Origin: a phage
Sequence record: PZ445428.1
Length of the DNA stretch: 64,000 bases
Direction: 5' to 3' (one strand)
Shown here: piece by piece, positions 1-64,000 of the stretch
How the letters are laid out: each line of letters begins with the position of its first letter
Numbering within the stretch: position 1 is the stretch's first letter
Notes under the pieces: model-generated
What the model was told of the DNA's origin: nothing
The model's input: the letters and a program-made list of their open reading frames with translations, nothing else
Database searches by the model: none
Program-made: the position numbers and the translations under genes

Positions 1-394
1 GGATATACTCTTTTCGATCTGGCAATTCCTTAATACGAACTTCTGGTAAATAACCATGAACGTGTAGAACTTCACTTTTTGGCACACCAGCCCTTTCCAG
101 TAGATCATCCACGTTAGTAGTGATGTTCAGTACAGTCTCTGGATATCGTTGGAACCACTCCCCAATGCGGAGATGCGCAATGTTAGGTTCAACAGTCTGC
201 AATTCCTGACGACGCTTGTTGTAGAACTCGTGGGTTTTCCAGTAGAACTGTCCACGGAAAGCATGAATATCACATACTTCTTCCAGATCGTATTCATCCC
301 ACATTGCCTTGCCACTAGCAGTATCTGTACGGAATGCACGGATACCACTATCAACACTTAAACCTGCACCACTAACAATAATTAGTCTACGCAT
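1..394 (-). CDS. Sir2-family NAD-dependent deacetylase-like protein (N-terminal part; gene runs off window start)
   Basis: Hand translation of minus strand from ATG at 394: MRRLIIVSGAGLSVDSGIRAFR...TTNVDDLLERAG, matching Sir2 GAG.S..SGI..FR and QN.D.L motifs; not in ORF track because truncated. Confidence 0.55.
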   Translation of the reverse strand, partial: MRRLIIVSGAGLSVDSGIRAFRTDTASGKAMWDEYDLEEVCDIHAFRGQFYWKTHEFYNKRRQELQTVEPNIAHLRIGEWFQRYPETVLNITTNVDDLLERAGVPKSEVLHVHGYLPEVRIKELPDRKEYI

Positions 395-632
395 TTTTCA
401 CCTGCTCTCGGAAATTTTGACCAATACTATCTAATAGCTCAGCTAATTCTTTATTACCTTTTTCTACTAAGGTATTAGCAATAACTTCCAGCATAGTAGC
501 ACAAGATTCAACACCATCTTTGTAACCAGTTTCCCAGTGTTTCATTAAAACACCCTGAAACTCTTCATTGAGCTTGTTTAGGTCAATGAGGCTAACATTT
601 TCACTTGGTAGCTTCTGACTCGAGAATGCCAT
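387..632 (-). CDS. hypothetical protein (81 aa)
   Basis: ORF track 387..764; start moved to internal ATG (MAFSSQ...) that overlaps stop of upstream ORF. Confidence 0.4.
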   Translation of the reverse strand: MAFSSQKLPSENVSLIDLNKLNEEFQGVLMKHWETGYKDGVESCATMLEVIANTLVEKGNKELAELLDSIGQNFREQVKNA

Positions 633-804
633 ACAGTTTGTCCTCCAGTTCCATAATACGATTTTCATAGGAAGCACGCAGCTTCTCGATGGATAAAGCA
701 CGAACCGTAACCTCATCTGAGTTAATCGCCAGTTGAGCGAGGTCTTCCGTTTCCATGCGGCCATTGTAAATTAAGCGATATTTAAGATGTTTTACGTTTT
801 TCAT
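601..804 (-). CDS. hypothetical protein (67 aa)
   Basis: ORF track; AAGGAAG RBS upstream of ATG. Confidence 0.45.
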   Translation of the reverse strand: MKNVKHLKYRLIYNGRMETEDLAQLAINSDEVTVRALSIEKLRASYENRIMELEDKLYGILESEATK

Positions 805-813
805 TCTTCTTCC

Positions 814-1095
814 TTAGTTCTGTACTGTAAATGCGTTTTTATCGGCATGAGCATTATAAGGATCATTCATGCGATAGATTTTCACAGCTTTAGTAGACCC
901 TTTTGATTCTTCATAATCAATCCAGAGCCACTTGTCTTTGCCTACATAATGTACCCGAAATTTCTTAACTTTCTTATCGTTCCACGTTGCTACAACTCTA
1001 CGATAATCAAAGCCACCTAACCAATCAAGAGCCTTACGTTCTTCACTAGGCTCTCCCAAATGTGAAACGTCCACTTTAGGAAGCAATTCGCTCAT
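814..1095 (-). CDS. hypothetical protein (93 aa)
   Basis: ORF track; GAGAGGAG RBS upstream of ATG. Confidence 0.5.
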   Translation of the reverse strand: MSELLPKVDVSHLGEPSEERKALDWLGGFDYRRVVATWNDKKVKKFRVHYVGKDKWLWIDYEESKGSTKAVKIYRMNDPYNAHADKNAFTVQN

Positions 1096-1149
1096 AGCTT
1101 TCTCCTCTCAAATTTATAAATCTATTATACACAAATTTTTAGCTGAAAG

Positions 1150-1186
1150 CAAATAAAATAAAAGCCAGGTCGACTAGCAACCTGGC
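1150..1186 (-). terminator. rho-independent terminator downstream of nrdD
   Basis: Hairpin GCCAGGT...ACCTGGC preceded on plus strand by A-run (U-run on minus transcript). Confidence 0.6.
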
Positions 1187-1194
1187 TGATTCAC

Positions 1195-3069
1195 TTATTT
1201 AGCGCGAACGTCTCTATGTTTCACTCGACCCATAACCTCATGTTGTTTACCAGGGTTAAAAGGACGTGCTCCTGGGTTCCCAAGATAACCACAAACTCGA
1301 CGAGTTACCTCTAAAGTTTCAGGATCATGGTTTCCACAGATAGGACATTTGAATCCATCCTCAGAAGCGATAGTCTCACCCAAGAATCCACACTCACCAC
1401 AGGAATCTACGGGGGTATTAATACCGAAGTAATGAACCTTACTTGCAGCATAATTAATAACCCATTCCAATGCATCAGGGAATTTCTTCATATCAGGTAA
1501 TTCCACATAGGAAATGCACCCACCAGAAGCAATTGGGGTAAAGTTAGACTCATAATCAAACTTCACGTTTGGAGCAACCTTACGTTCCACATCAAGGTGA
1601 TGTGAGTTAGTATAGTATCCTTTACCAAGAATATCTTCATGCTCTGGGAAATATTCACGGTCTAGACGACAGAAGCGATCACATAGGGATTCAGAAGGCG
1701 TTGCATACAAACTGTACCCTAACTGAGTTTCTTCCTTCTTCTGATCTGCACGATCACGCATATATTGTAAAACACGCTGTACAAACTTAATGCAGGTGTC
1801 AGACATTGTATCTACATCCTTACCAAACATAAACTGTAACATTTCATGGCAGCCAATGTACCCTAGTGATACAGAAGCACGCTTGTAGAAATGATCAAAC
1901 ACATATTCATCGGGCCCCAGACGTAATCCAAAGGCTCCTGACATATAGAGGATGGGCGCAGCTTTAGCTTGAATGTATTTTAAGCGATCAACCCTCCACT
2001 CCAATGCTTTAAGTGCAGTATCAACACGCAGCTCAAGCAGATCGAAAAACAGATCAATATCTCCATCGGCTTCGATAGCGATTCGAGGAAGGTTTACAGA
2101 AACGACACCTAAGTTATTACGACCTGATGTTTCTCCATCTTCCGCAGCAGCTAAGAATGAGCGGCAGCCCATAGAAACTTTGTAGTCTCCAGTAACTTCA
2201 ACTACCTTATCATAGCTGATATAGTCAGGATACATACGTTCGGCAGTACACTTCATAGCTAACTTCTTGATATCGTAGTTTACATCACCAGGTTTCATAT
2301 TAACGCCATCACGAAGTACAAATACCAGTTTAGGGAAGATTGCAGTACGTTTATTGATACCCAGACCATCCATACGTACTTCTAGGATTGCTTTCTGTAC
2401 AAGACGAGCTTCCCAAGAAGTTCCTAAACCAAAGCCAAAGGTGATAAAAGGACTCTGACCATTAGAGTTGAACATCGTATTGATCTCATACTCTAGACCC
2501 TGACAGGCGTCGTAAACTTCTTTCTCAGTCATTTCCGTAGCCATTACAGATGCTTTGGCTTCGTCCTTAGTCCAACGCTTAGCGAACGCATGGTTCTTAT
2601 CATAAGATTTACGAACGTAAGGGGCTAATACTTCATCAAGACGGTCAACAGAAGTACCGCCATATTGATGGGAGCTAACCTGAGTAATAATCTGAGCTGT
2701 AATAGCAGCCGCAGTAGTGATAGAATTTGGCGTACTGATTTCAGCATTACCAACCTTCATACCATTCTTCAACATATCTTCCAAAGCAACGAGGCAACAG
2801 TTAGTCATACCTAAAGCTGCATAGTCAGCATCGTGGAAGTGAATATCACCAATCATATGAGCATTTCGAATCTGAATCGGCATTTCTTCTAGAATCAGAT
2901 ACTTACTCAACTCACCTGCTAGCATATCCCTTTGAGTAGGGAAGCGTTCTGAAGGTTTATTGGCGTTATTAAACAGCAGCTCTTCATCTGCTGAACCTTC
3001 GATAATTTCCTTGCAGTTTGTAATTAAAGACTGCATTCTTTTAATCTTCATCTGATCATTGTGATTCAT
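1195..3069 (-). CDS. nrdD: anaerobic ribonucleoside-triphosphate reductase (class III RNR)
   Basis: 624-aa ORF; C-terminal glycyl-radical motif RVCGYLG and CxxC zinc site (CGECGF...CPICG); AGGAGAAT RBS. Confidence 0.9.
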   Translation of the reverse strand: MNHNDQMKIKRMQSLITNCKEIIEGSADEELLFNNANKPSERFPTQRDMLAGELSKYLILEEMPIQIRNAHMIGDIHFHDADYAALGMTNCCLVALEDMLKNGMKVGNAEISTPNSITTAAAITAQIITQVSSHQYGGTSVDRLDEVLAPYVRKSYDKNHAFAKRWTKDEAKASVMATEMTEKEVYDACQGLEYEINTMFNSNGQSPFITFGFGLGTSWEARLVQKAILEVRMDGLGINKRTAIFPKLVFVLRDGVNMKPGDVNYDIKKLAMKCTAERMYPDYISYDKVVEVTGDYKVSMGCRSFLAAAEDGETSGRNNLGVVSVNLPRIAIEADGDIDLFFDLLELRVDTALKALEWRVDRLKYIQAKAAPILYMSGAFGLRLGPDEYVFDHFYKRASVSLGYIGCHEMLQFMFGKDVDTMSDTCIKFVQRVLQYMRDRADQKKEETQLGYSLYATPSESLCDRFCRLDREYFPEHEDILGKGYYTNSHHLDVERKVAPNVKFDYESNFTPIASGGCISYVELPDMKKFPDALEWVINYAASKVHYFGINTPVDSCGECGFLGETIASEDGFKCPICGNHDPETLEVTRRVCGYLGNPGARPFNPGKQHEVMGRVKHRDVRAK

Positions 3070-3327
3070 TATATTCTCCTTCTCTAACTAAGACTACTAT
3101 TATAGCTCATTTGAAGGCGTATGTCAATATAAATTTTCTAAAGAGCTAAGTAACTTGATCTGGCTCAATTTTTGGAAAATTGTTGTTGACACCTTACCCT
3201 ATTTTATACTATAATCCCGCGCCCATGTACGCGATATAAAATGATTATCTAGTATCATACATCTCCCTCTATAAGCAAGCAAATTTTTTATTTAACTGCA
3301 ATGTCATAGGCTTATTTAAAATTGTAG

Positions 3328-3356
3328 TTGCTTTTTACTGTAGATATTGGTATAAT
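3328..3356 (+). promoter_or_regulatory. sigma70-type promoter (-35 TTGCTT, 17-bp spacer, -10 TATAAT)
   Basis: Hexamers read directly upstream of phoH. Confidence 0.55.
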
Positions 3357-3429
3357 ATATTTGTAAGTTGATAAACAAGATCTTTTTGTTGATCCTCTGT
3401 TAGCGAAGTACACTATAGGAGTGTTATTT

Positions 3430-4179
3430 ATGGGAAAACTGCGTCAGAAAAGAGAAACCCGTAACGGGTCAAGAAAGCGTAACAGCAACTACGAAGATAA
3501 CATTATTCAGGGAAACTTCTCTGATTTTGCTATTCCCGTTGCTAAGTCCCTAGAAGGTAAAAACAAAGAGCAAAAATCATATATCAATATGATCAAGAAC
3601 AACACCATTACCGTTGGTATTGGTGAACCAGGTACGGGTAAGACTTTTATCCCTTCCGTTCTTGCTGCTCAGGAACTTACTAATCCTCGCTCTAATATTG
3701 AGCAAGTGATTTTAGTGCGTCCTAACGAACCTCTAGGCAAATCTCTTGGGATGCTACCGGGTGACCTGGCTGAGAAGCTAGAACCTTGGCTGGAACCGAT
3801 TGCAGATGGCATGAAATGGGCTATAGGTGATCAGGCATATAAAGGGTATGTAGAACGTCAGAAAGTTAAATTCCTGGCTATCGAGCATGCTCGTGGACGA
3901 ACTTTCAACAACTCCTATGTGATTGTCGATGAAGCTCAGAATATCTCAGTCGAAGCAATGATCTGTCTCCTAACTCGTGTAGGACAAGATTGTCGCTTAG
4001 TCATTTGCGGAGATATCGCTCAGAAAGACATTAAGGGTGACTCAGGCTTAGCACTTCTAATGGAAGTGTATAAGAGGTATGATTACTCTCCATTCTCAAT
4101 GATTGAACTTATTGAGAACGTACGTTCCCGAGAATCTAAAGCATTCTATGACATCTTTAAAGAGATGGGGCTGGTGTAA
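3430..4179 (+). CDS. phoH: PhoH-like ATPase
   Basis: ORF track 3421..4179, start moved to ATG 3430 after TAGGAG RBS; Walker A GEPGTGKT and VIVDEAQN motifs. Confidence 0.85.
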   Translation: MGKLRQKRETRNGSRKRNSNYEDNIIQGNFSDFAIPVAKSLEGKNKEQKSYINMIKNNTITVGIGEPGTGKTFIPSVLAAQELTNPRSNIEQVILVRPNEPLGKSLGMLPGDLAEKLEPWLEPIADGMKWAIGDQAYKGYVERQKVKFLAIEHARGRTFNNSYVIVDEAQNISVEAMICLLTRVGQDCRLVICGDIAQKDIKGDSGLALLMEVYKRYDYSPFSMIELIENVRSRESKAFYDIFKEMGLV

Positions 4180-4180
4180 T

Positions 4181-4423
4181 ATGGGAAATGTCGTACATCT
4201 ACATCGCAAAACTAAAATTCACCGCACTTCGCTGAGTGCTGCAAACATGATTACCCGTAAAGAGGGTGAAGAAAGTCCTAAGACTTCTCTAGCATGGAAA
4301 ATTGTAGCCTCTAATCCAAATCGACCGTTCAACTATAATGAATTGAATACTTCCGTAGATATTTTAATGGCTAAGGAAATACGAGAGAAATTAAGAGATA
4401 TGGCCGATAAAATTAAACGGTAA
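4181..4423 (+). CDS. hypothetical protein (80 aa)
   Basis: ORF track 4103..4423; start moved to ATG overlapping phoH stop (TAATATG). Confidence 0.45.
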   Translation: MGNVVHLHRKTKIHRTSLSAANMITRKEGEESPKTSLAWKIVASNPNRPFNYNELNTSVDILMAKEIREKLRDMADKIKR

Positions 4424-4430
4424 GACAGAT

Positions 4431-4465
4431 GAGCCTGGGTATGAAAATATCCGGGCTCTTTTTAT
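4431..4465 (+). terminator. rho-independent terminator
   Basis: Hairpin GAGCCTGG...CCGGGCTC followed by TTTTTAT. Confidence 0.6.
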
Positions 4466-4546
4466 CTGTAAAATTGTACTTGCATAATGACTCAAAACAA
4501 AGTAGAATATTTCCTAAATCCTGAGAACTACAAAAAGGAAACTGCA

Positions 4547-6880
4547 ATGGACTTTCGAATCACAAAAGTAATTAAACGCGACGGTACGATCCAGGACTTT
4601 GCTCCTGAAAAACTCAACGACTGGGCTGCGTGGGCATGTAAGAATGCTAACGTTAGCTGGTCTGCCGTAGTTATGGCTGCACTGAAAAATCTACCTAAAG
4701 GGGTTGTAGATTCCGATACACTTCAAGATGTATTAATCAAAGCAGCAGAAGGTTTGATCAAAGATAACCCTGCGTATGATGAAGTAGCGAAGGAATTACG
4801 TCTTGCACAGATGCGTAAACGCCTGTATGATTCCTATGAACCACCTTCTTTACGTTTCTTCCATGACCACATGGTTAAAGTTGGGGCTTGGGAAGATATG
4901 AGTGCATGGATTTCCGATGAACAGTTTGACGCTTTGAATGGTGTTATTGATCATGAACGTGATCGTCTCTTCACTAGCGGTGGTCTGAAACAGTTCTTCG
5001 ATAAGTATTCCCGTCGTAATATCGCAACTGGCGAAATTTACGAAACCCCGCAATTTGCCTACATGGGTATGGCAATGGCGATGTTATCTCAACCTAACTG
5101 GACAATTCTGGATGCAATCGACCTCTACAATGCAATGTCGCTCCATAAAATCAACGTTCCTACTCCGCCACTGGTTGGTCTGCGCTCTAGTGACCGTGGA
5201 TTTGCTAGTTGCTGCCTCGTGGATTCCACGGACACGCTGGATTCAATCGACACAGCCGAGCACATCGTTTTCAAAATGGTCGCAGCCAGAGCGGGAATCG
5301 GGTATCATCTTGAAAGCCGATCAATTGCTGATCCGGTGCGAAATGGGGCGTTCCCGCATTCCGGAAAACTGCCATATTATAGACACATCGACCGTTCAGT
5401 AAAAGCGAACACTCAGCAAACCCGTGGTGGTTCTGCTACTGTATCTTATCCGTACTTCGATCCTGAAATCATTCAGTTGATGCAGGTTAAACAGCAACGT
5501 GCTACAGACGAGAACAAAATCGATAAGATGGACTACTCTCTGAGCTTTAACAACCTTCTATTGAAACGTTATCTGAAAAACGAAGATATTACGCTCATGT
5601 CTTACTTCTATGCACCAGAAGTCCACGAAGCGTTTTATGGGGAAGATGAGGCTAAGTTTGAAGAAATCTATGTGGCAGCGGAGAAACGTGTGGCATCTCT
5701 TACAAAGATCGACCACGAAGGAAAAACAATTCCAGCAGCTCCTAAAATCCCTGCAAAAGAAATCCTAGATACTTGGTTACGTATCCGTATGGAAACAGGT
5801 CGTATGTACGCTCATCACATTGGGGAATCTAACCGTCATGGTAACTTCCTTGACCCGATTCGTATGACCAACCTTTGTGTAGAGATTACCCAGCCAACTC
5901 GTCCATTCCAGCACATTACGGAACTGTACAAAACTCCAGATCAACTGGATGATATGCGTCCAGAAGATATTGGTGAAGTATCTCTGTGTAACCTGGGTGG
6001 TGTTGTTCTAGGCCGTATGAGTTCTCTGGCAGAATGGGAGAAAACTTGCTACATCCTTCTGAAATTCGTTGATACTATCATTGAAATTCAGGACTATCCG
6101 TTCCCAACTATGGAATACACGGCTAAGAAGCGTCGTAACGTAGGTATTGGTCTGATGAATGCAGCAGGTGCAATGGCAGCAGAAGGTCTGGCTTACGAAG
6201 GTGAAGAAGCTCGTAACTGGATTCACCGTGAAGCTGAGAAGCTCTCTTACTTCCTGCATAAAGCCTCTGTACGTCTGGCAAAAGAACAAGGTGCATGTGA
6301 TTGGTTTAACCGTACCAAACCTTCTCAAGGAACTCTGGTAATCGACACCTATAAGAAAACTGTTGATGAACTGGTATCCGTAGGTCTAGAAATGGATTGG
6401 GAATCTCTGCGTGCAGATATCCTGAAATACGGTATGCGTAACTCTGTTCTGACAGCTCAGATGCCTGGTGAAAGTTCTTCTGTACTGTTAGGTGTTACCA
6501 ACTCAATTGAGCCACCTCGTAAGATTGTATCTATCAAGGGTAGTGCAGTGAACAAAGTAATTGCAATTGCTCCAGGTGCAACTGATTGGGATACTCTCAT
6601 GAGCTATAAACTAGCCTATGATGTAGATCGCATTGAGTGGATCAAGTGGGTAGCAACTATGCAGAAATTCTTCAGCCAGTCTATTAGTACGAACATGTAC
6701 TATGACTACACCAAGTTTGAGAATGAAATCATTCCTGGCCCAGTAGTAGTTCGTGATTTCATGACTGCTGTTAAGTACGGATGGAAGACTTGGTACTACG
6801 CTAACTTCAACACTGAAAACGGTGGTGGAGCAGGTGAAGAAGCCGCAGCTGGTTGTGCATCAGGTGGTTGCCAACTTTAA
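4547..6880 (+). CDS. nrdA: ribonucleoside-diphosphate reductase large subunit (class Ia)
   Basis: ORF track 4487..6880; start moved to ATG 4547 after AAGGAAA RBS (4487 possible); NLCVEI active-site region and C-terminal CASGGC tail. Confidence 0.9.
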   Translation: MDFRITKVIKRDGTIQDFAPEKLNDWAAWACKNANVSWSAVVMAALKNLPKGVVDSDTLQDVLIKAAEGLIKDNPAYDEVAKELRLAQMRKRLYDSYEPPSLRFFHDHMVKVGAWEDMSAWISDEQFDALNGVIDHERDRLFTSGGLKQFFDKYSRRNIATGEIYETPQFAYMGMAMAMLSQPNWTILDAIDLYNAMSLHKINVPTPPLVGLRSSDRGFASCCLVDSTDTLDSIDTAEHIVFKMVAARAGIGYHLESRSIADPVRNGAFPHSGKLPYYRHIDRSVKANTQQTRGGSATVSYPYFDPEIIQLMQVKQQRATDENKIDKMDYSLSFNNLLLKRYLKNEDITLMSYFYAPEVHEAFYGEDEAKFEEIYVAAEKRVASLTKIDHEGKTIPAAPKIPAKEILDTWLRIRMETGRMYAHHIGESNRHGNFLDPIRMTNLCVEITQPTRPFQHITELYKTPDQLDDMRPEDIGEVSLCNLGGVVLGRMSSLAEWEKTCYILLKFVDTIIEIQDYPFPTMEYTAKKRRNVGIGLMNAAGAMAAEGLAYEGEEARNWIHREAEKLSYFLHKASVRLAKEQGACDWFNRTKPSQGTLVIDTYKKTVDELVSVGLEMDWESLRADILKYGMRNSVLTAQMPGESSSVLLGVTNSIEPPRKIVSIKGSAVNKVIAIAPGATDWDTLMSYKLAYDVDRIEWIKWVATMQKFFSQSISTNMYYDYTKFENEIIPGPVVVRDFMTAVKYGWKTWYYANFNTENGGGAGEEAAAGCASGGCQL

Positions 6881-6889
6881 TAAAACTAA

Positions 6890-6916
6890 GGAGATCTTCG
6901 GGTCTCCTTTTTCTTT
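6890..6916 (+). terminator. rho-independent terminator after nrdA
   Basis: Hairpin GGAGATC-ttcg-GGTCTCC followed by TTTTTCTTT. Confidence 0.6.
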
Positions 6917-6926
6917 GAAATTTTAC

Positions 6927-6955
6927 TTGCTAATCGCGACCTGATTTGCTATAAT
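6927..6955 (+). promoter_or_regulatory. early promoter cassette (-35 TTGCTA, -10 TATAAT)
   Basis: Consensus hexamers with 17-bp spacer upstream of HNH/nrdB. Confidence 0.6.
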
Positions 6956-6979
6956 ATCTCTATATTAAGGAGATATACT

Positions 6980-7498
6980 GTGAAACCTCAATTAACAAAA
7001 GAATTTCTAGAGAAATACCTAGAACTCAGAGAAGATACACTCTATTGGAAGCCAAGAGAAACTAACAAGGGTGGATTTAACACTAGATTTGCTGGAAAAC
7101 CTGTAGGAGCCGTCAATGGAAATGGCTACCTATGCTTCCGACTTAATGTGGAAGGTTATAGATGGGAGTTAAGAAATCATGTAGTAATCTTCTGTCTCTA
7201 TTATGGATATTACCCTACTAAGACAGTAGATCATAAAGATACAAATAAACTTAATAACCACCCTTTAAGTCTAAGGGAATCAACCGATGCTGGTAACGCC
7301 CAAAATAGAGGAGCTGGTAAAAACAATACTCATGGGCATAAAAACCTAGAGCCTCTTAGTTCAGGAAACTGGAGGGTTAGGATAACACACAACGGTACTG
7401 TTTATAGATCTTCCGCAATGCCTTTAGAAAAAGCTCTAGAACATAGAGATATTAAACTTAAAGAATTTCATGGTGAATACGCTAATAATGGAGAATAA
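6980..7498 (+). CDS. HNH homing endonuclease (free-standing, between nrdA and nrdB)
   Basis: GTG start after AAGGAG RBS; HNH core VDHKDTNKLNNHPLSLRE; stop 3 nt before nrdB ATG. Confidence 0.7.
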   Translation: MKPQLTKEFLEKYLELREDTLYWKPRETNKGGFNTRFAGKPVGAVNGNGYLCFRLNVEGYRWELRNHVVIFCLYYGYYPTKTVDHKDTNKLNNHPLSLRESTDAGNAQNRGAGKNNTHGHKNLEPLSSGNWRVRITHNGTVYRSSAMPLEKALEHRDIKLKEFHGEYANNGE

Positions 7499-7501
7499 TT
7501 A

Positions 7502-8647
7502 ATGACAACCTTACTAAATCTGAACTGGAATCCTGATTCTGAAGAGCTATTTCTGGGTGATGCTTTGGGAGTAGCAGACTATGTTCGTGTTGCTCATCCA
7601 GAGCTAGAACGACTTGCACTATTGCAGAGGAGCCAGTTTTGGACTGAAACAGAAATCAGTCTAGAAAGTGACAAAAAGCAATGGCCTAATCTCCCAAGAG
7701 AAATACAAGAAATCACTCTGCTGAATTTAGCTTGGCAGGTTCAAACAGATTCATTTATTAGTAGAGCACCAGAAGCCGCAGTACTTCCTTTGGTTAGTCG
7801 CCCTGAGTTAGAGGGAATGCTAAAGCAGTGGAGCTACTTCGAAGATCTGCACAGCCGTGCTTATAGCAACATTATCCGTAACGTTCTGACTGATCCAGCA
7901 GAATTTATCGATTCTGTTACAAAAAACCAAGAAGCATTCGCACGTATCGCTGATTCCGTAGAACTGTTCGATGAACTGTATCAATTAGGTCAGTATTTCA
8001 TCGCAGTACGTGACCATCGTGGTGACAATACTTATCCAGAAACCGAGTTTCCTGAAGTTAAACGTGAAACTCAGGCTAAACTGTTAGATGCCTATTTTGC
8101 AATCTATGGTCTGGAAGCAATGCAGTTCTACGCATCTTTTGCTTGTACCTTTGCTCTAGCAGAAAACGATATTCTGCAAGGTATTGCTAAGAACCTGCAA
8201 TTGATTGCTAAAGATGAAGCTCTGCATACTCAAATGTCCAAAGCAGTTATCCAGATCATGTTCCAGCAGTTCGACCAAGATCTGATTGATGAAGCTCTGG
8301 CTAAAGCACCAGCGCAGCTTTTGAAAACTCTGCAAACTGAAATCAACTGGGGCCACTTTATCTTTAAAGGCCGTAGTCTGATTGGTCTGAACGCAGAACT
8401 TCTGGAAGAATACCTTTACTTTGTAGGACGTAACGCATTTATGCATATTGGCGTAGAATGGCCGAGCAATCTGCCAGTAATTACTAAGAACCCAATTCCG
8501 TGGATCATGAACTGGCTGGATACTACCTCTTTACAACCTGCTCCACAGGAAATCCAGATTGGTGCAGCTTATCGTGTAGGTCAGGTAACTGAGACTTCAA
8601 CTGATACCTTGAAAGACCTGGGTAATGAATTTGAGGGCATGTTCTAA
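7502..8647 (+). CDS. nrdB: ribonucleoside-diphosphate reductase small subunit (class Ia)
   Basis: 381-aa ORF directly after nrdA/HNH; di-iron/tyrosyl-radical subunit-like sequence. Confidence 0.85.
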   Translation: MTTLLNLNWNPDSEELFLGDALGVADYVRVAHPELERLALLQRSQFWTETEISLESDKKQWPNLPREIQEITLLNLAWQVQTDSFISRAPEAAVLPLVSRPELEGMLKQWSYFEDLHSRAYSNIIRNVLTDPAEFIDSVTKNQEAFARIADSVELFDELYQLGQYFIAVRDHRGDNTYPETEFPEVKRETQAKLLDAYFAIYGLEAMQFYASFACTFALAENDILQGIAKNLQLIAKDEALHTQMSKAVIQIMFQQFDQDLIDEALAKAPAQLLKTLQTEINWGHFIFKGRSLIGLNAELLEEYLYFVGRNAFMHIGVEWPSNLPVITKNPIPWIMNWLDTTSLQPAPQEIQIGAAYRVGQVTETSTDTLKDLGNEFEGMF

Positions 8648-9183
8648 TGATAGCAGCAATCTATGCAACTGGGCCGAAAGGGGAGTTCGGCCTCAATGGT
8701 AGACTCCCTTGGGGTTCCTTCAAAGAGGAACTAGATATATTTTATGCCACACTAGATTCTCTAGCACCTGATAACATCATCATTGGTGCAGGTACGTGGT
8801 TGGGCTTTCCTGAAACGCTTCAAAAGCGGATTTTAGGGGATTCTGATCTGTTTATTTATGCCAATGCCCACAAGCCTTTACCAGAAACTATTGGGTGCCC
8901 TACTCGAATTACTAGCATTGGGTATACTTTGCCTGAATTCTTTAAGGAAGAAGTAACAGTAGTATTGGGCGGAGCAGCTTTGCTCCTAGAGATGTATGCT
9001 AAAAATCACTTAGACATGGCATATGTTTCGACAATCGCATCAGCAACACCATTATCAGCTGATGTACACTTGCATCCACATATTACTATGACTAACTCGA
9101 TGGCAACCAGAATGGAGTATGCATCAGGGGAGAATGCGGATAAAACCCTTTCCTTCCTACAGGAGCTGGTAACGTTTAAATGA
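8647..9183 (+). CDS. frd: dihydrofolate reductase
   Basis: 178-aa ORF between nrdB and thyA; N-terminus IAAIYA..G..G.LPW DHFR-like; start overlaps nrdB stop. Confidence 0.65.
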
Positions 9184-10034
9184 AACAATATATTGAAACA
9201 GGAAAACGTATTCTCGAAGAAGGTCAGTGGGTAACTAATCCTAGAACAGGTGTACGTTGCCTCACTATTATTGATGCAGATTTCACTTTTAATGTGGGGG
9301 CTAATGAATTTCCTCTTATTACTACTCGTAAGGCATTTGCAAAACAAGCAATAATGGAAATGATTGGCTATCTACGTGGTTATGACTCCGCAGCACAATT
9401 CCGCGATATCGGGGTTAATACGTGGAACGCTAATGCAAATGAAAACCTTGCATGGTTGGATAATCCATATCGTAAAGGCGAGGATGATATGGGACGGGTC
9501 TATGGTGTTCAAGGACGTCATTGGACAAACTCTGATGGTCTTATGTTTGACCAATTATCCAAGATCTATCGTAACCTGAAAAGAGGGATTGATGATCGTG
9601 GGGAAATTCTAACTTTCTGGAATCCGGGGGAGTTCTCAAAGGGCTGCTTGCGTCCTTGTATGCACACCCATCAGTTCTCTATTCTAGGTGATACCTTATA
9701 TCTGAATTCATTTCAGAGGTCTAATGACTTCCTGCTAGGCCAGGTATTTAACATGGTTCAATGCTACGCTTTGCTTGCAATCATGGCTCAAATCACTGGA
9801 TATAAACCTGGGATCGCTCGCCAAAAGATCGTGAATCTTCACATCTATGAGAATCAGTATGAAGTTCTAATGGAACACAAACAGTTTGATCGTGAACCTT
9901 TTGAGCCGCCTCATCTGATTATTAATCCAGATATTCGAACTTTGGATGATGTATTAACTTGGGTAAGTAAGGATGATTTTACTGTTCGTGGCTATGAACA
10001 TCATCCTGCTATTGCATATCCATTTACGGTGTAA
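9180..10034 (+). CDS. thyA: thymidylate synthase
   Basis: 284-aa ORF; [10 protein letters not shown] catalytic-Cys region and QRSNDFLLG motif typical of ThyA. Confidence 0.85.
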
Positions 10035-10037
10035 CAT

Positions 10038-10391
10038 ATGTTAATTATACTATTATTTGTAATATTCTTTCTAAAACATTTTATGGCCGATTATCCTCTC
10101 CAAACACCATATATGCTAAGAAAGACTCATAAAATAGGGTGGAAACTTCCATTATTAACCCATTCTCTAGTACATGCTGTATTAACATTTGCAATTCTAA
10201 TTCTATTCACATCACTAGGGATGGCTATAGCTTTAGCTATTATGGAATTAATTTTACACTTTATTATAGATTATTGGAAAGCACAACGCTGTAAGTACGC
10301 TATAAGCGATGCTAAGTTTTGGATAGCTTTAGGATTTGATCAGTTACTGCACTATCTGACATACGCCTTAATAATCTTGATTATAATCTAA
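10038..10391 (+). CDS. small hydrophobic membrane protein
   Basis: ORF track; multiple predicted TM stretches. Confidence 0.5.
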   Translation: MLIILLFVIFFLKHFMADYPLQTPYMLRKTHKIGWKLPLLTHSLVHAVLTFAILILFTSLGMAIALAIMELILHFIIDYWKAQRCKYAISDAKFWIALGFDQLLHYLTYALIILIII

Positions 10392-10395
10392 CTCA

Positions 10396-10421
10396 AATAG
10401 CCCTTCGGGGCTATTATATTT
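10396..10421 (+). terminator. hairpin terminator
   Basis: AATAGCCC-ttcg-GGGCTATT hairpin then AT-rich run. Confidence 0.5.
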
Positions 10422-10430
10422 AAATTTCAT

Positions 10431-10459
10431 TTGCTTACTGAGTGAAATTCAAATATAAT
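10431..10459 (+). promoter_or_regulatory. early promoter cassette (-35 TTGCTT, -10 TATAAT)
   Basis: Hexamers with 17-bp spacer. Confidence 0.55.
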
Positions 10460-10483
10460 ATATTTTATAAATTGGAGACACCT

Positions 10484-10738
10484 ATGGGACTCTTTAAAAA
10501 GAAAGTTTATTTAACACAAAGTCAAGAACGCAGGTTCTTAACTCTGTCTCAGTATTATCACTTACCTTTCGATCATTTCGTAGAACGGGCGATAGAACAA
10601 TTCCTAGAAAAGGAACTAAGGGCAATAAGACCCGAACCGCCAAGAGTACCCAATGATGCACAGAGAGGCCACCCACGTATTCCTCCTATGCCGCCAATTC
10701 CTCAGGCGACTAGGGTCATTGTAGAGGGCGAAAAATAA
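10484..10738 (+). CDS. hypothetical protein (Pro-rich C-terminus)
   Basis: ORF track 10442..10738; start moved to ATG after GGAGACACC. Confidence 0.5.
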   Translation: MGLFKKKVYLTQSQERRFLTLSQYYHLPFDHFVERAIEQFLEKELRAIRPEPPRVPNDAQRGHPRIPPMPPIPQATRVIVEGEK

Positions 10739-11007
10739 TGTCTATTCTTTTATCTGCTTTAGAAGCAAAACAAAATACTATTGCTGTTATTAAACAGGAA
10801 GTAATTGACCTAGAATCACTTATTGCCGTAGAGATTGATAAAGCAATCAAAGAAAAAGAATTTAACTGCCATATTCAGGGATTAACTGAATATTCAGAAA
10901 ACGCCAGAAACAGCGTTATGCAACGACTTACTAAACTAGGCTATATCGTAGAGGCTAAGTATGAGCAGCGTGAAGGTTTTTGGCTTGAAATTGACTGGAG
11001 CAAATAA
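10738..11007 (+). CDS. hypothetical protein (89 aa)
   Basis: ORF track; start overlaps upstream stop (TAATG). Confidence 0.5.
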   Translation: MSILLSALEAKQNTIAVIKQEVIDLESLIAVEIDKAIKEKEFNCHIQGLTEYSENARNSVMQRLTKLGYIVEAKYEQREGFWLEIDWSK

Positions 11008-11483
11008 TGTCGGTTTTCCACATATATACAGATGGTGCATGTAAAGGTAATCCTGGGTTAGGCGCTTGGGGTTTTGTAGTATATGATCCTACTGATGAAC
11101 GTTTAGGTTCTAAATCCGGTTTTAATCCAAAAACCACAAATAATGAGATGGAACTCACAGCTATTGTTGAAGTTCTACGTTGGGCTACTAAAAATGATAA
11201 GCGCCCAGCTATGATCTACACTGACTCTACATACTGTAAAAATGGCATGGAAAGCTGGGTTTTCTCCTGGCAGAAAAAAGGCTGGAAGAAAGCCGATGGA
11301 GAAGCCCCTCTTAACCTAGAGTTGTGGAAAGAAGCATTCTCATTACTACAAAAATACATAAACTTCCACGACACCACACCGACCTTCGTTAAAGTCAAGG
11401 GGCACTCAGGTGGTCCTAGAAATGACGAAGTAGACGCTCTATGTAATACAGTTATAACAGAGCAAGAGTTAGCTGAGATGTAA
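11007..11483 (+). CDS. rnh: ribonuclease H
   Basis: N-terminus IYTDGACKGNPG typical of RNase HI. Confidence 0.8.
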   Translation: MSVFHIYTDGACKGNPGLGAWGFVVYDPTDERLGSKSGFNPKTTNNEMELTAIVEVLRWATKNDKRPAMIYTDSTYCKNGMESWVFSWQKKGWKKADGEAPLNLELWKEAFSLLQKYINFHDTTPTFVKVKGHSGGPRNDEVDALCNTVITEQELAEM

Positions 11484-11503
11484 TAAATAAATTAAAAATT
11501 CAG

Positions 11504-11532
11504 TTGCTTAAAGCCCTCGATTTTAGTATAAT
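11504..11532 (+). promoter_or_regulatory. early promoter cassette (-35 TTGCTT, -10 TATAAT)
   Basis: AAAAATTCAGTTGCTT...TATAAT; conserved leader with GAGGAGG RBS. Confidence 0.65.
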
Positions 11533-11559
11533 ATTCATATTGAAAGTGAGGAGGGCTTT

Positions 11560-11838
11560 ATGCGAATTTATAACTCAAATTCATTAGGTTTCAAACCATT
11601 GAGAAAACGTGCACAATCTCCGCGTCAGATCAGAAAGGCTAATATCGGAGAACCAGAAACGCGTCTTCCGCCACCTCCTGAACAACGTTTAGTTTATCTA
11701 GACGAGGAATTGGCAGAACGTGAACGTAAAGCTCAAGAAGAAATTGAGCGTAAGAAGATGTGTACTGCTCCGGCATATAATAAAGGTGCATATCAATACG
11801 TTTCTGATGAAGAACAAGCTAAGATGGTCGGCAGATAA
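11560..11838 (+). CDS. hypothetical protein (92 aa)
   Basis: ORF track; cassette promoter and RBS. Confidence 0.5.
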   Translation: MRIYNSNSLGFKPLRKRAQSPRQIRKANIGEPETRLPPPPEQRLVYLDEELAERERKAQEEIERKKMCTAPAYNKGAYQYVSDEEQAKMVGR

Positions 11839-11854
11839 TTTTTAAAAAATTCAT

Positions 11855-11883
11855 TTGCTAAACGCTTCAAAATCTCGTATAAT
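11855..11883 (+). promoter_or_regulatory. early promoter cassette (-35 TTGCTA, -10 TATAAT)
   Basis: Hexamers with 17-bp spacer. Confidence 0.6.
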
Positions 11884-11921
11884 ATACTTCATAAATTGAT
11901 CAACAAAAAGGAAAATAAATA

Positions 11922-12437
11922 ATGGCTAAGCAGAAAAACGCAAAAACTCAGGCAGCTCCAGCAGTTAAGACTTTCCCGCAGACCGAAGCTAATCGTAAGG
12001 CTCGTCTGGAACGTCATCTGCGTAAGCATCCTGAAGATGTTCAGGCTGCACAAGCTCTGGGTCGTCCGGCTCCTGTTCGTCAGAAACCGAAGGCTAAAAA
12101 CTCAACCCGAGCTGTAGCTAAACAGGTTGTGTTCATCAAAGGTGAAGGCCACAAGTCTGTACCTGTAACCCTGGGCTTCAACGGTGGAGCTGAAATGTTC
12201 TCCCGTAAGGACATGTCCCCGAAAGAGTACGAAAAAGCAGTTAATCAGAAACGTAAGCCAATGGCCGACGTATTCCGTGAAACTCGCGGCCAGTTCGGCT
12301 CTGTTAAACCGAATATCTTCGGTGTAGAGTATAGCCGTGACAACGTTCGCGCTCTGTGCTACGGCATTGGCATCAAGTTCACTGGTGCTTCTGATCGTAA
12401 ATCCGCTAAACCGGCTCGTAAGCGTAAAGCGAAGTAA
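11922..12437 (+). CDS. hypothetical basic protein (171 aa)
   Basis: ORF track; Lys/Arg-rich termini. Confidence 0.55.
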   Translation: MAKQKNAKTQAAPAVKTFPQTEANRKARLERHLRKHPEDVQAAQALGRPAPVRQKPKAKNSTRAVAKQVVFIKGEGHKSVPVTLGFNGGAEMFSRKDMSPKEYEKAVNQKRKPMADVFRETRGQFGSVKPNIFGVEYSRDNVRALCYGIGIKFTGASDRKSAKPARKRKAK

Positions 12438-12443
12438 TGATTG

Positions 12444-12460
12444 ATGGGGCGAAAGCCCCA
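12444..12460 (+). terminator. GNRA-tetraloop hairpin (TGGGGC-GAAA-GCCCCA), putative terminator/processing site
   Basis: Perfect 6-bp stem with GAAA loop right after stop codon; weak U-run. Confidence 0.4.
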
Positions 12461-12495
12461 TATACTAACTCTCTTTCTAACTAAGGATATTTTTT

Positions 12496-12711
12496 ATGTT
12501 CTCTAAGAAACCACGTTCCGTTACTGAAATCGTTGCTTCCTTTACCACAATTACTGACGAACTTCAAGCTCGTATTGATGCTGATCAGAAAACCGCTGCT
12601 GAAATTCAGAAACAGCAGGAAGAACTTGCTCTGAAATTGGCTGAAACCAATAAGAGCGAAAAATCTGCTCAAACTATTAAGGAAAACATCCTTAAACTGC
12701 TGGGTAAGTAA
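12496..12711 (+). CDS. hypothetical protein (71 aa)
   Basis: ORF track. Confidence 0.45.
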   Translation: MFSKKPRSVTEIVASFTTITDELQARIDADQKTAAEIQKQQEELALKLAETNKSEKSAQTIKENILKLLGK

Positions 12712-12712
12712 T

Positions 12713-12973
12713 ATGAGACATAATAACTCACGTATTATGTCTGGTATGCTTCAACGACTATTTAACGATGGAGCGGTGAGGGCTTATCGGACAGACATTA
12801 CCAATATTTGGAAACTAGAGTTTAGGTTATCAGATGATTCCGAAGCCATAAACAACCGTACCTTTACTTGGTATGAATTTGAAGATGAAGTTCAGCAGTT
12901 TAGCGAGGGTTACTTTGTAACACCTGGAGAAGCTCAGGCTGCCCTAGAGCACTACTGTAGGACTTATCTCTGA
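12713..12973 (+). CDS. hypothetical protein (86 aa)
   Basis: ORF track; start overlaps upstream stop. Confidence 0.45.
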   Translation: MRHNNSRIMSGMLQRLFNDGAVRAYRTDITNIWKLEFRLSDDSEAINNRTFTWYEFEDEVQQFSEGYFVTPGEAQAALEHYCRTYL

Positions 12974-13012
12974 TATACTAGGGGGCGAAAGCCCCTCTCA
13001 TTTGGAGAAACT

Positions 13013-13228
13013 ATGCGTAACTTCGTTGCAAAGAATGATTTTAACCGTGCTAGCACTCATAAGTCTGCTAGAGATTATACTCGTCTTTCTAAACATGAGC
13101 TTCTAGAAGAAATCATGGAAGAAAACTGGGATGTTAATGAAAATGGAACAGACCTGTTTGAAGAAGAAGAAATTCCCTTGAAAGACCCCAAGCAGTGGGA
13201 GTCTAACAAAGAGACCACTCTTTGTTAG
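13013..13228 (+). CDS. hypothetical acidic protein (71 aa)
   Basis: ORF track. Confidence 0.45.
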   Translation: MRNFVAKNDFNRASTHKSARDYTRLSKHELLEEIMEENWDVNENGTDLFEEEEIPLKDPKQWESNKETTLC

Positions 13229-13252
13229 TTTTCTACACAATAAGGATAAGTT

Positions 13253-13954
13253 ATGAAAGTAAAACCATTTGGTATGCTGGACATTGAATCCCTAGGGACT
13301 CCAGATAACTGTGGAACAACCCATATCGCAATGCCGTCTTTCGCTTTCGTAGCCATGCACGGAATTGATACAGACCCTGACCTGATCTTCGTAACCCTAG
13401 ACGTTCAAGATCAACTTAATGCAGGTGCTAAAGTTACTGCATCTACATTTGCTTTCTGGATGGATCAGGCTAAAAATAGCCCATCTGCCCTCCACATTAT
13501 GGAAGCTTTACAAAGCAAAGGTGCAAAACTCATTGCATTCCGTGATGGTAAACACCAGTGCACTAATGAACTAGGTTCAAACTATGGAGCTTACCTCATG
13601 GCTAAGAACATGATGGAAATCTTCCTAGACGAAAATGCACTGTACTACGGCAATGGCCCAGAATTTGATATGACTATCTACTCTGCTAATACGTTCCATG
13701 CTGGAACTAATGAAGCAGTCGTTCCATGGAAATTCTGGAATCTGGGTAACGTTCGTTCTTTCCGTAATCTGTGGATGCAAGCAGGTTATAATTACAAAGA
13801 ACTGGAAGCCGAAGGTGCTAGCTGGGCTAAGGCTAAAATGGAGAAGATGGACACCATTCGTTATGGAATCTATCCAGTTAAGCATGATCCAGCATTCGAT
13901 GCATTAGTTGAAAGTTACTGCGTTGCGCGCATGATCGAAAAAATCAAAATTTGA
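13253..13954 (+). CDS. putative DEDD-family 3'-5' exonuclease
   Basis: N-terminal LDIESLG resembles Exo-I (D.E) motif; 233 aa. Confidence 0.4.
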   Translation: MKVKPFGMLDIESLGTPDNCGTTHIAMPSFAFVAMHGIDTDPDLIFVTLDVQDQLNAGAKVTASTFAFWMDQAKNSPSALHIMEALQSKGAKLIAFRDGKHQCTNELGSNYGAYLMAKNMMEIFLDENALYYGNGPEFDMTIYSANTFHAGTNEAVVPWKFWNLGNVRSFRNLWMQAGYNYKELEAEGASWAKAKMEKMDTIRYGIYPVKHDPAFDALVESYCVARMIEKIKI

Positions 13955-13955
13955 T

Positions 13956-13984
13956 TTGCTTTCAGCTCCAAAATTCTGTATAAT
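13956..13984 (+). promoter_or_regulatory. early promoter cassette (-35 TTGCTT, -10 TATAAT)
   Basis: Hexamers with 17-bp spacer. Confidence 0.6.
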
Positions 13985-14024
13985 ATATTCATAAATTTGA
14001 GAAAACAAACAAAAGGAAAACACA

Positions 14025-14207
14025 ATGCCAGTATCTAAAAACACTCGTAAAAATGGTAAGAAAGCTACTCGTAACCTGGGCCTGCGTCGTATGGCTGAAC
14101 GTCAGTCCGGCATCCAGAAAATCTTTAACGTGCTGAATCGCGCTAATCCAAACATTGATAACAGTTCTGATACTGTTCTGCGCACTCTGCTGGCAATCGG
14201 TCTGTAA
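14025..14207 (+). CDS. hypothetical protein (60 aa)
   Basis: ORF track. Confidence 0.45.
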   Translation: MPVSKNTRKNGKKATRNLGLRRMAERQSGIQKIFNVLNRANPNIDNSSDTVLRTLLAIGL

Positions 14208-14220
14208 TAGACCGCTTTTA
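14199..14220 (+). terminator. hairpin terminator overlapping stop codon
   Basis: GGTCT-gtaat-AGACC followed by GCTTTTAAAA. Confidence 0.45.
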
Positions 14221-14260
14221 AAACAAATTCAAATCTCAAACTTCATATAAGGAAGAAATA

Positions 14261-14899
14261 ATGACTACTCGTATGTCTAAAACTCGTGCTCTGGCAACCA
14301 TCAAGTCTCTGGAAGCTAAAATCCGTAAAGCCACTGAACAACAGCTTCTGGTTGCAGTTGGTGAAGGTAAAGACCACAACCAAGTTGTTGTTGGTGCTGC
14401 AATCGAAGTAGATGCTCTGTCTACTCGTATTGCGAATGACTTCCAGTCTCTGCTGGATATGATGTCTCAGCGCGATCGCATCAAAGCTGCCCTGATTCAG
14501 AGCAACGCAGAAACGATTGTTGAAATCGGTTCTCGCAAAATGACCGTAGCGGAAGCTATCGAAGCCAAGCGTTCTATGGAACTCAAGGCACAGCTGTTGG
14601 CTAACATGCGTAAGCAGTTCCATGCTGCAACTGTTAAGTTCAACACTCAGAAAGCTCAATTTGATGCTAAGTACGAACGTCTTCAGGATAATATGTCCAC
14701 CCGTGACAAGAAGACTTCCGAAGATGAAATCAAAATGCAGATCAACCTGCTGGAACTGAAGCACACTCCGTTCCTGATCGATCCTCTGGGTCTGGAAGCG
14801 TTGATCAAGCAGCATGACGAAGACTATCAGGACTTTGCAACTAACGTTGACTTTGTTCTGTCTGAGTCCAACGCCTCTACTTTCATCGAAGTAGAGTAA
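14261..14899 (+). CDS. hypothetical protein (212 aa)
   Basis: ORF track; AAGGAAG RBS. Confidence 0.55.
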   Translation: MTTRMSKTRALATIKSLEAKIRKATEQQLLVAVGEGKDHNQVVVGAAIEVDALSTRIANDFQSLLDMMSQRDRIKAALIQSNAETIVEIGSRKMTVAEAIEAKRSMELKAQLLANMRKQFHAATVKFNTQKAQFDAKYERLQDNMSTRDKKTSEDEIKMQINLLELKHTPFLIDPLGLEALIKQHDEDYQDFATNVDFVLSESNASTFIEVE

Positions 14900-15282
14900 T
14901 GAATTAAAAGTCTAGCAAATCGGTAGACGAAAGCCCAAGCATCTTACCTCGCAGCAGCGGTTGAAATACGAGGTTAAATAAGACCGCTGACCATACTATA
15001 AAGTATAATCTATTGGAGATTATGTTTATTACATCAGACTCTTAATCTGACACGTAAAAACAAAGGTCGTTGGTAGTACCAACACAACTTCAAAGATCAA
15101 CGCTCAAGTATGAAAGCTGAAAAGTTAAAAGCACTCAAACTTCTAACCTTCTAAAGCTAAAAGATGCAAAGTATTCGTTGATGATTCAAACCCTAGGTCA
15201 AAGGTACATGGCTCATAAGATATGGCCTGTGGCGCCTCTAGGCTGTTTATCGGTTTGCTAGTCTCTCAATCTAAAAATGTAT

Positions 15283-15311
15283 TTGCGAAAACACTTTCAC
15301 TTCTGTATAAT
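15283..15311 (+). promoter_or_regulatory. early promoter cassette (-35 TTGCGA, -10 TATAAT)
   Basis: Hexamers with 17-bp spacer. Confidence 0.55.
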
Positions 15312-15341
15312 ATATTTTTAAATTGATGAGACGAGGCTATT

Positions 15342-15659
15342 ATGACTTTCCATATTCTGATTGATGATGTTCGTAACTTAAATGGAATGGATATTATCAT
15401 TCGAACCCCCGAAGCCGCTGTTGAGTTTCTGAATACAACCGATACCACTGGTCATTTCGTTTATATGGACAACGATCTGGCTGTAGATGGTATGGAAGGT
15501 TATCAAATTCTTCGTTTACTCTTAGAATTTGGCCAGAGACCCAAGAAAGTGGTACTAGTAACCTCTAACCCGGTAGCTAAAGAGACCATGCGTAATGATC
15601 TCCTAGACGAAGGGTATCAAGAAAGCCCTAATCGTATTGAGTACGATTGGCCGGAGTAA
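15342..15659 (+). CDS. hypothetical protein (105 aa)
   Basis: ORF track. Confidence 0.5.
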   Translation: MTFHILIDDVRNLNGMDIIIRTPEAAVEFLNTTDTTGHFVYMDNDLAVDGMEGYQILRLLLEFGQRPKKVVLVTSNPVAKETMRNDLLDEGYQESPNRIEYDWPE

Positions 15660-15666
15660 ACAAAAG

Positions 15667-16116
15667 ATGAAGGCAGCACTGCTACTAACTGCTGCCCTAG
15701 CCTTTAGCTTTAATAGTCATGCCACACATGATGCAAAAGAAATAGAATGTATTGCTAAAAACATCTATTTTGAGAGCCGAGGTGAGGGCACGAAGGGAAT
15801 GCTCGCAGTTGCACAGGTTACTAAAAACCGTGTTAACTCTGGTAAGTTCCCTGATACTTACTGTAAAGTAGTATATCAGTCTAACCAGTTTTCTTGGGTA
15901 TCCAAGAACCCAAAAGTTGATAAAACCGATGAGGCTTGGCAAGTTGCTAAGAATTTAGCTAGAGTGATATACTACGTTGATTTACCACAAGATCCAACAC
16001 ATGGAGCGTTATACTTCCATAGTGGTAAAGACAAACCTTATTGGACTAAAGTATTTAAGAAAACAACTAAGATCAAAGGACACACGTTCTATAAACCTGT
16101 CTCCCAAGAAACTTAA
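15667..16116 (+). CDS. putative cell-wall hydrolase (SleB-like), signal peptide
   Basis: ORF track 15637..16116, start moved to ATG 15667; N-terminal signal MKAALLLTAALAFS; GMLAVAQVTKNRV resembles SleB-family hydrolases. Confidence 0.5.
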   Translation: MKAALLLTAALAFSFNSHATHDAKEIECIAKNIYFESRGEGTKGMLAVAQVTKNRVNSGKFPDTYCKVVYQSNQFSWVSKNPKVDKTDEAWQVAKNLARVIYYVDLPQDPTHGALYFHSGKDKPYWTKVFKKTTKIKGHTFYKPVSQET

Positions 16117-16124
16117 AAATTCGG

Positions 16125-16153
16125 TTGCTTAATGCTTTAAAAACCTGTATAAT
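16125..16153 (+). promoter_or_regulatory. early promoter cassette (-35 TTGCTT, -10 TATAAT)
   Basis: Hexamers with 17-bp spacer. Confidence 0.6.
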
Positions 16154-16184
16154 ACTTTCATAAATTAATGAGAGGAAGCGAAAC

Positions 16185-16355
16185 ATGAAATCAGTTGTAA
16201 TTATTGGTGTTAATACTCGTGGTATTCGTACTACTAAAACTGTTAAAACTGCTAAGATTTCTGATGTTACATCAAACCCTAGCAAGTTTGATTTCGCTAA
16301 AGTCTCGGCAGTTATGACTGAAAAATCTTTTAATCAAACACTGGAAGCAAAATAA
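16185..16355 (+). CDS. hypothetical protein (56 aa)
   Basis: Hand-translated ORF below track cutoff (MKSVVIIGVNTRGIR...); GAGAGGAAG RBS; stop overlaps next ATG. Confidence 0.4.
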   Translation: MKSVVIIGVNTRGIRTTKTVKTAKISDVTSNPSKFDFAKVSAVMTEKSFNQTLEAK

Positions 16356-16798
16356 TGGAAGAGAATATCCTAGACGTTCTGCGTAGAGCTTTACAAGCAT
16401 CTAAAGTAAATGGTTCTGATAAAGAAGTAGTGAAGAGCTACCAGACTATAATTGGCGATCTTCAGCGGGTAGATAAAGACTTTATCACTTCTGAACAATT
16501 TGTAAATTATCTGAAAGCTCAGTTAAAGAGCATTGAAGCAACTAAAGCAAAACTGCAGGGTGCTGATCTGCAAAACTATAGTCTGCAATCTGCTCAGTAT
16601 GAATATGTACTTAACAGTTATTTAGAGAAGTATCTGCCTCCGCAGATGTCCTCTACTGAAATACGCAATTACTTTGCAGAATTAGTTAAACTGAATCCAG
16701 GTATTACCAAAGGTACCCTGATGAAAGCGATTAAGGAAGAATTTTCTGGTCGTTATGATGGTAAACTTGCAGCTCAAGTTGCTGGCGAATTTAATTAA
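16355..16798 (+). CDS. hypothetical protein (147 aa)
   Basis: ORF track. Confidence 0.55.
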   Translation: MEENILDVLRRALQASKVNGSDKEVVKSYQTIIGDLQRVDKDFITSEQFVNYLKAQLKSIEATKAKLQGADLQNYSLQSAQYEYVLNSYLEKYLPPQMSSTEIRNYFAELVKLNPGITKGTLMKAIKEEFSGRYDGKLAAQVAGEFN

Positions 16799-16806
16799 AA
16801 ATTGAT

Positions 16807-16835
16807 TTGCTAAATGCTTCAAAAGTTGATATAAT
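16807..16835 (+). promoter_or_regulatory. early promoter cassette (-35 TTGCTA, -10 TATAAT) driving an ORF-free region
   Basis: Hexamers with 17-bp spacer; no start codon or ORF follows for about 1.1 kb. Confidence 0.6.
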
Positions 16836-17963
16836 AGTTACATAAATTAGAGAGAACAGCGAGCCGATTACGCTGAGTGCAGAATCCCAACCGGAGCGCA
16901 TTGAATAGAGTCGGTGAGTTGTACTAGGATTCCTGATTAGAGAGGTTCCAGGCACCGCAGGGTTTACTCTGTACCGCTTCCAGCTATCGATATCAGGAAT
17001 GAATAGTGCGCAAAACTCGGGAGCTGTCCCGAAACCTCGTAAACTCTTCTCTCTAATTTAATTAAACGATGGATCTCAGCACGAGCCAGTCACAGTGTGA
17101 AACATGGTGCGTGACCCAGGGGTAGAAGACTAGGAGTTGGCTTGAGAAACCCATGTAACTCCTAACGCTGACCCGTCTAGGTTGCAAATCGAGACATGTG
17201 TATATCACAATGAGGTAAGTGACCATCAAATAGTGGGTAGCGTAATTTTTAGGTGAATGATGGAGGTCTAACGACTGAGGGCATCATCTCGGGATTACCA
17301 GCCACGAAATAGTGGGGTGTCGAACTGACTTATGTAATAACACTGCCGTCCTAGTATAAACGGTAATATCAAGCCGTAACTGGTGGAAGATGTAGGTTCG
17401 AATCCTACGGTCGGTAAGAATTAGATAACTCGGGCTTATACCGGATAAGCATTCGCTGCGGAAGTACATACTATGACGGTTCAGGAGGTACGCCGCCTGA
17501 TCAGTATGAGGTTAGAATCGAAACCGCTAAACCACGAGGAAACCTGACGGCCTCAGCCAAACTCGGAAACTCAGGATCGCTGCTTAGTGCGTGCCCTGTT
17601 TTAACCTAGAGACTAAGCACTCCAGCTTCGCATCGAAAATCGGAGGTGCGATTCTACTAGACCGCGTAACTATGAGAGGGGGAAATGCTCACATGAAACA
17701 TGTGACTAATGGTGCACAATAGAACAGGTAAACGCGATAAGTCCTGTTGAGTAGCAGCAGAAGGCTGGGAGTCATGACCTGAGCCTAACCGAGTTCTCCA
17801 CATAGGGAGGACATAACCACGAAGTCACCTTGACTTAAACTGGAAGATATTGTCTGACGGCAGGGCTGAAGAGCTTAATCTGAGGGGGCTGACCCTACCT
17901 ACCGCCGGGTATCTTTAAGAGCTTTTGAGAGAGTTCTTAAAAATACCTAACAAAATCTATTTT
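16836..17963 (+). ncRNA. candidate large structured non-coding RNA / tRNA-like precursor region
   Basis: 1.1 kb with stops in all plus frames, higher GC than surroundings, promoter upstream, tRNA-like T-arm (GTAGG-TTCGAAT-CCTAC near 17392-17408), canonical tRNA-Arg directly at 3' end. Confidence 0.3.
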
Positions 17964-18038
17964 CGGGGTGTAGTCTAAGGGATAGGCAGGAGTCTTCTAA
18001 ATTCCTTTATGCAGGTTCGAATCCTGTCACCTCGGCCA
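17964..18038 (+). tRNA. tRNA-Arg (anticodon TCT)
   Basis: Cloverleaf read by eye: acceptor CGGGGTG/CACCTCG, anticodon loop CTTCTAA, T-arm GCAGG-TTCGAAT-CCTGT, CCA encoded. Confidence 0.7.
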
Positions 18039-18064
18039 ATTTTATTAACTAGTAGGAAAATAAA

Positions 18065-18265
18065 ATGAAAACACGATATATAGTAAAAGCAGTAGGTGAA
18101 CATTCTCAAGTAAATACCACTGATGTTACAGCACTAGCGTTTGAAGTAGTCTCCGGTATAGTTATATTTCATAATGGAGATATTAAAGCACCTGAATTTG
18201 CTGTGGATTCTGGCCTGTTTATTTCTGCCACTAAAGTAACTGTAGTATCTAACTCTTCTAAATAA
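18065..18265 (+). CDS. hypothetical protein (66 aa)
   Basis: ORF track. Confidence 0.45.
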   Translation: MKTRYIVKAVGEHSQVNTTDVTALAFEVVSGIVIFHNGDIKAPEFAVDSGLFISATKVTVVSNSSK

Positions 18266-18276
18266 TAAGGAAATAT

Positions 18277-19221
18277 ATGTTTACTAAAAACACTAAAGAA
18301 CTAACTTCTGAACAAAAAGTAATTCGTACTATTAAACGTTGGGGTGTTGGTGCTGTAGTTGGTCTTGGTGCTCTTATTCTGGCTCTCAATTCCTATACAG
18401 TTGTTCAGGACGGTACTGTAAAGACTCAGACATTCTTGGGTAAAGTTAACCCGAACCCTGTACTGCCAGGGTTTCACATTGTCAACCCATTCGCTTCTTT
18501 TGATACTTTTAGTACGAAAGATATTTCCATGAAACTGGATAAGCTTCAGGTTCCTAGCCAGGATAAGTTTAAGTCCACTGTTGATATTACTGTTATGTTG
18601 CAGTTCGATGGTGCTAAAGCTCCGATGAACCGTGTTAACGCAGGTACTCAGGATCAGGCGCTGAACAAGTATGTTGAAGAGAAGATGCTGTCTACTATCC
18701 GTGAATTTGGTAAGTCTGTACCGAAAGCACAGGATCTGTTCGACGCTAAGATTCAGGCACAGCTGCAAACTGCAATTCAGCAGGAAGTTGAAGAATATGC
18801 TCGTCCTTATGGTTACACCGTGAAGCAAGTATTCCTTCAGGATATTACACTTCCGCCAGTAATCATGGAACAGGTTCAGAACACAAAAGTTCGTGAAGAA
18901 CAAGTTAACGCCGCTAAAGCTGAACTAGCTCGTGTTGAACAAGAAGCACAGCAGAAAGTTAAGCAAGCTGAAGCAGATCGTTCTGCTCGTGAAAACATGG
19001 CAGTAGCTAACGAACGTGACGCAGATGCTAAACTGTACGCAGCTAAGAAAGAAGCTGAAGCTAACGCCGCACTGCAACGTACCATTACCCCTGAAATGAT
19101 TCGTTGGAAACAGCTGGAAGTTGAAATGCTTCGTGCTGAGAAATATCAGGGTGGTGTACCGCAGACTGTAGTTGGTACTGGTTATGATGGCCAGATGATC
19201 ATGGATATGCGTAACAAGTAA
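18277..19221 (+). CDS. putative SPFH/band-7 (prohibitin-like) membrane protein
   Basis: N-terminal TM helix, central SPFH-like region, long Ala/Glu/Gln coiled-coil tail. Confidence 0.5.
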   Translation: MFTKNTKELTSEQKVIRTIKRWGVGAVVGLGALILALNSYTVVQDGTVKTQTFLGKVNPNPVLPGFHIVNPFASFDTFSTKDISMKLDKLQVPSQDKFKSTVDITVMLQFDGAKAPMNRVNAGTQDQALNKYVEEKMLSTIREFGKSVPKAQDLFDAKIQAQLQTAIQQEVEEYARPYGYTVKQVFLQDITLPPVIMEQVQNTKVREEQVNAAKAELARVEQEAQQKVKQAEADRSARENMAVANERDADAKLYAAKKEAEANAALQRTITPEMIRWKQLEVEMLRAEKYQGGVPQTVVGTGYDGQMIMDMRNK

Positions 19222-19245
19222 TAGACATACGTAACATCTGAAGTA

Positions 19246-19330
19246 AGCCCGCGTTTCCTCCGAGAGCGCGGGCTTTTCTGTATTTAAGGCAAAAGAAAAG
19301 CCCCTTACCTTTCGGCAGGGGCTTTGTTTT
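19246..19330. terminator. bidirectional terminator region between convergent genes
   Basis: Two hairpins (AAGCCCGCG...CGCGGGCTT and GCCCCT...AGGGGC) flanked by T-runs on one side and A-runs on the other. Confidence 0.6.
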
Positions 19331-19539
19331 TGGTTTAGAACCATACTCTCTTGTTACAGCAACCACCCATACGGGAGACCAATCTTGACTGAAAATCTAC
19401 TCTAGGGGGCAGGATAAGAGTAGGCTTAAAGGCAAACGGATTGAACACCGGTATTTGCGTAAACATTGCTGGAGAGCAACAACGTGCTACAGGCATTGGG
19501 CAGCATGATGTAGGCTTTCTACAACACATTTAAACCTCC

Positions 19540-19968
19540 TTAGGAGTTATTCCCATTGTTTTGAGCTTTTGCAATCTGACTCTGGCAGTAGCTGTTAAAC
19601 TTCCCCATGTAAGAGACAAGAAGCTTTCCATCCTCTGTTTTAGCGAATTCTTCGAAAAGGGACAATACGGCCTGTCCCTCAGCAGAAACTTGCTGTTGTT
19701 GAGGTTGTTGAACCTGCTGCTGTTGAGGCATTTGCATCTGCTGCTGAGGCTGCATTTGTTGAGGCATTTGCGGCTGCCCGCTCATTTGCTGCATCATCTG
19801 CATAGGGTTTACACTTCCAGGATTCTGCTGGAATTGCTGTTGCATATTCTGAGCTTCTGCCAAACGCTGTTGCAACTGCTGTAGGTAAGGGTTATCCAGA
19901 CCCGGAACGGGCTGCTGGGAGCCCATTGGTTGATTAAATCCGTTGTTTACAAAACCATATTTACTCAT
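19540..19968 (-). CDS. Gln/Pro/Met-rich low-complexity protein (142 aa)
   Basis: ORF track; GGAGGAG RBS; poly-Q/QQMQ repeats. Confidence 0.5.
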   Translation of the reverse strand: MSKYGFVNNGFNQPMGSQQPVPGLDNPYLQQLQQRLAEAQNMQQQFQQNPGSVNPMQMMQQMSGQPQMPQQMQPQQQMQMPQQQQVQQPQQQQVSAEGQAVLSLFEEFAKTEDGKLLVSYMGKFNSYCQSQIAKAQNNGNNS

Positions 19969-19989
19969 AATGGGCTCCTCCCCTTAATA

Positions 19990-20976
19990 TTAAGCTGGCA
20001 GCTTAGCTTGTAGGCCAGCCAGCGTCTGAGTGATAGCACCTAGGCTAACAGCGATCTGGTTGATTACCTGACCGTTTGCACCACTACCCTGAGCGATTGC
20101 TTCGCGTAGACGACATTCGTTCAGTTCGTCCTGGATACGCGCAGTAGTTACACCAGCGATCGCAGACTGAAGTTCACAGCAGCACTCAGCAATCTGACGT
20201 TCCAGAGAGTTCTGGTTAGCACACATCTGAGCCTGAACAGCGGCGAACTGGTTGTTTGTCTGGATAGACTGAGCAAAAGAGATCTGTGCAGCATCAAACT
20301 TGTCCTGTGCACGAGCGATCTGGTTAGCAGCGAAAGCTTGATCCATCTGACGAGAAAGATCGAACTGACCCTGAATAACGTTACGAGTTTCCTGACAGAT
20401 CTGGTTGGACAGGTTAGCACCAGTACCATACACAGTAGTCAGAATCTGTTGAGTGCTAGAAGCTTGAGCAGCACCTACACCATTAACAGCGTTTAGAACA
20501 GCACCAGTACCTTGATTTGCTTCAGTACGAGTAGTGTTGATTGCAGCTAGAATACTTGCAGTATCCTGGTTGGAAAGGATAGCGTCCACAGCAGTTCCCT
20601 CAGTGGCAACACCAGCACCACGACCTAAACCACCGAAACCACCGAATCCGCCTGTTAATAGAGCACCAATCAGGATAGCTCCGAATAGACCCATACCTTC
20701 ACCACCGAAAGCACCCTGTGCAGCAGCTGGGTAACCACCCATCAGACCTGGGAAGCCGCTAGTGAATACGTTTACTGGTTCTTGCATTTTATGTTTCCTA
20801 TGTTTATGACAGCCCTCATGGTCGTCATCTTCTTCATCGTCATCATCGTGATCACGATGTTTCTTTTCGTAGGCTTTGACCTTCTCCCACTTATGTTTGT
20901 CTGATTCCTCATGACGTCTCAGTTCTGCTGCGACTTCACTTACGGTCTCAGGTTTCTTAGTTACTTCATCTGTCAT
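19990..20976 (-). CDS. hypothetical protein with His/Asp-rich N-terminal segment and Gly-rich hydrophobic core
   Basis: ORF track 19990..20985, start moved to ATG at 20976 after AGGAGG RBS. Confidence 0.55.
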   Translation of the reverse strand: MTDEVTKKPETVSEVAAELRRHEESDKHKWEKVKAYEKKHRDHDDDDEEDDDHEGCHKHRKHKMQEPVNVFTSGFPGLMGGYPAAAQGAFGGEGMGLFGAILIGALLTGGFGGFGGLGRGAGVATEGTAVDAILSNQDTASILAAINTTRTEANQGTGAVLNAVNGVGAAQASSTQQILTTVYGTGANLSNQICQETRNVIQGQFDLSRQMDQAFAANQIARAQDKFDAAQISFAQSIQTNNQFAAVQAQMCANQNSLERQIAECCCELQSAIAGVTTARIQDELNECRLREAIAQGSGANGQVINQIAVSLGAITQTLAGLQAKLPA

Positions 20977-21182
20977 TTTTGACACCTCCTAGTATATAGA
21001 AAATGTGTGTCTCTTTGATCACTCATCCATAACATATACTTTACACTACCCCAGCGAAAATGTCAAGGGGTCTTTAAAAATTGCCCCCGGATTTTTATTG
21101 GGGTAATAATTTTGGGGTCTGCCCACTCACCTGCTACCCTTAAGTGCCCTACTATTTTCCTACAAAAAGTTTAAAAATTCGA

Positions 21183-21211
21183 TTGCTTGAACGCTAAATT
21201 CTCTGTATAAT
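21183..21211 (+). promoter_or_regulatory. early promoter cassette (-35 TTGCTT, -10 TATAAT)
   Basis: Hexamers with 17-bp spacer. Confidence 0.6.
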
Positions 21212-21242
21212 ATATTTATAAATTAATGAGAAGGAAGTAAAT

Positions 21243-21707
21243 ATGAACAAGTTCAAAGGCATTCGAGTTATTCCTTGTCTTATTCCTAAAACCTTCAAAA
21301 GATTCGCTGAATGGCGTGGTGATGAAGAAGAACTTAGTCATTGCTTCCATAAATATAAAGAAATAGAGTGTGAACCACGTTTCAATCGTCCAGGTCTTTA
21401 CATGGATCGTATTAACAAAGAAGCATGGTACGAACTAGAAATGCTTGATGGTACTATTCGAGCTTTCAGCACAGAATATGAGCATCAAGAATGGGTCTGG
21501 AAGTATAAGTACTCTCACGGTGATCGTATTCTGAACAAAGGCGAATATGAAGAAATGCGCCGTATGTTCCAACTATATAACGTGCCTCTAGAGCAGCAGC
21601 CAGATGTATACAGAGCTAGCCGTGAATACTGGCATGATAAAGCAATAGGACGAGATATGGAGTTGTGTTTACTTCGTTCTTCTAAACGAAAAGCTGAGAA
21701 GGAATAA
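21243..21707 (+). CDS. hypothetical protein (154 aa)
   Basis: ORF track. Confidence 0.55.
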   Translation: MNKFKGIRVIPCLIPKTFKRFAEWRGDEEELSHCFHKYKEIECEPRFNRPGLYMDRINKEAWYELEMLDGTIRAFSTEYEHQEWVWKYKYSHGDRILNKGEYEEMRRMFQLYNVPLEQQPDVYRASREYWHDKAIGRDMELCLLRSSKRKAEKE

Positions 21708-21712
21708 AAATA

Positions 21713-22003
21713 ATGAAACACTACGCAGAACGTGAAATTGATGAATTAGACTTTGCTGGCGGGTTTTATTCCACCCATGTTAGTGCTATGACCGCAGAAG
21801 GACTTAATTCTAAGTCGGCTATTGCGGCAGAATTAGCATTTCGTGATTTTACTATTGCTGAAATGCAAGAGCATATTATGCGACTAGAGAATCAGGTGGA
21901 TGAACTCCTGAAGCACAATGAGGAACTAGGTGAAGATCTCCATGAACTCACAGAAGAACGTGATACTCTTTACATGAAGTTAGCCGGTCATGAATCTTTT
22001 TAA
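21713..22003 (+). CDS. hypothetical protein (96 aa)
   Basis: ORF track. Confidence 0.5.
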   Translation: MKHYAEREIDELDFAGGFYSTHVSAMTAEGLNSKSAIAAELAFRDFTIAEMQEHIMRLENQVDELLKHNEELGEDLHELTEERDTLYMKLAGHESF

Positions 22004-22009
22004 ATTTAT

Positions 22010-22038
22010 TTGCTAAATAACTTGAATTTCTATATAAT
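22010..22038 (+). promoter_or_regulatory. early promoter cassette (-35 TTGCTA, -10 TATAAT)
   Basis: Hexamers with 17-bp spacer. Confidence 0.6.
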
Positions 22039-22068
22039 ATACTTATAAATTTGAGAGAGGAAGCAAAT

Positions 22069-23133
22069 ATGATTAAGACTGGTCTAGTAATTGGTAAATT
22101 CGCACCATTAACTCGTGGTCATATCAACCTTATTAATACTGCGGCGACAATGTGTGAGCGCGTTATCGTTGTAGTTAGCCACGACAATCGTTGGCTGGAT
22201 AAGCAAAACTCTAGGGATCAAGAAGTCCTACAGTTGAAGAATCGTTTACGATGGCTTGAGCAGACTTATGCAGATATTGAGCATGTGGAAATCCACGATC
22301 TTATCGAAGATGATATTCCTGAGTACCCTAATGGATGGGAAGCATATACCAAGATACTCCAGGAGTGTTATGGTATGTATCCTGAAATCACTATCTTTTC
22401 TAGTGAAATTGGGTATGATGCGGAGTACAAAAAGTATCTGCCAAACTTCGGCCATTATATTGTAGACTCGGAACGCACTCGTGTACCAATCTCTGCTACT
22501 ATGATTCGTGAGAATCTGATGAAGTATTGGGAGTTCCTGCCTAGCATAGTTCGTAAAGACTATGTTCGCAAGGTAGTTGTTATCGGTACTGAAAGCTCTG
22601 GCAAGACAACTTTAACAAAGTATCTTGCGAAGTTATATAATACTTCATGGGTTGAAGAGTATGGTCGTACATACTGTGAAGTTGACTTAGTAGGCAACGA
22701 AAGCCTACTGACTAGCGACGACTACACGAAGATTGCATTTAGGCACAAAGAGCTAGAGTTTGAAGCAGAATGTACTGCAAATAAGATCATGTTTGTGGAT
22801 ACCAATGCTTTCATTACTGAGTTCTACCATAGACTCTACGAACATCGTAAGAATCCTGTGGTTACGGCTATTGCGAAAGAAGAACATTACGATTTAGTTA
22901 TTGTTCTAGCACCTACTGTGAAGTGGGTAGATGATGGTTTACGTATTAACTCAGATCGTTCTATTACTTCAGAACTATTCGAGCAGATGAAGGAGGAGTT
23001 CCCTAACCAATTCCCAGAGGGACGCACTGTTTATATCGACTCACCGGACTACAAAGTTCGTATGGACGAAGCTGTAAATGCTGTAGACTGGTTAATTCAT
23101 TATGTTGACGCGGGAGCTATCCAATATGACTAA
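22069..23133 (+). CDS. nadR: NadR-like bifunctional NMN adenylyltransferase / ribosylnicotinamide kinase
   Basis: ORF track 22051..23133, start moved to ATG 22069; N-terminal nucleotidyltransferase motif GKFAPLTRGH and C-terminal Walker A GTESSGKTT. Confidence 0.65.
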   Translation: MIKTGLVIGKFAPLTRGHINLINTAATMCERVIVVVSHDNRWLDKQNSRDQEVLQLKNRLRWLEQTYADIEHVEIHDLIEDDIPEYPNGWEAYTKILQECYGMYPEITIFSSEIGYDAEYKKYLPNFGHYIVDSERTRVPISATMIRENLMKYWEFLPSIVRKDYVRKVVVIGTESSGKTTLTKYLAKLYNTSWVEEYGRTYCEVDLVGNESLLTSDDYTKIAFRHKELEFEAECTANKIMFVDTNAFITEFYHRLYEHRKNPVVTAIAKEEHYDLVIVLAPTVKWVDDGLRINSDRSITSELFEQMKEEFPNQFPEGRTVYIDSPDYKVRMDEAVNAVDWLIHYVDAGAIQYD

Positions 23134-23803
23134 TTATCTTGTAAATGACTTTAAAAACTGGAAACCTCTGGAATATCTGTGGCTGTTCATTGCAGTGGCC
23201 TTCATTAGTTTGGCTAACTATAATGGTACAGCACTAGATTGGGCAACAGCAATCACCAACGTTGTTTGTGTTATTCTGGTTGCAAAGGGGCGTGTTTCTA
23301 ACTATGTCTGGGGTTTGGTAGGTGTTCTGACCTACGGAATTACAGCTCTAAATGCTGATCTTTATGGTAACGCAGCGCTAAACCTGTTGTACTACGTCCC
23401 TATGCAGTTCTACGGAATGTACTTGTGGCATAAAAATAAGCCAAGTAATCTGCCGGATGTTCCAACTAAAGTTCTGACAAAAGCTCAAGCTTTGCTGACT
23501 CTAGGGATTTTAGCAGTAGCAACATTAGGTTATGGTAGTTTCCTTGCTACTACGGCTGATCCATTCCCAATGTTAGACGCATTTACCGCGGTTGGCAGTG
23601 TGATTGCTATGTGGCTTATGGTTAAGCAGTATGCTGAACAGTGGCTGATCTGGATTGCCATTAACTTTGGTACTGTGTACATCTGGCTTGTAACTGCCCA
23701 ATCTACGGGTGCATCTTACGCAATCCTGGCAATGTGGCTGGTATTCTTAGGTAACTCTATTATGGGAGCCTATAAAGGCTACTTTGTAAGAGTTAACAAG
23801 TAA
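23126..23803 (+). CDS. putative PnuC-like nicotinamide riboside transporter
   Basis: Multi-TM 226-aa ORF overlapping nadR-like stop (ATGACTAA); PnuC is the usual NadR partner (inference). Confidence 0.45.
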   Translation: MTNYLVNDFKNWKPLEYLWLFIAVAFISLANYNGTALDWATAITNVVCVILVAKGRVSNYVWGLVGVLTYGITALNADLYGNAALNLLYYVPMQFYGMYLWHKNKPSNLPDVPTKVLTKAQALLTLGILAVATLGYGSFLATTADPFPMLDAFTAVGSVIAMWLMVKQYAEQWLIWIAINFGTVYIWLVTAQSTGASYAILAMWLVFLGNSIMGAYKGYFVRVNK

Positions 23804-23813
23804 TTGAATTTAT

Positions 23814-23838
23814 AGCCCTCTACCTGAGGGCTATTATA
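23814..23838 (+). terminator. hairpin terminator
   Basis: AGCCCTC-tacct-GAGGGCT after stop codon; weak U-run. Confidence 0.4.
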
Positions 23839-23851
23839 CAGAAAATTTCAC

Positions 23852-23880
23852 TTGCTAATTGCCGAAATTTTCTGTATAAT
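23852..23880 (+). promoter_or_regulatory. early promoter cassette upstream of tRNA genes (-35 TTGCTA, -10 TATAAT)
   Basis: Hexamers with 17-bp spacer; next feature is a tRNA. Confidence 0.6.
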
Positions 23881-23894
23881 ATATTCATAAATTC

Positions 23895-23988
23895 GGAAGA
23901 TTAACCCTAAAGGTAAGGGAGTTGTTTGCTAAACAACCAGTAGCTGTGGAGACACGGTGTATCAGTTCGAGTCTGGTATCTTCCTCCA
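23895..23988 (+). tRNA. tRNA-Ser (anticodon GCT)
   Basis: Acceptor GGAAGAT/ATCTTCC, anticodon loop TTGCTAA, long variable arm, T-loop TTCGAGT, CCA encoded. Confidence 0.75.
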
Positions 23989-23995
23989 AATTCAT

Positions 23996-24073
23996 GGTTC
24001 CTTAGCTCAATCAGGTTAGAGCATTCCCCTCATAAGGGACAGGTTCTCGGATCATACCCGAGAGGAGCCACCA
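23996..24073 (+). tRNA. tRNA with CAT anticodon (Met/fMet/Ile2 class)
   Basis: Acceptor GGTTCCT/AGGAGCC, anticodon loop CTCATAA, atypical T-loop ATCATAC, CCA encoded. Confidence 0.55.
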
Positions 24074-24090
24074 ATTAACTAGGAGACTTT

Positions 24091-24279
24091 ATGTCTAAAT
24101 TCCAAGAACTAATGAGAGAGTTGGGTGAGCATCGCTGCAAGGATTGTTATGGGTCTGGAGAGCAAAACGATGCAGAGCCTGGAGATACTCGATTCAATAA
24201 GTGGACTTGTCCTACCTGCGAAGGTACAGGTATCAACCCTCTTTACACTATTTCTATCTACGTGGGAATTGCTAAATAA
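24091..24279 (+). CDS. small zinc-ribbon protein (62 aa)
   Basis: ORF track; AGGAG RBS; CKDC...CPTCEGTG Cys pairs. Confidence 0.5.
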   Translation: MSKFQELMRELGEHRCKDCYGSGEQNDAEPGDTRFNKWTCPTCEGTGINPLYTISIYVGIAK

Positions 24280-24617
24280 TGGATATTTTTACTACTCCAG
24301 CAGTCAACCTTTTAGGTGTAGGTCTGTTCCAAGCTACCATCTATCGTACTGATGATTCTACTGATGTGGTAATGTTCATCGTACCTGAATTCTTCCTAGA
24401 AAAGTTCTTTGAAGAGTTTGAGCAGTTCCGTGAAGAACATAATGCTCACTCCGATATGGAAGATCTAGCAGCTATGTTCCCTGCAGTTTACGGCTATATC
24501 TTTGAAAGTAATGGTCTGGATCTTAATAAATCTGAGCTGGTCGAACTTAATTGGGGAATTAGTTTTGAAGTTGGCTCTCCATTCCCCCGATACTTCCAGG
24601 GTTTAGAGATCCGCTAA
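24279..24617 (+). CDS. hypothetical protein (112 aa)
   Basis: ORF track. Confidence 0.5.
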   Translation: MDIFTTPAVNLLGVGLFQATIYRTDDSTDVVMFIVPEFFLEKFFEEFEQFREEHNAHSDMEDLAAMFPAVYGYIFESNGLDLNKSELVELNWGISFEVGSPFPRYFQGLEIR

Positions 24618-24625
24618 GATTACAT

Positions 24626-24702
24626 GGGGGTGTAATCGAATTGGCATAGGTACTGGACTTAAAATTCAGGTTTTGTGGGTTCGAATCCCACCACCCCTAC
24701 CA
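24626..24702 (+). tRNA. tRNA with TAA anticodon (Leu-like D-loop, short variable loop)
   Basis: Acceptor GGGGGTG/CACCCCT, anticodon stem CTGGA/TTCAG loop CTTAAAA, T-arm GTGGG-TTCGAAT-CCCAC, CCA encoded; D-arm imperfect. Confidence 0.5.
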
Positions 24703-24719
24703 AATAAAAGGAAACTGAT

Positions 24720-24887
24720 ATGTATCAGAGACCGTCACCACCAGCTCGAAGATCAAGAGAAACTCTTTTGATGGAGTTGGCGAAAAACTTCAAGGCTAAA
24801 CTTGAAGACGATAATTTTACTACAGATGAAGATATTGACTTCATTTGCAAACTATTAAAAATGAAATTGGAGAAAAAACATGGCTAA
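24720..24887 (+). CDS. hypothetical protein (55 aa)
   Basis: Hand-translated ORF below track cutoff; stop overlaps next ATG. Confidence 0.3.
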   Translation: MYQRPSPPARRSRETLLMELAKNFKAKLEDDNFTTDEDIDFICKLLKMKLEKKHG

Positions 24888-25086
24888 TCCAGAAGTAGTT
24901 ACACAGCGTTTGCTGATTAAAGGTGTAGTAGCTGAAGCAGGTCTTACCGAAGCTGTTGCAGATTTTCAGGCACAGTTCACAGCTATTCTCACCCAAGCTA
25001 AAGAAACTGGTGCGGAGGAGTATGCTGCTGCAACTCTAGCGCTCACGTTAGCTGGACTTGATCTGGCAGAAGAAGCCGGAGTTTAA
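24880..25086 (+). CDS. hypothetical protein (68 aa)
   Basis: ORF track. Confidence 0.45.
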   Translation: MANPEVVTQRLLIKGVVAEAGLTEAVADFQAQFTAILTQAKETGAEEYAAATLALTLAGLDLAEEAGV

Positions 25087-25116
25087 CTCCTCCAAGCAGA
25101 AATTTTAAAAATGTAC

Positions 25117-25146
25117 TTGCTTTTTACTTAAGATTTCTGCTATAAT
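25117..25146 (+). promoter_or_regulatory. early promoter cassette (-35 TTGCTT, -10 TATAAT)
   Basis: Hexamers with 18-bp spacer. Confidence 0.55.
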
Positions 25147-25175
25147 AGTTATATAAATTGATGAGAGGAATCAGA

Positions 25176-25451
25176 ATGTCAAAACGTGTTACAGCAACTG
25201 GTATTGAAAGCTCAGTATGTAAATCCTGGGGTGGTTGGGAAGGTGAGATTGAATGGCTTTATTTCTACAATGTAGAACTTCTGCCTGAAATTAAAGCCCA
25301 CTGTATCGAAGCTGGTATGTCTCCTGATGCTAAAGCAGATATCGAAATTACTATGACTAAACTAGAAGGTCGTGTAATTACTGTTAGTGATGAAGGTGAA
25401 GAGGTCTTCGAACTTCCATTCACCTTGAAAGTCACTCCTTCGTTTGATTAA
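25176..25451 (+). CDS. hypothetical protein
   Basis: ORF track 25158..25451; start moved to ATG 25176 after GAGAGGAA. Confidence 0.5.
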   Translation: MSKRVTATGIESSVCKSWGGWEGEIEWLYFYNVELLPEIKAHCIEAGMSPDAKADIEITMTKLEGRVITVSDEGEEVFELPFTLKVTPSFD

Positions 25452-25460
25452 CTGATACAG

Positions 25461-25499
25461 CACTGAGCAAGTTCTTTAAAATTTGACTTGCTCAGTGCC
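25461..25499 (+). terminator. 13-bp inverted repeat hairpin overlapping the next promoter -35
   Basis: GCACTGAGCAAGT...ACTTGCTCAGTGC, perfect stem. Confidence 0.5.
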
Positions 25500-25516
25500 T
25501 TAAAACTTGATATAAT
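25488..25516 (+). promoter_or_regulatory. early promoter cassette upstream of tRNA cluster (-10 TATAAT)
   Basis: TTGCTC / TATAAT with 17-bp spacer; -35 lies in the 3' arm of the upstream hairpin. Confidence 0.5.
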
Positions 25517-25641
25517 AGTTATCTAATTTGGAAAACATATCTGAATGAGAAGTAACTAAGCGAGTTGCTTTGAGGGGTAAGGTCAGGATAGCCTGAAATA
25601 TTCCACCTTGAGTTTAACCGACTTACTTTTCATTCAAATAT

Positions 25642-25732
25642 GTTGGATTAGTATCGTAGAGGTAGCGAAGCAGACTGTAAATCTGCCGACTCGGAAGGGT
25701 CTCGGGTGGTTCGACTCCATCATCCAACACCA
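25642..25732 (+). tRNA. tRNA-Tyr (anticodon GTA)
   Basis: Acceptor GTTGGAT/ATCCAAC, anticodon loop CTGTAAA, long variable arm, T-loop TTCGACT, CCA. Confidence 0.75.
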
Positions 25733-25740
25733 AATTTAAT

Positions 25741-25815
25741 GCACCTATCGTCTATCGGTTAGGACATCAGGTTTTCAACCTGAGAAGCTCGGTTCGATTC
25801 CGTGTGGGTGTACCA
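25741..25815 (+). tRNA. tRNA-Glu (anticodon TTC)
   Basis: Acceptor GCACCTA/TGGGTGT, anticodon stem TCAGG/CCTGA loop TTTTCAA, T-loop TTCGATT, CCA. Confidence 0.6.
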
Positions 25816-25822
25816 AATTAAT

Positions 25823-25899
25823 GTTCTGCTAGACAAACAGGTAAAGTCCCTACCCTTTCAAGGTAGGGTTTGCGGGTTCGATCCCCGCACAGAACGCCA
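25823..25899 (+). tRNA. tRNA with TTC anticodon (second Glu-type)
   Basis: Acceptor GTTCTGC/ACAGAAC (one mismatch), anticodon stem CTACC/GGTAG loop CTTTCAA, T-arm GCGGG-TTCGATC-CCCGC, CCA. Confidence 0.55.
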
Positions 25900-25907
25900 T
25901 ATTCTGC

Positions 25908-25984
25908 ATTCCTAGAGTGTTACTGGACAGCATGTCGGTCTCCAAAACCGTACGGTCTAGGTTCGAGTCCTAGTAGGTTTGCCA
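25908..25984 (+). tRNA. tRNA-Trp candidate (anticodon CCA)
   Basis: Anticodon loop CTCCAAA, T-arm CTAGG-TTCGAGT-CCTAG, CCA encoded; acceptor stem has two T-T mismatches. Confidence 0.4.
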
Positions 25985-25990
25985 ATATTT

Positions 25991-26065
25991 GCACCTTTAG
26001 CTGAGATGGATTAGCGCTTGCCTGAAGAGCTTGAGAGGTTGGATCGTTACCAACGGGGTGCACCA
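25991..26065 (+). tRNA. tRNA candidate (anticodon GAA, Phe?)
   Basis: Perfect acceptor GCACCTT/GGGGTGC and D-arm; anticodon stem imperfect, loop CTGAAGA; atypical T-loop ATCGTTA; CCA. Confidence 0.45.
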
Positions 26066-26082
26066 ATTTGAAGGAGATGCTG

Positions 26083-26355
26083 ATGCATCCTGAAAACTTC
26101 TTTATATACTGTACTAGTCCTTTGCTTAAACGCCGGATTAATAAAGTATATCACTACAGAGCTAGTCAACAGCCTTATATTTATGATTCTAGTGGAGATC
26201 ACATTCCACTTGAGCAACTAGGGACTGATTATATGGTTTTGAAGCACTTTAATGAGGCAAAGATCTCAAGCGTTCATAACCGACAAAACTCTAAAACGTG
26301 GTGGTATAAGAAGCGTAAGAAAGGCATCAAATTTCTGAAAAATGTAGTTGCTTAA
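26083..26355 (+). CDS. hypothetical basic protein
   Basis: ORF track 26068..26355; start moved to ATG about 6 nt after AAGGAG. Confidence 0.45.
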   Translation: MHPENFFIYCTSPLLKRRINKVYHYRASQQPYIYDSSGDHIPLEQLGTDYMVLKHFNEAKISSVHNRQNSKTWWYKKRKKGIKFLKNVVA

Positions 26356-26376
26356 ATCCTTAAAGTTCTGTATAAT
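26348..26376 (+). promoter_or_regulatory. early promoter cassette (-35 TTGCTT, -10 TATAAT)
   Basis: Hexamers with 17-bp spacer; -35 overlaps upstream stop codon. Confidence 0.55.
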
Positions 26377-26404
26377 TATTACATAAATTGAACTGGAGAA
26401 CTAG

Positions 26405-26593
26405 ATGAAAGCACCTAAACCGAAATTAGTTAAGTTCGACTGCTGTGACACTGAAATCTTATTTACTAAGTTTGGTGAATTTAAGATGTGTGAATGTGGA
26501 ACATGTGGTTACGATCATGGTGATGGATATTATTGCAGAACCCTCGGGCCTTCTGAACTAATCCACTTCTCATGGCCGGAAAGTAAAGAATAA
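26405..26593 (+). CDS. small Cys-rich protein (62 aa)
   Basis: ORF track; CCDT...CECGTCGYDHGDGYYC. Confidence 0.45.
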   Translation: MKAPKPKLVKFDCCDTEILFTKFGEFKMCECGTCGYDHGDGYYCRTLGPSELIHFSWPESKE

Positions 26594-26595
26594 TA

Positions 26596-26671
26596 CGACC
26601 GTTGGCTGAATGGCTTAGGCGGGGGCCTGCAAAACCTCCTTATGTGAGTTCGAATCTCATGCGGTCGTCCA
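26596..26671 (+). tRNA. tRNA-Cys (anticodon GCA)
   Basis: Acceptor CGACCGT/GCGGTCG, anticodon loop CTGCAAA, T-loop TTCGAAT, CCA. Confidence 0.6.
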
Positions 26672-26678
26672 AATTTAT

Positions 26679-26761
26679 GGGTCGTTAGCCAAGCGGTTTG
26701 GCGGTGGACTGTTAATCCATGTCGAAAGACAACGTAGGTTCGAATCCTGCACGGCCCGCCA
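26679..26761 (+). tRNA. tRNA with GTT (Asn) anticodon and 13-nt variable arm
   Basis: Acceptor GGGTCGT/ACGGCCC, D-stem GCCA/TGGC, anticodon stem GTGGA/TCCAT loop CTGTTAA, variable hairpin GTC-GAAA-GAC, T-loop TTCGAAT, CCA. Confidence 0.55.
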
Positions 26762-26789
26762 TTTTTCACTAAAAACTGAGGAAATAGAT

Positions 26790-26975
26790 ATGACAACTCA
26801 TGCAATTGCTCGACTAGAAGCTGATCGCGATAGTATTAAGAACAATATTAAAGTTCGTGATCAAATCATTAAGGTTTTAAAGGCAGAACTGCTTGAAGAA
26901 CTTCAACATCAAGTAGATCGTCGTGAGTCTTTAAAAGAAGTCGAGGAAGCTCTGTCTAAACTCAAAGCTGAATAA
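26790..26975 (+). CDS. hypothetical coiled-coil protein (61 aa)
   Basis: ORF track. Confidence 0.45.
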   Translation: MTTHAIARLEADRDSIKNNIKVRDQIIKVLKAELLEELQHQVDRRESLKEVEEALSKLKAE

Positions 26976-26984
26976 ACAAATTAT

Positions 26985-27061
26985 GCGATCGGGGCTGGCT
27001 TGGTAATGGTACTCCCCTGTCACGGGAGAGAATGTGGGTTCGAATCCCATCGGTCGCGCCA
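26985..27061 (+). tRNA. tRNA-Asp (anticodon GTC)
   Basis: Acceptor GCGATCG/CGGTCGC, anticodon stem CTCCC/GGGAG loop CTGTCAC, T-loop TTCGAAT, CCA. Confidence 0.7.
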
Positions 27062-27067
27062 AATTAT

Positions 27068-27143
27068 ACATCCATAGCTCAATGGTTAGAGCTACCGCCT
27101 CTTAAGCGGAGGGTTCTAGGTTCAAGTCCTAGTGGGTGTACCA
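27068..27143 (+). tRNA. tRNA-Lys (anticodon CTT)
   Basis: Acceptor ACATCCA/TGGGTGT, D-arm GCTC..GAGC, anticodon loop CTCTTAA, T-loop TTCAAGT, CCA. Confidence 0.65.
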
Positions 27144-27149
27144 AATACT

Positions 27150-27237
27150 GGGGTCTTAGCTAATCGGTTAAGCGTCATGGATAGCGGTGAATTCCGGCCT
27201 ATGAAGGGAGTAACACGTAGTCTCCCAGACTCCACCA
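27150..27237 (+). ncRNA. tRNA-like element (88 nt) with canonical acceptor and D-arm but no canonical T-loop
   Basis: GGGGTCT...AGACTCC-A-CCA acceptor pairing; D-arm GCT-AATCGGTTA-AGC; remainder does not fold as standard cloverleaf. Confidence 0.3.
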
Positions 27238-27487
27238 AATTTCAGTGCAGAACACGGAGCTAGCAATTCGGAAGTGCTGACGCGCGATAAGCTGCCTATG
27301 TACTTGCAAAGCGGACGTGTCCTAGACTCGGACTCTTGCACTGAAACCAATTAAACATTCTAGCGTGGTGGAGAGGGGACACCAGCTTGCCGAGGGTAGA
27401 AGCTCGTTCGATTCGAGTGAAAGAATGGTTCTCGTAAATCCGCACAAGTGATAGTAGGTTCAAGTCCTGCCTAGATTGACTTATTAT

Positions 27488-27561
27488 GCGTCCATAGTTA
27501 AAAGGTATAATTTCTGGTTGCCAACCAGATGTTGAGAGTTCGATTCTCTCTGGCCGCACCA
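27488..27561 (+). tRNA. tRNA-Gly (anticodon GCC)
   Basis: Acceptor GCGTCCA/TGGCCGC (one mismatch), anticodon stem TCTGG/CCAGA loop TTGCCAA, T-arm GAGAG-TTCGATT-CTCTC, CCA. Confidence 0.65.
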
Positions 27562-27808
27562 AATTTAGGTTTATGCTTCCTAGAGAACGTACTCCTAAAT
27601 AAACAAGGCGATGAGTTTCCGGCCGGTTCTAGTCGCTGAAAATCCTCCCGACCAGGTAGGTGTAGGTAAACGAAAGTTTACTTATTAAGTAAGTCCGACA
27701 CATCGGCGGGTGTGTTCTAGTATTTAAAGAAGGTCTCGCAAACTTTCTCGCTAGCATGAGTTCATAGCTCGGTGACTTACCTAATAAGTAAATTTATTAA
27801 AAATGTAA

Positions 27809-27837
27809 TTGCTATTTAGCTTAATTCTCTGTATAAT
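27809..27837 (+). promoter_or_regulatory. early promoter cassette (-35 TTGCTA, -10 TATAAT)
   Basis: Hexamers with 17-bp spacer. Confidence 0.6.
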
Positions 27838-27869
27838 ATATTTTATAAAGTGATGAGAAGGAAAGCAAA

Positions 27870-28028
27870 GTGAAATTAAAAATTGCAGATGTACTTATGT
27901 GTACTTGGGTAATTCCAATCATAATTGTTGGTTTTAACGCAGATATACTTTCCACAGCGTGGAAGATTGTAGGGCTAAGTACAGGGTTCACAATGCTAGG
28001 GTTAAGCATGTTGTGGACGAAAAACTAA
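27870..28028 (+). CDS. small hydrophobic protein (52 aa), GTG start
   Basis: Hand-translated ORF after cassette RBS GAAGGAAAG; below track cutoff. Confidence 0.3.
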   Translation: MKLKIADVLMCTWVIPIIIVGFNADILSTAWKIVGLSTGFTMLGLSMLWTKN

Positions 28029-28032
28029 TATT

Positions 28033-28109
28033 CTCCGATTAGCTCAATTGGCTAGAGTACACCGTTTGGGGTGGTGGGGTTGAAGGTTCGAGTCCTTCAT
28101 TGGAGACCA
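28033..28109 (+). tRNA. tRNA-Pro (anticodon TGG)
   Basis: Acceptor CTCCGAT/ATTGGAG, anticodon stem CACCG/TGGTG loop TTTGGGG, T-arm GAAGG-TTCGAGT-CCTTC, CCA. Confidence 0.6.
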
Positions 28110-28124
28110 AATAAGAGGTTAATA

Positions 28125-28277
28125 ATGCGTCATTTAAATAGGCAAAAAACAAAAGCACCTAAAAGGTTTAAGACTTGGTGCGGTTGTGATAGAGAACTCG
28201 TTTCTCTAGGAGAGAAATGTTCTGTTTGTGGTGTACGCTTTGTTAAGTTCAAACAAAGATTTAAATTTGCGAGTTAG
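28125..28277 (+). CDS. small zinc-ribbon protein (50 aa)
   Basis: ORF track 28071..28277 trimmed to ATG after AAGAGG (track 5' part overlaps tRNA-Pro); CGCD...CSVCG. Confidence 0.4.
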   Translation: MRHLNRQKTKAPKRFKTWCGCDRELVSLGEKCSVCGVRFVKFKQRFKFAS

Positions 28278-28345
28278 ATCTCTGGTAGAGATCACTAGTC
28301 TCATAAGCTAGTAAGAGGTCGGTTCGATTCCGACACTCGCATCCA
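28268..28345 (+). tRNA. tRNA with CAT anticodon (Met/fMet/Ile2 class)
   Basis: Acceptor TGCGAGT/ACTCGCA, D-stem GATC/GATC, anticodon stem CTAGT/GCTAG loop CTCATAA, T-loop TTCGATT, CCA. Confidence 0.65.
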
Positions 28346-28356
28346 AAAAGTATTAA

Positions 28357-28434
28357 GGGTTGCTAGCTCAACTGGTTTAGAGCACTGGTCTTTTAAACCA
28401 TAGGTTACAGGTTCGAGTCCTGTGCAACCCACCA
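28357..28434 (+). tRNA. tRNA-Lys (anticodon TTT)
   Basis: Acceptor GGGTTGC/GCAACCC, anticodon loop CTTTTAA, T-arm ACAGG-TTCGAGT-CCTGT, CCA. Confidence 0.7.
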
Positions 28435-28438
28435 AATT

Positions 28439-28512
28439 GCTCGGTTAGTTTAATGGGAGAACCCCGTCTTTACACGGCGGTTGCGATAGTTCGATTCTAT
28501 CACCGAGTACCA
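28439..28512 (+). tRNA. tRNA-Val (anticodon TAC)
   Basis: Acceptor GCTCGGT/ACCGAGT, anticodon stem CCGTC/GGCGG loop TTTACAC, T-arm GATAG-TTCGATT-CTATC, CCA. Confidence 0.65.
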
Positions 28513-28536
28513 CTTAACTAAAATAAGGAATTGCAA

Positions 28537-28896
28537 ATGCAATTATCATCTAAAGTTCAAGGTTTCTTCACACATGCAACAGCAGAATTTGCTATTAGCA
28601 AGGGTTGGGACTTTGAGCAAGAACTTTCTGAGTTCTATAAAGATATAGATATGAATACACCATACATGGCCTTAGCTTCTGGACAAGAGTTCTCAGAAGG
28701 TGATCTTTTCAAGGCAAGTCAAGGCGAGGTAACGCCTGGTTTTGCCGCTTTTTGGAGTGGCTTCACAATTAAAGAAGAAGCTCCAGATGATGATGTATTT
28801 ATGCAAAGCATGCACTCTGGGAGTTCTGATATGTTATTCGTTAAAGATGTACGACATATCCAAGAAGTGGTAAAAACGTATTTGCAAAATGCTTAA
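28537..28896 (+). CDS. hypothetical protein (119 aa)
   Basis: ORF track 28531..28896; start moved to ATG after TAAGGAA. Confidence 0.55.
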   Translation: MQLSSKVQGFFTHATAEFAISKGWDFEQELSEFYKDIDMNTPYMALASGQEFSEGDLFKASQGEVTPGFAAFWSGFTIKEEAPDDDVFMQSMHSGSSDMLFVKDVRHIQEVVKTYLQNA

Positions 28897-28910
28897 TTTC
28901 TTGTTATAAT
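28882..28910 (+). promoter_or_regulatory. early promoter cassette (-35 TTGCAA, -10 TATAAT) driving ORF-free leader plus tRNAs
   Basis: Hexamers with 17-bp spacer; -35 overlaps upstream stop. Confidence 0.55.
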
Positions 28911-29150
28911 ATTTATATAAATTGATGGGGAGAAATCCTCATCAAAGTTCACTAAGGTATTAGCTCGACCTAGGACTGGCTGCCACCAAGCACGATCCCT
29001 ACGACTCGGGAGAAGTTCTAGATTAGTCCACTAGATTCAGCGGCAACTGAATAGTGTATCGGGTTTGTGAAGAGCGGGTATCCAAGCCTGGCTAATGGCA
29101 CTGGGTATTACGCACACCGAGCTAATAGCCTTAGTAAACTTGAAGAATTT

Positions 29151-29225
29151 GGGCGAATAGTGTCAGCGGGAGCACACCAGACTTGCAATCTGGTAGGGAG
29201 GGTTCGAGTCCCTCTTTGTCCACCA
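29151..29225 (+). tRNA. tRNA-Ala (anticodon TGC)
   Basis: Acceptor GGGCGAA/TTTGTCC, anticodon stem CCAGA/TCTGG loop CTTGCAA, T-arm GAGGG-TTCGAGT-CCCTC, CCA. Confidence 0.65.
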
Positions 29226-29231
29226 AATTTT

Positions 29232-29307
29232 GGGGTCATAGGTTATTTGGTTAAACTTACTGCCTTGCAAGCAGTAGAACTCAGTTCAATTCTGAGTGAC
29301 TCCACCA
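29232..29307 (+). tRNA. tRNA with TGC anticodon (second Ala-type)
   Basis: Acceptor GGGGTCA/TGACTCC, anticodon stem ACTGC/GCAGT loop CTTGCAA, T-arm CTCAG-TTCAATT-CTGAG, CCA. Confidence 0.6.
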
Positions 29308-29326
29308 AACAAATTAAGGAAATAAT

Positions 29327-29545
29327 ATGGTATTCTTAGCAGCCTCTGTAGTTCTTGCATCTTTAGCGTTAGCTATCTATTTTAGAACTGCTAAAGATTT
29401 ATCTAAAGAAAAGAAAACTTTCTTTACTGATTACTCTTGGGGTGCTCCATACGCTATCAATTCTATCAGTCTAGAAGCTATGTTGATAATGGTATTCAGT
29501 GGTATAGGTTCTATCGTTGCTGGATTACTTTTTATTTCTAACTAA
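29327..29545 (+). CDS. small membrane protein (72 aa)
   Basis: ORF track; two hydrophobic helices. Confidence 0.45.
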   Translation: MVFLAASVVLASLALAIYFRTAKDLSKEKKTFFTDYSWGAPYAINSISLEAMLIMVFSGIGSIVAGLLFISN

Positions 29546-29552
29546 ACAAAAT

Positions 29553-29633
29553 GGGGATGTGGCGAAATTGGCAGACGCGCTAGATTTAGGTTCTAGTCTT
29601 CGGGTGTGGGTTCGAGTCCCTCCATCCCTACCA
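29553..29633 (+). tRNA. tRNA-Leu (anticodon TAG)
   Basis: Acceptor GGGGATG/CATCCCT, Leu-type D-loop GAAATTGGCAGAC, anticodon stem CTAGA/TCTAG loop TTTAGGT, extended variable region, T-loop TTCGAGT, CCA. Confidence 0.65.
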
Positions 29634-29653
29634 TTTTAAAATAGGATTAATTA

Positions 29654-29818
29654 ATGTTAAAGATGCCAGTAAAACATATTTGGTTAGCTAGAAATAGGGC
29701 TACTAATGAATTTGTCTTTATTGATACAGGAATGACATATGATCAACGAATATATGATCTTCTGTATTCCGTGTCTGCTGAAGAAGTACACAAATTAATT
29801 CTAAAAGATGCAACATAA
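29654..29818 (+). CDS. hypothetical protein (54 aa)
   Basis: Hand-translated ORF between two tRNAs; weak RBS; below track cutoff. Confidence 0.3.
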   Translation: MLKMPVKHIWLARNRATNEFVFIDTGMTYDQRIYDLLYSVSAEEVHKLILKDAT

Positions 29819-29820
29819 TT

Positions 29821-29913
29821 GGAAGAGCAAATCGACTTGGTGACGAAAACCGCTTGGAAAGTGGCTGACTTGTGAAAGCAGGCTTGAGAGTTCGAATCTC
29901 TCTTCTTCCGCCA
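29821..29913 (+). tRNA. tRNA-Ser (anticodon GGA)
   Basis: Acceptor GGAAGAG/TTCTTCC, 3-bp D-stem, anticodon loop TTGGAAA, long variable arm, T-arm GAGAG-TTCGAAT-CTCTC, CCA. Confidence 0.65.
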
Positions 29914-29920
29914 AACAATT

Positions 29921-30010
29921 GGAAGTACGGGCGTAGTGGTATGCAACTAGTCTTGAAAACTAGCCCGCTGTAGCGATATGGTGATGGTTCGACTCCATGT
30001 GCTTCCGCCA
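29921..30010 (+). tRNA. tRNA-Ser (anticodon TGA)
   Basis: Acceptor GGAAGTA/TGCTTCC, anticodon stem CTAGT/ACTAG loop CTTGAAA, long variable arm, T-loop TTCGACT, CCA. Confidence 0.7.
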
Positions 30011-30016
30011 AATCTT

Positions 30017-30145
30017 GGAATATGCCGGAATTGGTAGACGGGACTGCCGAATAGGTTTACTAGGAACATCCACTCCTAGAAATATACCTTAAAAGCGGTT
30101 GAGTTAAATGGTCTAACTCGTGAAGGTTCAAGTCCTTCTATTCCT
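30017..30145 (+). tRNA. oversized tRNA-Leu(TAA)-like gene (~129 nt) with ~40-nt insertion in anticodon arm; possible intron-containing or disrupted tRNA
   Basis: Acceptor GGAATA/TATTCC, Leu-type D-arm CCG-GAATTGGTAGA-CGG, T-arm GAAGG-TTCAAGT-CCTTC, variable hairpin GAGTTA...TAACTC, anticodon stem ACTGC/GCGGT enclosing CTTAAAA loop plus inserted hairpin CTAGGA...TCCTAG; no CCA. Confidence 0.35.
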
Positions 30146-30395
30146 TGATACATCAATGGCTCAAAGAGTAACGGTGCACCTTTCTAGAGAATTTCCTGGG
30201 CGAGAATCCAGGTGTAATCAACTAGTCGTTAGTGTGATGAGTTTCGGAGAGCCGCCACAATTGAAGATCATTGTCTGTTTGAGTCTACCATTTAGGGTCG
30301 TTACTTGTAGCGCCTATCTGCTAGGTCTAATCACTAGGTAAAGGCATGCAAGCTTCTAGTGTAGAGAGTTCGCTACTCCTCGATGGTTTTCAATT

Positions 30396-30472
30396 GTGGC
30401 TATATCATAATTGGTTAATGATCCTGATTGTGAATCAGGCCTATGTGGATTCGAGTTCCACTAGCCACCCCA
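30396..30472 (+). tRNA. tRNA-His (anticodon GTG)
   Basis: Acceptor GTGGCTA/TAGCCAC, anticodon stem CCTGA/TCAGG loop TTGTGAA, T-arm GTGGA-TTCGAGT-TCCAC, CCA. Confidence 0.75.
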
Positions 30473-30478
30473 AATATT

Positions 30479-30553
30479 GCGTCCTTATTTCAACGGAAAG
30501 AATGTAAAGCTACGAACTTTACGATCGGGGTTCGATTCCCTGAGGATGCACCA
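30479..30553 (+). tRNA. tRNA-Arg (anticodon ACG)
   Basis: Acceptor GCGTCCT/AGGATGC, anticodon stem TAAAG/CTTTA loop CTACGAA, T-loop TTCGATT, CCA. Confidence 0.7.
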
Positions 30554-30577
30554 ATTAACTTAAACAGGAAAATAATA

Positions 30578-30778
30578 ATGGCTGATTTCTGTAAAGAATG
30601 CTCTATCGATATGTGGGGCAAAGATACACAAGATCTTTCTGGTCTTATCACTGAAGCTGAAGTTAAAGAAGGCTATGGTGCTGTAGTAATCTGCGAAGGT
30701 TGTGGTATTATCCGTGTTGATCATGAAGGCAAACGCCTTGAAGAACCTGAGCCAATCGCAACGGTTCCTGTAGAGTAA
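30578..30778 (+). CDS. small zinc-ribbon protein (66 aa)
   Basis: ORF track 30443..30778 trimmed to ATG after AGGAAAATAATA (5' part of track ORF overlaps two tRNAs); CKEC...CEGCG. Confidence 0.5.
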   Translation: MADFCKECSIDMWGKDTQDLSGLITEAEVKEGYGAVVICEGCGIIRVDHEGKRLEEPEPIATVPVE

Positions 30779-30786
30779 CAAATTAT

Positions 30787-30862
30787 TGGGATGTAGATCA
30801 ATTGGCAGATCGTCGGCCTCTGACTCCGAAGGTTCCTGGTTCGATCCCAGGCATCCCAGCCA
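30787..30862 (+). tRNA. tRNA-Gln (anticodon CTG)
   Basis: T1-A72 acceptor TGGGATG/CATCCCA (Gln-like), anticodon loop CTCTGAC, T-arm CCTGG-TTCGATC-CCAGG, CCA. Confidence 0.65.
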
Positions 30863-30868
30863 AACAAT

Positions 30869-30944
30869 TGGAGAATAGTGTAGTGGTTCGCACAACGGCC
30901 TTTGACTCCGTTAGTGGTAGGTTCAATTCCTCCTTCTCCTGCCA
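30869..30944 (+). tRNA. tRNA-Gln (anticodon TTG)
   Basis: Acceptor (T)GGAGAA/TTCTCC(T), anticodon loop CTTTGAC, T-loop TTCAATT, CCA. Confidence 0.6.
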
Positions 30945-30950
30945 ATTTAT

Positions 30951-31025
30951 GCGTGATTAGTTCAGTGGCTAGAATAACTGGCTTCCAACCAGTAGACACG
31001 AGTTCGACTCTCGTATCCCGCACCA
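30951..31025 (+). tRNA. tRNA-Gly (anticodon TCC)
   Basis: Acceptor GCGTGAT/ATCCCGC, anticodon stem ACTGG/CCAGT loop CTTCCAA, T-arm ACGAG-TTCGACT-CTCGT, CCA. Confidence 0.7.
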
Positions 31026-31039
31026 AATAAGGAAACGTT

Positions 31040-31261
31040 ATGCACGTTTTTGAGTTTCGTAATAAAAGCCCCAATAGACGCGTTTTGATTATTGGTGAAA
31101 CATATCGAGCTTACGAGCAAGAAGATGGTTCAGTTTTACTAAACGATGAAAAGCAAGGTTATAGCTTTCATCCAGAAGAAACGTATGAAGAGTTTCGTAC
31201 TAAGTTTCTTTTACCAGACTGGCTAGCAGTAGCCGAGCAACGAGAATCCGAAGATGGCTGA
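31040..31261 (+). CDS. hypothetical protein (73 aa)
   Basis: ORF track; AAGGAAA RBS. Confidence 0.5.
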   Translation: MHVFEFRNKSPNRRVLIIGETYRAYEQEDGSVLLNDEKQGYSFHPEETYEEFRTKFLLPDWLAVAEQRESEDG

Positions 31262-31427
31262 TAACCTGAAACTAAAGGTTGACAAACAGAAGAAACGTGT
31301 AGAGATTGAGCTTGGTGACGAACGCCTAGCACTATCCTTCGAGTTTCTTCAGCAGTTGGCGATGACAGTAATGTCTGATAAGTCTCCTGTATTTGAAAAA
31401 GAAATCCCGTTGAAATGACGGGTTTAT

Positions 31428-31502
31428 TGCTCCTAAAGCATTGCTGGCGATGCAGTTGCCTTGTAAGCATCTGAACCGGGTTCGATTCCTGGTGGGAGCA
31501 CC
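31428..31502 (+). tRNA. tRNA-Thr (anticodon TGT)
   Basis: Acceptor GCTCCTA/TGGGAGC, D-stem GCAT/ATGC, anticodon loop CTTGTAA, T-arm CCGGG-TTCGATT-CCTGG, CCA. Confidence 0.65.
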
Positions 31503-31517
31503 AAATTTAAAAATTCA

Positions 31518-31546
31518 TTTGCCTTCTCTCTTATTTCTTGTTATAA
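31518..31546 (+). promoter_or_regulatory. early promoter cassette (-35 TTGCCT, -10 TATAAT)
   Basis: Hexamers with 17-bp spacer. Confidence 0.55.
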
Positions 31547-31577
31547 TATTTATATAAATTAATGAGAGGGAAACCAA

Positions 31578-31871
31578 ATGAAACGTTATCTTTCTGTCGT
31601 GTTCCAAACTGGTGGTCAGCGTTATACCTACGAATTTCCAGAGTCTTGGAAAATCAAAGAAGGTGATCAGGTTGTTGTACTGACACCGCGTGAAGGCTTC
31701 AAAGTGGTTACGGTTAAACAAGTATTTCCTAAAGATCACGAACCATCTAAATCTATTAATTATAAGATGATTCATGGTCTGGTACGAAAAGTACCACGGA
31801 CGGAAGTTGAAGTAGATAAAGATGGTGAAGCTAAATACCAGTATACTTCTTACCTAGACGAGATGCGATAA
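31578..31871 (+). CDS. hypothetical protein (97 aa)
   Basis: ORF track; cassette RBS GAGAGGGAA. Confidence 0.55.
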   Translation: MKRYLSVVFQTGGQRYTYEFPESWKIKEGDQVVVLTPREGFKVVTVKQVFPKDHEPSKSINYKMIHGLVRKVPRTEVEVDKDGEAKYQYTSYLDEMR

Positions 31872-32095
31872 TGAGAATTACCTTTACTGAGAAGATAATA
31901 TGTAATGGGATTATGATCATTACAGCGTGGGAAGGTAAACAATGGTGCAGTATAACGGGTCTTAAAGCAGAAGATCAAACACCAGAAAACATTCTCAAAA
32001 TAAAACAAAACATGGCAAAACATGCTAAACGTCCTGGTGCTCCTAGGAATGGCATACGTTTTGCAGCAAAATGCTCCGATAGTTCAAACGGTTAG
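31871..32095 (+). CDS. hypothetical protein (74 aa)
   Basis: ORF track; 3' end overlaps tRNA-Ile by about 20 nt, so the call is uncertain. Confidence 0.35.
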   Translation: MRITFTEKIICNGIMIITAWEGKQWCSITGLKAEDQTPENILKIKQNMAKHAKRPGAPRNGIRFAAKCSDSSNG

Positions 32096-32148
32096 AACAG
32101 GCGACCGATAATCGTCAAATCTTGGTTCGATCCCAAGTTGGAGTACCA
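32073..32148 (+). tRNA. tRNA-Ile (anticodon GAT)
   Basis: Acceptor GCTCCGA/TTGGAGT, anticodon stem GGCGA/TCGTC loop CCGATAA, T-arm CTTGG-TTCGATC-CCAAG, CCA. Confidence 0.65.
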
Positions 32149-32192
32149 AAACAACGGAGAGTCACTACCGTAAGTGTGAAGTTGAAAAATAT

Positions 32193-32268
32193 AGTTAGTT
32201 GGCAGATCGGTTATGCACCTCCTTCATACGGAGCGATCAGAGTGGTTCGATTCCACTACTAACTACCA
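32193..32268 (+). tRNA. tRNA with CAT anticodon (Met/fMet/Ile2 class)
   Basis: Acceptor AGTTAGT/ACTAACT, anticodon loop TTCATAC, T-arm AGTGG-TTCGATT-CCACT, CCA. Confidence 0.6.
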
Positions 32269-32637
32269 AACAGAAGATCAGGCCATAGTGCCAGATCCTG
32301 CTGAGAAGAGAGTCCACATTCTATAAATGGACGGGCGTGACAGCAGGAAGTAGACTGCAACTCGATGCTATCTAAGAGTATAAATGTAGAAGCTAAGACT
32401 TTAGATAGTCATTGTCTTAGCGTGAGTAATCACGTAGTTGCAACAGACCAGGAAGATCGCAACGTTAAAATCAAAGCTCCTGTGCTTTTCTTCTTAATCG
32501 AGACCATCAATCTCACCGGAATGCTAGCACCCCAACAGTAGCTAGTGATTAAGAGAAAAGCAAACCTGCCTTCCAGTTTTTATCTTGCTTCTGGGTTATC
32601 AAAAAGCTGAGCCAATTTCTAACATCAGGGAGATCTA

Positions 32638-33006
32638 ATGAAAGCATATCAAAGTCTTAAATCCGGCGTAATTAACCTTGTTCATGACAATCAGATCATT
32701 CAGCTATACTCTAAAGACGGCGAACTTAAACAGAAAGTTCTAGTTGAAGATCTAGAAGGTATCACACCTCACTTTGATCCTGAAGCCTTCCGCATCGTGG
32801 ATGTTAAAGTAGTTCCTCAAGTCGAGGGTGGTCAACACCTAAATGTCAACGTATTAAGTCGTGATCAGCTTTTGGATGCTCAGAAACATCCTGAAAAATA
32901 TCCTCAGTTGACCATTCGTGTCTCTGGTTATGCTGTTCGATTTAATGCACTGACGCGTGAACAACAGAACGACGTTATTAGTCGTACATTTACTCAGGCG
33001 ATCTAA
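32638..33006 (+). CDS. grcA: autonomous glycyl-radical cofactor (GrcA/YfiD-like)
   Basis: 122-aa ORF ending [11 protein letters not shown]...[36 protein letters not shown], nearly collinear with E. coli YfiD glycyl-radical domain (RVSGY motif). Confidence 0.8.
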
Positions 33007-33087
33007 TGGGGTTTGGATACGATTTCTCCCAGCTACGCAAGGTAGTCGAGCAAACTCCATTTATCTCCGAAGTTTTAGGAGAACTTA

Positions 33088-33387
33088 GTGGACAGAGCAT
33101 TAAGACGTCACCACCGTCAACGTGTCAAGAACAATCGCAAGAAGTATTGGACAGTCTTCCCTCATGAAGAAAGTCCTAAACGGTTAGGTATTATTACTAC
33201 CACTCCTTGTATTTGCTCTTGCTGGATGTGTGGCAACCCACGCAAATACTATAAAAATAGTAAAGCAGCAATGAAAATCTCGGAGATTAAAAAGATGGAT
33301 TCAGGATATAATGAAATCACGTTTACAGGTGGTATCTCTGATGAGTTCGATGGTTTTGTATCACAAGACGTTATCGAAATTATCTAA
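33088..33387 (+). CDS. hypothetical basic Cys-rich protein (99 aa), GTG start
   Basis: ORF track; AGGAG RBS. Confidence 0.45.
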   Translation: MDRALRRHHRQRVKNNRKKYWTVFPHEESPKRLGIITTTPCICSCWMCGNPRKYYKNSKAAMKISEIKKMDSGYNEITFTGGISDEFDGFVSQDVIEII

Positions 33388-33396
33388 TTAAATAAC

Positions 33397-33432
33397 AAAC
33401 CCCGGCTATTGAATAAGTAGTTGGGGTTTTCT
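33397..33432 (+). terminator. rho-independent terminator
   Basis: AAACCCCGGCTA...TAGTTGGGGTTT hairpin followed by TTCTTAT. Confidence 0.5.
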
Positions 33433-33453
33433 TATATACACAGGATTTTCAAA

Positions 33454-33639
33454 ATGAAAATTTTTAAAGTGAACTACCGTGGACTATGGTTAGGTGGTAC
33501 AGCTATTGTTGTTGCGGAAACTGCGGAAAAAGCAATCGAACTGGCTAGAAACCATAGATCTTCTATAGAGTTTGAAGGTGTGACAGTAGAAGAACTCCCT
33601 AGCAGTGGGGTAGTATACAACGATAACGGGAATTACTGA
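33454..33639 (+). CDS. hypothetical protein (61 aa)
   Basis: ORF track 33421..33639 trimmed to ATG downstream of terminator. Confidence 0.45.
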   Translation: MKIFKVNYRGLWLGGTAIVVAETAEKAIELARNHRSSIEFEGVTVEELPSSGVVYNDNGNY

Positions 33640-33696
33640 TGTTATATTTTAAAGTTCGACCACATTAAGTTAATTCACAGACTTAATGGAGAAAAT

Positions 33697-34092
33697 ATGA
33701 GCCGTACTTATCGCAAACAATCTGGAAATCATTACTGGCGTGACAAACATCGTTGCACTTATAACTTCCACAGCACTAATGTGCGTATTCCCTATGTTTA
33801 CACAGATCGTGAAGGTAAACAGTGGAAATACTACAAAGTTCGCTCTAATGAAGCATGGGCTATGTCTTGGGATGAAGTTGATGCAGAAATTCAGGAAGGC
33901 ATCCTGAATAACGAAAAGAAAGATGGTCACTGGTGGGATTCTATCAACCAGAGTGTTAAATGGCACTCTAACAAAATGGTTCGACAGGGAAATCGCCGTG
34001 AGTTACATCGTGTAATGAAAGATCCAGAAAATTACGACTACAATCGAGATCACGACCTTCGTAAGAAAGGCATCTGGTGGATCTACGACTAA
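33697..34092 (+). CDS. hypothetical Trp/His-rich protein (131 aa)
   Basis: ORF track. Confidence 0.55.
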   Translation: MSRTYRKQSGNHYWRDKHRCTYNFHSTNVRIPYVYTDREGKQWKYYKVRSNEAWAMSWDEVDAEIQEGILNNEKKDGHWWDSINQSVKWHSNKMVRQGNRRELHRVMKDPENYDYNRDHDLRKKGIWWIYD

Positions 34093-34109
34093 TTTCGTAA
34101 ATAATTCAT

Positions 34110-34138
34110 TTGCTAAAACCCTCTCCTTTTGATATAAT
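34110..34138 (+). promoter_or_regulatory. early promoter cassette (-35 TTGCTA, -10 TATAAT)
   Basis: Hexamers with 17-bp spacer. Confidence 0.6.
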
Positions 34139-34168
34139 ATTTATATAAATTGATGAGAGGGCTTTGAA

Positions 34169-34441
34169 ATGAAAGAAGCAGAAATTAATGAAATGGCTAG
34201 GGTTTTCGTAGTTTCCTATATGCAAGGTAGCTGCAATAGTCTTTTCGATTCAGCAGTAGTATTTCAGGAAGAATTAGCTGAGAAAGGTATACATATGGAA
34301 GATACTGAAATTGAGGATCTTCTGATGGAAGCTGCAAGTAGTGCAGAAGTATTCTTGTGTGATAATTGTGGTTGGTGGTGTCCTGAGCATGACCGTTCTG
34401 AAGAAGGCTCTTACTGTTCTGACTGTGAGGGAGAAGAATAA
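34169..34441 (+). CDS. hypothetical acidic Cys-cluster protein (90 aa)
   Basis: ORF track; CDNCGWWCPEH...CSDCEG. Confidence 0.5.
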   Translation: MKEAEINEMARVFVVSYMQGSCNSLFDSAVVFQEELAEKGIHMEDTEIEDLLMEAASSAEVFLCDNCGWWCPEHDRSEEGSYCSDCEGEE

Positions 34442-34737
34442 TGAATAAGTTTACTATTGCACTGATGATTTCCGCAGTTAGTTTCAGTTCTCTGGCATCC
34501 ACCAAAGTTTCTATGAAAAATGGTAATGTTAAAGTTCAGCAGAACGGCATTACCACTGAGTATGGTAAAGTCAGATTAGTAAAGGAGCGTAATGGTAATA
34601 TAGAAATTATGACCAATAAAAACTTCTCTACTCCAGCTATTACCATTCAGCGTAACGGTAATATTACTACCCAACGTTCCAACAATTCTGACTCGTTTAC
34701 TTGTCGTTATGATTGTGGTGTGGAAGTAGAAGAATGA
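34441..34737 (+). CDS. secreted small protein (signal peptide)
   Basis: ORF track; N-terminal MNKFTIALMISAVSFSSLAS. Confidence 0.5.
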   Translation: MNKFTIALMISAVSFSSLASTKVSMKNGNVKVQQNGITTEYGKVRLVKERNGNIEIMTNKNFSTPAITIQRNGNITTQRSNNSDSFTCRYDCGVEVEE

Positions 34738-35261
34738 TTACTCAAGAAAGGTTAAAAGAACTGCTAGAGTATAATCCTGAGACAGGACAATTTACTAATA
34801 AAATCCTAAGAGGTAGACTAAAGGTAGGTGCATTTGCAGGCACGTTAAGGTCTGATGGGTATATCCAAATAAGGCTTGATAAAAAAGCATATTATGCACA
34901 ACAACTAGCTTTCCTATATATGACAGGTATACTTCCAGAGGAAGTTGATCACATTAATAGGATTAGGTCGGATAACAGATGGGTTAATCTTAGAGAATCT
35001 AACAGACAAGAAAATAGTAGAAATCGTAAATCCACTAGTAACTCTGGATACTTAGGTGTGTCTTGGAATACAAAGGCACAGAAATGGCAAGTAATGGTGC
35101 GAAATTCCACGGGAAATAATATATTTGGTGGTTATTTTAACTATGAAGATTTAGATTATGCCGTTGCTAAAGCTAATGGATTACGACTAGAATTGCATGG
35201 AACTCTAGCAGTTATCGAAGAGTTTAGCGGTTTTCCACAAGAAAGAGAGAGAAGAACGTGA
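34734..35261 (+). CDS. HNH homing endonuclease (second copy)
   Basis: ORF track 34713..35261, start moved to ATG 34734; HNH core EVDHINRIRSDNRWVNLR plus AP2-like GYLGVSWNTKAQKWQ. Confidence 0.7.
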   Translation: MITQERLKELLEYNPETGQFTNKILRGRLKVGAFAGTLRSDGYIQIRLDKKAYYAQQLAFLYMTGILPEEVDHINRIRSDNRWVNLRESNRQENSRNRKSTSNSGYLGVSWNTKAQKWQVMVRNSTGNNIFGGYFNYEDLDYAVAKANGLRLELHGTLAVIEEFSGFPQERERRT

Positions 35262-35551
35262 AAGAAATAAACTTAAACAGTTACGCGAGGATTCTAGCGA
35301 CGGAACCAGTTCTGGAGTTCCTTCGTAAAGAACATACTGAATTCTGGCAAGAGTACAGCTTTGAGCATGGTTCAGAAGCAGCCGCAGCCTTTGCTAGAAA
35401 AAGAATTGACGAGTATGTTGACCCAGTAATTACTGATGGATTTATCAAGATGCCCCTTTGGGATCTGATGCAAAAATTCGGTGACACAATGGTAATGGGA
35501 CGAGTTCCTTACTTCACTGAAATCTACTTTGACGAAAAGGATATTAAATGA
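35258..35551 (+). CDS. hypothetical protein (97 aa), GTG start
   Basis: ORF track. Confidence 0.45.
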   Translation: MKEINLNSYARILATEPVLEFLRKEHTEFWQEYSFEHGSEAAAAFARKRIDEYVDPVITDGFIKMPLWDLMQKFGDTMVMGRVPYFTEIYFDEKDIK

Positions 35552-35832
35552 TTGTTTCTCCGTTTGCTCTTTGGTTTATTATTGGTGCAGTCGTTGCGAT
35601 TTACAGCTGTGTTGACGATGTGTTCTTCTCGAAAAACAAGGCTGTATTGTTAGAGCATATGCGGCGAACTTCCTCAGATATCTTAACCTTCTTTGGTGAG
35701 GAAAAGGCATACAAGATCGCTCTAGCAATATTTATTATATTTGACACATTATTCGGGCCGGTAGCTCTCTACGGATTCTATCGTAAAACCCGCAAGATGA
35801 AACAACTCAAAGCTGAATACTTTGGGAAGTAA
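35548..35832 (+). CDS. small membrane protein (94 aa)
   Basis: ORF track. Confidence 0.5.
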   Translation: MIVSPFALWFIIGAVVAIYSCVDDVFFSKNKAVLLEHMRRTSSDILTFFGEEKAYKIALAIFIIFDTLFGPVALYGFYRKTRKMKQLKAEYFGK

Positions 35833-35949
35833 AGAACTCGCGTAGGACCGAGTTAGTGTCACCTACTAACGTTACGGAGGGGAGTCGTGCCCCCGACAGG
35901 CAAAAGTGGTGAGTTGGTCGCTGACCTCAATTTTAACTTAGGAGCTAAC

Positions 35950-36294
35950 ATGACTTTTCTTTTAATTATTCTTGTTGCATGGCTGTTGATCGGAGCTGGT
36001 TATGCAATTGCACTTACTCGTCATCTTGATGAATACTCCGCTGAGTGGTTTGTAAAGTATCTACGACTAGACGATAAAGCTGAATCTTTTTCTAGTGAAG
36101 ATGAACGAAAAGCTGTTATGGAAATGACCCCGAAGCAATGTTTACGTTACATGCGTGTTGTTGGCTTCTTTGGTCTATTATTCCTTGGGCCGATTGGTAC
36201 TACAATCGCCCCGTACAAAGAAACAGTTGCCGACATCAAACTATGGAGAACTGCTGGATCGCTACGTCGTGCTAGAGAATTGAGTACCAAATAA
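35950..36294 (+). CDS. membrane protein (114 aa)
   Basis: ORF track 35887..36294, start moved to ATG after AGGAG. Confidence 0.5.
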   Translation: MTFLLIILVAWLLIGAGYAIALTRHLDEYSAEWFVKYLRLDDKAESFSSEDERKAVMEMTPKQCLRYMRVVGFFGLLFLGPIGTTIAPYKETVADIKLWRTAGSLRRARELSTK

Positions 36295-36335
36295 GATTGA
36301 TCTCAAATCAACTTACTAGCAAAACAATAATGACA

Positions 36336-36370
36336 AAGCCCAGCCTGCACTTTTGCGACTGGGCTATTTT
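36336..36370 (+). terminator. rho-independent terminator
   Basis: AGCCCAG...CTGGGCT hairpin followed by TTTTT. Confidence 0.6.
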
Positions 36371-36386
36371 TGTAATAAAATTTCAG

Positions 36387-36415
36387 TTGCGTAGATGCCC
36401 AAAGTCTTGTATAAT
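36387..36415 (+). promoter_or_regulatory. early promoter cassette (-35 TTGCGT, -10 TATAAT)
   Basis: Hexamers with 17-bp spacer. Confidence 0.55.
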
Positions 36416-36446
36416 ATGTTTATAGATTGAGGCAAAAGGATAATTT

Positions 36447-37145
36447 ATGAGAATCATTTCAAAGTTTAATGATGTTTATGATTTACAGAACAGTTTATTT
36501 GACCCCGACCGTGTTTGGGAACGTAAATCAGACGAGATTCTGGTAAAAGTAACTGAAGATGTAGAAAAGAACATCGTTCATGATCGCCAAGTATTTCAAG
36601 AAGGCTCTATGTCCTTCCGCGGTGACTTCGAGTATCATGTAAATCCACTATTCGTTGCAGGTGAAGTGTACTGGTTACATGGGTTATACTGCTGGCATCC
36701 AAAATTCAGCTTCAAAACGTTTAATCTCGATGCAGTGTTCGACAAAATGGAAGAAATGGGATTACACGCTCGCTCTTACTTACTAGACAAAAGTCGTGGT
36801 GATGTTCGAGAATCCATGCGAGATATGCTGATTGAGGCAAAACCAAAAGCAGAACGTATCTTATCTGAGCTGAGAGTACCGATTGCGTATGTGAAGGGTA
36901 TTAAGAAGAACGACAACGATGATATTCGTAACTTCGTTATTCAGACCAACATTCGTTTCCATCAGTCAGGTATTCCGTGGCAGGAAATTGAAAGTAACTT
37001 ATATCGTTTACACCAAGTTCTCGAACAGTATATCTTCGGAGTGCTAGGAACTGGTGAGCCTGATATGATCACCGTATCAGATAAAGACAGGTTAGCAGCT
37101 CATGGTTTCGATACAAAAACTTCTTTCAGGAATATGGCAAGGTAA
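36447..37145 (+). CDS. hypothetical protein (232 aa)
   Basis: ORF track. Confidence 0.55.
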   Translation: MRIISKFNDVYDLQNSLFDPDRVWERKSDEILVKVTEDVEKNIVHDRQVFQEGSMSFRGDFEYHVNPLFVAGEVYWLHGLYCWHPKFSFKTFNLDAVFDKMEEMGLHARSYLLDKSRGDVRESMRDMLIEAKPKAERILSELRVPIAYVKGIKKNDNDDIRNFVIQTNIRFHQSGIPWQEIESNLYRLHQVLEQYIFGVLGTGEPDMITVSDKDRLAAHGFDTKTSFRNMAR

Positions 37146-37551
37146 GTGGTATATTCTGGGAGCTGGACTAGCGATAGGCATCGGATTTGGTGCTTATCAT
37201 CTAGTAAATAAGGTAGAGACTTTAGCAGGAGATCTAGCGGTAGCTACTAAAAAGATCTCAACTCTAGAAACTTCCTTAAACAAGGTGAAAGCAGAGAGTG
37301 AACAGCGTGAAACACGCATGAATCAATACTTCACTTTCCACAACATTTCACAACAAGATCTTGATAAAAAGATCGCCCAGCTTGATAAAGCTCTTAGTCG
37401 TCAAGACATTATAGCTGCAAAGCCTGGACTGGTAACATTAATAGCTAAAAAGCAGAGTAAAGAGTTCGAGGAAAGATTAGCATGTTTAACTGGAAACTTG
37501 GAATACTGCTCGCAGCCGCAATCACCGTCACAGGCTGCGCAGAAACGGTAG
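37102..37551 (+). CDS. membrane-anchored coiled-coil protein (i-spanin-like?)
   Basis: ORF track; N-terminal TM then coiled-coil; overlaps downstream lipoprotein gene. Confidence 0.3.
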   Translation: MVSIQKLLSGIWQGKWYILGAGLAIGIGFGAYHLVNKVETLAGDLAVATKKISTLETSLNKVKAESEQRETRMNQYFTFHNISQQDLDKKIAQLDKALSRQDIIAAKPGLVTLIAKKQSKEFEERLACLTGNLEYCSQPQSPSQAAQKR

Positions 37552-37835
37552 TACCAGAGCCGTCACATGAGTTAAAGCAAGCCCATGTGGATTGGCCTAA
37601 AGGACTTCAGCCTTGTAGCTTTGATTTCAAATTCGAAAAGAAACTAGCTACAAATGGTGAAGATGGCGTAGTAGTTGTTGTACCGTATAAAGATTGGAAT
37701 ATGTTAGCGAAATGTCGTGAGGCAGAATTTTCGTATATTTCAAGACTGACTAGTATGGTTTGCTTCTACCGCCAAGATTTACAAGAACAACGTTGCTTAG
37801 TTTACTATCCACCCATTACAAATAGGAAAGATTAA
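37482..37835 (+). CDS. lipoprotein (o-spanin-like?)
   Basis: ORF track; lipobox ...AITVTGC; embedded in 3' end of preceding ORF in another frame. Confidence 0.4.
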   Translation: MFNWKLGILLAAAITVTGCAETVVPEPSHELKQAHVDWPKGLQPCSFDFKFEKKLATNGEDGVVVVVPYKDWNMLAKCREAEFSYISRLTSMVCFYRQDLQEQRCLVYYPPITNRKD

Positions 37836-38581
37836 TGTCAGTATTAGTCGGTTTACATGGTGAGGCTGGTGCGGGGAAAGATACCGTAGCAAAATTGATG
37901 TTAGAATGGTGCAATGATACGTTCCCAACGTATTTAGCCCGCCAATACAGTTTTGCTAAACCCGTTTACGAACTTGCATCCGTAATCCTCGGGGTAACTC
38001 CAGAGTTTCTGGGAGAGCGCAGGGGAAAAGAGGTTAGTCAATGGTTTAATGTGACTCAATCTCAATTGGAGCGAGCTAGGGATGTGTGGTTTAAATACGG
38101 AATCGACAAATATGAAGACTTCTCGTACGTTTGGCCGATTTTTGAAGGAAAATACCTTGATCCTCAGCAGCTTATCAGTCAGGAGGAAGCACTATATAGT
38201 GTATTTATCTCCCCAAGAAAGATGCTACAGCTTGTAGGTACTGAGTTAGGAAGGCAGCTGGTGCATGAACGCATTTGGCTCATAATTCTGGAGCAATCCA
38301 TCGCTAAAGACGACCCAGACGTCGCCGTAGTAACAGATGTGAGATTCCCTAATGAAGGAGAGTTGATCAGAGAAACAAATCGTCTAGATATGGATTCTCT
38401 GTTAGTAAATGTCGTACCCGCGGAACGTGAATATACTATAAAGACAAACCATCCGTCAGAAAATGGTATTCCCGTTAAATACATTACTCACGAATTTGTT
38501 AATACATTCGAGGGTATGCACAACCTTAAACTAGAAGTAAATAACTTCTGTGACTTAGAGCTAGAACCACTAGTTGGATAA
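37835..38581 (+). CDS. dnk: deoxynucleoside monophosphate kinase
   Basis: N-terminal P-loop GLHGEAGAGKDT resembles phage dNMP kinases. Confidence 0.6.
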   Translation: MSVLVGLHGEAGAGKDTVAKLMLEWCNDTFPTYLARQYSFAKPVYELASVILGVTPEFLGERRGKEVSQWFNVTQSQLERARDVWFKYGIDKYEDFSYVWPIFEGKYLDPQQLISQEEALYSVFISPRKMLQLVGTELGRQLVHERIWLIILEQSIAKDDPDVAVVTDVRFPNEGELIRETNRLDMDSLLVNVVPAEREYTIKTNHPSENGIPVKYITHEFVNTFEGMHNLKLEVNNFCDLELEPLVG

Positions 38582-38594
38582 TTAAAGGATCACT

Positions 38595-39194
38595 ATGACT
38601 AATAAGAAAGAAGAGAAGACTAACCTGTTTCACACTGTTCGCCAATCTAACGAATATACCTTTTTCTTTGACGAAGAATTAGGTTCACCAGATGAGTATC
38701 GTGATCTTTCAATGATACTGATGCAGGCTGGTGAAGAAGATGAAATTAATCTGATGATTAATGGGCCTGGTGGTTATGTTGATACTGCTGCACAGCTATC
38801 TAACCTGATTGCCAACTGTCGTGGAACGGTTATTGGACACCTGCTCGGTCCTAGTGCCTCTGCTTACTGCACAATCTTCCTGTCTTGCCACGGTTGGGTT
38901 GTACATCCACATGCTACGCTTATGGGACATACGTTCTCTGGCGGATTCTGTGAGAAAGGTCAAGAAATCAAGAAAGCCTATGAATCTTACAACCAGTTCG
39001 TAGAAGATATGATGCTCGATGTTTACTTCCCGTTCTTCTCCATCGATGAAATCGAGGATATGGTAAAAGAGAATAAAAATATCTATCTCGACAGCAAAGA
39101 AATCAATAAGCGTATTGAAGTATTGGCGAACTATCGCAAAGAGCAGTACAGTAAAGCTCAATGCCCTCATCCAGAAGAACATGGAGAAGTGTAA
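38595..39194 (+). CDS. ClpP-like serine peptidase (putative)
   Basis: INGPGGYVDTAAQLSNLI resembles ClpP INSPGG... segment. Confidence 0.4.
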   Translation: MTNKKEEKTNLFHTVRQSNEYTFFFDEELGSPDEYRDLSMILMQAGEEDEINLMINGPGGYVDTAAQLSNLIANCRGTVIGHLLGPSASAYCTIFLSCHGWVVHPHATLMGHTFSGGFCEKGQEIKKAYESYNQFVEDMMLDVYFPFFSIDEIEDMVKENKNIYLDSKEINKRIEVLANYRKEQYSKAQCPHPEEHGEV

Positions 39195-39203
39195 GTAATT
39201 TTA

Positions 39204-39235
39204 AGCCAGAGTTTAACGACTCTGGCTTTTCTTTT
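39204..39235 (+). terminator. rho-independent terminator
   Basis: AAGCCAGAGT-ttaacg-ACTCTGGCTT followed by TTCTTTT. Confidence 0.6.
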
Positions 39236-39297
39236 GCCTAAAATTCTTCTTGACAACGATAAAAAATTGTGCTCCAGAAGTGAACTTTAAAAACACG

Positions 39298-39326
39298 TTG
39301 TAATTTTCCTCTAGACTTAGTATAAT
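39298..39326 (+). promoter_or_regulatory. promoter (-35 TTGTAA, -10 TATAAT) for lysis genes
   Basis: Hexamers with 17-bp spacer; additional TTGACA at about 39250. Confidence 0.45.
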
Positions 39327-39350
39327 GGTAATGGTTAGAGGAGGTTACAA

Positions 39351-40007
39351 GTGGAAAAGTTTCTACAACTATTAACGGTACTGCTCCAAGAAGCGAAAGA
39401 TCCAGCTTCGCTTCTAAAACGTCTGCTAACTATCTTAGTTGCTGTCATTATTTTCTTATTTGTTAGTAATACTAGCGAGGTGATGTCATTTTTAAAGACT
39501 TTCTCCACGTCTGCGGTTTTACAGGATGTTCAAACCCAAAGGATCGATAACTTTCCTAATATAGCTCGAGAAAAGAGTATGGTGCTTTTCTCGCAAACGG
39601 GTGCGGATGCTGTTTTTGTAGTCAAGTATAAACCCGATGCTATTAATGATTATTCCAACATTATCGCATGGGAGAGCAATGCGCAATTAGATAGGGCTGA
39701 CTTGGCCGATAAAGCAGTAAATAAGACGTCTGAAATGTATAGACGTCACCTGGAAGGCTTTAACTACGCTTCGGACTTAACTGTAAAGATTAATAAATAT
39801 ATGGGGGCAAATATCCCTACGTTTAAGAACGTTACATTTAATTATATTTACACGTGTCCGTATTTCAACCTGAATAATATCTACGCTGGATATGTAGGTA
39901 TTGCATGGAAGGATAAACCCGTAGATACAGCTGACTCGGAACAATTTAACGAGTACTTAACAAAGCTTTGCTCACCGCAGCAAAGATCATTAGGTAGATC
40001 TATATGA
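39351..40007 (+). CDS. putative holin / membrane protein
   Basis: GTG start after AGAGGAGG; N-terminal TM segment; immediately upstream of, and overlapping, the endolysin gene. Confidence 0.45.
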   Translation: MEKFLQLLTVLLQEAKDPASLLKRLLTILVAVIIFLFVSNTSEVMSFLKTFSTSAVLQDVQTQRIDNFPNIAREKSMVLFSQTGADAVFVVKYKPDAINDYSNIIAWESNAQLDRADLADKAVNKTSEMYRRHLEGFNYASDLTVKINKYMGANIPTFKNVTFNYIYTCPYFNLNNIYAGYVGIAWKDKPVDTADSEQFNEYLTKLCSPQQRSLGRSI

Positions 40008-40417
40008 GTTTTAAATTTGGTAAAAATAGCGAAAAACAACTTGCTACTGTAAAACCCGAGCTACAAAAGGTAGCTCGGAGAGCATTAGAACTGTCTCCTT
40101 ACGATTTTACTATCGTTCAAGGGATTCGTACTGTTGCTCAAAGTGCCCAAAACATTGCTAATGGCACATCATTCCTCAAAGATCCTAGTAAGAGTAAACA
40201 CGTTACTGGAGATGCAATCGATTTTGCACCATATATTAATGGTAAGATTGATTGGAACGATCTTGAGGCATTTTGGGCTGTTAAGAAGGCTTTCGAACAA
40301 GCTGGAAAAGAATTGGGCGTGAAACTTCGTTTCGGGGCTGACTGGAATGCATCTAACGATTATCGTGATGAAATTCAACGTGGTACCTACGACGGTGGTC
40401 ATGTAGAATTGGTTTAA
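40004..40417 (+). CDS. lys: endolysin, L-alanyl-D-glutamate peptidase (M15-like)
   Basis: 137-aa ORF; sequence and length as expected for T5-type endolysin; Zn-ligand-like H/D residues. Confidence 0.7.
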   Translation: MSFKFGKNSEKQLATVKPELQKVARRALELSPYDFTIVQGIRTVAQSAQNIANGTSFLKDPSKSKHVTGDAIDFAPYINGKIDWNDLEAFWAVKKAFEQAGKELGVKLRFGADWNASNDYRDEIQRGTYDGGHVELV

Positions 40418-40428
40418 ATAGTAAGGTA

Positions 40429-40452
40429 AGGCGGGGTTCTCCCGCCTTTTAA
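40429..40452 (+). terminator. rho-independent terminator after endolysin
   Basis: AGGCGGGG-ttct-CCCGCCTT followed by TTTT. Confidence 0.6.
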
Positions 40453-40492
40453 AGCAAAGGGGGCTTTAATAACTTAATGATAGGAGAAAGCC

Positions 40493-40909
40493 ATGTTTGC
40501 AGAACTATTCACAATGACGCTATTAGGTATCTGGAAAATAAGTCTGATAGTGTTCGTCTTAATGATAATTTTAACTATAGTCGCACTAGTCACCCAAAAT
40601 GACCTACTAAAAAGAGTCATCCAAGGGCTAGAGTATATAATTATGGGCACATTCGGTGTTTGCAAATGTAAATGCCAGAGGAATACGAAATATTGTTGGT
40701 TATGGATGGAATTAGAAAGCTGTCTATCTGTCGCCTTGGCTGTCTCATTCGGTATGATTCTTATGGCCCTTACTCTAGCACTGATACCATTAATGCTGGC
40801 TGGGGGAGTCACGGCTTATTTCACTCTTTTCTCCCCTATACTTATGTATTCAATCTACCCAATCACTATGTTCTTAGTGAGGAAGAGATTCCCGCATATT
40901 GCACATTAA
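40493..40909 (+). CDS. membrane protein (138 aa)
   Basis: ORF track; TAGGAGAAAG RBS; four hydrophobic segments. Confidence 0.5.
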   Translation: MFAELFTMTLLGIWKISLIVFVLMIILTIVALVTQNDLLKRVIQGLEYIIMGTFGVCKCKCQRNTKYCWLWMELESCLSVALAVSFGMILMALTLALIPLMLAGGVTAYFTLFSPILMYSIYPITMFLVRKRFPHIAH

Positions 40910-40922
40910 GATAAAAAAGTAA

Positions 40923-40951
40923 TTGACTTCCTGCTTAAATTTTTATATAAT
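40923..40951 (+). promoter_or_regulatory. early promoter cassette (-35 TTGACT, -10 TATAAT)
   Basis: Hexamers with 17-bp spacer. Confidence 0.6.
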
Positions 40952-40982
40952 ATATGTATAAATTGAATCAGAGGAGTTCACT

Positions 40983-41393
40983 ATGTCAGATCGTTTCTAT
41001 ACTCAGATGGCCAACCATTACAATATGGCTCCGTATGAATTGAACATCGCATTACGTGACCTCGATTCACCAGAGCGTCAGAAACTTGAGAAAAAGGCGG
41101 GAATTCGTATGTCTAGCAAGGGCAAAAAACTTACTCGTATTGACTTAAATACTATGCTAATGGAAGAGCTTGGCAGAAACATTGAAGGTCAAAAACTGCC
41201 TCTCAATGTGTTAGAATTGATGCTGGATAAAGTCAAGAAGAAAACTTATAAGAAAGTAGAAGTACCAGAAGGCAGGCTAAAAGCCCCTTATCAGGCTGCT
41301 GTATCCGAGTGCTTGGGAGCTACTTTAGATATGAGCACTGCGACTGTTAAAGTAATGAAGGCATTTTTGGAGGCCATTAATAAACATGAGTAA
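40983..41393 (+). CDS. hypothetical protein (136 aa)
   Basis: ORF track. Confidence 0.55.
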   Translation: MSDRFYTQMANHYNMAPYELNIALRDLDSPERQKLEKKAGIRMSSKGKKLTRIDLNTMLMEELGRNIEGQKLPLNVLELMLDKVKKKTYKKVEVPEGRLKAPYQAAVSECLGATLDMSTATVKVMKAFLEAINKHE

Positions 41394-41676
41394 ATTAGTA
41401 TATCTGTTAAAGGGATCTACCTGCAATCCGTGCAAACTTTTCGAGCCTGTGTTCGATAAAGTAGTGGATGAATACAGTTTGGAAGTCCATAAGGAAACTG
41501 ATAATACTGAGCTAATGCAGAAGTTTGGTGTACGCCAAGTTCCTGTTGTGGTTCTAGCAGATCGTCTCCCGAACGGTCGTATTGAGGCTAATCATATTAT
41601 GGTTGGTCGTCAGCTTCGTAAAGAAACTATGCACGAGGCTATCAAAACATTCCTGGAAGATAATCCAGAAGATTAA
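41386..41676 (+). CDS. thioredoxin-like protein
   Basis: CNPC active-site-like CxxC and VRQVPVVVL cis-Pro region. Confidence 0.5.
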   Translation: MSKLVYLLKGSTCNPCKLFEPVFDKVVDEYSLEVHKETDNTELMQKFGVRQVPVVVLADRLPNGRIEANHIMVGRQLRKETMHEAIKTFLEDNPED

Positions 41677-41683
41677 TAATTCA

Positions 41684-41713
41684 ACCCAGATCTTAGCTGA
41701 TCTGGGTTTTTTA
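41684..41713 (+). terminator. rho-independent terminator
   Basis: ACCCAGATC-ttagct-GATCTGGGT followed by TTTTTTATT. Confidence 0.65.
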
Positions 41714-41717
41714 TTAG

Positions 41718-41746
41718 TTGCTAAACGCTAAAATTTTTGATATAAT
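41718..41746 (+). promoter_or_regulatory. early promoter cassette (-35 TTGCTA, -10 TATAAT)
   Basis: Hexamers with 17-bp spacer. Confidence 0.6.
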
Positions 41747-41780
41747 ATACATATAAATTGATGAGAGGAGTATCAAATAA

Positions 41781-42161
41781 ATGAATTACGCTTACTTAAT
41801 AATCCATAATAACGTAGTTTGTGGTACTCGCGCTGTCGAAATGGGTATCACAGAAGAAAAGTATAACTCTTTGTCTGAATCGGAGCAAGAATACTATGTC
41901 GAACAAGCTGCTTGGGAATATGCTGAAGCTTATCCCGAAGAACGTGAAGGCCGCGTTACTATTGTTGTGTCTTTGGGCTTGGTTGGCTGTGATACCGAAG
42001 TTGATACAGATTTAGAAACGCTTGAAGAATGGGAAGAGCTAGATATTGGCGAACAAAACGCTATTATCAAAACATCTTTCTGGGAAGCAGTAGACTGCCA
42101 TGTAGTCTTTGAGCCTAACGATAACGAAGCTGAAAAGCACACTAATTGGATGACTCGATAA
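41781..42161 (+). CDS. hypothetical acidic protein (126 aa)
   Basis: ORF track. Confidence 0.5.
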   Translation: MNYAYLIIHNNVVCGTRAVEMGITEEKYNSLSESEQEYYVEQAAWEYAEAYPEEREGRVTIVVSLGLVGCDTEVDTDLETLEEWEELDIGEQNAIIKTSFWEAVDCHVVFEPNDNEAEKHTNWMTR

Positions 42162-43024
42162 TGAAAAAAGAATTTAATGTACATGAAACGCTGGTAGTTC
42201 CTGATACCGCTAACCTGTTCTTCGTAGGTGATATTCATGGTTGCCATGATATGCTGGAAGATGCACTCAAACTAGCAGGATACAAGGATCGTCGTGACTA
42301 TGTTGTTTGCGTTGGTGATCTAATCGACCGTGGTAAGCAGAATTTACAGGTTCTAGCGAAGTTCCTTTACAACCCACGTTTCCGCAGCGTTCGTGGCAAT
42401 CATGATCAGTTTATGATTGGTGGCGACTATGCCAACTGGATGTACAACGGTGGTAGTTGGGCAATGAATGATATGGATACTGATACCATTAAGGGTATTG
42501 CAGCAGATATGGCTGAAAAACTTCCAGTATTCATGACTATTCTGCATCGTGGCAAGAAGTATGGCGTAGTTCATGGTGGTGTCCCATTCCAATATAAGGA
42601 TAATGGGAATGATGTACATAAACCTAACTGGGATACTATCATTCAGACTATCGAAGCCAGCAAACTCGATAAGAATGATCATCCAGCATATTACATCGAG
42701 CCTTATCTGTGGGATCGTGATGTAATTCAGGAAATTGGGTTCAATCTGGCACGTCAAGGTGCTACAGATGAGTATTTCCAGCGGTACGCTAGCTTTAAGG
42801 CAGAATTAGTAATGGAAGTACCTCCGGTGGATGGTGTGGATTTCGTATTCCATGGTCATACTGGTGTTCCATATCCAATTCTGTACCAGAACCGTGTTTA
42901 CCTCGATACTGGCGGTGTTTTCAACGGCAAGTTGACGGTTGCGCAAGTTAGTGATGATGCTAACAAAATTATAACGTTTACCACAGATCGTGATGATAGC
43001 TGTGGTGTGCAGAGGGTTCTCTAA
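42161..43024 (+). CDS. Ser/Thr protein phosphatase (calcineurin-like metallophosphoesterase)
   Basis: ORF track 42146..43024, start moved to ATG overlapping upstream stop; GDIHGCHD, GDLIDRG, GNHD motifs. Confidence 0.7.
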   Translation: MKKEFNVHETLVVPDTANLFFVGDIHGCHDMLEDALKLAGYKDRRDYVVCVGDLIDRGKQNLQVLAKFLYNPRFRSVRGNHDQFMIGGDYANWMYNGGSWAMNDMDTDTIKGIAADMAEKLPVFMTILHRGKKYGVVHGGVPFQYKDNGNDVHKPNWDTIIQTIEASKLDKNDHPAYYIEPYLWDRDVIQEIGFNLARQGATDEYFQRYASFKAELVMEVPPVDGVDFVFHGHTGVPYPILYQNRVYLDTGGVFNGKLTVAQVSDDANKIITFTTDRDDSCGVQRVL

Positions 43025-43398
43025 TGGAACGCGAAGAACGTTACATAGTTATAAAGCTAGCCGATATTGAGAAAGCCCTAGAATTAGGGCATATCAATCA
43101 AAGCAACATTACTACGCTAGAGCATATCGTTACTAAGATATGGTATAGTCGTAATCAGCGTGGTAAAGAGGATCTCAAAACTGTCGTGGTAGAACAAGAT
43201 TGGCCTGAATATGAAAAAGTTTGGGAAATGCTTGAAGAACGGGATGAAAAAGAAGACTATGCCAACTCTGAGTATAATAGTGGGTGGGATAATGCATTAA
43301 TGCATATAGGTAGTGGCGAGAAACCTTACCTAATAAGAGGTATTAGCCCTTACGCTACAGGTTGGAATACTTATATGAAATCCTTGAGGAATGAATAA
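43024..43398 (+). CDS. hypothetical protein (124 aa)
   Basis: ORF track. Confidence 0.5.
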   Translation: MEREERYIVIKLADIEKALELGHINQSNITTLEHIVTKIWYSRNQRGKEDLKTVVVEQDWPEYEKVWEMLEERDEKEDYANSEYNSGWDNALMHIGSGEKPYLIRGISPYATGWNTYMKSLRNE

Positions 43399-44021
43399 TG
43401 AAAGTTAAATTCTGGTCGGATTTGCACTTAGACCACCCAGGGACATTACGTTTCCGTCCATGGTTTAAGAACATGAAAGAGCACGATGAATATATTCTGG
43501 ATACCCTATCCAAGCACATCGGCAAGCGTACTAAGCTCGTCCTGCTAGGAGACATTGCAGTAGGTCGTGAAGGTCTGGCAAAATTAAAATCGGTTATCTA
43601 CAACGTGCCGAACCAACTTATCCTGGGCAACCATGATGCTGAACGTCAGGGTCTGCGTATTAAAGATCTTGTAGACGTTTACGATGATATTCAGGCTCTA
43701 GGTAAGCAGACTGGTGGTGGCAAGAAGTTCTGGCTGTCACACTGCCCATTGCACGAAGCTGAACTTCGGGGTAAGGTAAACATCCACGGACACGTTCACA
43801 CCAATTCTGTACGTGACCAACGTTATATCAACGTTTCATTTGAAATGAGCAAGACACCGATTACTCTAGAAGATATCGTGTCTGGTAAGTATCAGACGTG
43901 GAACAAGATTGTTGACCCAATTACTGGTGTTGTATCTGAAATTAGCCAAGATATGGTTGATATCCTTAGTAAGGGGTTTACTTTCGCTGATGGACACCCT
44001 GTGAGGACTAACAATGTTTGA
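43398..44021 (+). CDS. metallophosphoesterase
   Basis: DLHLDHP...LGDIAVG...GNHD...GHVH motifs. Confidence 0.6.
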   Translation: MKVKFWSDLHLDHPGTLRFRPWFKNMKEHDEYILDTLSKHIGKRTKLVLLGDIAVGREGLAKLKSVIYNVPNQLILGNHDAERQGLRIKDLVDVYDDIQALGKQTGGGKKFWLSHCPLHEAELRGKVNIHGHVHTNSVRDQRYINVSFEMSKTPITLEDIVSGKYQTWNKIVDPITGVVSEISQDMVDILSKGFTFADGHPVRTNNV

Positions 44022-44123
44022 TTTTGATGGAATGGCTCGTGAAATATTTATTGCGATAGCAATAGTAGTTCTTATTTCTTTCTTCACTGGCCTAGGAATA
44101 GGCCTTTTATTTTAAAACTTCAG

Positions 44124-44152
44124 TTGCTAAAATGCTTTAATTTCTGTATAAT
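44124..44152 (+). promoter_or_regulatory. early promoter cassette (-35 TTGCTA, -10 TATAAT)
   Basis: Hexamers with 17-bp spacer. Confidence 0.6.
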
Positions 44153-44182
44153 TACTTTATAAATTGATGAGAAGGAATCAAA

Positions 44183-44614
44183 ATGCAAAAGGTTGATAAA
44201 GCACTCTTAATCGCAGCAGCAGATAAGTTTGAACAAGTTAAAGCTACTTTTAGAGCAGTCTTCCAGACCTATGTTCAAGACAAATCAAACCCTATTTCTG
44301 AACGTTTGATGATGTGGGAATGTTTTGCTTGTAATGCTCTGCTAATTTCCGATTATAAGGGAGAAGTATCTGAGGAGTTACACGAGATCTTTATTAATGA
44401 AGATACTCCACGCTATCAGTTAGTGAACTTCCAAGATCTGGCTGAGCAAGTTATTCCTGATGATCTTTGGGACAAGTATTACGGTGATCCTGAAGAAGAT
44501 GGTATGGAACCTGAGAAGTGCATCGAACTGATCTGTAAAGATCATCCGCATATTGCGGAAAAGTTTGAAGCGGTATTTGCTTCTGAGTTCTCCGGTTTTG
44601 TGAATGACTGGTAA
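44183..44614 (+). CDS. hypothetical protein (143 aa)
   Basis: ORF track. Confidence 0.55.
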   Translation: MQKVDKALLIAAADKFEQVKATFRAVFQTYVQDKSNPISERLMMWECFACNALLISDYKGEVSEELHEIFINEDTPRYQLVNFQDLAEQVIPDDLWDKYYGDPEEDGMEPEKCIELICKDHPHIAEKFEAVFASEFSGFVNDW

Positions 44615-44631
44615 TTAATTTAAAAATTCAC

Positions 44632-44660
44632 TTGCTTGATGCTTCAAAATGCTGTATAAT
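44632..44660 (+). promoter_or_regulatory. early promoter cassette (-35 TTGCTT, -10 TATAAT)
   Basis: Hexamers with 17-bp spacer. Confidence 0.6.
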
Positions 44661-44692
44661 AGCTTCATAAATTAATGAGAGAGGATTCAAAC

Positions 44693-44944
44693 ATGGAAAA
44701 CATGACTAAAAACGAAATGGCAAACGTATTGGCTATCCTGCTGGATATGCAGGGTCTGGAAGGTCAGCTGATGAAGATGTCCATTCCGGCAATGAAGAAG
44801 ATGTATGATTCTCTGAACAAGAACGCTATGGCATTCAACCTCGCTAAACAAGAAGCACGTTTTGCGAAAGAGCATCAGGCAACTGCCGAACGTCGTGCAG
44901 CTTCCTTTGAGCGTGAAGTTAAACAACTGAAAGGTAAGAAATAA
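44693..44944 (+). CDS. hypothetical protein (83 aa)
   Basis: ORF track 44675..44944 trimmed to ATG after cassette RBS. Confidence 0.5.
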   Translation: MENMTKNEMANVLAILLDMQGLEGQLMKMSIPAMKKMYDSLNKNAMAFNLAKQEARFAKEHQATAERRAASFEREVKQLKGKK

Positions 44945-45342
44945 TGACTAATGGAAAATTCTTACTTGTACTAGGGCTGAATGCTCTAGTTTCTATAGCT
45001 ATCACACTCGGTGTTACTGATTTTATGCTCAACCAACATGAGAAGAAGGAAGCACTTGAGCAAGTATATATTAGCCCTGAAATTAAAGCACAGGCAGAAC
45101 GTAATAAAATGCTCGCAGAAGCAAACCTTGTGCTTAATCAAGCAGAGTTTGATAAAGCTCTCTCGATATATTCAGGTGCTAAAATAAAAGATGCGCATGT
45201 GCTAAAGGATTTAGAAGAAATAAAGCATCAAATTGAAGAGGCCAAAAGATTTTGTAAATCAATTGACCAATCTTTAGAAAAAATCACGTTCTATAGAACT
45301 ATAAGCCCATATATTGAGTGTGGTCATGGAGTAGTTAAATGA
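44944..45342 (+). CDS. hypothetical membrane-anchored protein
   Basis: ORF track. Confidence 0.5.
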   Translation: MTNGKFLLVLGLNALVSIAITLGVTDFMLNQHEKKEALEQVYISPEIKAQAERNKMLAEANLVLNQAEFDKALSIYSGAKIKDAHVLKDLEEIKHQIEEAKRFCKSIDQSLEKITFYRTISPYIECGHGVVK

Positions 45343-45620
45343 TAACAGAAATTCTAATTGGATTGCTAGTAATTACAACGATAGCAGCAATCGGTGGTAT
45401 AATTGGCATCATTAATGCCAGTAAAAATATGGAAGCTATGAAGCTTACTAATGAAGGGTTACACAAACGTCTGGTCGAACAAGAAGAAGCTATTGAAATG
45501 GCTCAGCGAAGATCAGATATTCTTAAAGATAAACTAACAACTGTCGAGTCTCTGGCCGGAAACGTTAAACTGCCTGTTAAAATATTACGTGCACAGATTA
45601 TTACGGAGATTAAGAAATGA
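45339..45620 (+). CDS. hypothetical protein (93 aa)
   Basis: ORF track; overlapping start/stop. Confidence 0.5.
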   Translation: MITEILIGLLVITTIAAIGGIIGIINASKNMEAMKLTNEGLHKRLVEQEEAIEMAQRRSDILKDKLTTVESLAGNVKLPVKILRAQIITEIKK

Positions 45621-45862
45621 TTATGTTCCTCCTAGCGATGTATCTTGTTGTTATTGCGGTTCTGGTTCAAAAGTACCACACCTGGACTATTAAGAACGTT
45701 GCAAAAGTAGCACTGTTTATTATTCCAGTTCCGGTTCTTATCGTTGCCTTAGTTCTCACGATGATTGCGGGTAAGATCACCAAGACTAACGTTAAACGTA
45801 TTATCGACGAAATACAGCAATCTTCTGACCTAATCGAGGATATCCTGAAAGATGAAGCTTAA
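45617..45862 (+). CDS. small membrane protein (81 aa)
   Basis: ORF track. Confidence 0.5.
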   Translation: MIMFLLAMYLVVIAVLVQKYHTWTIKNVAKVALFIIPVPVLIVALVLTMIAGKITKTNVKRIIDEIQQSSDLIEDILKDEA

Positions 45863-46181
45863 TCACTTAGAAGCAACTTTACTGCACGAGTTCCTGGGTT
45901 TTGTTACTGATGGTTTCATCCAGACAGATGCCCAAACTACCGAAGTTCTCGGGCGGATTCGTGGGAAGCTAGAAGGTACGTTGGAAGATTTCTGGCGTCC
46001 ACTGTCTGAATTACCGCCACTTCAACTAAAGGTAATTGTTAAAGATATCGAGACTGGTGAAGAACGTGAAATGATCCGTAAAGAGTACGCGGATAGCTAT
46101 TCTCCAGCTTCTCTGATTATGCACCACGACGATGAACCAGAAACCCTCTGGACAGCCCATTACAAATGGCGTCTCCCGTGA
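45852..46181 (+). CDS. hypothetical protein (109 aa)
   Basis: ORF track. Confidence 0.5.
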   Translation: MKLNHLEATLLHEFLGFVTDGFIQTDAQTTEVLGRIRGKLEGTLEDFWRPLSELPPLQLKVIVKDIETGEEREMIRKEYADSYSPASLIMHHDDEPETLWTAHYKWRLP

Positions 46182-46281
46182 TTGAACTATCAACTGTTAC
46201 GGCAATCCTAGTCTTCGGTTTAGTGTTTGCCGTTTTCATTATTGTGGAGCAGGCCAAAGTAATAAGGAGACTTAAAAACAG

Positions 46282-46482
46282 ATGATCAATTTTTATAACC
46301 CTCGATTGCAAAAAGCAACATGGGATTACTTCATAATCCTGCCAGCCTTCATGCTAAGCTGCGCAATCATCAATATTATGTATCAAGAAGCTGGTTGGAC
46401 AGTTCAAGACTTCCATGTTTCGCAAGTTTTACCTTTTATGTATGAAGGCTTTATCGCAGCAATAAATGGAGTTCGCAAATGA
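46282..46482 (+). CDS. hypothetical protein (66 aa)
   Basis: ORF track. Confidence 0.4.
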   Translation: MINFYNPRLQKATWDYFIILPAFMLSCAIINIMYQEAGWTVQDFHVSQVLPFMYEGFIAAINGVRK

Positions 46483-46946
46483 CAGCACTACAGAGATTAC
46501 AAAACTACTGGTTTGATGGCCAATTTAACGATCTGTTTGTCCAGTTATTTGTCGAAACGAATGGACGCTTTAACTACCGCTTCTTCAACACATTCCACGA
46601 ATCTAAATACTCTCATACAGAAATTAACGCAGCGATTCAAGACCTCACAGGTTCTAAGGTAATTCCTTATCGTGATGTAGATTTCGCTCCTGATTGTTTC
46701 GGTTTTGAACTGTTTAAGAAAGCGTATAAATTCGGTAAGTTCGAGGATGCACGTCAATGGGTTCATGACTTTTGGTACAATACCGATATCGTTCCTAGTC
46801 GTGTTCTGATCCTCAACTGGATTGCAAAACAACATCCACCTAAGCAGCAAAGTTCGTTCCTCCCAACTGATACAAGGAATCTATACCATGACTCAAAAGA
46901 AAAATCCAGTTCTAGAGCAGATGAAGCAGTTGGAGAAGCGGATTGA
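46479..46946 (+). CDS. hypothetical protein (155 aa)
   Basis: ORF track. Confidence 0.5.
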   Translation: MTALQRLQNYWFDGQFNDLFVQLFVETNGRFNYRFFNTFHESKYSHTEINAAIQDLTGSKVIPYRDVDFAPDCFGFELFKKAYKFGKFEDARQWVHDFWYNTDIVPSRVLILNWIAKQHPPKQQSSFLPTDTRNLYHDSKEKSSSRADEAVGEAD

Positions 46947-47271
46947 GGAAGGCACTCTAGAAGGTCGAGATATTGTTAATCATGCCTTTGATCTTACTAC
47001 AGACCATGCTGACCCAATCGTTGCAGGTGAAACAGCAGATCTTATTGGTCTTTTAATGGCGGTTGGCCAGTTAATGGACATTACTCAGGAAGAGATTGAT
47101 AATGGTGAAGAAGTCACTGTTCAAGATGTTCTTGGTGCTATAGATCTAGTTGTTAATGCCTATGCTTATAAGCGTCGTCACGCAATTAACGAGTATTCAG
47201 TATCTCGTGAAATGACTGAATCATTACTTGAAACTGCTGACTTAGCTCTGCAAGGCAAGAAACTCCACTAA
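46888..47271 (+). CDS. hypothetical protein (127 aa)
   Basis: ORF track 46822..47271 trimmed to first ATG; still overlaps upstream ORF by 59 nt. Confidence 0.45.
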   Translation: MTQKKNPVLEQMKQLEKRIEEGTLEGRDIVNHAFDLTTDHADPIVAGETADLIGLLMAVGQLMDITQEEIDNGEEVTVQDVLGAIDLVVNAYAYKRRHAINEYSVSREMTESLLETADLALQGKKLH

Positions 47272-47277
47272 TCCTAG

Positions 47278-47307
47278 AGGCCAGGACTTAATTGTTCTGG
47301 CCTTTTG
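47278..47307 (+). terminator. rho-independent terminator
   Basis: AGGCCAGGA...TTCTGGCCT hairpin followed by TTTTGTGT. Confidence 0.6.
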
Positions 47308-47315
47308 TGTATACT

Positions 47316-47834
47316 ATGCGTGATAAAATAAATGATTTACTTTATGAGGAAGCTCTAGCTTTCCCATATAATAAGTTCACAAAGTCTGACGGTTCTATTA
47401 ATAGAACGAAGATTAGACAGTTACACCCTGACTTCCAACAAGAAGCACTAAACCTTATATTCGTTAGAAGAGCTATTAAAGCTCATGGTAAGTTCTTTGG
47501 GTATGAGAGAGTTAAGTATAGAACTATGCAACAGCAGGTTGAGATTTATTGTCCGGATCATGATGGATATTACTTGCAGACTGCACGTTCTCACTTAGAA
47601 GGTCATGGTTGCCGATTATGTGCGCACAAAGTTGTGACACGCCTTACAGAATATGGTGTGTATACCGTACCAGCATCTCTCCACAAATTTGTAGTTGACG
47701 GTGAGCACATAATTTGGTATAATAAAGATCAAAAGTTAAAACAGGAGTTAAAGAAAGATGGAGTACGTAGTTTGGTCAAACCCCTTAGCTCTCCTGTCCC
47801 ACAAACTGTTCAAGACGACGTGGGGAAGGAATGA
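47316..47834 (+). CDS. hypothetical protein (172 aa)
   Basis: ORF track 47292..47834 trimmed to ATG (MRDKIND...). Confidence 0.5.
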   Translation: MRDKINDLLYEEALAFPYNKFTKSDGSINRTKIRQLHPDFQQEALNLIFVRRAIKAHGKFFGYERVKYRTMQQQVEIYCPDHDGYYLQTARSHLEGHGCRLCAHKVVTRLTEYGVYTVPASLHKFVVDGEHIIWYNKDQKLKQELKKDGVRSLVKPLSSPVPQTVQDDVGKE

Positions 47835-48045
47835 GGTTGATATAAGTCTAACACCTTACCCAAATAATCATCCTCTAGTTCCTACCTTGTTTAAGGTAAG
47901 GATTAATGATAAAGAATACTTACTAGATTCTTTTGGACATGAATTTGTATTGGAAGCTATAGAGGACAATAGTATCTCTATGGGCGAATTAATTAATAGA
48001 GCAGCCACGTTCGACAAGAGCTGGATGCTAATCTGGAGTAACTAA
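47758..48045 (+). CDS. hypothetical protein (95 aa)
   Basis: ORF track; overlaps upstream ORF by 77 nt. Confidence 0.4.
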   Translation: MEYVVWSNPLALLSHKLFKTTWGRNEVDISLTPYPNNHPLVPTLFKVRINDKEYLLDSFGHEFVLEAIEDNSISMGELINRAATFDKSWMLIWSN

Positions 48046-48230
48046 TGGAAACCTTATTACTAGTAATACTTGGCGGCTCACTCTTAACCATCCTAGGCTT
48101 GATACTTGTATGCAGTCGCCTAAATGTTAAGAATCTAGAACTAAATAGTGAGAACGAAATTCTTAACCGAGAAATTAAACAACATAATATCGCAGCTTGT
48201 AAGCTATTAGATAAACTGGAGAATAAATAA
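48045..48230 (+). CDS. small membrane protein (61 aa)
   Basis: ORF track. Confidence 0.45.
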   Translation: METLLLVILGGSLLTILGLILVCSRLNVKNLELNSENEILNREIKQHNIAACKLLDKLENK

Positions 48231-48862
48231 TGTTTACACAACAATCTATCCAAGTAGTAGCAGACCATGAATTAGATACATGGGACTATAGTTTTAAAGA
48301 TCTAACTGCAACGGTTCAGTTCAAATCTATGAAGATGTCGTTTTTGCACACTGATCTGCAAGGTTGCAAGGATTTCGAAAGCAAACTCATGAGTGCTCGG
48401 GCTATCTTTGGCACGGCTCGCATCCCGGCTGATAACCTCATTAATGCACTGATCGATGCTGGATACAAACTCGTGAAGACTGAGGTGAATCGTCCTAGTA
48501 ATAACAGTATGCAGCTACCATCTTTAGGTTCTGGGTACATCACAGCTATGACAAATTCTGATAAAAGATTAATGTCGGATATGCACAATGTTAAACTTGG
48601 GGGTACTATTGAAGCCTCTACACCTTACCGAATTGGGGAAGCTGGTGGCACTGGAGCTACGGAGGTATTCAGAGAAGTAGCCCAGAAACAGTTCGAGGAC
48701 TCCGGAGCTTCTAGGAACCGTGTAATACCTTTGGATGCTAAAGCTTCTGGGAAGCAGATCTATACTGTGCATCTGAGTACACCATCTAGCAGAAATGAGA
48801 GCTTTGCTGATGCAGTTATGGAAGCTCTTGTAGATCTTACCAATGACAGTGGTTTTAAGTAA
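48230..48862 (+). CDS. hypothetical protein (210 aa)
   Basis: ORF track. Confidence 0.55.
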   Translation: MFTQQSIQVVADHELDTWDYSFKDLTATVQFKSMKMSFLHTDLQGCKDFESKLMSARAIFGTARIPADNLINALIDAGYKLVKTEVNRPSNNSMQLPSLGSGYITAMTNSDKRLMSDMHNVKLGGTIEASTPYRIGEAGGTGATEVFREVAQKQFEDSGASRNRVIPLDAKASGKQIYTVHLSTPSSRNESFADAVMEALVDLTNDSGFK

Positions 48863-48931
48863 GTAACACACAAGCCTCTACGGAGGCTTTAAAATAAAAA
48901 GCAGGTCATCTGACCTTAAAAAGGAAATACA

Positions 48932-49819
48932 ATGAGTACATATAATTTCAAAGACAAACTGAGACAAAATGCCGGTAAAGGGAAAACTAAGGAAACAAAT
49001 AACATTCCAAATGCTAAGATCCTACCATTCCCTGAACTAACCCAAGAAGAAAAAGATAAACTAGCATTTATGTTTGACACCTTGCTAGGGTTGAATGGGC
49101 GTTTATATTCTACGTTATCTTTAAATGAGAAACGTTTAGTGGAGTTCTTCGGAAAACGTTATCAAGTTACATCTAAGGGTAATGCTCTTAAAGAAGGAGA
49201 GAAACCCTACACAGTTATTAAGATTAGTGCATATGCACATCGTTTTTTAATTCGTGCGCTAGAGACAGAATACTTCACGTTACCCTCATTTAGTGCATTC
49301 CATATCTTCGAAGATGAACGAATGAATATTGATGATTTATATGGAGATCGTTATCAATATTCTGGAAGTCCTTTTCATGATGCATTGAGAAGCTACCCAA
49401 ATTGTTATCTACCAATCAGAGCATCACAAGGTAAAGCAAGTGTCTTTGCAGTGTATTCAGGATCTAAAGCATCTGATATAGAAACTTATATTTATAAAGA
49501 ACGCAGATCTGCTATTCCTGAAGAAGCACGTTATGAAAATCCAATCCTACCAACTAAAGAAGTCAAGGAAACCAAAACTTCTACTACTCAAACAGAATCT
49601 CCTTATCTGAAATTTGAGAAACAAACTGGATGGGTTCTAGAAATGGGTATAGCTTCACCGCTTGCTGCAGCATTCATCAATAGATATCTAGAAATTCCTG
49701 ACGAGTTCCACTCACGTTATAACACGAATATTCAGATCACTGATGAATTAATTGCAATTGCAAAAGATACACCTACAGATACCGAGGCGTATCAAAAAGC
49801 GTACCAAGAACTACTGTAA
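48932..49819 (+). CDS. hypothetical protein (295 aa)
   Basis: ORF track; AAAAGGAAA RBS. Confidence 0.55.
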   Translation: MSTYNFKDKLRQNAGKGKTKETNNIPNAKILPFPELTQEEKDKLAFMFDTLLGLNGRLYSTLSLNEKRLVEFFGKRYQVTSKGNALKEGEKPYTVIKISAYAHRFLIRALETEYFTLPSFSAFHIFEDERMNIDDLYGDRYQYSGSPFHDALRSYPNCYLPIRASQGKASVFAVYSGSKASDIETYIYKERRSAIPEEARYENPILPTKEVKETKTSTTQTESPYLKFEKQTGWVLEMGIASPLAAAFINRYLEIPDEFHSRYNTNIQITDELIAIAKDTPTDTEAYQKAYQELL

Positions 49820-49829
49820 ATATCTGCAT

Positions 49830-49858
49830 GTCTCGGTACACAATACCTGTACCGAGAC
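49830..49858. repeat. perfect 11-bp inverted repeat hairpin (GTCTCGGTACA...TGTACCGAGAC) at end of early gene array
   Basis: Read directly; no U-run follows. Confidence 0.6.
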
Positions 49859-50189
49859 AACAATACAAACTCTCGTTGACAGATAGATTAATGTATGTTA
49901 TCATAACTCTATGAGTTAATAAAATTAACCATTTAGAGTTGCCACACAGAAGGTGTGGTGGTTCAGGAATCTTAAATTACTGACTTGTAGCGTAGGATAC
50001 GGAGCGACAGGACAAGTCAACAGGTAATTTAATAAAGATTACTAGAAACATCACGAGACCTTCTGGCGGGGGCAAAGCTCTATATGAGAACCCTGGGGGA
50101 TCTTATACTTATATAAAAACTGATACTGTCAAATAGGTAAATTAACGTTCAAGATGATACACCGGTTGCCGCTCATCTGCTAGGATGGC

Positions 50190-50470
50190 TCAACACTTTC
50201 TTCTAGACTCCTAAGTTTCTAGGAAAACTCTCGATATCCAGGGCAGTTTTCATTATTCCTAGAAACTCTAGCAATAGGCGGTTAATACAGTAAACTGTCA
50301 TTTCAGTCGCTACCCTCCTTCAATGACAGGGCGGTTATAGGGAGGGCGGTTATTTCTAGGAGACATTTTTTGAAAACACATTTCTGGAAATTCTCATCGG
50401 ATTTGCACATTACATTTCTAGAAATTTATGGTCGGATTTGCACATTGATAGAAGACTCCAGAATTTCTAT
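50190..50470. repeat. cluster of TTTCTAGRAA-type palindromic motifs (about 6 copies)
   Basis: AGTTTCTAGGAAAACT, TTCCTAGAAACT, CATTTCTAGGAGA, TACATTTCTAGAAATTTATG, CCAGAATTTCTATG read in sequence. Confidence 0.5.
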
Positions 50471-50996
50471 GAACATTGAAAATAGCAGCATTATTTCGGG
50501 CCGAAGGCCCATGTTTGCCTGAGTTTTTAGAGCCACAGGAATTTTCACTTGTCAAGCAATTTTGCCCCCTTTAACTAATAAAATTTCACATAATCTCCAC
50601 CTATCTCAAATCTCCCCAAAACATCCCACATTATCCCCAAAAACGCAGCAAATAAGGCGTTTCACGCCATTTCCGCTGCCCCTTCCGTTTCTCCTCTTAT
50701 TTTCTCTCACTGCGTCAACTCTCACACAAACTCACACAATCACACACTCTCTCATCGAACTCACAAAAACTTCATCGGATTCGCACATCTTAACCCTAGA
50801 AAAATCATGTCGTATTTGCACATATGCGGCTGGATTTGTGCGCAGCACGAGTCTGCCCGAGTTTTTAGGAAAATTCATTGTCGGATTTGCACAATATAAA
50901 ATATTTTCGGGTCGGATTTGCACACTACCAAAAATTGTCGGATTCGCACATACACGCCCACGCGTAATTCATGGCGGCAAATGTCGGATTTGCACA
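50394..50996 (+). repeat. array of about 9 direct copies of 14-bp motif GTCGGATT(T/C)GCACA with irregular spacing
   Basis: Copies near 50397, 50431, 50775, 50809, 50830 (degenerate), 50880, 50911, 50937, 50983, all same orientation. Confidence 0.8.
50570..50760 (+). repeat. CA/CT-rich low-complexity tract (CTCACACAA repeats)
   Basis: Strand-biased pyrimidine+A composition; generates spurious Pro/Ser/Thr/His ORFs. Confidence 0.6.
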
Positions 50997-51039
50997 AAAG
51001 CGCAGGGCAAAATGAAAATGCCCTGCTGGCCGAAATGCG

Positions 51040-51175
51040 AATGATAATGAGAACGATTCGCATTTGAGAAGTTGAATGCGAATGAGAATGAGTCGCGTTT
51101 GGAAAGTGGAATGAGAATGGTTATTATTTACAGAGTTGAATGCGAATGAGTCGCATAATGAGAATGATTTGCATT
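51040..51175 (+). repeat. tandem GAATGCGAATGAGAATGA-family repeats
   Basis: GTTGAATGCGAATGAG twice plus several GAATGAGAATG units. Confidence 0.7.
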
Positions 51176-51204
51176 TAGGGAGGGAAGTGAGAAACACTGC
51201 TATT

Positions 51205-51305
51205 TAAGTTATCCACAGGTTTATCAACAGCACGATTTGACTTGACAAAACCCTAGCGATTTTGAGGCGTTTTCAACAGACTTATCAACAGGTTATCCTA
51301 CTGGA
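51205..51305. promoter_or_regulatory. cluster of DnaA-box-like 9-mers (one perfect TTATCCACA, plus TTATCAACA x2 and TTATCCTAC)
   Basis: Consensus TTATCCACA at about 51209-51217; related boxes at about 51221, 51282, 51293. Confidence 0.5.
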
Positions 51306-51345
51306 TAAATATACAGTATTCCTGCGTAGGGAATAACTCTAATAT

Positions 51346-51385
51346 AGCGTTTAAACGCTCTCAAACGCATTCTAAGCGGTTTAAT
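51346..51385 (+). repeat. copy A of ~30-bp repeat AAACGCTCT..AA.GC.ATTCTAAGCG.TTT
   Basis: Near-identical to copy at 54931-54968; inverted related copy at 54393-54430. Confidence 0.55.
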
Positions 51386-51691
51386 TTTGGAGGAGGTATT
51401 TTAATAAGGGGAAATTTGTTTGCAGGCAGAAAAGGCGGGGCCGATAGTTGCGCCCCGTTATTATTAGAGGAGTGGGCAATTATCCCGCTTTGCCATTTCG
51501 CGCCACTCCTCCCACTGTTTCACCTTGCGGCGATGTTCCAAAAACTTTTTAAACCACTGTTTCATAATGCCATCGCACCTAGAATGAGAATGATTATTAT
51601 TAACATTGCAAAGCCGTTCCCAAATCGTAAACGCTGGGAATGTTTCCCAGCGGTATTATTAGATTTATGGGATTGCGTTTTACGCCACCAG

Positions 51692-51877
51692 CTATTCACG
51701 GTAGACACGCCAGCCGTCATTAAACATTTCACGGCTGTAAAATTCATGATTGAATTTGTAACCGTCCTCAGTGGTGATCACTTCATATTTCATGAATAAA
51801 TATTCATGGATAGAAAAATAACGATGGGTTACTTTTTCACCTTCTAGCATAGCCTTTACAGCTTCATTTCTAGTCAT
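51692..51877 (-). CDS. hypothetical protein (61 aa)
   Basis: ORF track; start overlaps stop of upstream gene (ATGA); AAGGTGG RBS. Confidence 0.45.
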   Translation of the reverse strand: MTRNEAVKAMLEGEKVTHRYFSIHEYLFMKYEVITTEDGYKFNHEFYSREMFNDGWRVYRE

Positions 51878-52218
51878 TGCGCCACCTTTCGAAACGCTGT
51901 TTCAATACTTTCAGCGGTTGATTGAATATACGCGCCTTTCATAATCAGGCGCTCTGTACATACTTTGCGGAAAATATCAATAAATTCATCTTCATTTTCT
52001 GCAATCAAAGGCTCACCCATAACCTGAATATCGCATGAGTTAAAAGTAAGAAACTGAAAGGCAAGCTCGCGAGCGACAACGGCATTAATCTTATAATGTG
52101 CTTTTCCTTCATAGATGTTAACCACGCCTTTATAAACTGGTGAAAGCTGATTTAAATAGTTTGCTAACAATGCCGGACGGCAATTAGTTACAAAGCGGTT
52201 GCCTTCATAAATAACCAT
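51874..52218 (-). CDS. hypothetical protein (114 aa)
   Basis: ORF track 51874..52317 trimmed to ATG after AGGAG RBS. Confidence 0.5.
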   Translation of the reverse strand: MVIYEGNRFVTNCRPALLANYLNQLSPVYKGVVNIYEGKAHYKINAVVARELAFQFLTFNSCDIQVMGEPLIAENEDEFIDIFRKVCTERLIMKGAYIQSTAESIETAFRKVAQ

Positions 52219-52354
52219 TAGAAATATACTCCTGTTACCAGATTGTAGCACAAACGGACGGTAGCAGATATTGACAGCGCCACGGCACAAACGCCCCCAA
52301 ACGCCGCCACTATACAAACAACGGTTTCACAAGTTTTTTCAAAATCGCTTTTCA

Positions 52355-52567
52355 TTATAATACCCCACGAAAAGCAGCGTAAAAAGTAGCAAAGTGTTTA
52401 ACCGTTTCCGCTATCAAATTGCCGCGCTTATCAAATTTCTTTTCTGTAACACGGAAAGCGTTTTTGTTGCGCGGTACATATTCAATTTTGCAGTCGTCAC
52501 GCTCAAACGTGTTAACATCCACCAGCTTAAAACCTTTAGAACGGGCAAGGGATACATTTTTCAACAT
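52355..52567 (-). CDS. hypothetical protein (70 aa)
   Basis: ORF track; strong AGGAGG RBS. Confidence 0.5.
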   Translation of the reverse strand: MLKNVSLARSKGFKLVDVNTFERDDCKIEYVPRNKNAFRVTEKKFDKRGNLIAETVKHFATFYAAFRGVL

Positions 52568-52624
52568 TTTACTTCCTCCTAGTAAGGGAATTTTTTACTC
52601 CACCATTTCGGTGTAAAGGCATTA

Positions 52625-52657
52625 TAACAAAAAAGGCCGCCGATTAGGGCGACCTTT
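52625..52657 (-). terminator. hairpin terminator (minus strand)
   Basis: AAGGCCGC...GCGACCTT hairpin with A-run on plus strand to the left. Confidence 0.45.
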
Positions 52658-52670
52658 ACAAAACTTTACA

Positions 52671-53144
52671 TTACGCTATTTCTGTGACTTCAATACTGTA
52701 TAACTCTCTTAAAGCCTGAATGAGAACGTTGTACTCTTCCCATTCTTTCCCCTCGGGAATATATACAAGTTGCTTTAATCGGTTGGCGTATAATAACGCC
52801 TTGTTATCATTAATAGCTACGCCGCCGTGTTTAACAATCCATCGTGTAACAGTTCCAATCGGATCACCGCCATTAACATAAATACCTGATTGCGTCAACT
52901 GATATTTATAGAGGCTGCCTTCAATACTATTATCTTCAATGCCGCTTTCGAAATCCTCATCATTTTCGAAACGAGAAGCATTATCATATGCTAGTTCTTG
53001 GGCGAAAGCGTCCAGATCACAGCCAGCAGGAATAAAATGTTCCTCCGTCCAGTTCTCTCCGCAATAGCCCGTATTGCAATCTGATATAACGATCATATCG
53101 TGGTTAGCTTTCCCGCTAACAGGTAAACCGTATTTCTCTGACAT
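52671..53144 (-). CDS. hypothetical protein (157 aa)
   Basis: ORF track; AGGAGA RBS; CG-rich codon usage unlike the early region. Confidence 0.6.
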   Translation of the reverse strand: MSEKYGLPVSGKANHDMIVISDCNTGYCGENWTEEHFIPAGCDLDAFAQELAYDNASRFENDEDFESGIEDNSIEGSLYKYQLTQSGIYVNGGDPIGTVTRWIVKHGGVAINDNKALLYANRLKQLVYIPEGKEWEEYNVLIQALRELYSIEVTEIA

Positions 53145-53160
53145 TAATTAGTCTCCTAAC

Positions 53161-53193
53161 TAAAAGGGAAAAGGCGGGGCAAACTACCCCGCC
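53161..53193 (-). terminator. rho-independent terminator (minus strand)
   Basis: GGCGGGG-caaacta-CCCCGCC hairpin with A-run on plus strand to the left. Confidence 0.55.
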
Positions 53194-53202
53194 CGATTAT
53201 TA

Positions 53203-54210
53203 TTACTCGCTTTCGGCGTTTTGGGTAAAGGTGGAAATGTCAATGCCTTTTACCATTTCGTCGATCATTTCAGCGATGTTAAAAGATTGTACCATTTCTA
53301 ACATTGCCGCTTCCATTGCCGCGCCTGCTACTGCTTTAGCTTTTGCGTTAGTCGGGGCGTACTGGTCAACCGCTACGCTTAACAGGTTAGCGATCACTAC
53401 GCGGCCAATCGGCGTATCAATATAACCTTTAATCATAAACGGTGCTTTTTTCGCCGCTACTTTTGTGATTTGAGTCAAAGCAATTTTACCCGCTTCCAGT
53501 TTAGCAGCGTTTACAACGGCGGATTTATTAGCGGCGATGATAGAAGTTACTTTAGACATAGTGTTATTTCCTTTATTTTCAGTAGTTTGCGCAATTGCGC
53601 TTGAAGTTTGAGTGTTAGAGCTTACAGCTTGTTTAGCTACGTTGTCAACTGGTTTTAATGTAAATCCAGATTTTGCGACATTCATCACATTATCCTCATC
53701 CTCAAAATAACTTTGAGGAAACAACATGTTACCTGTCGAACGTTCAAAACACAATACGCCGGTAGTAGAAATTGAATCATCTTTCGCGCGGCTAATATGT
53801 GTACCACACTCGCCCCAAATGCTAGACAATAAATCTTCTACACTGCTAGAGTTAATATTAGATACCCGAACGCCGAAAACTTGATCTTTATCCTGTACAT
53901 TATAACCACGGGCAAGATAACCGCGATCGTCATGACCTACAATGATAAAATCAATATTGTTTTCACGGCGATTATTAAAGATGAAATAATCACGGTTATA
54001 TAATACTAAAATCCGCGTAGGATCAAGTAATTGTGTGAAATCATCAATTGAATAATCCACCTCACAATCATCTAAAATCATGCTGTGGATTTGTTCAACC
54101 TTTGCCGCCGTATGGTGAACGCTTGCCGCGCTACTACCATCTAGCAGATTGCGCAAACTACCTTTTAAAATAGTTGCGTTTTCTGGTACTGCAATTCTGG
54201 TCAAAGACAT
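53203..54210 (-). CDS. hypothetical protein (335 aa)
   Basis: ORF track; GAGGGAG RBS; Ala/Lys-rich C-terminal half. Confidence 0.6.
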   Translation of the reverse strand: MSLTRIAVPENATILKGSLRNLLDGSSAASVHHTAAKVEQIHSMILDDCEVDYSIDDFTQLLDPTRILVLYNRDYFIFNNRRENNIDFIIVGHDDRGYLARGYNVQDKDQVFGVRVSNINSSSVEDLLSSIWGECGTHISRAKDDSISTTGVLCFERSTGNMLFPQSYFEDEDNVMNVAKSGFTLKPVDNVAKQAVSSNTQTSSAIAQTTENKGNNTMSKVTSIIAANKSAVVNAAKLEAGKIALTQITKVAAKKAPFMIKGYIDTPIGRVVIANLLSVAVDQYAPTNAKAKAVAGAAMEAAMLEMVQSFNIAEMIDEMVKGIDISTFTQNAESE

Positions 54211-54392
54211 TTCTTTGTCTCCCTCGTTAATCGGTGAGTGAATGATATAGATATTTGTTCACTATGGGCAACGTTTATTTTACCTTTTTATTTTTCTTGC
54301 TCAAATCGAAAAAGTATGCTAACCGCGCGTTTTCTATTTCTAGCTCTCTGTAAGCGTACACAAGGCTTTATTATAATAAGGGTAACAGTGAG

Positions 54393-54430
54393 AAAACCGC
54401 TTAGAATCGATTCTAGACCGCTTAAAATTG
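54393..54430 (-). repeat. inverted copy of TTCTAAGCGG-family repeat
   Basis: AAACCGCTTAGAATCGATTCTAGACCGCTTAAAA. Confidence 0.45.
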
Positions 54431-54930
54431 ATTGCGGTTGTTAGTGCTACCTATTTACCCTGTATATTTATACAGTAGGATAACCTGTTTATAAGTCTGT
54501 AGATAAGTCCTCTTATCTCTGCCTATTGCGTCAAGTTATTTTGTGCTGTGTATAACTTTGGGGATAAGTTAAATGATAGTGGTTCTCACTTAGCCCGATA
54601 GTTTCTCATAGTTATTATTTCTCATTAATTTATATGTATATTATATATTATGGAATAGTTAGTTGGCTAATAGGATTTTCCGTGATTAATAGTCTGCTAA
54701 TGATAACGCATGTTACAATCCACCAGCGCGATTACCATCCTAGCGACTGTTAGCGTGCTAATGATCCATAACGTTACCAATTCTTAAATGATACTCATTC
54801 TCATTGTAGGAAAGTTACGAAATGCTGTTATAAAGCAACATGTCAATAGCAAAGCGGGTAAGGCATAAAAATAAATTTTGTCAATACCCGAAAGTTATTA
54901 AATGTGGTGTGAATAAGTTATCAACAGGGT

Positions 54931-54968
54931 CTAAAACGCTCTGTAAGCGATTCTAAGCGCTTTTGATG
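54931..54968 (+). repeat. copy B of ~30-bp repeat, preceded by DnaA-box-like TTATCAACA
   Basis: CTAAAACGCTCTGTAAGCGATTCTAAGCGCTTTTGATG; TTATCAACA at about 54918. Confidence 0.55.
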
Positions 54969-55377
54969 AAAAGCTATCCCATCATAAGGGGACTATACCG
55001 AACGCCTCACCACGAGGATTTTAGATTTTGTCAAGTACCCTAGAGCAGATATAAATGAAAAAATTACTTGCTTAAATGGTTGTTTTCGTGTTATTCGCGC
55101 GCCCGTTTCATTAAATTTAGTGCCTTGCTGGACGTTTGCGGAGACTGGTTTTCTTTACGTTTCTTTACAAAAATAAGGTTGCGCCATTTTCGGGAATAAC
55201 CTATTATTTATCTCGTAGGACGGCAAGACGGAAACGAAAGGCCAGAATACACGGTAAGGATAACAGCGATTGACAGTCTGTATGACCTTTCAAAACCTTA
55301 CCACGCTCTTTAAAAATCAGGTACAAGATACATATTAAAGCCTATCGGCTTACTCCACTAAACAAGGATAAGACGAT

Positions 55378-55569
55378 ATGAGAGAAAAACTGTATGATGC
55401 GACTATTTCAAATGAAATCAGGACGCTAGATAAAATTACAGTAGAACAAGCCGAAAATGTGATTAAATTTGTTGAAAAATATGATGGTGAATGTTTCTTT
55501 ATAAGAGACGATATCTACGCATGTTGTTACAAATCACATAATTTTTCAGTTACTCATAAAGGTTTATAA
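55378..55569 (+). CDS. hypothetical protein (63 aa)
   Basis: ORF track. Confidence 0.45.
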   Translation: MREKLYDATISNEIRTLDKITVEQAENVIKFVEKYDGECFFIRDDIYACCYKSHNFSVTHKGL

Positions 55570-55570
55570 T

Positions 55571-55780
55571 ATGAAACAATCTCTTTTGCTAACGGGTAAA
55601 CCTGCTAGCCCATTAAACAGCAGAACAAAAAAGCTCTTGACAGTAGCGCAACAATCCGTAAAATACAGATTCAAGCAATACAAGAAAGGCAAGCAACAAG
55701 GTTTAGAAATGGTGTGGCGTAATATAATGATTGATTTATATAACTCACATCAAATCGAAAAAAGTTTAAAAAACGCTTGA
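55571..55780 (+). CDS. hypothetical basic protein (69 aa)
   Basis: ORF track. Confidence 0.45.
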   Translation: MKQSLLLTGKPASPLNSRTKKLLTVAQQSVKYRFKQYKKGKQQGLEMVWRNIMIDLYNSHQIEKSLKNA

Positions 55781-55962
55781 CGCTCCAGCCGATAGGCTCT
55801 AATATGTATCTCGTACCACGGCGAATGACAAAACGCCCTGCTCTTTAAAAATTTGGATAACGGTAATGTTTAGGCTAACTCCTAGCGGATTATAATCTAA
55901 TACCGATTTAAAACATCAAATCGGTATTGTGGAATAATCCCCAATAAACCGGAGTATTAAAA

Positions 55963-56214
55963 ATGCAAAACGTTATTACCGCGCCGAAAGTTGGTCAATC
56001 TGTATTCATTCCTTTTGTTACTAAAACGGATGAATTAACCGGAAAAGCCGAACGTATTAAAGGTGCGGCGCTTGATCCTTTCGATAAAATCGAAGCGGTC
56101 TATGCGGAAACGGAACGCAGTAACCACGGCAAGCCGATTTATAACGTCCGTGTTAAATCAGGCGACGTTGTAAAGATCATTCAAAAAGATGATAAATGGC
56201 AAGCTATCGCATAA
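55963..56214 (+). CDS. hypothetical protein (83 aa)
   Basis: ORF track; GGAGTATTAAAA before ATG. Confidence 0.5.
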   Translation: MQNVITAPKVGQSVFIPFVTKTDELTGKAERIKGAALDPFDKIEAVYAETERSNHGKPIYNVRVKSGDVVKIIQKDDKWQAIA

Positions 56215-56470
56215 TAAGCGGTAACGATTTTAAATTAAAATATCATGCTTAGAGCGGCAATTATGAGCTAACTCGAAGTAATAGCGAGAAATTACCATAC
56301 CAGTGAAAGTGATAAAAGCTATCGGTTATAACCTTTAGCGCCTTAATTGGCTTTAAATTGAAAACTATAATCTAGAGTTTTCGTTATATATTTCGTGACT
56401 ATATACCGGAATATATAGCGGCTAATTCTAGCCATAATCCCTTAATTAAAAATTGAATGGAGTATTAAAT

Positions 56471-56887
56471 ATGTCTAACGTTAAAACCGAAAAAACCGCA
56501 AAATTCTCTTGGAACGAAGAAAACACCGAAAAAGCGGTATCAATGTATAATACTTTCGTAAAAGATAGCGGCATTGAATTTGCTAACACTGACGGCTTAA
56601 AAGAAATTGCCGCCGCCGTTGGCGCTGCAAGTCCTGTTTCTGTACGTTCTAAATTGACAAGCGCGAAAGCGTATCAGAAAAGCGATAAACCGCGTAAAGT
56701 TGGCGGCGGGTCTAGTGTCCGTAAAGCTCACTATGTACGCGTCATTGCTAAACACGCCATTGATTCAGGTATCGTAAAAGATGCTGACGATCTGGCATCG
56801 CTGGAAAGTGCAAAATTGGAAACGCTGGACGCGGTAGCGCAATTGCTCGGCGTAGCGGAGGAAGTAAAACAGGCCGCAGGTGAATAA
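56471..56887 (+). CDS. hypothetical protein (138 aa); possible A2-like pre-early protein
   Basis: ORF track 56453..56887 trimmed to ATG after AATGGAGT; size and position relative to A1-like gene fit T5 A2 (inference only). Confidence 0.4.
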   Translation: MSNVKTEKTAKFSWNEENTEKAVSMYNTFVKDSGIEFANTDGLKEIAAAVGAASPVSVRSKLTSAKAYQKSDKPRKVGGGSSVRKAHYVRVIAKHAIDSGIVKDADDLASLESAKLETLDAVAQLLGVAEEVKQAAGE

Positions 56888-56936
56888 ATTTTAATTAGCG
56901 GGGAATATTCCCCGCTATCCCTGAAAGGAGAATAAA

Positions 56937-57164
56937 TTGATTTTCTATCCTAGCGAGTCGCTAATATTAGGTTTATTCCTGATAGCGGTTATATTTATCT
57001 TTAATTACGGTAAATATATAATTGCAATAATCGGTATTAATTCAGTATATGCCGCCGATAAATTTAAACGATCGGCAAATGTGCAAAAGTATTTAGCCAT
57101 TATCTTTTTAACGCTGGCTATAGCTTGCGGTTTTAGTTCTAGTCTAGTGCCTATATTAGAATAA
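56937..57164 (+). CDS. small membrane protein (75 aa), TTG start
   Basis: ORF track; AAAGGAGA RBS. Confidence 0.35.
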   Translation: MIFYPSESLILGLFLIAVIFIFNYGKYIIAIIGINSVYAADKFKRSANVQKYLAIIFLTLAIACGFSSSLVPILE

Positions 57165-57270
57165 TATTGCAAATTATAACGCCTTTAAAAGTCCCCACTT
57201 CGGGTAAGGCGTTATATTTGGCAATATTGCCAGTATTAATAATTATCCCTTTAATGGAGTTGAATTAGTT

Positions 57271-58935
57271 ATGAATATTTCCGCTGAAAAACAAGCTCAA
57301 ATCGTTAAACTTGCTGCTGATTTTAATTTCTACGGTAAACGTTTACGCGCTACTAAGCTGGAAGTGTGCGACGATATTTCAAAAGCTGTTTACGATACAA
57401 CGAAACATTCAACCGCAATCTGTGACTGGCTGGAAGCAAACAAGCCAGCAAAACCAAAAGCGGCAAAAGCTGAAAAGGCGATTAAAAATGATGATCGCCC
57501 CGAAGCGGCAGGGATTGTTTCTAGTACCGTTGAACAATGGGAAGTTAAATCCGGTCGCCGTTTTATTCTAACGTCGATTCAAAATAACACTTTCCCGCAT
57601 AAAAACTTTTTAGCAAGTCTGGAAAAATTCGCTGATTATATCGGCGCTGAATTGCTGATTAGTAAATTCATTTACAATAAAAACGGCTTCCAGAATGGTG
57701 AAGGTAGCGACGGCATTAAATACGATCCCGCATTTAATAAATATATTTGCGAGAAAAACGTATTTTTGAATAATCGCCGCTTTGCTTTCATGGCTGAAAT
57801 TAACGTATTACCAACGGCAGATTATCCGCTTTCAGGATTCGCAGAAACCGCCACGGCTTTAAATATTGAAGGTTTGGCAATCGGTCACGCTAAAATCACC
57901 GCTGAAAGTGTGCCAGCGTTAAAAGGTGAAATTGTGCGCCGTATGTATTCAACCGGAACGGCTACGCTTAAAAACTACATCCAGCAGAAAGCAGGTCAAA
58001 AAGCTGAAGCGTTACATAATTTCGGCGCTTTGCTGGTGGAGTTCGACGACGACGGCGAATTTTTTGTTCGCCAGCTTGAAACAATGGATGAAAGCGGAAT
58101 GTTCTATGATTTGAATATTTGCGCCACTCCTAGCGGTTGCAAAGAAATTACAGGACACGTTTTAGGCTTGCAATATGGCGATATTCATGCCGAAAAATTA
58201 GATGATGAATGTGCCGTTGCGTCATGGGCTAGTGAAAATTCATTGCTGGATATTCTTAAACCGAAATATCAGTTTATTCATGATGTGCATGATTTTACAT
58301 CCCGCAATCACCATAACCGCGCAAGTGGTGTATTCCTTGCTAAACAGTACGCCGCAGGACGTGACAAAGTTCTGGATGATCTAATTGATACGGGTCGCGT
58401 ATTGGAATCAATGGAGCGTGATTTTAGTCAGACAATCATTGTTGAATCTAACCATGATTTAGCGCTTTCACGCTGGCTTGATGATCGCAACGCTAACATT
58501 AAGGACGATCCCGCAAACGCCGAACTATATCACCGCCTGAATGCAGCCATTTACGCCGCAATCGGTGAACGTGATGAAACGTTTAACGTGTTAGATTACG
58601 CGCTTAGAAACGTTGCTGGCTGCGAATTTAACGCCATATTCCTGACTACTGACCAGTCGTTTAAAATCGCTGGCATTGAATGCGGCGTACATGGTCACAA
58701 CGGCATTAACGGCAGTCGTGGCAATCCTAAGCAGTTTAAGAAACTTGGACGCCTTAACACTGGTCACACTCACACGGCTAGTATTTACGGCGGCGTTTAT
58801 ACCGCTGGCGTTGCTGGTAATCTTGATATGGGCTACAACGTCGGCGCTAGTAGCTGGACGCAAACGCATTTAATTACCTATGCAAACGGTCAAAGAACAT
58901 TGATTGACTTTAAGAATGGTAAATTCTTTGCATAA
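57271..58935 (+). CDS. A1: A1-like pre-early protein (metallophosphoesterase-type nuclease domain)
   Basis: 554-aa ORF with GDIHAE and HD..H metallophosphatase-like motifs; size close to T5 A1 and adjacent to dmp-like gene. Confidence 0.6.
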   Translation: MNISAEKQAQIVKLAADFNFYGKRLRATKLEVCDDISKAVYDTTKHSTAICDWLEANKPAKPKAAKAEKAIKNDDRPEAAGIVSSTVEQWEVKSGRRFILTSIQNNTFPHKNFLASLEKFADYIGAELLISKFIYNKNGFQNGEGSDGIKYDPAFNKYICEKNVFLNNRRFAFMAEINVLPTADYPLSGFAETATALNIEGLAIGHAKITAESVPALKGEIVRRMYSTGTATLKNYIQQKAGQKAEALHNFGALLVEFDDDGEFFVRQLETMDESGMFYDLNICATPSGCKEITGHVLGLQYGDIHAEKLDDECAVASWASENSLLDILKPKYQFIHDVHDFTSRNHHNRASGVFLAKQYAAGRDKVLDDLIDTGRVLESMERDFSQTIIVESNHDLALSRWLDDRNANIKDDPANAELYHRLNAAIYAAIGERDETFNVLDYALRNVAGCEFNAIFLTTDQSFKIAGIECGVHGHNGINGSRGNPKQFKKLGRLNTGHTHTASIYGGVYTAGVAGNLDMGYNVGASSWTQTHLITYANGQRTLIDFKNGKFFA

Positions 58936-58987
58936 TTAAATTTAATCGGCGGTTGAAATATACCGCCATTAATAAAAGGATAATTAA

Positions 58988-59260
58988 ATGTCTATTAAAA
59001 TTAATATTCCATCTAGTAAAAACGTGTCAGATGTTTACGATATTAGCCAGATAAGGCAGGGCACTGTATATCAAAATATTAAAGATGGTGAATGTTATAT
59101 TTACCAGAATGAATTAAACGGTCATTCATATATTATTGAATCACACGATTTTTATTCTTTTGAAACTGACCACGAGGCAAGGGAATTTATTTCTGATAAT
59201 GATTTGCCTGACGCATGGAAAGAAACAAATCTAAACTTTGTTGTAAGTTTAGAAAAATAA
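58988..59260 (+). CDS. hypothetical protein (90 aa)
   Basis: ORF track. Confidence 0.45.
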   Translation: MSIKINIPSSKNVSDVYDISQIRQGTVYQNIKDGECYIYQNELNGHSYIIESHDFYSFETDHEAREFISDNDLPDAWKETNLNFVVSLEK

Positions 59261-59296
59261 ATTAATCCCGTAATTAAATAATCTGGAGTTATAAAC

Positions 59297-59689
59297 ATGA
59301 AACAATCAAACATTCCTTTTGATCGCGCCGCTTCTTCAATCGTTCTGGTTTATTCTAATGGTGAACGCTATCACGTTGAATCAGGTCATGTTATCGACGA
59401 TTTGCTAAACTATAACGAAGCGTTACAGGTTACAACGTTTGCATATATGACAGGGAAAGCGGCAAGCCATATTAAAGCAAAAGGCGTTTATGTCGATACA
59501 ATCAAACAAGAAACGATTATTATCGATGCTGTTAAATCCGGTCTAGCGTTTGCAGTTGTCGCGCCGTGTCTCGGTTGCCTTGATGATCAAATGGTATCGG
59601 CAAAGGTCTACACTTGCGCGGGGATTCGTTCTAGCGTATCCGGTGAAGATGTTAGCTTTATTGCTGATGCTCTCGCTTTTGGTCTGTAA
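59297..59689 (+). CDS. hypothetical protein (130 aa)
   Basis: ORF track. Confidence 0.5.
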   Translation: MKQSNIPFDRAASSIVLVYSNGERYHVESGHVIDDLLNYNEALQVTTFAYMTGKAASHIKAKGVYVDTIKQETIIIDAVKSGLAFAVVAPCLGCLDDQMVSAKVYTCAGIRSSVSGEDVSFIADALAFGL

Positions 59690-59778
59690 TAGTTAATTGA
59701 ACATTGCCAGCTAATCTAATATAATTAGCTGGCAAGATTGAATTAATAACCCAGTCCCTTAAATGGAGAAAGTAACAA

Positions 59779-60513
59779 ATGAATCAAGTTAACATGAATA
59801 TTACCCGCACTTTCCCGCATATTTCCCGCGTTATGATTTGGGATTTAGACGGAACGGTTATAAATAGTTTTCATCGTGTAGCGCCTTGCTTTGATGATAA
59901 CGGGAATTTAGATTTAGTTAAGTATTCCCGCGAAGCCTGCAAACATGATTTAATTATGCAGGATTCTTTATTGCCATTGGTTGAATATATGCGCCAATGT
60001 ATGAATGATGCTAATACATTAAACATCATTTGCACCGCTCGCTTAATGTCTAAAAGCGATTATTTCTACTTACGTAAACAAGGTCTAAGAGGGCGCGGAA
60101 ATAGTAACATTCGCGTGTTTTCCCGAGATACATTACATAAATACTTTGAAGCGGAAAAGGTTAGCGATATATATCACAGCAAAGACGCTGTATATAAATC
60201 TTATTACTTTGAACTGTTTAAACAGCTATATCCGAACGCTGATTTTACGATGATTGATGATCATAAAGGCGTATTATCAGCAGCAGCAAACGCAGGATTT
60301 AAAACACTGGACGCTCAAGCCGTTAACGATATCCTATCAATCGGGGTAACATTGATCGGTGAAACCTTTATTGATGAATCGCTTGATGATGATAACGATT
60401 ATCAATTCCTAGCCGAACGTTTAAAAATGTGTTGGGAAGGTATGACCGAAGAAGAACGCAGCGAATATAGTACCACGCCGCAACAGTTCATTGATAAATT
60501 AAAAGTTGCCTAA
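59779..60513 (+). CDS. dmp: 5'-deoxyribonucleotidase-like HAD-family hydrolase
   Basis: 244-aa ORF; HAD motif I IWDLDGTVI near N-terminus; size matches T5 dmp. Confidence 0.6.
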   Translation: MNQVNMNITRTFPHISRVMIWDLDGTVINSFHRVAPCFDDNGNLDLVKYSREACKHDLIMQDSLLPLVEYMRQCMNDANTLNIICTARLMSKSDYFYLRKQGLRGRGNSNIRVFSRDTLHKYFEAEKVSDIYHSKDAVYKSYYFELFKQLYPNADFTMIDDHKGVLSAAANAGFKTLDAQAVNDILSIGVTLIGETFIDESLDDDNDYQFLAERLKMCWEGMTEEERSEYSTTPQQFIDKLKVA

Positions 60514-60677
60514 CAATTAAAAATAAAATAGTCACGGTGTGTAATGATAACATGCCGTGACTATTAGCTTGCTAAGTACCGGGGCGGTAATGAGACTCAT
60601 TCTCATCTGGGGAACCACTGGGCCCACCTCCATGTGTAATCTTATGAAATTTGGCAAAAAGGTAATTAGCGCTAAAC

Positions 60678-60923
60678 TTAGGAGGAACGCCTATCTACTG
60701 GCTTATCTCCCGATTCTGACATACGAAATCTCCTCCGAGAACTTCTTGAGCCATCGCTCCACTCCCGCTCGAACTCCTCCCGTTTCTCCGCAAACCTCCT
60801 CTCTCTTTCCGAAAGCTCCCGCATCAGCCCCGAGACATATTCACGATGCCTGTTGATTGCCGCAGCCGTCCCGAAAATACCTGCAAGCACCCCGATAATA
60901 AATATGATTACTAAAGTTGACAT
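60678..60923 (-). CDS. small membrane protein (81 aa)
   Basis: ORF track 60678..60959 trimmed to internal ATG (MSTLVIIFIIG...). Confidence 0.35.
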   Translation of the reverse strand: MSTLVIIFIIGVLAGIFGTAAAINRHREYVSGLMRELSERERRFAEKREEFEREWSDGSRSSRRRFRMSESGDKPVDRRSS

Positions 60924-61031
60924 TATCCCACACACCCCGCCATTGCCGCAATAAACCAAACTACGAAAATTAGAAATAGTACAGTCCCGAATCCGAAACT
61001 ATTTATCCAACTCTCGTACACTTCCCCTCTT

Positions 61032-61310
61032 TTATTTCTTCTGTTGTCGTTTGACATCTCTTTGCTTCTCCTGTAAGCCTGGTATTTGGAAGATCCTAGA
61101 TATTGCACGAACCATTACGACTGTCCCGATAAGATCCATTACTTCATCGAAGCCGGATTCTTCTAGTAAGAAGGATGTTCCCATAACATCTTCCATTGTA
61201 TCTTGTATGACGTCTTGAATAATTTCGTTTATTGCATCATGTATTGCCTTTGTCTTGGGATCTAACTCTAGAGGTAGAGGTTCCTGAAAAGGCTTATCAT
61301 TTTCTTGCAT
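61032..61310 (-). CDS. hypothetical acidic protein (92 aa)
   Basis: ORF track. Confidence 0.4.
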   Translation of the reverse strand: MQENDKPFQEPLPLELDPKTKAIHDAINEIIQDVIQDTMEDVMGTSFLLEESGFDEVMDLIGTVVMVRAISRIFQIPGLQEKQRDVKRQQKK

Positions 61311-61384
61311 TGTGTTTGCTACCTGTACCTCATCCCAAAAATAAAAATTTTTGTTTACTTCGAGATCTTTTTAATTTATACTAA

Positions 61385-61651
61385 TTACAAGTATCCAGAT
61401 TGTTCGAGATTAAATTTACAATCACCGTATTTTAAATCGAATTGTGATAAGTCCCACCAACCAAATTTAGTACGCATCTGTACTTTAGGGAAACGATATC
61501 CTACTTCACGAACATCTCGGATTGTTAAGCTATAGTGACCCGACCCTGCTGCCCACGAAGTTTTCACATATGAAGTACAGAATGGTTTCGGTTGTGGTGC
61601 ACAGCCAGATAATAGTGTTATAGTAGCTAAAGCGATTAGTAACTTTTTCAT
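61385..61651 (-). CDS. llp: lipoprotein, Llp-like (putative lytic-conversion / receptor-blocking lipoprotein)
   Basis: ORF track 61385..61669 trimmed to ATG (MKKLLIALATITLLSGC...); lipobox LLSGC; divergent from adjacent receptor-binding protein gene as in T5 llp-oad. Confidence 0.5.
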   Translation of the reverse strand: MKKLLIALATITLLSGCAPQPKPFCTSYVKTSWAAGSGHYSLTIRDVREVGYRFPKVQMRTKFGWWDLSQFDLKYGDCKFNLEQSGYL

Positions 61652-61734
61652 TTTAGTTCTCCAGTTCAATTTATAAATATATTATAACAAAATAATAGGA
61701 ACAGAGCAACTACATTTTTAATTTAGGAGATTGT

Positions 61735-63507
61735 ATGGGTTTTTTCGCAGGAAAGTTTAGTGATGGTAAAACAGTATTATCACTAACAAACAATAATGGT
61801 GGAGACACCAATGAACATTACAGTCCTGGTGGTAATACAATATTTCACTCTGATATGCCCTTCGTTCTAGTAGACGGGACATATGAGGCTGCTCTAGGTA
61901 ACGCCGGTAATGGGTATTTTGTTTGTGCGATGCCTTCTGATATCATTAATATGAAGTCTAATGATCCTGGTAGAGTAATCCTTACTGCTATTGAGATTAA
62001 TGGTACGCATAGGGGGTTCCTCAATGGTACACAATCGCAAGTAGGTCAGTATCTTACTTTTGCAGAAGAGCCATCACGCGCATTTGCTGCTGTTGGATTA
62101 AGTTCAGCTTTTGCTATTGGGGATAGTTTGGCTAGTGGTACATATATATACAATAGTTTAATAGGTCATGAAGAATCTATAGCGCGTCAAGGTACTGGTG
62201 GTACACTAATTCAGGGTTCTGATTTTGGTATAGTAAGGCCAGGTGGATTTGTACCTGCAGGTGAAGCTATTGCAGGGGCTTATGATTTACTAGGCTTCCC
62301 CAAAGGGTCTAGTACTGTACCTTTGGATGGTGGAAATGCTAAATACTGGGATCCGAACTGGTATAACCCTATTGGGTCTGCTGGTAGGGGGCATAATCAT
62401 TTTTATGTGTGTAGCTCTAACATTCGTAGCTACATCGGAAAGAAAAGAGAAGTTCCTGCGAATACTAACGTATTCTATAACCCTAGTACTCTAGTTTACG
62501 CATGTAGGGGATCCGCTAGTAACATGGCTAGTCAGTCTGTTAACACCGTTTATGTTCAGGATTGGTATAATATTACTCCGACCAAAGTTATTTGGTATGT
62601 ACTGAATCTACGTTATTCAAATGGTAATATGGGAGTTTCTGGAACTCCCTTTACTGGTTCTGATATACTTATTTCCCCCTCTAATTTTACTATTAAAGGT
62701 GTTAGTCTCCCTAACACAGGATATAAGTTCATTAACCAGAATGCTTTTGGGAACTTGGGTTATCGTCCTGACATGGAGTACGTGGGTAATAATGCTGCGT
62801 ATACTGGAGTTTTTGGCGATACAACCGCTAGATGTGAGTTCATTGGCTCTAATAATGGTAGTCTATGGTCCCCTGTAAACTACGGAGGTGCTGCCTCCCA
62901 GATTAGTATATACAAGTTTAATGCGGGTAAACAGTGGTACGTAGATACTAATACTAACTCTATTGGCAACGAACATGGGGCTGTGTGGAGTCCAAGTACA
63001 GTTCCTCTCAGATTATTTCCAAATAACGTGGCTAGTACGTATGTTGGGGATGATATTACTCCTTCGTACCCAGGTACTGGAGATTACTATCTTCCTCTAT
63101 CAACTGTTTGGTTGGGGCTACCTAATGCCCATTCTACTATCATCCTAACTACTGAAGTTATTATGGGTAATATTAATACTGCCGGACAACCAATACGTAC
63201 GTATGGTGGTAGTGCTTGGCAGGTACAGGGTAGGCGTCAACAGAGCTATACTGCGGGTGATGGAGTATTCCACCAAATATTGACTTTGCCACCTGGTTAC
63301 TTAGTACCTTATCATGGAACTTCTTCTTATAGCTATTGGCAATTATGGGGTAGTAGACCAGATATGGAATTCCGTAGAAACGGATATATCTACACAGTAA
63401 AGAACCTGGGTAATGGTAATGTCGAGTTCGGTGTAATTATACATGCTGGATCTCAGGCTGCTATATTCCTACCAAGACTACGTGTAACTGCACAGCGCCT
63501 GACCTAA
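61735..63507 (+). CDS. receptor-binding tail protein (pb5/Oad/Hrs-like)
   Basis: 590-aa Gly/Asn/Ser/Thr/Tyr-rich ORF next to llp-like gene; GGAGATTGT RBS. Confidence 0.55.
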
Positions 63508-63518
63508 AGGAGGTAATT

Positions 63519-64000
63519 ATGGCAAATGATGTTTTAGTACCTGATCTCATGTCTCCTGAAGGCATGGACGTAATTGAGGCTTATCTACAATGTGGTAGTG
63601 ATGTACGAATGGCCTCACGTACTCTTGGAATGTCGGAAATTGCATTCCGCGATATTATGAATCGTGGTGAGGTAAAGAATTATCTCAACGACATATTTAT
63701 GGAGAGTGGCTTCCGCAATCGTGACAAGTTATTTGGTGTACTCGATGAAGTCATCAAGCGCAAGTTGGAAGAACTCGAAGAAACTGGTATGGGATCTGAC
63801 CAGGATATCATGGATATTCTGTGGAAAGCCCATAAAATGAAGATGGAAGAAATGAAGATGATGGTAGAGCTGGAGAAAGCGAGAGCTGCTACACGTGCTC
63901 CTACTAATCAGACTAACATTCAGAACAACATTATTGCTGGCTCCGGTGATCAGAACTACATGGACTTAATTACTTCGCTAGCAACTGGAGGTAGAAAGTA
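63519..64000 (+). CDS. HTH DNA-binding protein, possibly terminase small subunit (3' end beyond window)
   Basis: AAGGAGG RBS; helix-turn-helix-like [16 protein letters not shown]; no stop before window end. Confidence 0.35.

What the first reader, a model, noticed from the sequence alone, without database searches (positions are those of the whole stretch)
22069..23803. NadR-like NMNAT/NR-kinase plus PnuC-like transporter: phage NAD+ salvage module, with a Sir2-like gene at the window start
The NadR-like protein has both an HxGH-type nucleotidyltransferase N-domain and a P-loop kinase C-domain, and the downstream multi-TM protein overlaps it by 8 nt. Together they would import nicotinamide riboside and convert it to NAD+. 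A Sir2-family gene (NAD+-consuming) begins at 394 on the minus strand. A phage NAD+ reconstitution route could offset NAD+-depleting host defences or support phage nucleotide metabolism.
Basis: partly seen in the sequence, partly recalled or inferred. Interest (0 to 1): 0.55.

Follow-up and report, generated by a model that had tools for sequence, protein, structure and literature searches.

The report
Known phage NAD+ salvage operon (NARP3)
This is an intact copy of the two-gene phage module NARP3 (a nicotinamide riboside importer plus a NadR-like enzyme that turns the riboside into NAD+). The module was characterised biochemically and structurally in a sister T5-like phage in 2026, so the reading is right but not new.

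Summary
The window is Escherichia phage TrudiGerster (Bas27), a T5-like Epseptimavirus.

- **NadR-like gene:** 22069-23133 (+) encodes a 354-aa protein with an adenylyltransferase domain and a P-loop riboside kinase domain, and no DNA-binding domain.
- **PnuC-like gene:** 23126-23803 (+) overlaps it by 8 nt and encodes a 225-aa PnuC-family transporter.
- **Sir2-like gene:** it starts at 394 (-) and runs off the window.

The pair is the orthologue of Bas30_86/Bas30_87 of phage TrudiRoth, named NARP3 (Yan et al., Sci Adv 2026, PMC13464706). Those authors showed NR binding by the transporter, and loss of rescue when its NR-binding residues were mutated. They also showed NR -> NMN -> NAD+ conversion, solved crystal structures (9X6H, 9X6F), and showed rescue of T7 and lambda from Sir2-HerA and DSR1.

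The window proteins are 91% and 99% identical to Bas30_86 and Bas30_87. Of the 23 residues the paper names, 22 are conserved. The exception is D115G, a position that is Ala in E. coli NadR. The operon had been predicted for BASEL phages in 2024.

The native role in a T5-like phage is still untested. The Sir2-like gene is far more widespread than the module and lies about 21.7 kb away, so a functional link is unsupported. Novelty: already known. Interest: low.

The parts
22010..22038 (+). Promoter-like site (TTGCTA, 17 nt spacer, TATAAT) just upstream of the NadR-like gene
   Evidence: Consensus scan. The number of such sites in the region is no higher than in shuffles (9 found, 8.2 expected), so this alone is weak. 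The -10 hexamer, the leader and the ribosome-binding site are nearly identical upstream of Bas30_86, although the upstream genes differ.
22053..22063 (+). Ribosome-binding site GAGAGAGGAAG, 5 nt before the ATG at 22069
   Evidence: Read directly from the sequence. Nearly identical in Bas30 (one mismatch, GAGAGAGGAAT).
22069..23133 (+). NadR-like bifunctional enzyme, 354 aa (bas27_0092). NMN adenylyltransferase domain about aa 1-166 (nt 22069-22566); ribosylnicotinamide kinase domain about aa 167-354 (nt 22567-23130). No HTH domain.
   Evidence: Pfam and NCBIfam matches; PHROG 3462 at 8.8e-148. 91% identical to Bas30_86. PDB 9X6F/9X6H at 1.3e-218, E. coli NadR 8X7F at 1.6e-55, H. influenzae NadR 1LW7 at 4.7e-54. 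Of the 20 residues named in PMC13464706, 19 are identical; the exception is D115G. TxGH (aa 15-18), ISATxxR (aa 141-147) and Walker A (aa 173-180) are conserved across 8 phage homologues.
23126..23803 (+). PnuC-like nicotinamide riboside transporter, 225 aa (bas27_0093). Its start overlaps the NadR-like stop by 8 nt.
   Evidence: Pfam NMN_transporter 9.9e-43; TIGR01528 117.9 bits against a cut-off of 42.45; PHROG 1880 at 2.6e-73. N. mucosa PnuC 4QTN at 4.3e-32. 99% identical to Bas30_87. N45, Q94 and N180, the residues whose mutation abolished NR binding, are all present. Hydrophobic stretches run along the whole protein.
1..394 (-). First 131 codons of a Sir2-like gene (bas27_0052, 258 aa in full). 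It uses NAD+ but is not part of the module.
   Evidence: Pfam SIR2 at 4.2e-17 for the part in the window and 2.3e-23 for the full protein. Best solved relative is E. coli CobB 1S5P at 5.2e-19. The annotated record places it in the minus-strand replication block.
23895..23988 (+). tRNA-Ser(GCU), the first gene of the phage tRNA array. It marks the downstream edge of the module.
   Evidence: ARAGORN and Rfam tRNA. A second TTGCTA-17-TATAAT site lies at 23852-23880, between the PnuC-like gene and this tRNA.

Best explanation
The two genes are the TrudiGerster (Bas27) copy of the phage NAD+ reconstitution pathway NARP3.

1. The PnuC-like membrane protein takes up nicotinamide riboside (NR) from the medium.
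2. The NadR-like enzyme phosphorylates NR to NMN with ATP in its C-terminal P-loop kinase domain.
3. Its N-terminal nucleotidyltransferase domain then adenylates NMN to NAD+.

The enzyme has no DNA-binding domain, so it is a pure enzyme and not a repressor. Both genes appear to be transcribed from their own sigma-70-type promoter in the early region, at the head of the tRNA array. The 8-nt overlap suggests translational coupling.

The result is a phage-driven, NR-dependent NAD+ supply that keeps the infected cell's NAD+ pool up. Published tests show that such a supply lets phages escape NAD+-depleting defences (Sir2-HerA, DSR1).

**Shown here:** gene structure, family membership, near-identity to the characterised proteins, and conservation of the tested residues.
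**Shown in the literature for the orthologue:** NR binding by the transporter, loss of rescue when its NR-binding residues are mutated, both enzyme steps, structures, NAD+ restoration and rescue of reporter phages.
**Inferred:** that this copy has the same activities, and that it serves counter-defence in its native phage.
For: - **Identity to the characterised pair:** 91% (NadR-like) and 99% (PnuC-like) to Bas30_86/87, with no internal gaps.
- **Solved structures:** the top PDB hit is the Bas30_86 crystal structure 9X6F/9X6H at 1.3e-218. The transporter matches PnuC 4QTN at 4.3e-32.
- **Tested residues:** K10, F11, S37, E80, P84, G89, F110, S112, V139, I141, E230 and D275 of the enzyme and N45, Q94 and N180 of the transporter are all conserved (residues from PMC13464706).
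- **Domain architecture:** matches NadR without the HTH domain.
- **Published function of the orthologue (PMC13464706):**
  - NR binds Bas30_87 with Kd about 0.66 uM.
  - HPLC shows NR -> NMN -> NAD+.
  - Both genes together raise phage sensitivity of Sir2-HerA cells 10^3- to 10^4-fold.
  - Rescue depends on NR in M9 medium, with EC50 of 3.6-5.6 uM.
- **Earlier prediction:** the operon was predicted for BASEL phages in bioRxiv 10.1101/2024.02.11.579819.
- **Accessory distribution:** about 210-220 of about 425-433 T5-like records carry a close copy. NadR and PnuC homologues lie adjacent or within about 2 kb in unrelated phages such as ICP1, KpSz_1, GAP31, Ro1 and K54_rec6 (coordinates).
Against: - No experiment exists on this copy, or on any T5-like phage lacking the module. 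The authors say the native context was not examined.
- One residue that the paper lists as contacting NMN differs (D115G). It was mutated only together with S112, so its own weight is unknown.
- The NMNAT domain carries most of the 33 aligned substitutions (22 in aa 1-166), and the last residues of the protein also differ.
- E. coli already has its own PnuC and NadR, so the benefit of the phage copies in a natural infection is assumed rather than measured.
- The promoter call is only a consensus match.
Confidence: 0.9

Rival explanations
1. The biochemistry is the same, but the purpose differs. In its native T5-like phage the module mainly feeds the phage's own NAD+-consuming enzymes: the split NAD+-dependent DNA ligase and the Sir2-like protein. 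It would also sustain general metabolism during a large burst. Counter-defence would then be a side benefit.
For: - The same genome encodes an NAD-dependent DNA ligase in two subunits. Subunit A matches the Pfam adenylation domain at 4.5e-23 and the OB-fold domain at 1.8e-21; subunit B has a BRCT domain.
- It also encodes a Sir2-like protein with the catalytic His and the NAD+-binding motifs intact.
- The native role of NARP3 is untested.
Against: - About half of T5-like phage records lack the module while keeping the shared backbone. Sir2 homologues are much more widespread than NadR or PnuC, so these enzymes work without it.
- An accessory, patchy distribution fits a conflict-related gene better than a core supply function.
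- Whether the ligase is retained in the phages that lack the module was not checked here.
Confidence: 0.25
2. The transporter imports a different vitamin-like compound, as do PnuC relatives specific for thiamine or riboflavin precursors. The NadR-like enzyme would then work on NMN or NR already in the cell.
For: The PnuC family contains members with other substrates (established knowledge of the family, not tested here). The phage protein scores only 66 bits on the enterobacterial PnuC subfamily model, whose cut-off is 335.
Against: - It passes the PnuC equivalog model TIGR01528 (117.9 bits against 42.45).
- It is 99% identical to Bas30_87, which binds NR. Mutating N45, Q94 or N180 abolished NR binding and rescue.
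- Rescue by the orthologous pair needed added NR in minimal medium.
Confidence: 0.03
3. The NadR-like copy in this phage is crippled in its adenylyltransferase site by D115G and the cluster of nearby substitutions. It would act only as an NR kinase and leave NMN adenylation to host enzymes.
For: D115 is listed among the NMN-contacting residues, and the S112A/D115A double mutant lost activity. In the NMNAT domain, 22 of 166 residues differ from Bas30_86, against few in the kinase domain.
Against: - Position 115 is not conserved among active relatives. It is Ala in E. coli NadR (alignment), Ala in Bacillus phage Sophrita, and Glu in ICP1 and 4MG.
- The invariant motifs are all intact: GKF, TxGH, S37, E80, FSSE, ISATxxR.
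- The ORF is full length.
Confidence: 0.05

Closest known systems
NARP3 of Escherichia phage TrudiRoth (Bas30_86/Bas30_87; Yan et al., Sci Adv 2026, PMC13464706; PDB 9X6H, 9X6F)
   Same: Same genus (Epseptimavirus). Same gene order and strand, and the same position at the head of the tRNA array. Proteins 91% and 99% identical. Same domain layout without HTH, conserved leader and ribosome-binding site, and 22 of the 23 named functional residues identical.
   Different: - The genes overlap by 8 nt here. In Bas30 one base separates stop and start. Loss of the Bas30 stop codon adds 3 residues and changes the last 7-8.
- D115G, plus a patch of substitutions at aa 73-78 and 91-104 in the NMNAT domain.
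- Six extra genes (bas27_0086-0091) lie between the upstream conserved gene and the module in Bas27.
Bacterial NadR (E. coli 8X7F, H. influenzae 1LW7, L. lactis 6GYE)
   Same: NMN adenylyltransferase plus ribosylnicotinamide kinase in one chain; alignable over almost the full length (E 1.6e-55, 4.7e-54 and 2.1e-42).
   Different: No N-terminal HTH repressor domain (the match starts at position 65 of the E. coli-type profile). The first motif residue is Thr where E. coli has His. The gene lies directly next to pnuC, whereas the two are unlinked in E. coli (stated in PMC13464706).
PnuC nicotinamide riboside transporter (Neisseria mucosa, 4QTN)
   Same: Same family, alignable over aa 9-215 at E 4.3e-32. 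Passes the PnuC equivalog model.
   Different: Not the enterobacterial subfamily (66 bits against a cut-off of 335), so it is not a recent capture from the host. According to PMC13464706, the phage protein uses three NR-contacting residues where N. mucosa PnuC uses four.
NARP1 (Adps + Namat) and NARP2 (Nampt + NMNAT/Nudix, as in vibriophage KVP40)
   Same: Phage-encoded two-gene routes that rebuild NAD+ and counter NAD+-depleting defences.
   Different: NARP1 recycles ADP-ribose and nicotinamide, and NARP2 starts from nicotinamide and PRPP. Both can reuse the breakdown products of the defence NADases. This module depends on NR imported from outside and includes a transporter.

Membership tests
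NARP3 (phage NadR-like + PnuC-like operon) | Encoded in a phage genome | tested here: met
   The window is 100% identical to Escherichia phage TrudiGerster, Demerecviridae, Epseptimavirus.
NARP3 (phage NadR-like + PnuC-like operon) | NadR-like enzyme with NMNAT and RNK domains but no HTH domain | tested here: met
   CTP_transf_like aa 7-148 and AAA_28 aa 168-314. The NadR profile match starts at position 65 of 411.
NARP3 (phage NadR-like + PnuC-like operon) | PnuC-type transporter gene directly downstream on the same strand | tested here: met
   23126-23803 (+), overlapping the NadR-like stop codon by 8 nt. PnuC models are passed.
NARP3 (phage NadR-like + PnuC-like operon) | Residues shown by mutagenesis to be needed (enzyme: K10, F11, S37, E80, P84, G89, F110, S112, D115, V139, I141, E230, D275; transporter: N45, Q94, N180) | tested here: met
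   All are identical except D115G. D115 was only tested as a double mutant with S112, and the position is Ala in E. coli NadR.
NARP3 (phage NadR-like + PnuC-like operon) | NR-dependent restoration of NAD+ and rescue of phage from NAD+-depleting defence | not testable with these tools
   Shown for the 91%/99% identical orthologues by plasmid expression (PMC13464706). Never tested for this copy or in a native T5-like phage.
NadR family (bifunctional NMNAT / ribosylnicotinamide kinase) | (H/T)xGH and ISxTxxR nucleotidyltransferase motifs | tested here: met
   T15-R16-G17-H18 and I141-S-A-T-M-I-R147. G17, H18, S142, A143, T144 and R147 are invariant in 8 phage homologues.
NadR family (bifunctional NMNAT / ribosylnicotinamide kinase) | Walker A P-loop in the C-terminal kinase domain | tested here: met
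   G173-T-E-S-S-G-K-T180. G173, E175, S176, G178 and K179 are invariant.
NadR family (bifunctional NMNAT / ribosylnicotinamide kinase) | Score above the curated family cut-off | tested here: met
   NF005988 NadR equivalog: 259.6 bits against 201. The narrower domain model TIGR01526 is not reached (272.7 against 341.15).
NadR family (bifunctional NMNAT / ribosylnicotinamide kinase) | N-terminal HTH domain with repressor function (enterobacterial trifunctional NadR) | tested here: not met
   The protein starts at the NMNAT domain. It therefore belongs with the bifunctional form, as in H. influenzae, not the trifunctional regulator that some records annotate.
PnuC transporter family | Score above the curated cut-off of the PnuC models | tested here: met
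   PF04973: 146.6 bits against 27.3. TIGR01528: 117.9 bits against 42.45.
PnuC transporter family | Polytopic membrane protein alignable to the solved PnuC fold | tested here: met
   Aligns to 4QTN over aa 9-215. Hydrophobic stretches span the protein. No structure was predicted here.
Sir2 family (NAD+-dependent deacylase / ADP-ribosyltransferase) | GAGxS NAD+-binding motif, TxNxD motif and catalytic His | tested here: met
   G9-A-G-L-S13, T92-T-N-V-D96 and H113 are invariant in 4 phage homologues. Pfam SIR2: 83.5 bits against 24.
Sir2 family (NAD+-dependent deacylase / ADP-ribosyltransferase) | Cysteine-based zinc-binding module between the catalytic His and the FGE motif | tested here: not met
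   There are no cysteines in aa 114-155, where E. coli CobB has them (alignment). The same holds for the T5-like and rV5-like homologues. No NCBIfam deacylase model reaches its cut-off.

The most novel reading that the evidence does not exclude
In T5-like phages the module may not be primarily a counter-defence device. It could be one half of a self-contained phage NAD+ economy. The phage brings NAD+ consumers: a split NAD+-dependent DNA ligase, and a zinc-less Sir2-like enzyme whose clade has been proposed to act in RNA repair. Some lineages then add an unregulated, NR-fed NAD+ supply to support them. Loss of the module would then cost fitness even on defence-free hosts when NR is available.
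Probability: 0.15. Interest if true: 0.35.

Novelty: already known. Interest (0 to 1): 0.12.

Why it matters
NAD+ depletion is a common bacterial abortive-infection strategy, and phage routes that rebuild NAD+ decide which phages escape it. This window adds a second, slightly diverged natural copy of NARP3 in a phage that is publicly available in the BASEL collection. That phage could be used for the missing experiment: deleting the module in its native T5-like background. Beyond that, the finding repeats published work and existing GenBank annotation.

Tried and rejected
- **NAD+-responsive RNA element.** I looked for a pnuC motif or NAD+ riboswitch upstream of or inside the module. Rfam at E<=1 over 20900-24300 gave only the two tRNAs and two chance-level hits.
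- **Defence-system relatives.** A PADLOC scan of the NadR-like, PnuC-like, Sir2-like and neighbouring 330-aa proteins gave no match. The Sir2-like protein is therefore not a defence-type SIR2 by that library.
- **Terminator after the PnuC-like gene.** None was convincing. The only hit lies inside the gene, and the count is at the shuffle level.
- **D115G as an inactivating change.** Rejected, because E. coli NadR and a Bacillus phage homologue have Ala at that position and other phage homologues have Glu.
- **Recent capture from the host.** Unlikely. The enzyme is only distantly related to E. coli NadR (aligned at 1.6e-55; identities in well under half the aligned positions, by eye), and the transporter misses the enterobacterial PnuC subfamily cut-off by a wide margin.
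- **Sir2 linkage to the module.** Homologue counts and gene positions argue against it.
Full report
**What is there**

The ORF list shows a 354-aa ORF from the ATG at 22069 to the stop at 23133 (+). A 225-aa ORF follows from the ATG at 23126 to the stop at 23803 (+). The second start lies 8 nt inside the first gene...CAA TAT GAC TAA read in the first frame, ATG ACT AAT read in the second. A purine-rich ribosome-binding site (GAGAGAGGAAG, 22053-22063) precedes the first ATG. On the minus strand an ORF begins at 394 and runs off the window.

**Source**

The window is 100% identical to Escherichia phage TrudiGerster (Bas27, MZ501108.1), a T5-like phage of the genus Epseptimavirus from the BASEL collection. 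Window position 1 is record position 50662. The three genes are annotated there as follows:

| Locus tag | Annotation |
|---|---|
| bas27_0092 | putative nicotinamide-nucleotide adenylyltransferase |
| bas27_0093 | nicotinamide mononucleotide transporter |
| bas27_0052 | Sir2-like protein |

**Family assignment**

- **Protein 1, domains.** It matches Pfam CTP_transf_like (aa 7-148, 3.6e-8) and AAA_28 (aa 168-314, 1.8e-30).
- **Protein 1, NadR model.** It passes the NCBIfam NadR equivalog (259.6 bits, cut-off 201). The match begins at profile position 65 of 411, so the helix-turn-helix repressor domain of enterobacterial NadR is missing.
- **Protein 1, motifs.** The nucleotidyltransferase motifs are T15-R-G-H18 and I141-SATMIR-147, and the P-loop is G173-TESSGKT-180. 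The key positions are invariant across eight phage homologues that range down to 36% identity.
- **Protein 2.** It passes Pfam NMN_transporter (9.9e-43) and the PnuC equivalog TIGR01528 (117.9 bits, cut-off 42.45). It aligns to the solved N. mucosa PnuC 4QTN over aa 9-215.
- **Sir2-like fragment.** It matches Pfam SIR2 at 4.2e-17.

The only corrections are 225 aa rather than 226, and TxGH rather than HxGH.

**It is already described**

[quoted passage not shown] The paper studies Bas30_86/Bas30_87 of Escherichia phage TrudiRoth, another BASEL Epseptimavirus. It reports the following:

- Bas30_87 is a trimeric PnuC-type protein that binds nicotinamide riboside (NR) with Kd about 0.66 uM. N45A, Q94A and N180A abolish binding and function.
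- Bas30_86 converts NR to NMN and NMN to NAD+ with ATP in vitro.
- Crystal structures 9X6H (apo) and 9X6F (with NAD+) were solved.
- Mutations in both catalytic sites abolish NAD+ restoration.
- The two genes together, but neither alone, restore NAD+ and NADH. They rescue T7, lambda and Klebsiella phages from Sir2-HerA and DSR1, in an NR-dependent way with EC50 of 3.6-5.6 uM.

The operon had been pointed out for BASEL phages as a hypothetical third pathway by Osterman et al. (bioRxiv 10.1101/2024.02.11.579819). Phage NadR was also surveyed by Iyer et al. 2022 (PMC9503650).

**How close is this copy?**

I fetched the TrudiRoth locus and compared the proteins.

- **Identity.** The NadR-like proteins are 91% identical (316/349, no gaps). 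The PnuC-like proteins are 99% identical (222/225). A search of PDB sequences returns 9X6F/9X6H as top hit at 1.3e-218.
- **Named residues.** A script checked every residue the paper names. Of 20 in the enzyme, 19 are identical, and all 3 in the transporter are identical. The exception is D115G.
- **D115G.** D115 was only mutated together with S112. The position is Ala in E. coli NadR (alignment), Ala in Bacillus phage Sophrita, and Glu in ICP1 and 4MG. I therefore regard the change as tolerated.
- **Substitution pattern.** Substitutions cluster in the NMNAT domain (aa 73-78, 91-104, 114-115, 126-149) and at the C-terminus.
- **Junction.** In Bas30 one base separates stop and start. Here the Bas30 stop codon is lost, three residues are added, and the genes overlap.
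- **Upstream region.** A promoter-like TTGCTA-17-TATAAT lies at 22010-22038. The -10 hexamer, the leader and the ribosome-binding site are almost identical in Bas30. This holds even though Bas27 carries six extra genes (bas27_0086-0091, window about 19200-22004) between the conserved upstream gene and the module. This supports a self-contained transcription unit, but the promoter scan itself is not above chance.
- **Other signals.** No NAD+ riboswitch or pnuC RNA motif is present. The module sits immediately before the tRNA array.

**Distribution**

| Query (tblastn, 50,697 phage records) | Records matched | Close copies |
|---|---|---|
| NadR-like protein | 793 | 220 at >=60% identity |
| PnuC-like protein | 504 | 209 at >=80% identity |

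The close copies are essentially the T5-like phages of Salmonella, Escherichia and Klebsiella. Backbone segments of the window match 423-433 records. About half of T5-like records therefore carry the module, so it is accessory.

The coordinates show NadR and PnuC homologues adjacent or within about 2 kb in unrelated phages:

- Vibrio phage ICP1: 12571-13575 and 11857-12495.
- Serratia phage KpSz_1.
- Cronobacter phage GAP31.
- Raoultella phage Ro1.
- Klebsiella phage K54_rec6.

The pairing is thus wider than the 124 Enterobacteriaceae-phage hits reported in the paper, as the earlier surveys already suggested.

**The Sir2-like gene**

- **Relatives and motifs.** The full protein (258 aa) is most similar to E. 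coli CobB (1S5P, 5.2e-19). It keeps GAGLS, TTNVD and the catalytic His113.
- **No zinc module.** It has no cysteines in the segment that aligns with CobB's zinc-binding module. Homologues from Tequintavirus (Bas31, EC142) and rV5-like phages also have none. No NCBIfam deacylase model reaches its cut-off, and PADLOC gives no match.
- **Proposed role.** Iyer et al. proposed that most viral sirtuins form a separate clade acting in RNA repair.
- **Link to the module.** Homologues occur in at least 1000 phage records, including many T5-like phages without the NadR-PnuC pair. The gene lies about 21.7 kb from the module, on the other strand, in the replication block. It is plausibly an NAD+ user, but nothing ties it to the module.
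- **Another NAD+ consumer.** The genome also encodes a split NAD+-dependent DNA ligase outside the window.

**Mechanism and remaining doubt**

The best explanation is the published one: NR import by the PnuC-like protein, NR -> NMN in the kinase domain, and NMN -> NAD+ in the adenylyltransferase domain. This gives a phage-controlled NAD+ supply without the repressor function of host NadR.

- **Shown here:** gene structure, family membership and near-identity.
- **Shown elsewhere, for the orthologue:** the activities.
- **Inferred:** that this copy works the same way, and that counter-defence is its purpose in the native phage. The authors could not test the native context.

The main rival differs in purpose, not in chemistry: supply for the phage's own ligase and Sir2-like enzyme. 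The patchy distribution of the module argues against that as the main role.

**Verdict**

The feature is already known and already annotated in GenBank, so interest is low.

Noticed in passing
window 1-394 (-), continued in L002:20283-21056 (-): The Sir2-like protein keeps the NAD+-binding motifs and the catalytic His. It has no cysteines where E. coli CobB has its zinc-binding module. T5-like and rV5-like phage homologues also have none. Its activity (deacylase, ADP-ribosyltransferase, NADase or RNA 2'-phosphotransferase) is unknown.
   Followed up: partly
window about 19200-22004 (bas27_0086 to bas27_0091): Six genes lie between the conserved upstream gene (bas27_0085) and the NadR-like gene. 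They are absent at this spot in phage TrudiRoth (Bas30). Four are on the minus strand, against the local direction of transcription.
   Followed up: partly
window 19990-20985 (-): A 331-aa protein of unknown function (PHROG 8119 at 3e-192; no Pfam or PADLOC hit). It has an acidic, His-rich N-terminus (DHDDDDEEDDDHEGCHKHRKHK), a glycine-rich hydrophobic middle part, and a Gln/Ala/Asn-rich C-terminal half with a CCC motif.
   Followed up: partly
L002:10545-12493 (-), i.e. record 40544-42492, outside the window: The phage encodes an NAD+-dependent DNA ligase split into two subunits: adenylation and OB-fold domains in A, BRCT in B. This is a second phage NAD+ consumer, relevant to why an NAD+ supply might be useful.
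   Followed up: partly
window 17344-17417 (+): ARAGORN calls a tRNA-Ser with anticodon ACT here. The GenBank record has no tRNA at this place; it annotates a small minus-strand CDS (bas27_0082) there. This may be a false call or an unannotated odd tRNA.
   Followed up: no
window 23895-32268 (+): A dense tRNA array (27 genes called by ARAGORN between 23895 and 32268) is interspersed with small ORFs. It starts right after the PnuC-like gene. A TTGCTA-17-TATAAT site at 23852-23880 has the same two hexamers and spacing as the one upstream of the NadR-like gene.
   Followed up: partly
window 63519-64000: With window position 1 at record position 50662, the window runs 482 nt past the end of the 114,179-nt GenBank record. 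The last 4 kb match the region after the left terminal repeat of related phages (receptor-binding protein, dmp, small terminase). The window was probably cut from a circularised or differently permuted sequence.
   Followed up: partly
window 24091-24279 (+): A 62-aa protein with two CxxCxGxG-type zinc-finger motifs (weak DnaJ central domain and Anti-TRAP hits, below the cut-offs). It falls in PHROG 6060, labelled 'anti-termination protein Q-like', and sits just downstream of the module between tRNA genes.
   Followed up: no
window 1195-3069 (-) and about 32640-33010 (+): An anaerobic ribonucleotide reductase (NrdD-like, 624 aa) lies near the window start. A small gene annotated 'putative formate acetyltransferase' (bas27_0140, 122 aa) lies further on and may be a spare glycyl-radical domain. 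The two might be related in function.
   Followed up: no

What the first reader, a model, noticed from the sequence alone, without database searches (positions are those of the whole stretch)
23895..32268. Unusually large and redundant tRNA complement (about 30 genes, several duplicate anticodons, three CAT tRNAs)
By-eye folding finds tRNAs for at least Ser x3, Leu x2-3, Arg x2, Gly x2, Gln x2, Lys x2, plus apparent duplicates for TTC (Glu) and TGC (Ala) and three CAT tRNAs (candidate initiator Met, elongator Met and Ile2). Several have atypical T-loops (ATCATAC, ATCGTTA) or acceptor mismatches. Duplicates with different backbones could be isoacceptor mimics or anti-defence decoys against anticodon nucleases.
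Basis: partly seen in the sequence, partly recalled or inferred. Interest (0 to 1): 0.4.

Follow-up and report, generated by a model that had tools for sequence, protein, structure and literature searches.

The report
T5-like phage tRNA gene cluster
This stretch is the well-known, already annotated cluster of about 30 working tRNA genes carried by T5-like phages (here phage TrudiGerster/Bas27), which lets the phage keep making protein on its own codon preferences and when the host's tRNAs are destroyed by defence nucleases; it is real, but ordinary for this phage family.

Summary
Window 23895-32268 carries 30 tRNA genes, and a 31st (Arg-TCT) lies at 17964. All sit on the + strand, all encode 3' CCA, and together they cover all 20 amino acids. 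The odd T-loops ATCATAC and ATCGTTA are also there.

The window is 100% identical to Escherichia phage TrudiGerster (Bas27, Demerecviridae), whose GenBank record annotates the same 31 tRNAs. Phage T5 has a syntenic array. Other T5-like loci carry 22-29 tRNAs in the same place, usually with three CAT tRNAs.

The duplicates are not pseudogenes. Each copy belongs to an allele lineage that is the only Glu tRNA, or one of the Ala tRNAs, in other phages, and these lineages keep the cloverleaf through compensatory changes.

The anti-defence idea is already published for T5-like phages, as nuclease-resistant or over-supplied replacement tRNAs rather than decoys. This phage's Lys-UUU tRNA is identical to the T5 tRNA that neutralises PARIS. 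Its Tyr tRNA contains the exact 26-nt sequence targeted by the published probe for the SP15 tRNA-Tyr that rescues phage from retron-Eco7.

Verdict: already known, low interest. A few small structural oddities are worth recording.

The parts
17964..18038 (+). tRNA-Arg(TCT). Lies outside the finding's interval and is the 31st tRNA of the phage.
   Evidence: ARAGORN; Rfam 49.3 bits; GenBank bas27_0083.
23895..23988 (+). tRNA-Ser(GCT), long variable arm, discriminator U73.
23996..24073 (+). CAT1: a CAU tRNA in the slot that T5 annotates as tRNA-Ile2. T-loop ATCATAC (A54/U58). A rare allele.
24626..24702 (+). tRNA-Leu(TAA), 77 nt. It has a 5-nt variable loop (class-I-like) but a Leu-type D arm and A73.
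25642..25732 (+). tRNA-Tyr(GTA). Contains the exact 26-nt target of the published SP15 phage tRNA-Tyr probe. Anticodon stem-loop identical to E. coli tyrU.
   Evidence: PMC11555353.
25741..25815 (+). tRNA-Glu(TTC) copy a. Belongs to the SuperGirl-type allele lineage. Keeps the E. coli Glu D-stem (U11-A24, U13-G22) and a 4-nt variable loop; discriminator A73.
25823..25899 (+). tRNA-Glu(TTC) copy b. T5-type allele (92% identical). Has G1-C72, U2-A71 and G73.
25908..25984 (+). tRNA-Trp(CCA) with two conserved UxU mismatches in the acceptor stem.
25991..26065 (+). tRNA-Phe(GAA), T-loop ATCGTTA (A54/U58).
   Evidence: Rfam 33.4 bits; ARAGORN.
26596..26671 (+). tRNA-Cys(GCA).
26679..26761 (+). tRNA-Asn(GTT), 83 nt, with a short extra arm.
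26985..27061 (+). tRNA-Asp(GTC).
27068..27143 (+). tRNA-Lys(CTT). No Lys(CUU) gene was among the host tRNA clusters fetched; that E. coli K-12 has none at all rests on my own knowledge.
27488..27561 (+). tRNA-Gly(GCC).
28033..28109 (+). tRNA-Pro(TGG), 99% identical to the T5 allele.
28268..28345 (+). CAT2: initiator-like CAU tRNA, 90% identical to T5 'tRNAfM'. Has A11:U24 and G2-C71/C3-G70/G4-C69. This copy has U1-A72 and U73.
28357..28434 (+). tRNA-Lys(TTT), 100% identical to the T5 tRNA-Lys that resists PARIS AriB (A39, C41).
   Evidence: PMC11464382; PMC12409363.
28439..28512 (+). tRNA-Val(TAC).
29151..29225 (+). tRNA-Ala(TGC) copy a, 100% identical to T5 tRNA-Ala. G3:U70 and A73.
29232..29307 (+). 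tRNA-Ala(TGC) copy b, Epseptimavirus allele (99-100% identical in SuperGirl, SB10 and Kp150049). G3:U70 and A73.
29553..29633 (+). tRNA-Leu(TAG), shortened 9-nt variable region.
29821..29913 (+). tRNA-Ser(GGA).
   Evidence: ARAGORN relaxed; GenBank.
29921..30010 (+). tRNA-Ser(TGA).
   Evidence: ARAGORN relaxed; GenBank.
30396..30472 (+). tRNA-His(GTG), C73, no encoded G-1.
30479..30553 (+). tRNA-Arg(ACG).
30787..30862 (+). tRNA-Gln(CTG).
30869..30944 (+). tRNA-Gln(TTG).
30951..31025 (+). tRNA-Gly(TCC).
31429..31503 (+). tRNA-Thr(TGT). Has G39 in place of the U39 of the AriB recognition motif.
   Evidence: PMC12409363.
32073..32148 (+). tRNA-Ile(GAT) with C33 (loop CCGATAA).
32193..32268 (+). 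CAT3: elongator tRNA-Met type, 91% identical to T5 tRNA-Met. U4-A69 and A5-U68 as in E. coli tRNA-Met.
30014..30157 (+). Homologue of T5 'RNA1', a tRNA-like stable RNA of unknown function. It includes a sub-threshold tRNA-like fold at 30078-30146.
   Evidence: 96% identity over 144 nt; Rfam tRNA 24 bits; ARAGORN 91.2.
27356..27480 (+). Homologue of T5 'RNA2', a tRNA-like stable RNA.
   Evidence: 89% identity over 125 nt.
28958..29070 (+). Homologue of T5 'RNA2H' stable RNA.
   Evidence: 95% identity over 113 nt.
23852..23880 (+). T5-consensus-type promoter-like site (TTGCTA-17-TATAAT) just upstream of the first tRNA. Similar sites occur at 27809 and 28882.
   Evidence: Consensus match only; the overall count is not above shuffles.

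Best explanation
This is the tRNA gene region of a T5-like phage, Escherichia phage TrudiGerster/Bas27 (Demerecviridae, Epseptimavirus). It holds 30 functional tRNA genes, 31 with Arg-TCT upstream, interspersed with small ORFs and tRNA-like stable-RNA genes.

By analogy with T5, the genes are transcribed from early T5-type promoters as multi-gene precursors. All encode CCA, so they can mature without CCA addition.

The 26 distinct anticodons decode all 20 amino acids and about 55 of the 61 sense codons. This gives the phage a nearly self-sufficient decoding set, which does two things:
1. It matches the phage's A/U-rich codon usage. AGA, CUA, AUA, AAG and ACA are 2-6 times enriched over the host and each has a phage tRNA.
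2. It keeps phage translation running when host tRNAs are cleaved by tRNA-targeting defences. Some members are uncleavable variants: Lys-UUU has A39/C41 and Thr-UGU has G39, both in the AriB site. Others probably work by sheer supply, as for Tyr.

The same-anticodon pairs (Glu-UUC x2, Ala-UGC x2) arose by recombination. It brought together two allele lineages that circulate separately among T5-like phages. Both copies are intact tRNAs.

Shown here: gene calls, identity to the published genome and to experimentally tested T5/SP15 tRNAs, conservation and covariation, and codon statistics. Inferred: expression, charging identity and anti-defence activity in this particular phage.
For: - Identity and annotation: 100% identity over 8.5 kb to MZ501108, whose annotation lists the same tRNAs.
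- Synteny with the curated T5 array, including the Ile2/fMet/Met CAU slots.
- Gene calls from ARAGORN and Rfam.
- All 31 end in CCA, and 26 of 31 discriminator bases match the E. coli cognate.
- The phage tRNAs are only 59-80% identical to their host cognates, so they are not recent captures.
- Across homologues from 41 T5-like loci (7 GenBank, 34 IMG/VR) 87-100% of stem cells stay paired (at least 93% in all but four families), with up to 16 pairs per tRNA changed on both sides. This includes Glu_a (8 pairs), Ala_a (12) and Ala_b (12).
- Glu_a is the only Glu tRNA in SuperGirl. Glu_b is the only one in T5, SB10, AKFV33 and Kp150049.
- The tandem Glu_a+Glu_b pair occurs only in TrudiGerster and GSW6 among 627 matching records.
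- Lys-UUU is 100% identical to the T5 tRNA-Lys. That tRNA is uncleaved by AriB because of U39A and A41C (PMC11464382, PMC12409363).
- Thr-UGU carries G39.
- The Tyr tRNA holds the exact 26-nt target of the SP15 tRNA-Tyr probe (PMC11555353).
- Codon usage and decoding coverage.
Against: - There are no expression, charging or infection data for this phage.
- The codon-compensation signal is weak as a whole (Mann-Whitney one-sided p = 0.09).
- Asn-GUU keeps the host-like AriB motif UAAUCC, and the Tyr anticodon stem-loop is identical to the host's. Not every member is therefore a resistant variant.
- Several members lack canonical identity elements. His has no G-1. Both Gly tRNAs have A73. Glu_a has A73 and G1-U72. 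CAT2 has a U1-A72 pair and lacks the three G-C pairs in the anticodon stem. Some charging assignments are therefore uncertain.
- T5 deletion mutants that lack most of the array are viable on laboratory hosts (PMC11464382), so the array is accessory.
Confidence: 0.85

Rival explanations
1. Codon-usage compensation only. The array exists solely to supply tRNAs for codons that the AT-rich phage uses more than its GC-richer host, with no role in immunity evasion.
For: The phage ORFs are enriched relative to an E. coli gene sample for AGA (6.3x), AGG (5.4x), CTA (3.7x), ATA (2.5x), AAG (2.2x) and ACA (2.2x). Each of these codons is read by a phage tRNA. The six uncovered codons are C- or G-ending and make up only 3.5% of phage codons.
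Against: The association between cognate tRNA and codon enrichment is not significant overall (p = 0.09). The set also includes tRNAs for codons the phage uses less than the host does (GGC 0.35x, AGC 0.56x, CAG 0.73x). Published experiments show that T5-type Lys/Thr/Asn and Tyr tRNAs are needed specifically in the presence of PARIS or retron-Eco7 (PMC11464382, PMC12409363, PMC11555353), and the Lys gene here is identical to the tested one.
Confidence: 0.1
2. Decoys or mimics. The extra same-anticodon copies are not used in translation but act as bait that titrates anticodon nucleases, or as mimics charged with a different amino acid.
For: The two Glu and two Ala copies have very different backbones. 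Glu_a lacks G1-C72/U2-A71/G73, and Glu_b lacks the E. coli-type D-stem. T5-type tRNA-Ala (identical to Ala_a) is reported to be cut efficiently by the Schlafen nuclease RorSlfn5 (PMC13056530).
Against: Both Ala copies carry the AlaRS determinant G3:U70 plus A73. Each Glu type is the only Glu tRNA in other T5-like phages, so each must decode there. All copies encode CCA and keep their cloverleaf stems through compensatory change. In the published cases rescue needs a translationally competent tRNA (anticodon or stem mutants fail, PMC11555353), and the resistant tRNA is not consumed (PMC11464382).
Confidence: 0.03
3. Degenerating duplicates. The atypical tRNAs (odd T-loops, acceptor mismatches, duplicates) are pseudogenes in decay.
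For: Rfam scores are low for Tyr (32.6), Phe (33.4), Trp (36.3) and Cys (38.0 bits). T5 itself has a disrupted tRNA-Gln(CUG) pseudogene and tRNA-like stable RNAs in this region.
Against: The odd features are conserved or covary. The A54/U58 T-loop is kept in four diverged CAT1 alleles whose anticodon stems carry compensatory changes. A54 always comes with U58: 3 of 3 non-canonical T-loops among 617 tRNAs, with none singly substituted. The Trp UxU mismatches are kept in an allele that differs elsewhere. C33 of Ile is kept in four variants.
Confidence: 0.02

Closest known systems
tRNA gene region of bacteriophage T5 (AY543070; 23-24 tRNAs plus stable RNAs and HNH endonuclease genes)
   Same: Gene order is the same: Arg ... 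Ser-GCU, CAU(Ile2), Tyr, Glu, Trp, Phe, Cys, Asn, Asp, Pro, fMet, Lys, Val, Ala, Leu, Ser, Ser, His, Gln, Gln, Gly, Thr, Ile, Met. Lys-UUU and Ala are identical, Pro is 99% identical, and fMet, Met, Glu and Phe are 90-92% identical. Homologues of RNA1, RNA2, RNA2H and RNAX are present.
   Different: TrudiGerster has seven more tRNAs: Leu-UAA, a second Glu, Lys-CUU, Gly-GCC, a second Ala, Arg-ACG and an intact Gln-CUG. It has no HNH endonuclease genes inside the array. It carries different alleles of Tyr, Asn, Trp, Ser-GCU, Ile-GAU and the first CAU tRNA.
tRNA arrays of other Epseptimavirus phages (SuperGirl/Bas29, SB10, Klebsiella phage 150049, EPS7, Stitch)
   Same: The backbone is 82-90% identical. 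Most tRNAs are 95-100% identical, the flanks are the same (NadR/PnuC-like genes upstream, GrcA-like gene downstream), and two Ala-TGC and three CAT tRNAs are common.
   Different: The exact allele mix differs. The tandem Glu_a+Glu_b pair is shared only with Salmonella phage GSW6. Excluding TrudiGerster's own two records, the CAT1 allele is found full-length in five other records from four phages. The T5-type Ala_a+Ala_b tandem is covered at 80% or more in only 3 of 438 matching records.
Anti-defence phage tRNAs: T5 tRNA-Lys/Thr/Asn against PARIS AriB, and T5/SP15 tRNA-Tyr against retron-Eco7 PtuAB
   Same: The Lys-UUU gene is identical, with the protective A39/C41. Thr-UGU is also changed at position 39. 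The Tyr tRNA carries the SP15 probe sequence exactly.
   Different: Nothing has been tested in this phage. Its Asn allele keeps the host-like AriB motif, unlike the T5 Asn allele.
Large tRNA arrays of other lytic phages (T4 with 8 tRNAs; cluster C1 mycobacteriophages, about 33 tRNAs on average according to PMC10264068)
   Same: These are also clustered tRNA genes in a virulent phage, diverged from the host's, with anticodon-loop positions 32/38 often changed (PMC10264068).
   Different: Unrelated phage lineage and independent gene sets.

Membership tests
Canonical tRNA genes (Rfam RF00005 / ARAGORN cloverleaf) | Covariance-model score at or above the gathering threshold (29 bits), or an ARAGORN cloverleaf call with an anticodon | tested here: met
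   28 of 30 score 32.6-69.2 bits. The two long-arm Ser tRNAs are called by ARAGORN at a relaxed threshold and by tRNAscan-SE in GenBank.
Canonical tRNA genes (Rfam RF00005 / ARAGORN cloverleaf) | Stems maintained by compensatory change in homologues | tested here: met
   87-100% of cells paired (at least 93% in all but Ser-GCT, Gly-TCC, Ser-TGA and Arg-TCT). Up to 16 pairs per tRNA are changed on both sides. Caveat: the homologues were themselves selected by ARAGORN.
Canonical tRNA genes (Rfam RF00005 / ARAGORN cloverleaf) | Universal nucleotides U33, T54 and A58 | tested here: inconclusive
   Met in 28 of 31. The exceptions are Ile-GAT with C33, and CAT1 and Phe with A54/U58. All three exceptions are conserved in relatives, so they are variants rather than decay.
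tRNA gene region of T5-like phages (Demerecviridae) | Sequence identity or synteny with the tRNA region of T5 and its relatives | tested here: met
   100% identity to TrudiGerster, 82-90% to other Epseptimavirus phages, and the same gene order as T5.
tRNA gene region of T5-like phages (Demerecviridae) | Array of about 20-30 tRNAs with three CAU tRNAs | tested here: met
   Related loci carry 22-29 tRNAs, mostly with CAT x3.
PARIS-neutralising tRNA-Lys(UUU) of T5 | A39 and C41 in place of the host U39 and A41 at the AriB site | tested here: met
   Anticodon stem-loop CTGGT-CTTTTAA-ACCAT against host GTTGA-CTTTTAA-TCAAT. The whole gene is 78/78 identical to T5.
PARIS-neutralising tRNA-Lys(UUU) of T5 | Not cleaved by AriB and rescues infection | not testable with these tools
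   Shown for the identical T5 sequence in PMC11464382 and PMC12409363.
Retron-Eco7-countering phage tRNA-Tyr (SP15/T5) | Same tRNA-Tyr sequence type as SP15 | tested here: met
   The 26-nt probe target is present with 0 mismatches at 25686-25711. Only the probe region could be compared.
Retron-Eco7-countering phage tRNA-Tyr (SP15/T5) | Unusually strong promoter driving tRNA-Tyr | tested here: inconclusive
   The simple sigma-70 scan found no site with at least 9 of 12 matches directly upstream of 25642.
Bacterial initiator tRNA-fMet (for CAT2, 28268) | No Watson-Crick pair at 1:72 | tested here: not met
   This copy has U1-A72. The T5 homologue has UxU and the KKP_3711 homologue has CxU.
Bacterial initiator tRNA-fMet (for CAT2, 28268) | A11:U24, with G2-C71, C3-G70 and G4-C69 | tested here: met
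   D-stem GATC/GATC and acceptor TGCG.../...CGCA. CAT1 and CAT3 have the elongator-type C11:G24.
Bacterial initiator tRNA-fMet (for CAT2, 28268) | Three consecutive G-C pairs at the bottom of the anticodon stem | tested here: not met
   The stem is CTAGT/GCTAG.
tRNA-Ile2 (CAU converted to lysidine; for CAT1, 23996) | E. coli TilS acceptor-stem determinants C4-G69 and C5-G68 (from my own knowledge of Ikeuchi et al. 2005) | tested here: inconclusive
   CAT1 has U4-A69 and C5-G68. The top five acceptor pairs GGTTC/GAGCC are identical to the T5 'tRNAI2(CAU)'.
tRNA-Ile2 (CAU converted to lysidine; for CAT1, 23996) | Lysidine at position 34 and charging with Ile | not testable with these tools
   Indirect support only: ATA is 2.5x enriched in the phage and no other tRNA in the set reads it.
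tRNA-Ala (both TGC copies) | G3:U70 wobble pair and A73 | tested here: met
   Ala_a is GGGCGAA/TTTGTCC and Ala_b is GGGGTCA/TGACTCC, both followed by A73.

The most novel reading that the evidence does not exclude
The structural diversity inside the array may be adaptive bet-hedging against host nucleases that read tRNA body sequence rather than the anticodon, and not mere recombination debris.

- Same-anticodon pairs have different anticodon stems. Ala_a has the T5-type stem reported as Schlafen-sensitive, while the lower three pairs of Ala_b's stem match the host's. Glu_a and Glu_b likewise differ.
- The T54:A58 pair is swapped to A54:U58 in CAT1 and Phe.
- Ile has C33.
- Leu has lost its long arm, while Asn has gained one.
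- His lacks G-1.

On this reading each variant removes a recognition element of some tRNase or host enzyme while keeping decoding.
Probability: 0.15. Interest if true: 0.45.

Novelty: already known. Interest (0 to 1): 0.13.

Why it matters
It matters little as a discovery. The genome is published (BASEL collection, Bas27), the tRNAs are annotated, and both proposed functions of T5-like tRNA arrays are in the literature.

Its modest value is as a well-resolved example. It shows that the array is a mosaic of interchangeable tRNA alleles. This phage carries the exact PARIS-resistant tRNA-Lys. Several rule-breaking but conserved tRNA features exist here (A54:U58 T-loops, C33, a short-arm tRNA-Leu, a tRNA-His without G-1), and these could be used to probe what host tRNases and tRNA-handling enzymes actually recognise.

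Tried and rejected
- ARAGORN at default missed Phe and two Ser tRNAs. Rfam with default filters missed His. Neither reflects absence.
- Two relaxed ARAGORN calls were set aside. A minus-strand 'tRNA-Thr' at 20555-20638 (score 91.7) lies inside the annotated minus-strand CDS bas27_0089, has no Rfam hit, and I judged it a false positive. 'tRNA-Stop(tta)' at 30078-30146 is a sub-threshold tRNA-like fold inside the T5 RNA1 homologue, not a suppressor tRNA gene.
- BLAST of CAT1 against seven related loci found nothing. This first suggested a unique gene, but a database-wide search found the allele in four other phages.
- The sigma-70 promoter scan gave no more sites than shuffled sequence (35 against 33 +/- 5.8), so transcription units were not mapped.
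- A literature search for A54/U58 T-loops found nothing relevant.
- I considered recent capture of host tRNA genes and rejected it, because identity to E. coli cognates is only 59-80%.
- The protein-homology, structure-prediction and metagenome tools were not needed.

Full report
**What is there**

ARAGORN on the whole window finds 29 tRNA genes, all on the + strand and all between 17.3 and 32.3 kb. 27 of them lie inside 23895-32268. Rfam's tRNA model independently finds 29, with E-values down to 5e-13. The two lists differ only at the margins. Rfam adds Phe-GAA (25991, 33.4 bits). With default filters it loses His, which scores 58.6 bits once the filters are relaxed. Both miss two long-arm Ser tRNAs, which ARAGORN recovers at a relaxed threshold. 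The union is 30 genes in the interval plus Arg-TCT at 17964.

- three Ser (GCT, GGA, TGA);
- two Leu (TAA, TAG);
- two each of Gly, Gln and Lys;
- two Glu-TTC and two Ala-TGC;
- three CAT.

Only one Arg (ACG) is inside the interval. The T-loops ATCATAC (first CAT tRNA) and ATCGTTA (Phe) and the acceptor mismatches are real. All 31 genes end in CCA, and 26 of 31 discriminator bases equal those of the E. coli cognate. The tRNA genes occupy 2358 of the 8374 bases. They sit in tight runs with 4-11 nt spacers, separated by small ORFs.

**Where it comes from**

The region is 100% identical over 8.5 kb to Escherichia phage TrudiGerster (Bas27, MZ501108; Demerecviridae, Markadamsvirinae, Epseptimavirus). 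This is a T5-like phage of the BASEL collection. 518 phage records, almost all T5-like, match at 80-95%. The GenBank record annotates the same 31 tRNAs. According to the BASEL paper they were predicted with tRNAscan-SE (PMC8594841).

The curated T5 record (AY543070) shows the same gene order in the opposite orientation. It has 23-24 tRNAs, HNH endonuclease genes and several 'stable RNAs of unknown function'. In about 25 full-length T5-like loci from IMG/VR the same 10 kb holds 22-29 ARAGORN tRNAs, against 29 for the window by that criterion. Three CAT tRNAs are the rule, two TGC occur in three loci, and two TTC occur only here. The complement is therefore at the top of the family's normal range, not outside it.

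**The three CAT tRNAs**

In T5 the three slots are annotated tRNA-Ile2(CAU), initiator tRNA-fMet and elongator tRNA-Met.

- CAT3 (32193) is 91% identical to T5 tRNA-Met. It has U4-A69 and A5-U68, like E. coli tRNA-Met.
- CAT2 (28268) is 90% identical to T5 'tRNAfM'. It alone has the initiator-type A11:U24, and it shares G2-C71, C3-G70 and G4-C69 with E. coli tRNA-fMet. This copy has a U1-A72 pair, whereas the T5 homologue has UxU and the KKP_3711 homologue CxU. It has U73 and lacks the three G-C pairs of the anticodon stem. It is initiator-like rather than a textbook initiator.
- CAT1 (23996) sits in the Ile2 slot and shares the top five acceptor pairs (GGTTC/GAGCC) with T5 tRNA-Ile2, but its body is a different allele. 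Eight records match it full-length, two of them TrudiGerster's own. Its four diverged versions keep the ATCATAC/ATCATTC T-loop while the anticodon stem changes by compensatory substitutions. ATA is 2.5x enriched in the phage and no other tRNA in the set reads it. This fits an Ile2 role, but lysidine formation cannot be tested here.

**The duplicates**

Both Ala-TGC copies have the alanine determinant G3:U70 plus A73. Ala_a is 100% identical to the single T5 tRNA-Ala. Ala_b is 99-100% identical to the second Ala of SuperGirl, SB10 and Klebsiella phage 150049.

Glu_b is 92% identical to the only Glu tRNA of T5, SB10, AKFV33 and Kp150049. Glu_a is 83% identical to the only Glu tRNA of SuperGirl, and 78-79% identical to Glu tRNAs of a Klebsiella phage and a Pectobacterium phage of the same family.

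Each Glu type keeps a different subset of the E. coli GluRS elements. That these are GluRS identity elements rests on my own knowledge of Sekine et al. 1996.
- Glu_a keeps the D-stem GTCT/GGAC and a 4-nt variable loop.
- Glu_b keeps G1-C72, U2-A71 and G73.

Both lineages keep the cloverleaf through compensatory change. Glu_a has 8 pairs changed on both sides with 100% of cells paired; Ala_a and Ala_b have 12 pairs each. The tandem Glu_a+Glu_b pair is found only in TrudiGerster and Salmonella phage GSW6 among 627 matching records. Only 3 of 438 records cover at least 80% of the T5-type Ala_a+Ala_b tandem.

The array as a whole is a mosaic. Pro, Lys-UUU and Ala_a are T5-type at 99-100% identity, set in an Epseptimavirus backbone whose own Pro and Lys alleles are only 72-80% identical. 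The duplicates are therefore two live allele lineages brought together by recombination. They are not decaying copies.

**What the array does**

The phage tRNAs are 59-80% identical to their E. coli cognates, so they are old phage genes. The 26 anticodons cover all 20 amino acids. Under standard wobble rules they read 55 of 61 codons. The six codons left out are C- or G-ending and make up 3.5% of phage codons.

Compared with a 39-gene E. coli sample, long ORFs of the window over-use A/U-ending codons. The codons most enriched among those with a cognate tRNA (AGA 6.3x, CTA 3.7x, ATA 2.5x, AAG 2.2x, ACA 2.2x) each have a phage tRNA. Taken over all codons the association is weak (p = 0.09).

The anti-defence role is published for this family:
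- PARIS AriB cuts host tRNA-Lys(UUU), Thr(UGU) and Asn(GUU) at U36-A-A-U39-C40|A41. The T5 tRNA-Lys is uncleavable because of U39A and A41C. T5 Lys, Thr and Asn tRNAs together neutralise PARIS (PMC11464382, PMC12409363).
- Retron-Eco7 PtuAB depletes tRNA-Tyr, and the T5/SP15 tRNA-Tyr rescues infection. Rescue fails if the anticodon or stems are mutated (PMC11555353).

The genes in this window compare as follows:
- Lys-UUU is 78/78 identical to the T5 gene.
- Thr-UGU has G39.
- Asn-GUU keeps the host-like UAAUCC.
- The Tyr tRNA contains the exact 26-nt target of the SP15 tRNA-Tyr probe. Its anticodon stem-loop is identical to host tyrU, which fits the 'over-supply' mechanism proposed for Tyr.

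'Decoy' is the wrong mechanism: these are replacement tRNAs. [quoted passage not shown]

**Why alleles differ so much**

One possible driver is intron-less homing. The T5 HNH endonuclease genes F-TflI, II and IV lie inside its tRNA cluster (PMC2330249). TrudiGerster has none inside the array. Another possible driver is diversifying selection by tRNases that read the anticodon stem. AriB cuts at 40/41 and Schlafen RorSlfn5 at 30/31. RorSlfn5 is reported to cut T5 tRNA-Ala, which is identical to Ala_a, more efficiently than the host tRNA (PMC13056530). The lower three pairs of Ala_b's anticodon stem (TGC/GCA) are the same as the host's. Whether carrying both copies is bet-hedging or a neutral recombination product cannot be decided here.

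**Verdict**

The feature is a known, annotated, family-typical tRNA array. Interest is low. What remains mildly new is a set of conserved rule-breaking tRNA features, listed under the in-passing items.

Noticed in passing
window 24046-24052 (CAT1 T-loop ATCATAC) and 26040-26046 (Phe T-loop ATCGTTA); also L006:15107 and L006:8009: The near-universal T54:A58 reverse-Hoogsteen pair is swapped to A54:U58 in two tRNAs. The T5 Phe allele has a near-identical body with a canonical TTCAATT loop. Among 617 tRNAs of T5-like loci, 614 are T54/A58, 3 are A54/T58 and none is singly substituted. The same swap occurs in Ile-GAT and Phe of Pectobacterium phage DU_PP_V. A search of the held open-access library found nothing on this swap.
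   Followed up: partly
window 32073-32148 (Ile-GAT), loop at about 32105-32111: The anticodon loop is CCGATAA, with C33 in place of the near-universal U33. This is conserved in four sequence variants of the allele. Other T5-like Ile-GAT alleles have CTGATAA.
   Followed up: partly
window 24626-24702 (Leu-TAA), 29553-29633 (Leu-TAG), 26679-26761 (Asn-GTT); L041:8891 (Thr-TGT): The class I/II architecture is shuffled. Leu-TAA has only a 5-nt variable loop (77 nt) but keeps a Leu-type 3-bp D-stem, an 11-nt D-loop and A73. Leu-TAG has a 9-nt variable region. Asn carries a 3-bp extra arm (83 nt). Some related phages have a Thr-TGT with a long extra arm.
   Followed up: partly
window 30395-30472 (His-GTG): The base before G1 is T, so G-1 is not genome-encoded. 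G-1 is the main E. coli HisRS identity element, a point I take from my own knowledge. All 32 T5-like tRNA-His copies matched by the search pattern have T at -1, whereas E. coli hisR has G.
   Followed up: partly
window 25908-25984 (Trp-CCA): Two UxU mismatches (2:71 and 3:70) in the acceptor stem are conserved in all alleles seen, including one that differs elsewhere by compensatory changes.
   Followed up: partly
window 17344-17417 (+ strand), about 550 nt upstream of Arg-TCT: A tRNA-like element scores 36.2 bits on the Rfam tRNA model. It has an acceptor stem and a canonical T-arm, but no CCA, and a short stem with a tetraloop in place of the anticodon arm. It is conserved with compensatory changes in T5 (inside 'RNAX'), SuperGirl, SB10 (annotated there as tRNA-Sec TCA), AKFV33 and Pectobacterium phage DU_PP_V (annotated as a tRNA-OTHER pseudogene). 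The TrudiGerster record instead annotates a minus-strand hypothetical CDS (bas27_0082) across it.
   Followed up: partly
window 30014-30157, 27356-27480, 28958-29070, 17309-17950: These are homologues of the T5 'stable RNAs of unknown function': RNA1 (96%), RNA2 (89%), RNA2H (95%) and parts of RNAX. None is annotated in the TrudiGerster record.
   Followed up: partly
window about 63519-64000: With the offset found for the tRNA region (record = window + 50661), the window end would map to 114661, beyond the end of the 114179-bp linear record. The window may therefore wrap to the record start or come from another assembly. TrudiGerster was not among the four listed full-coverage hits for window 61000-64000.
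   Followed up: no
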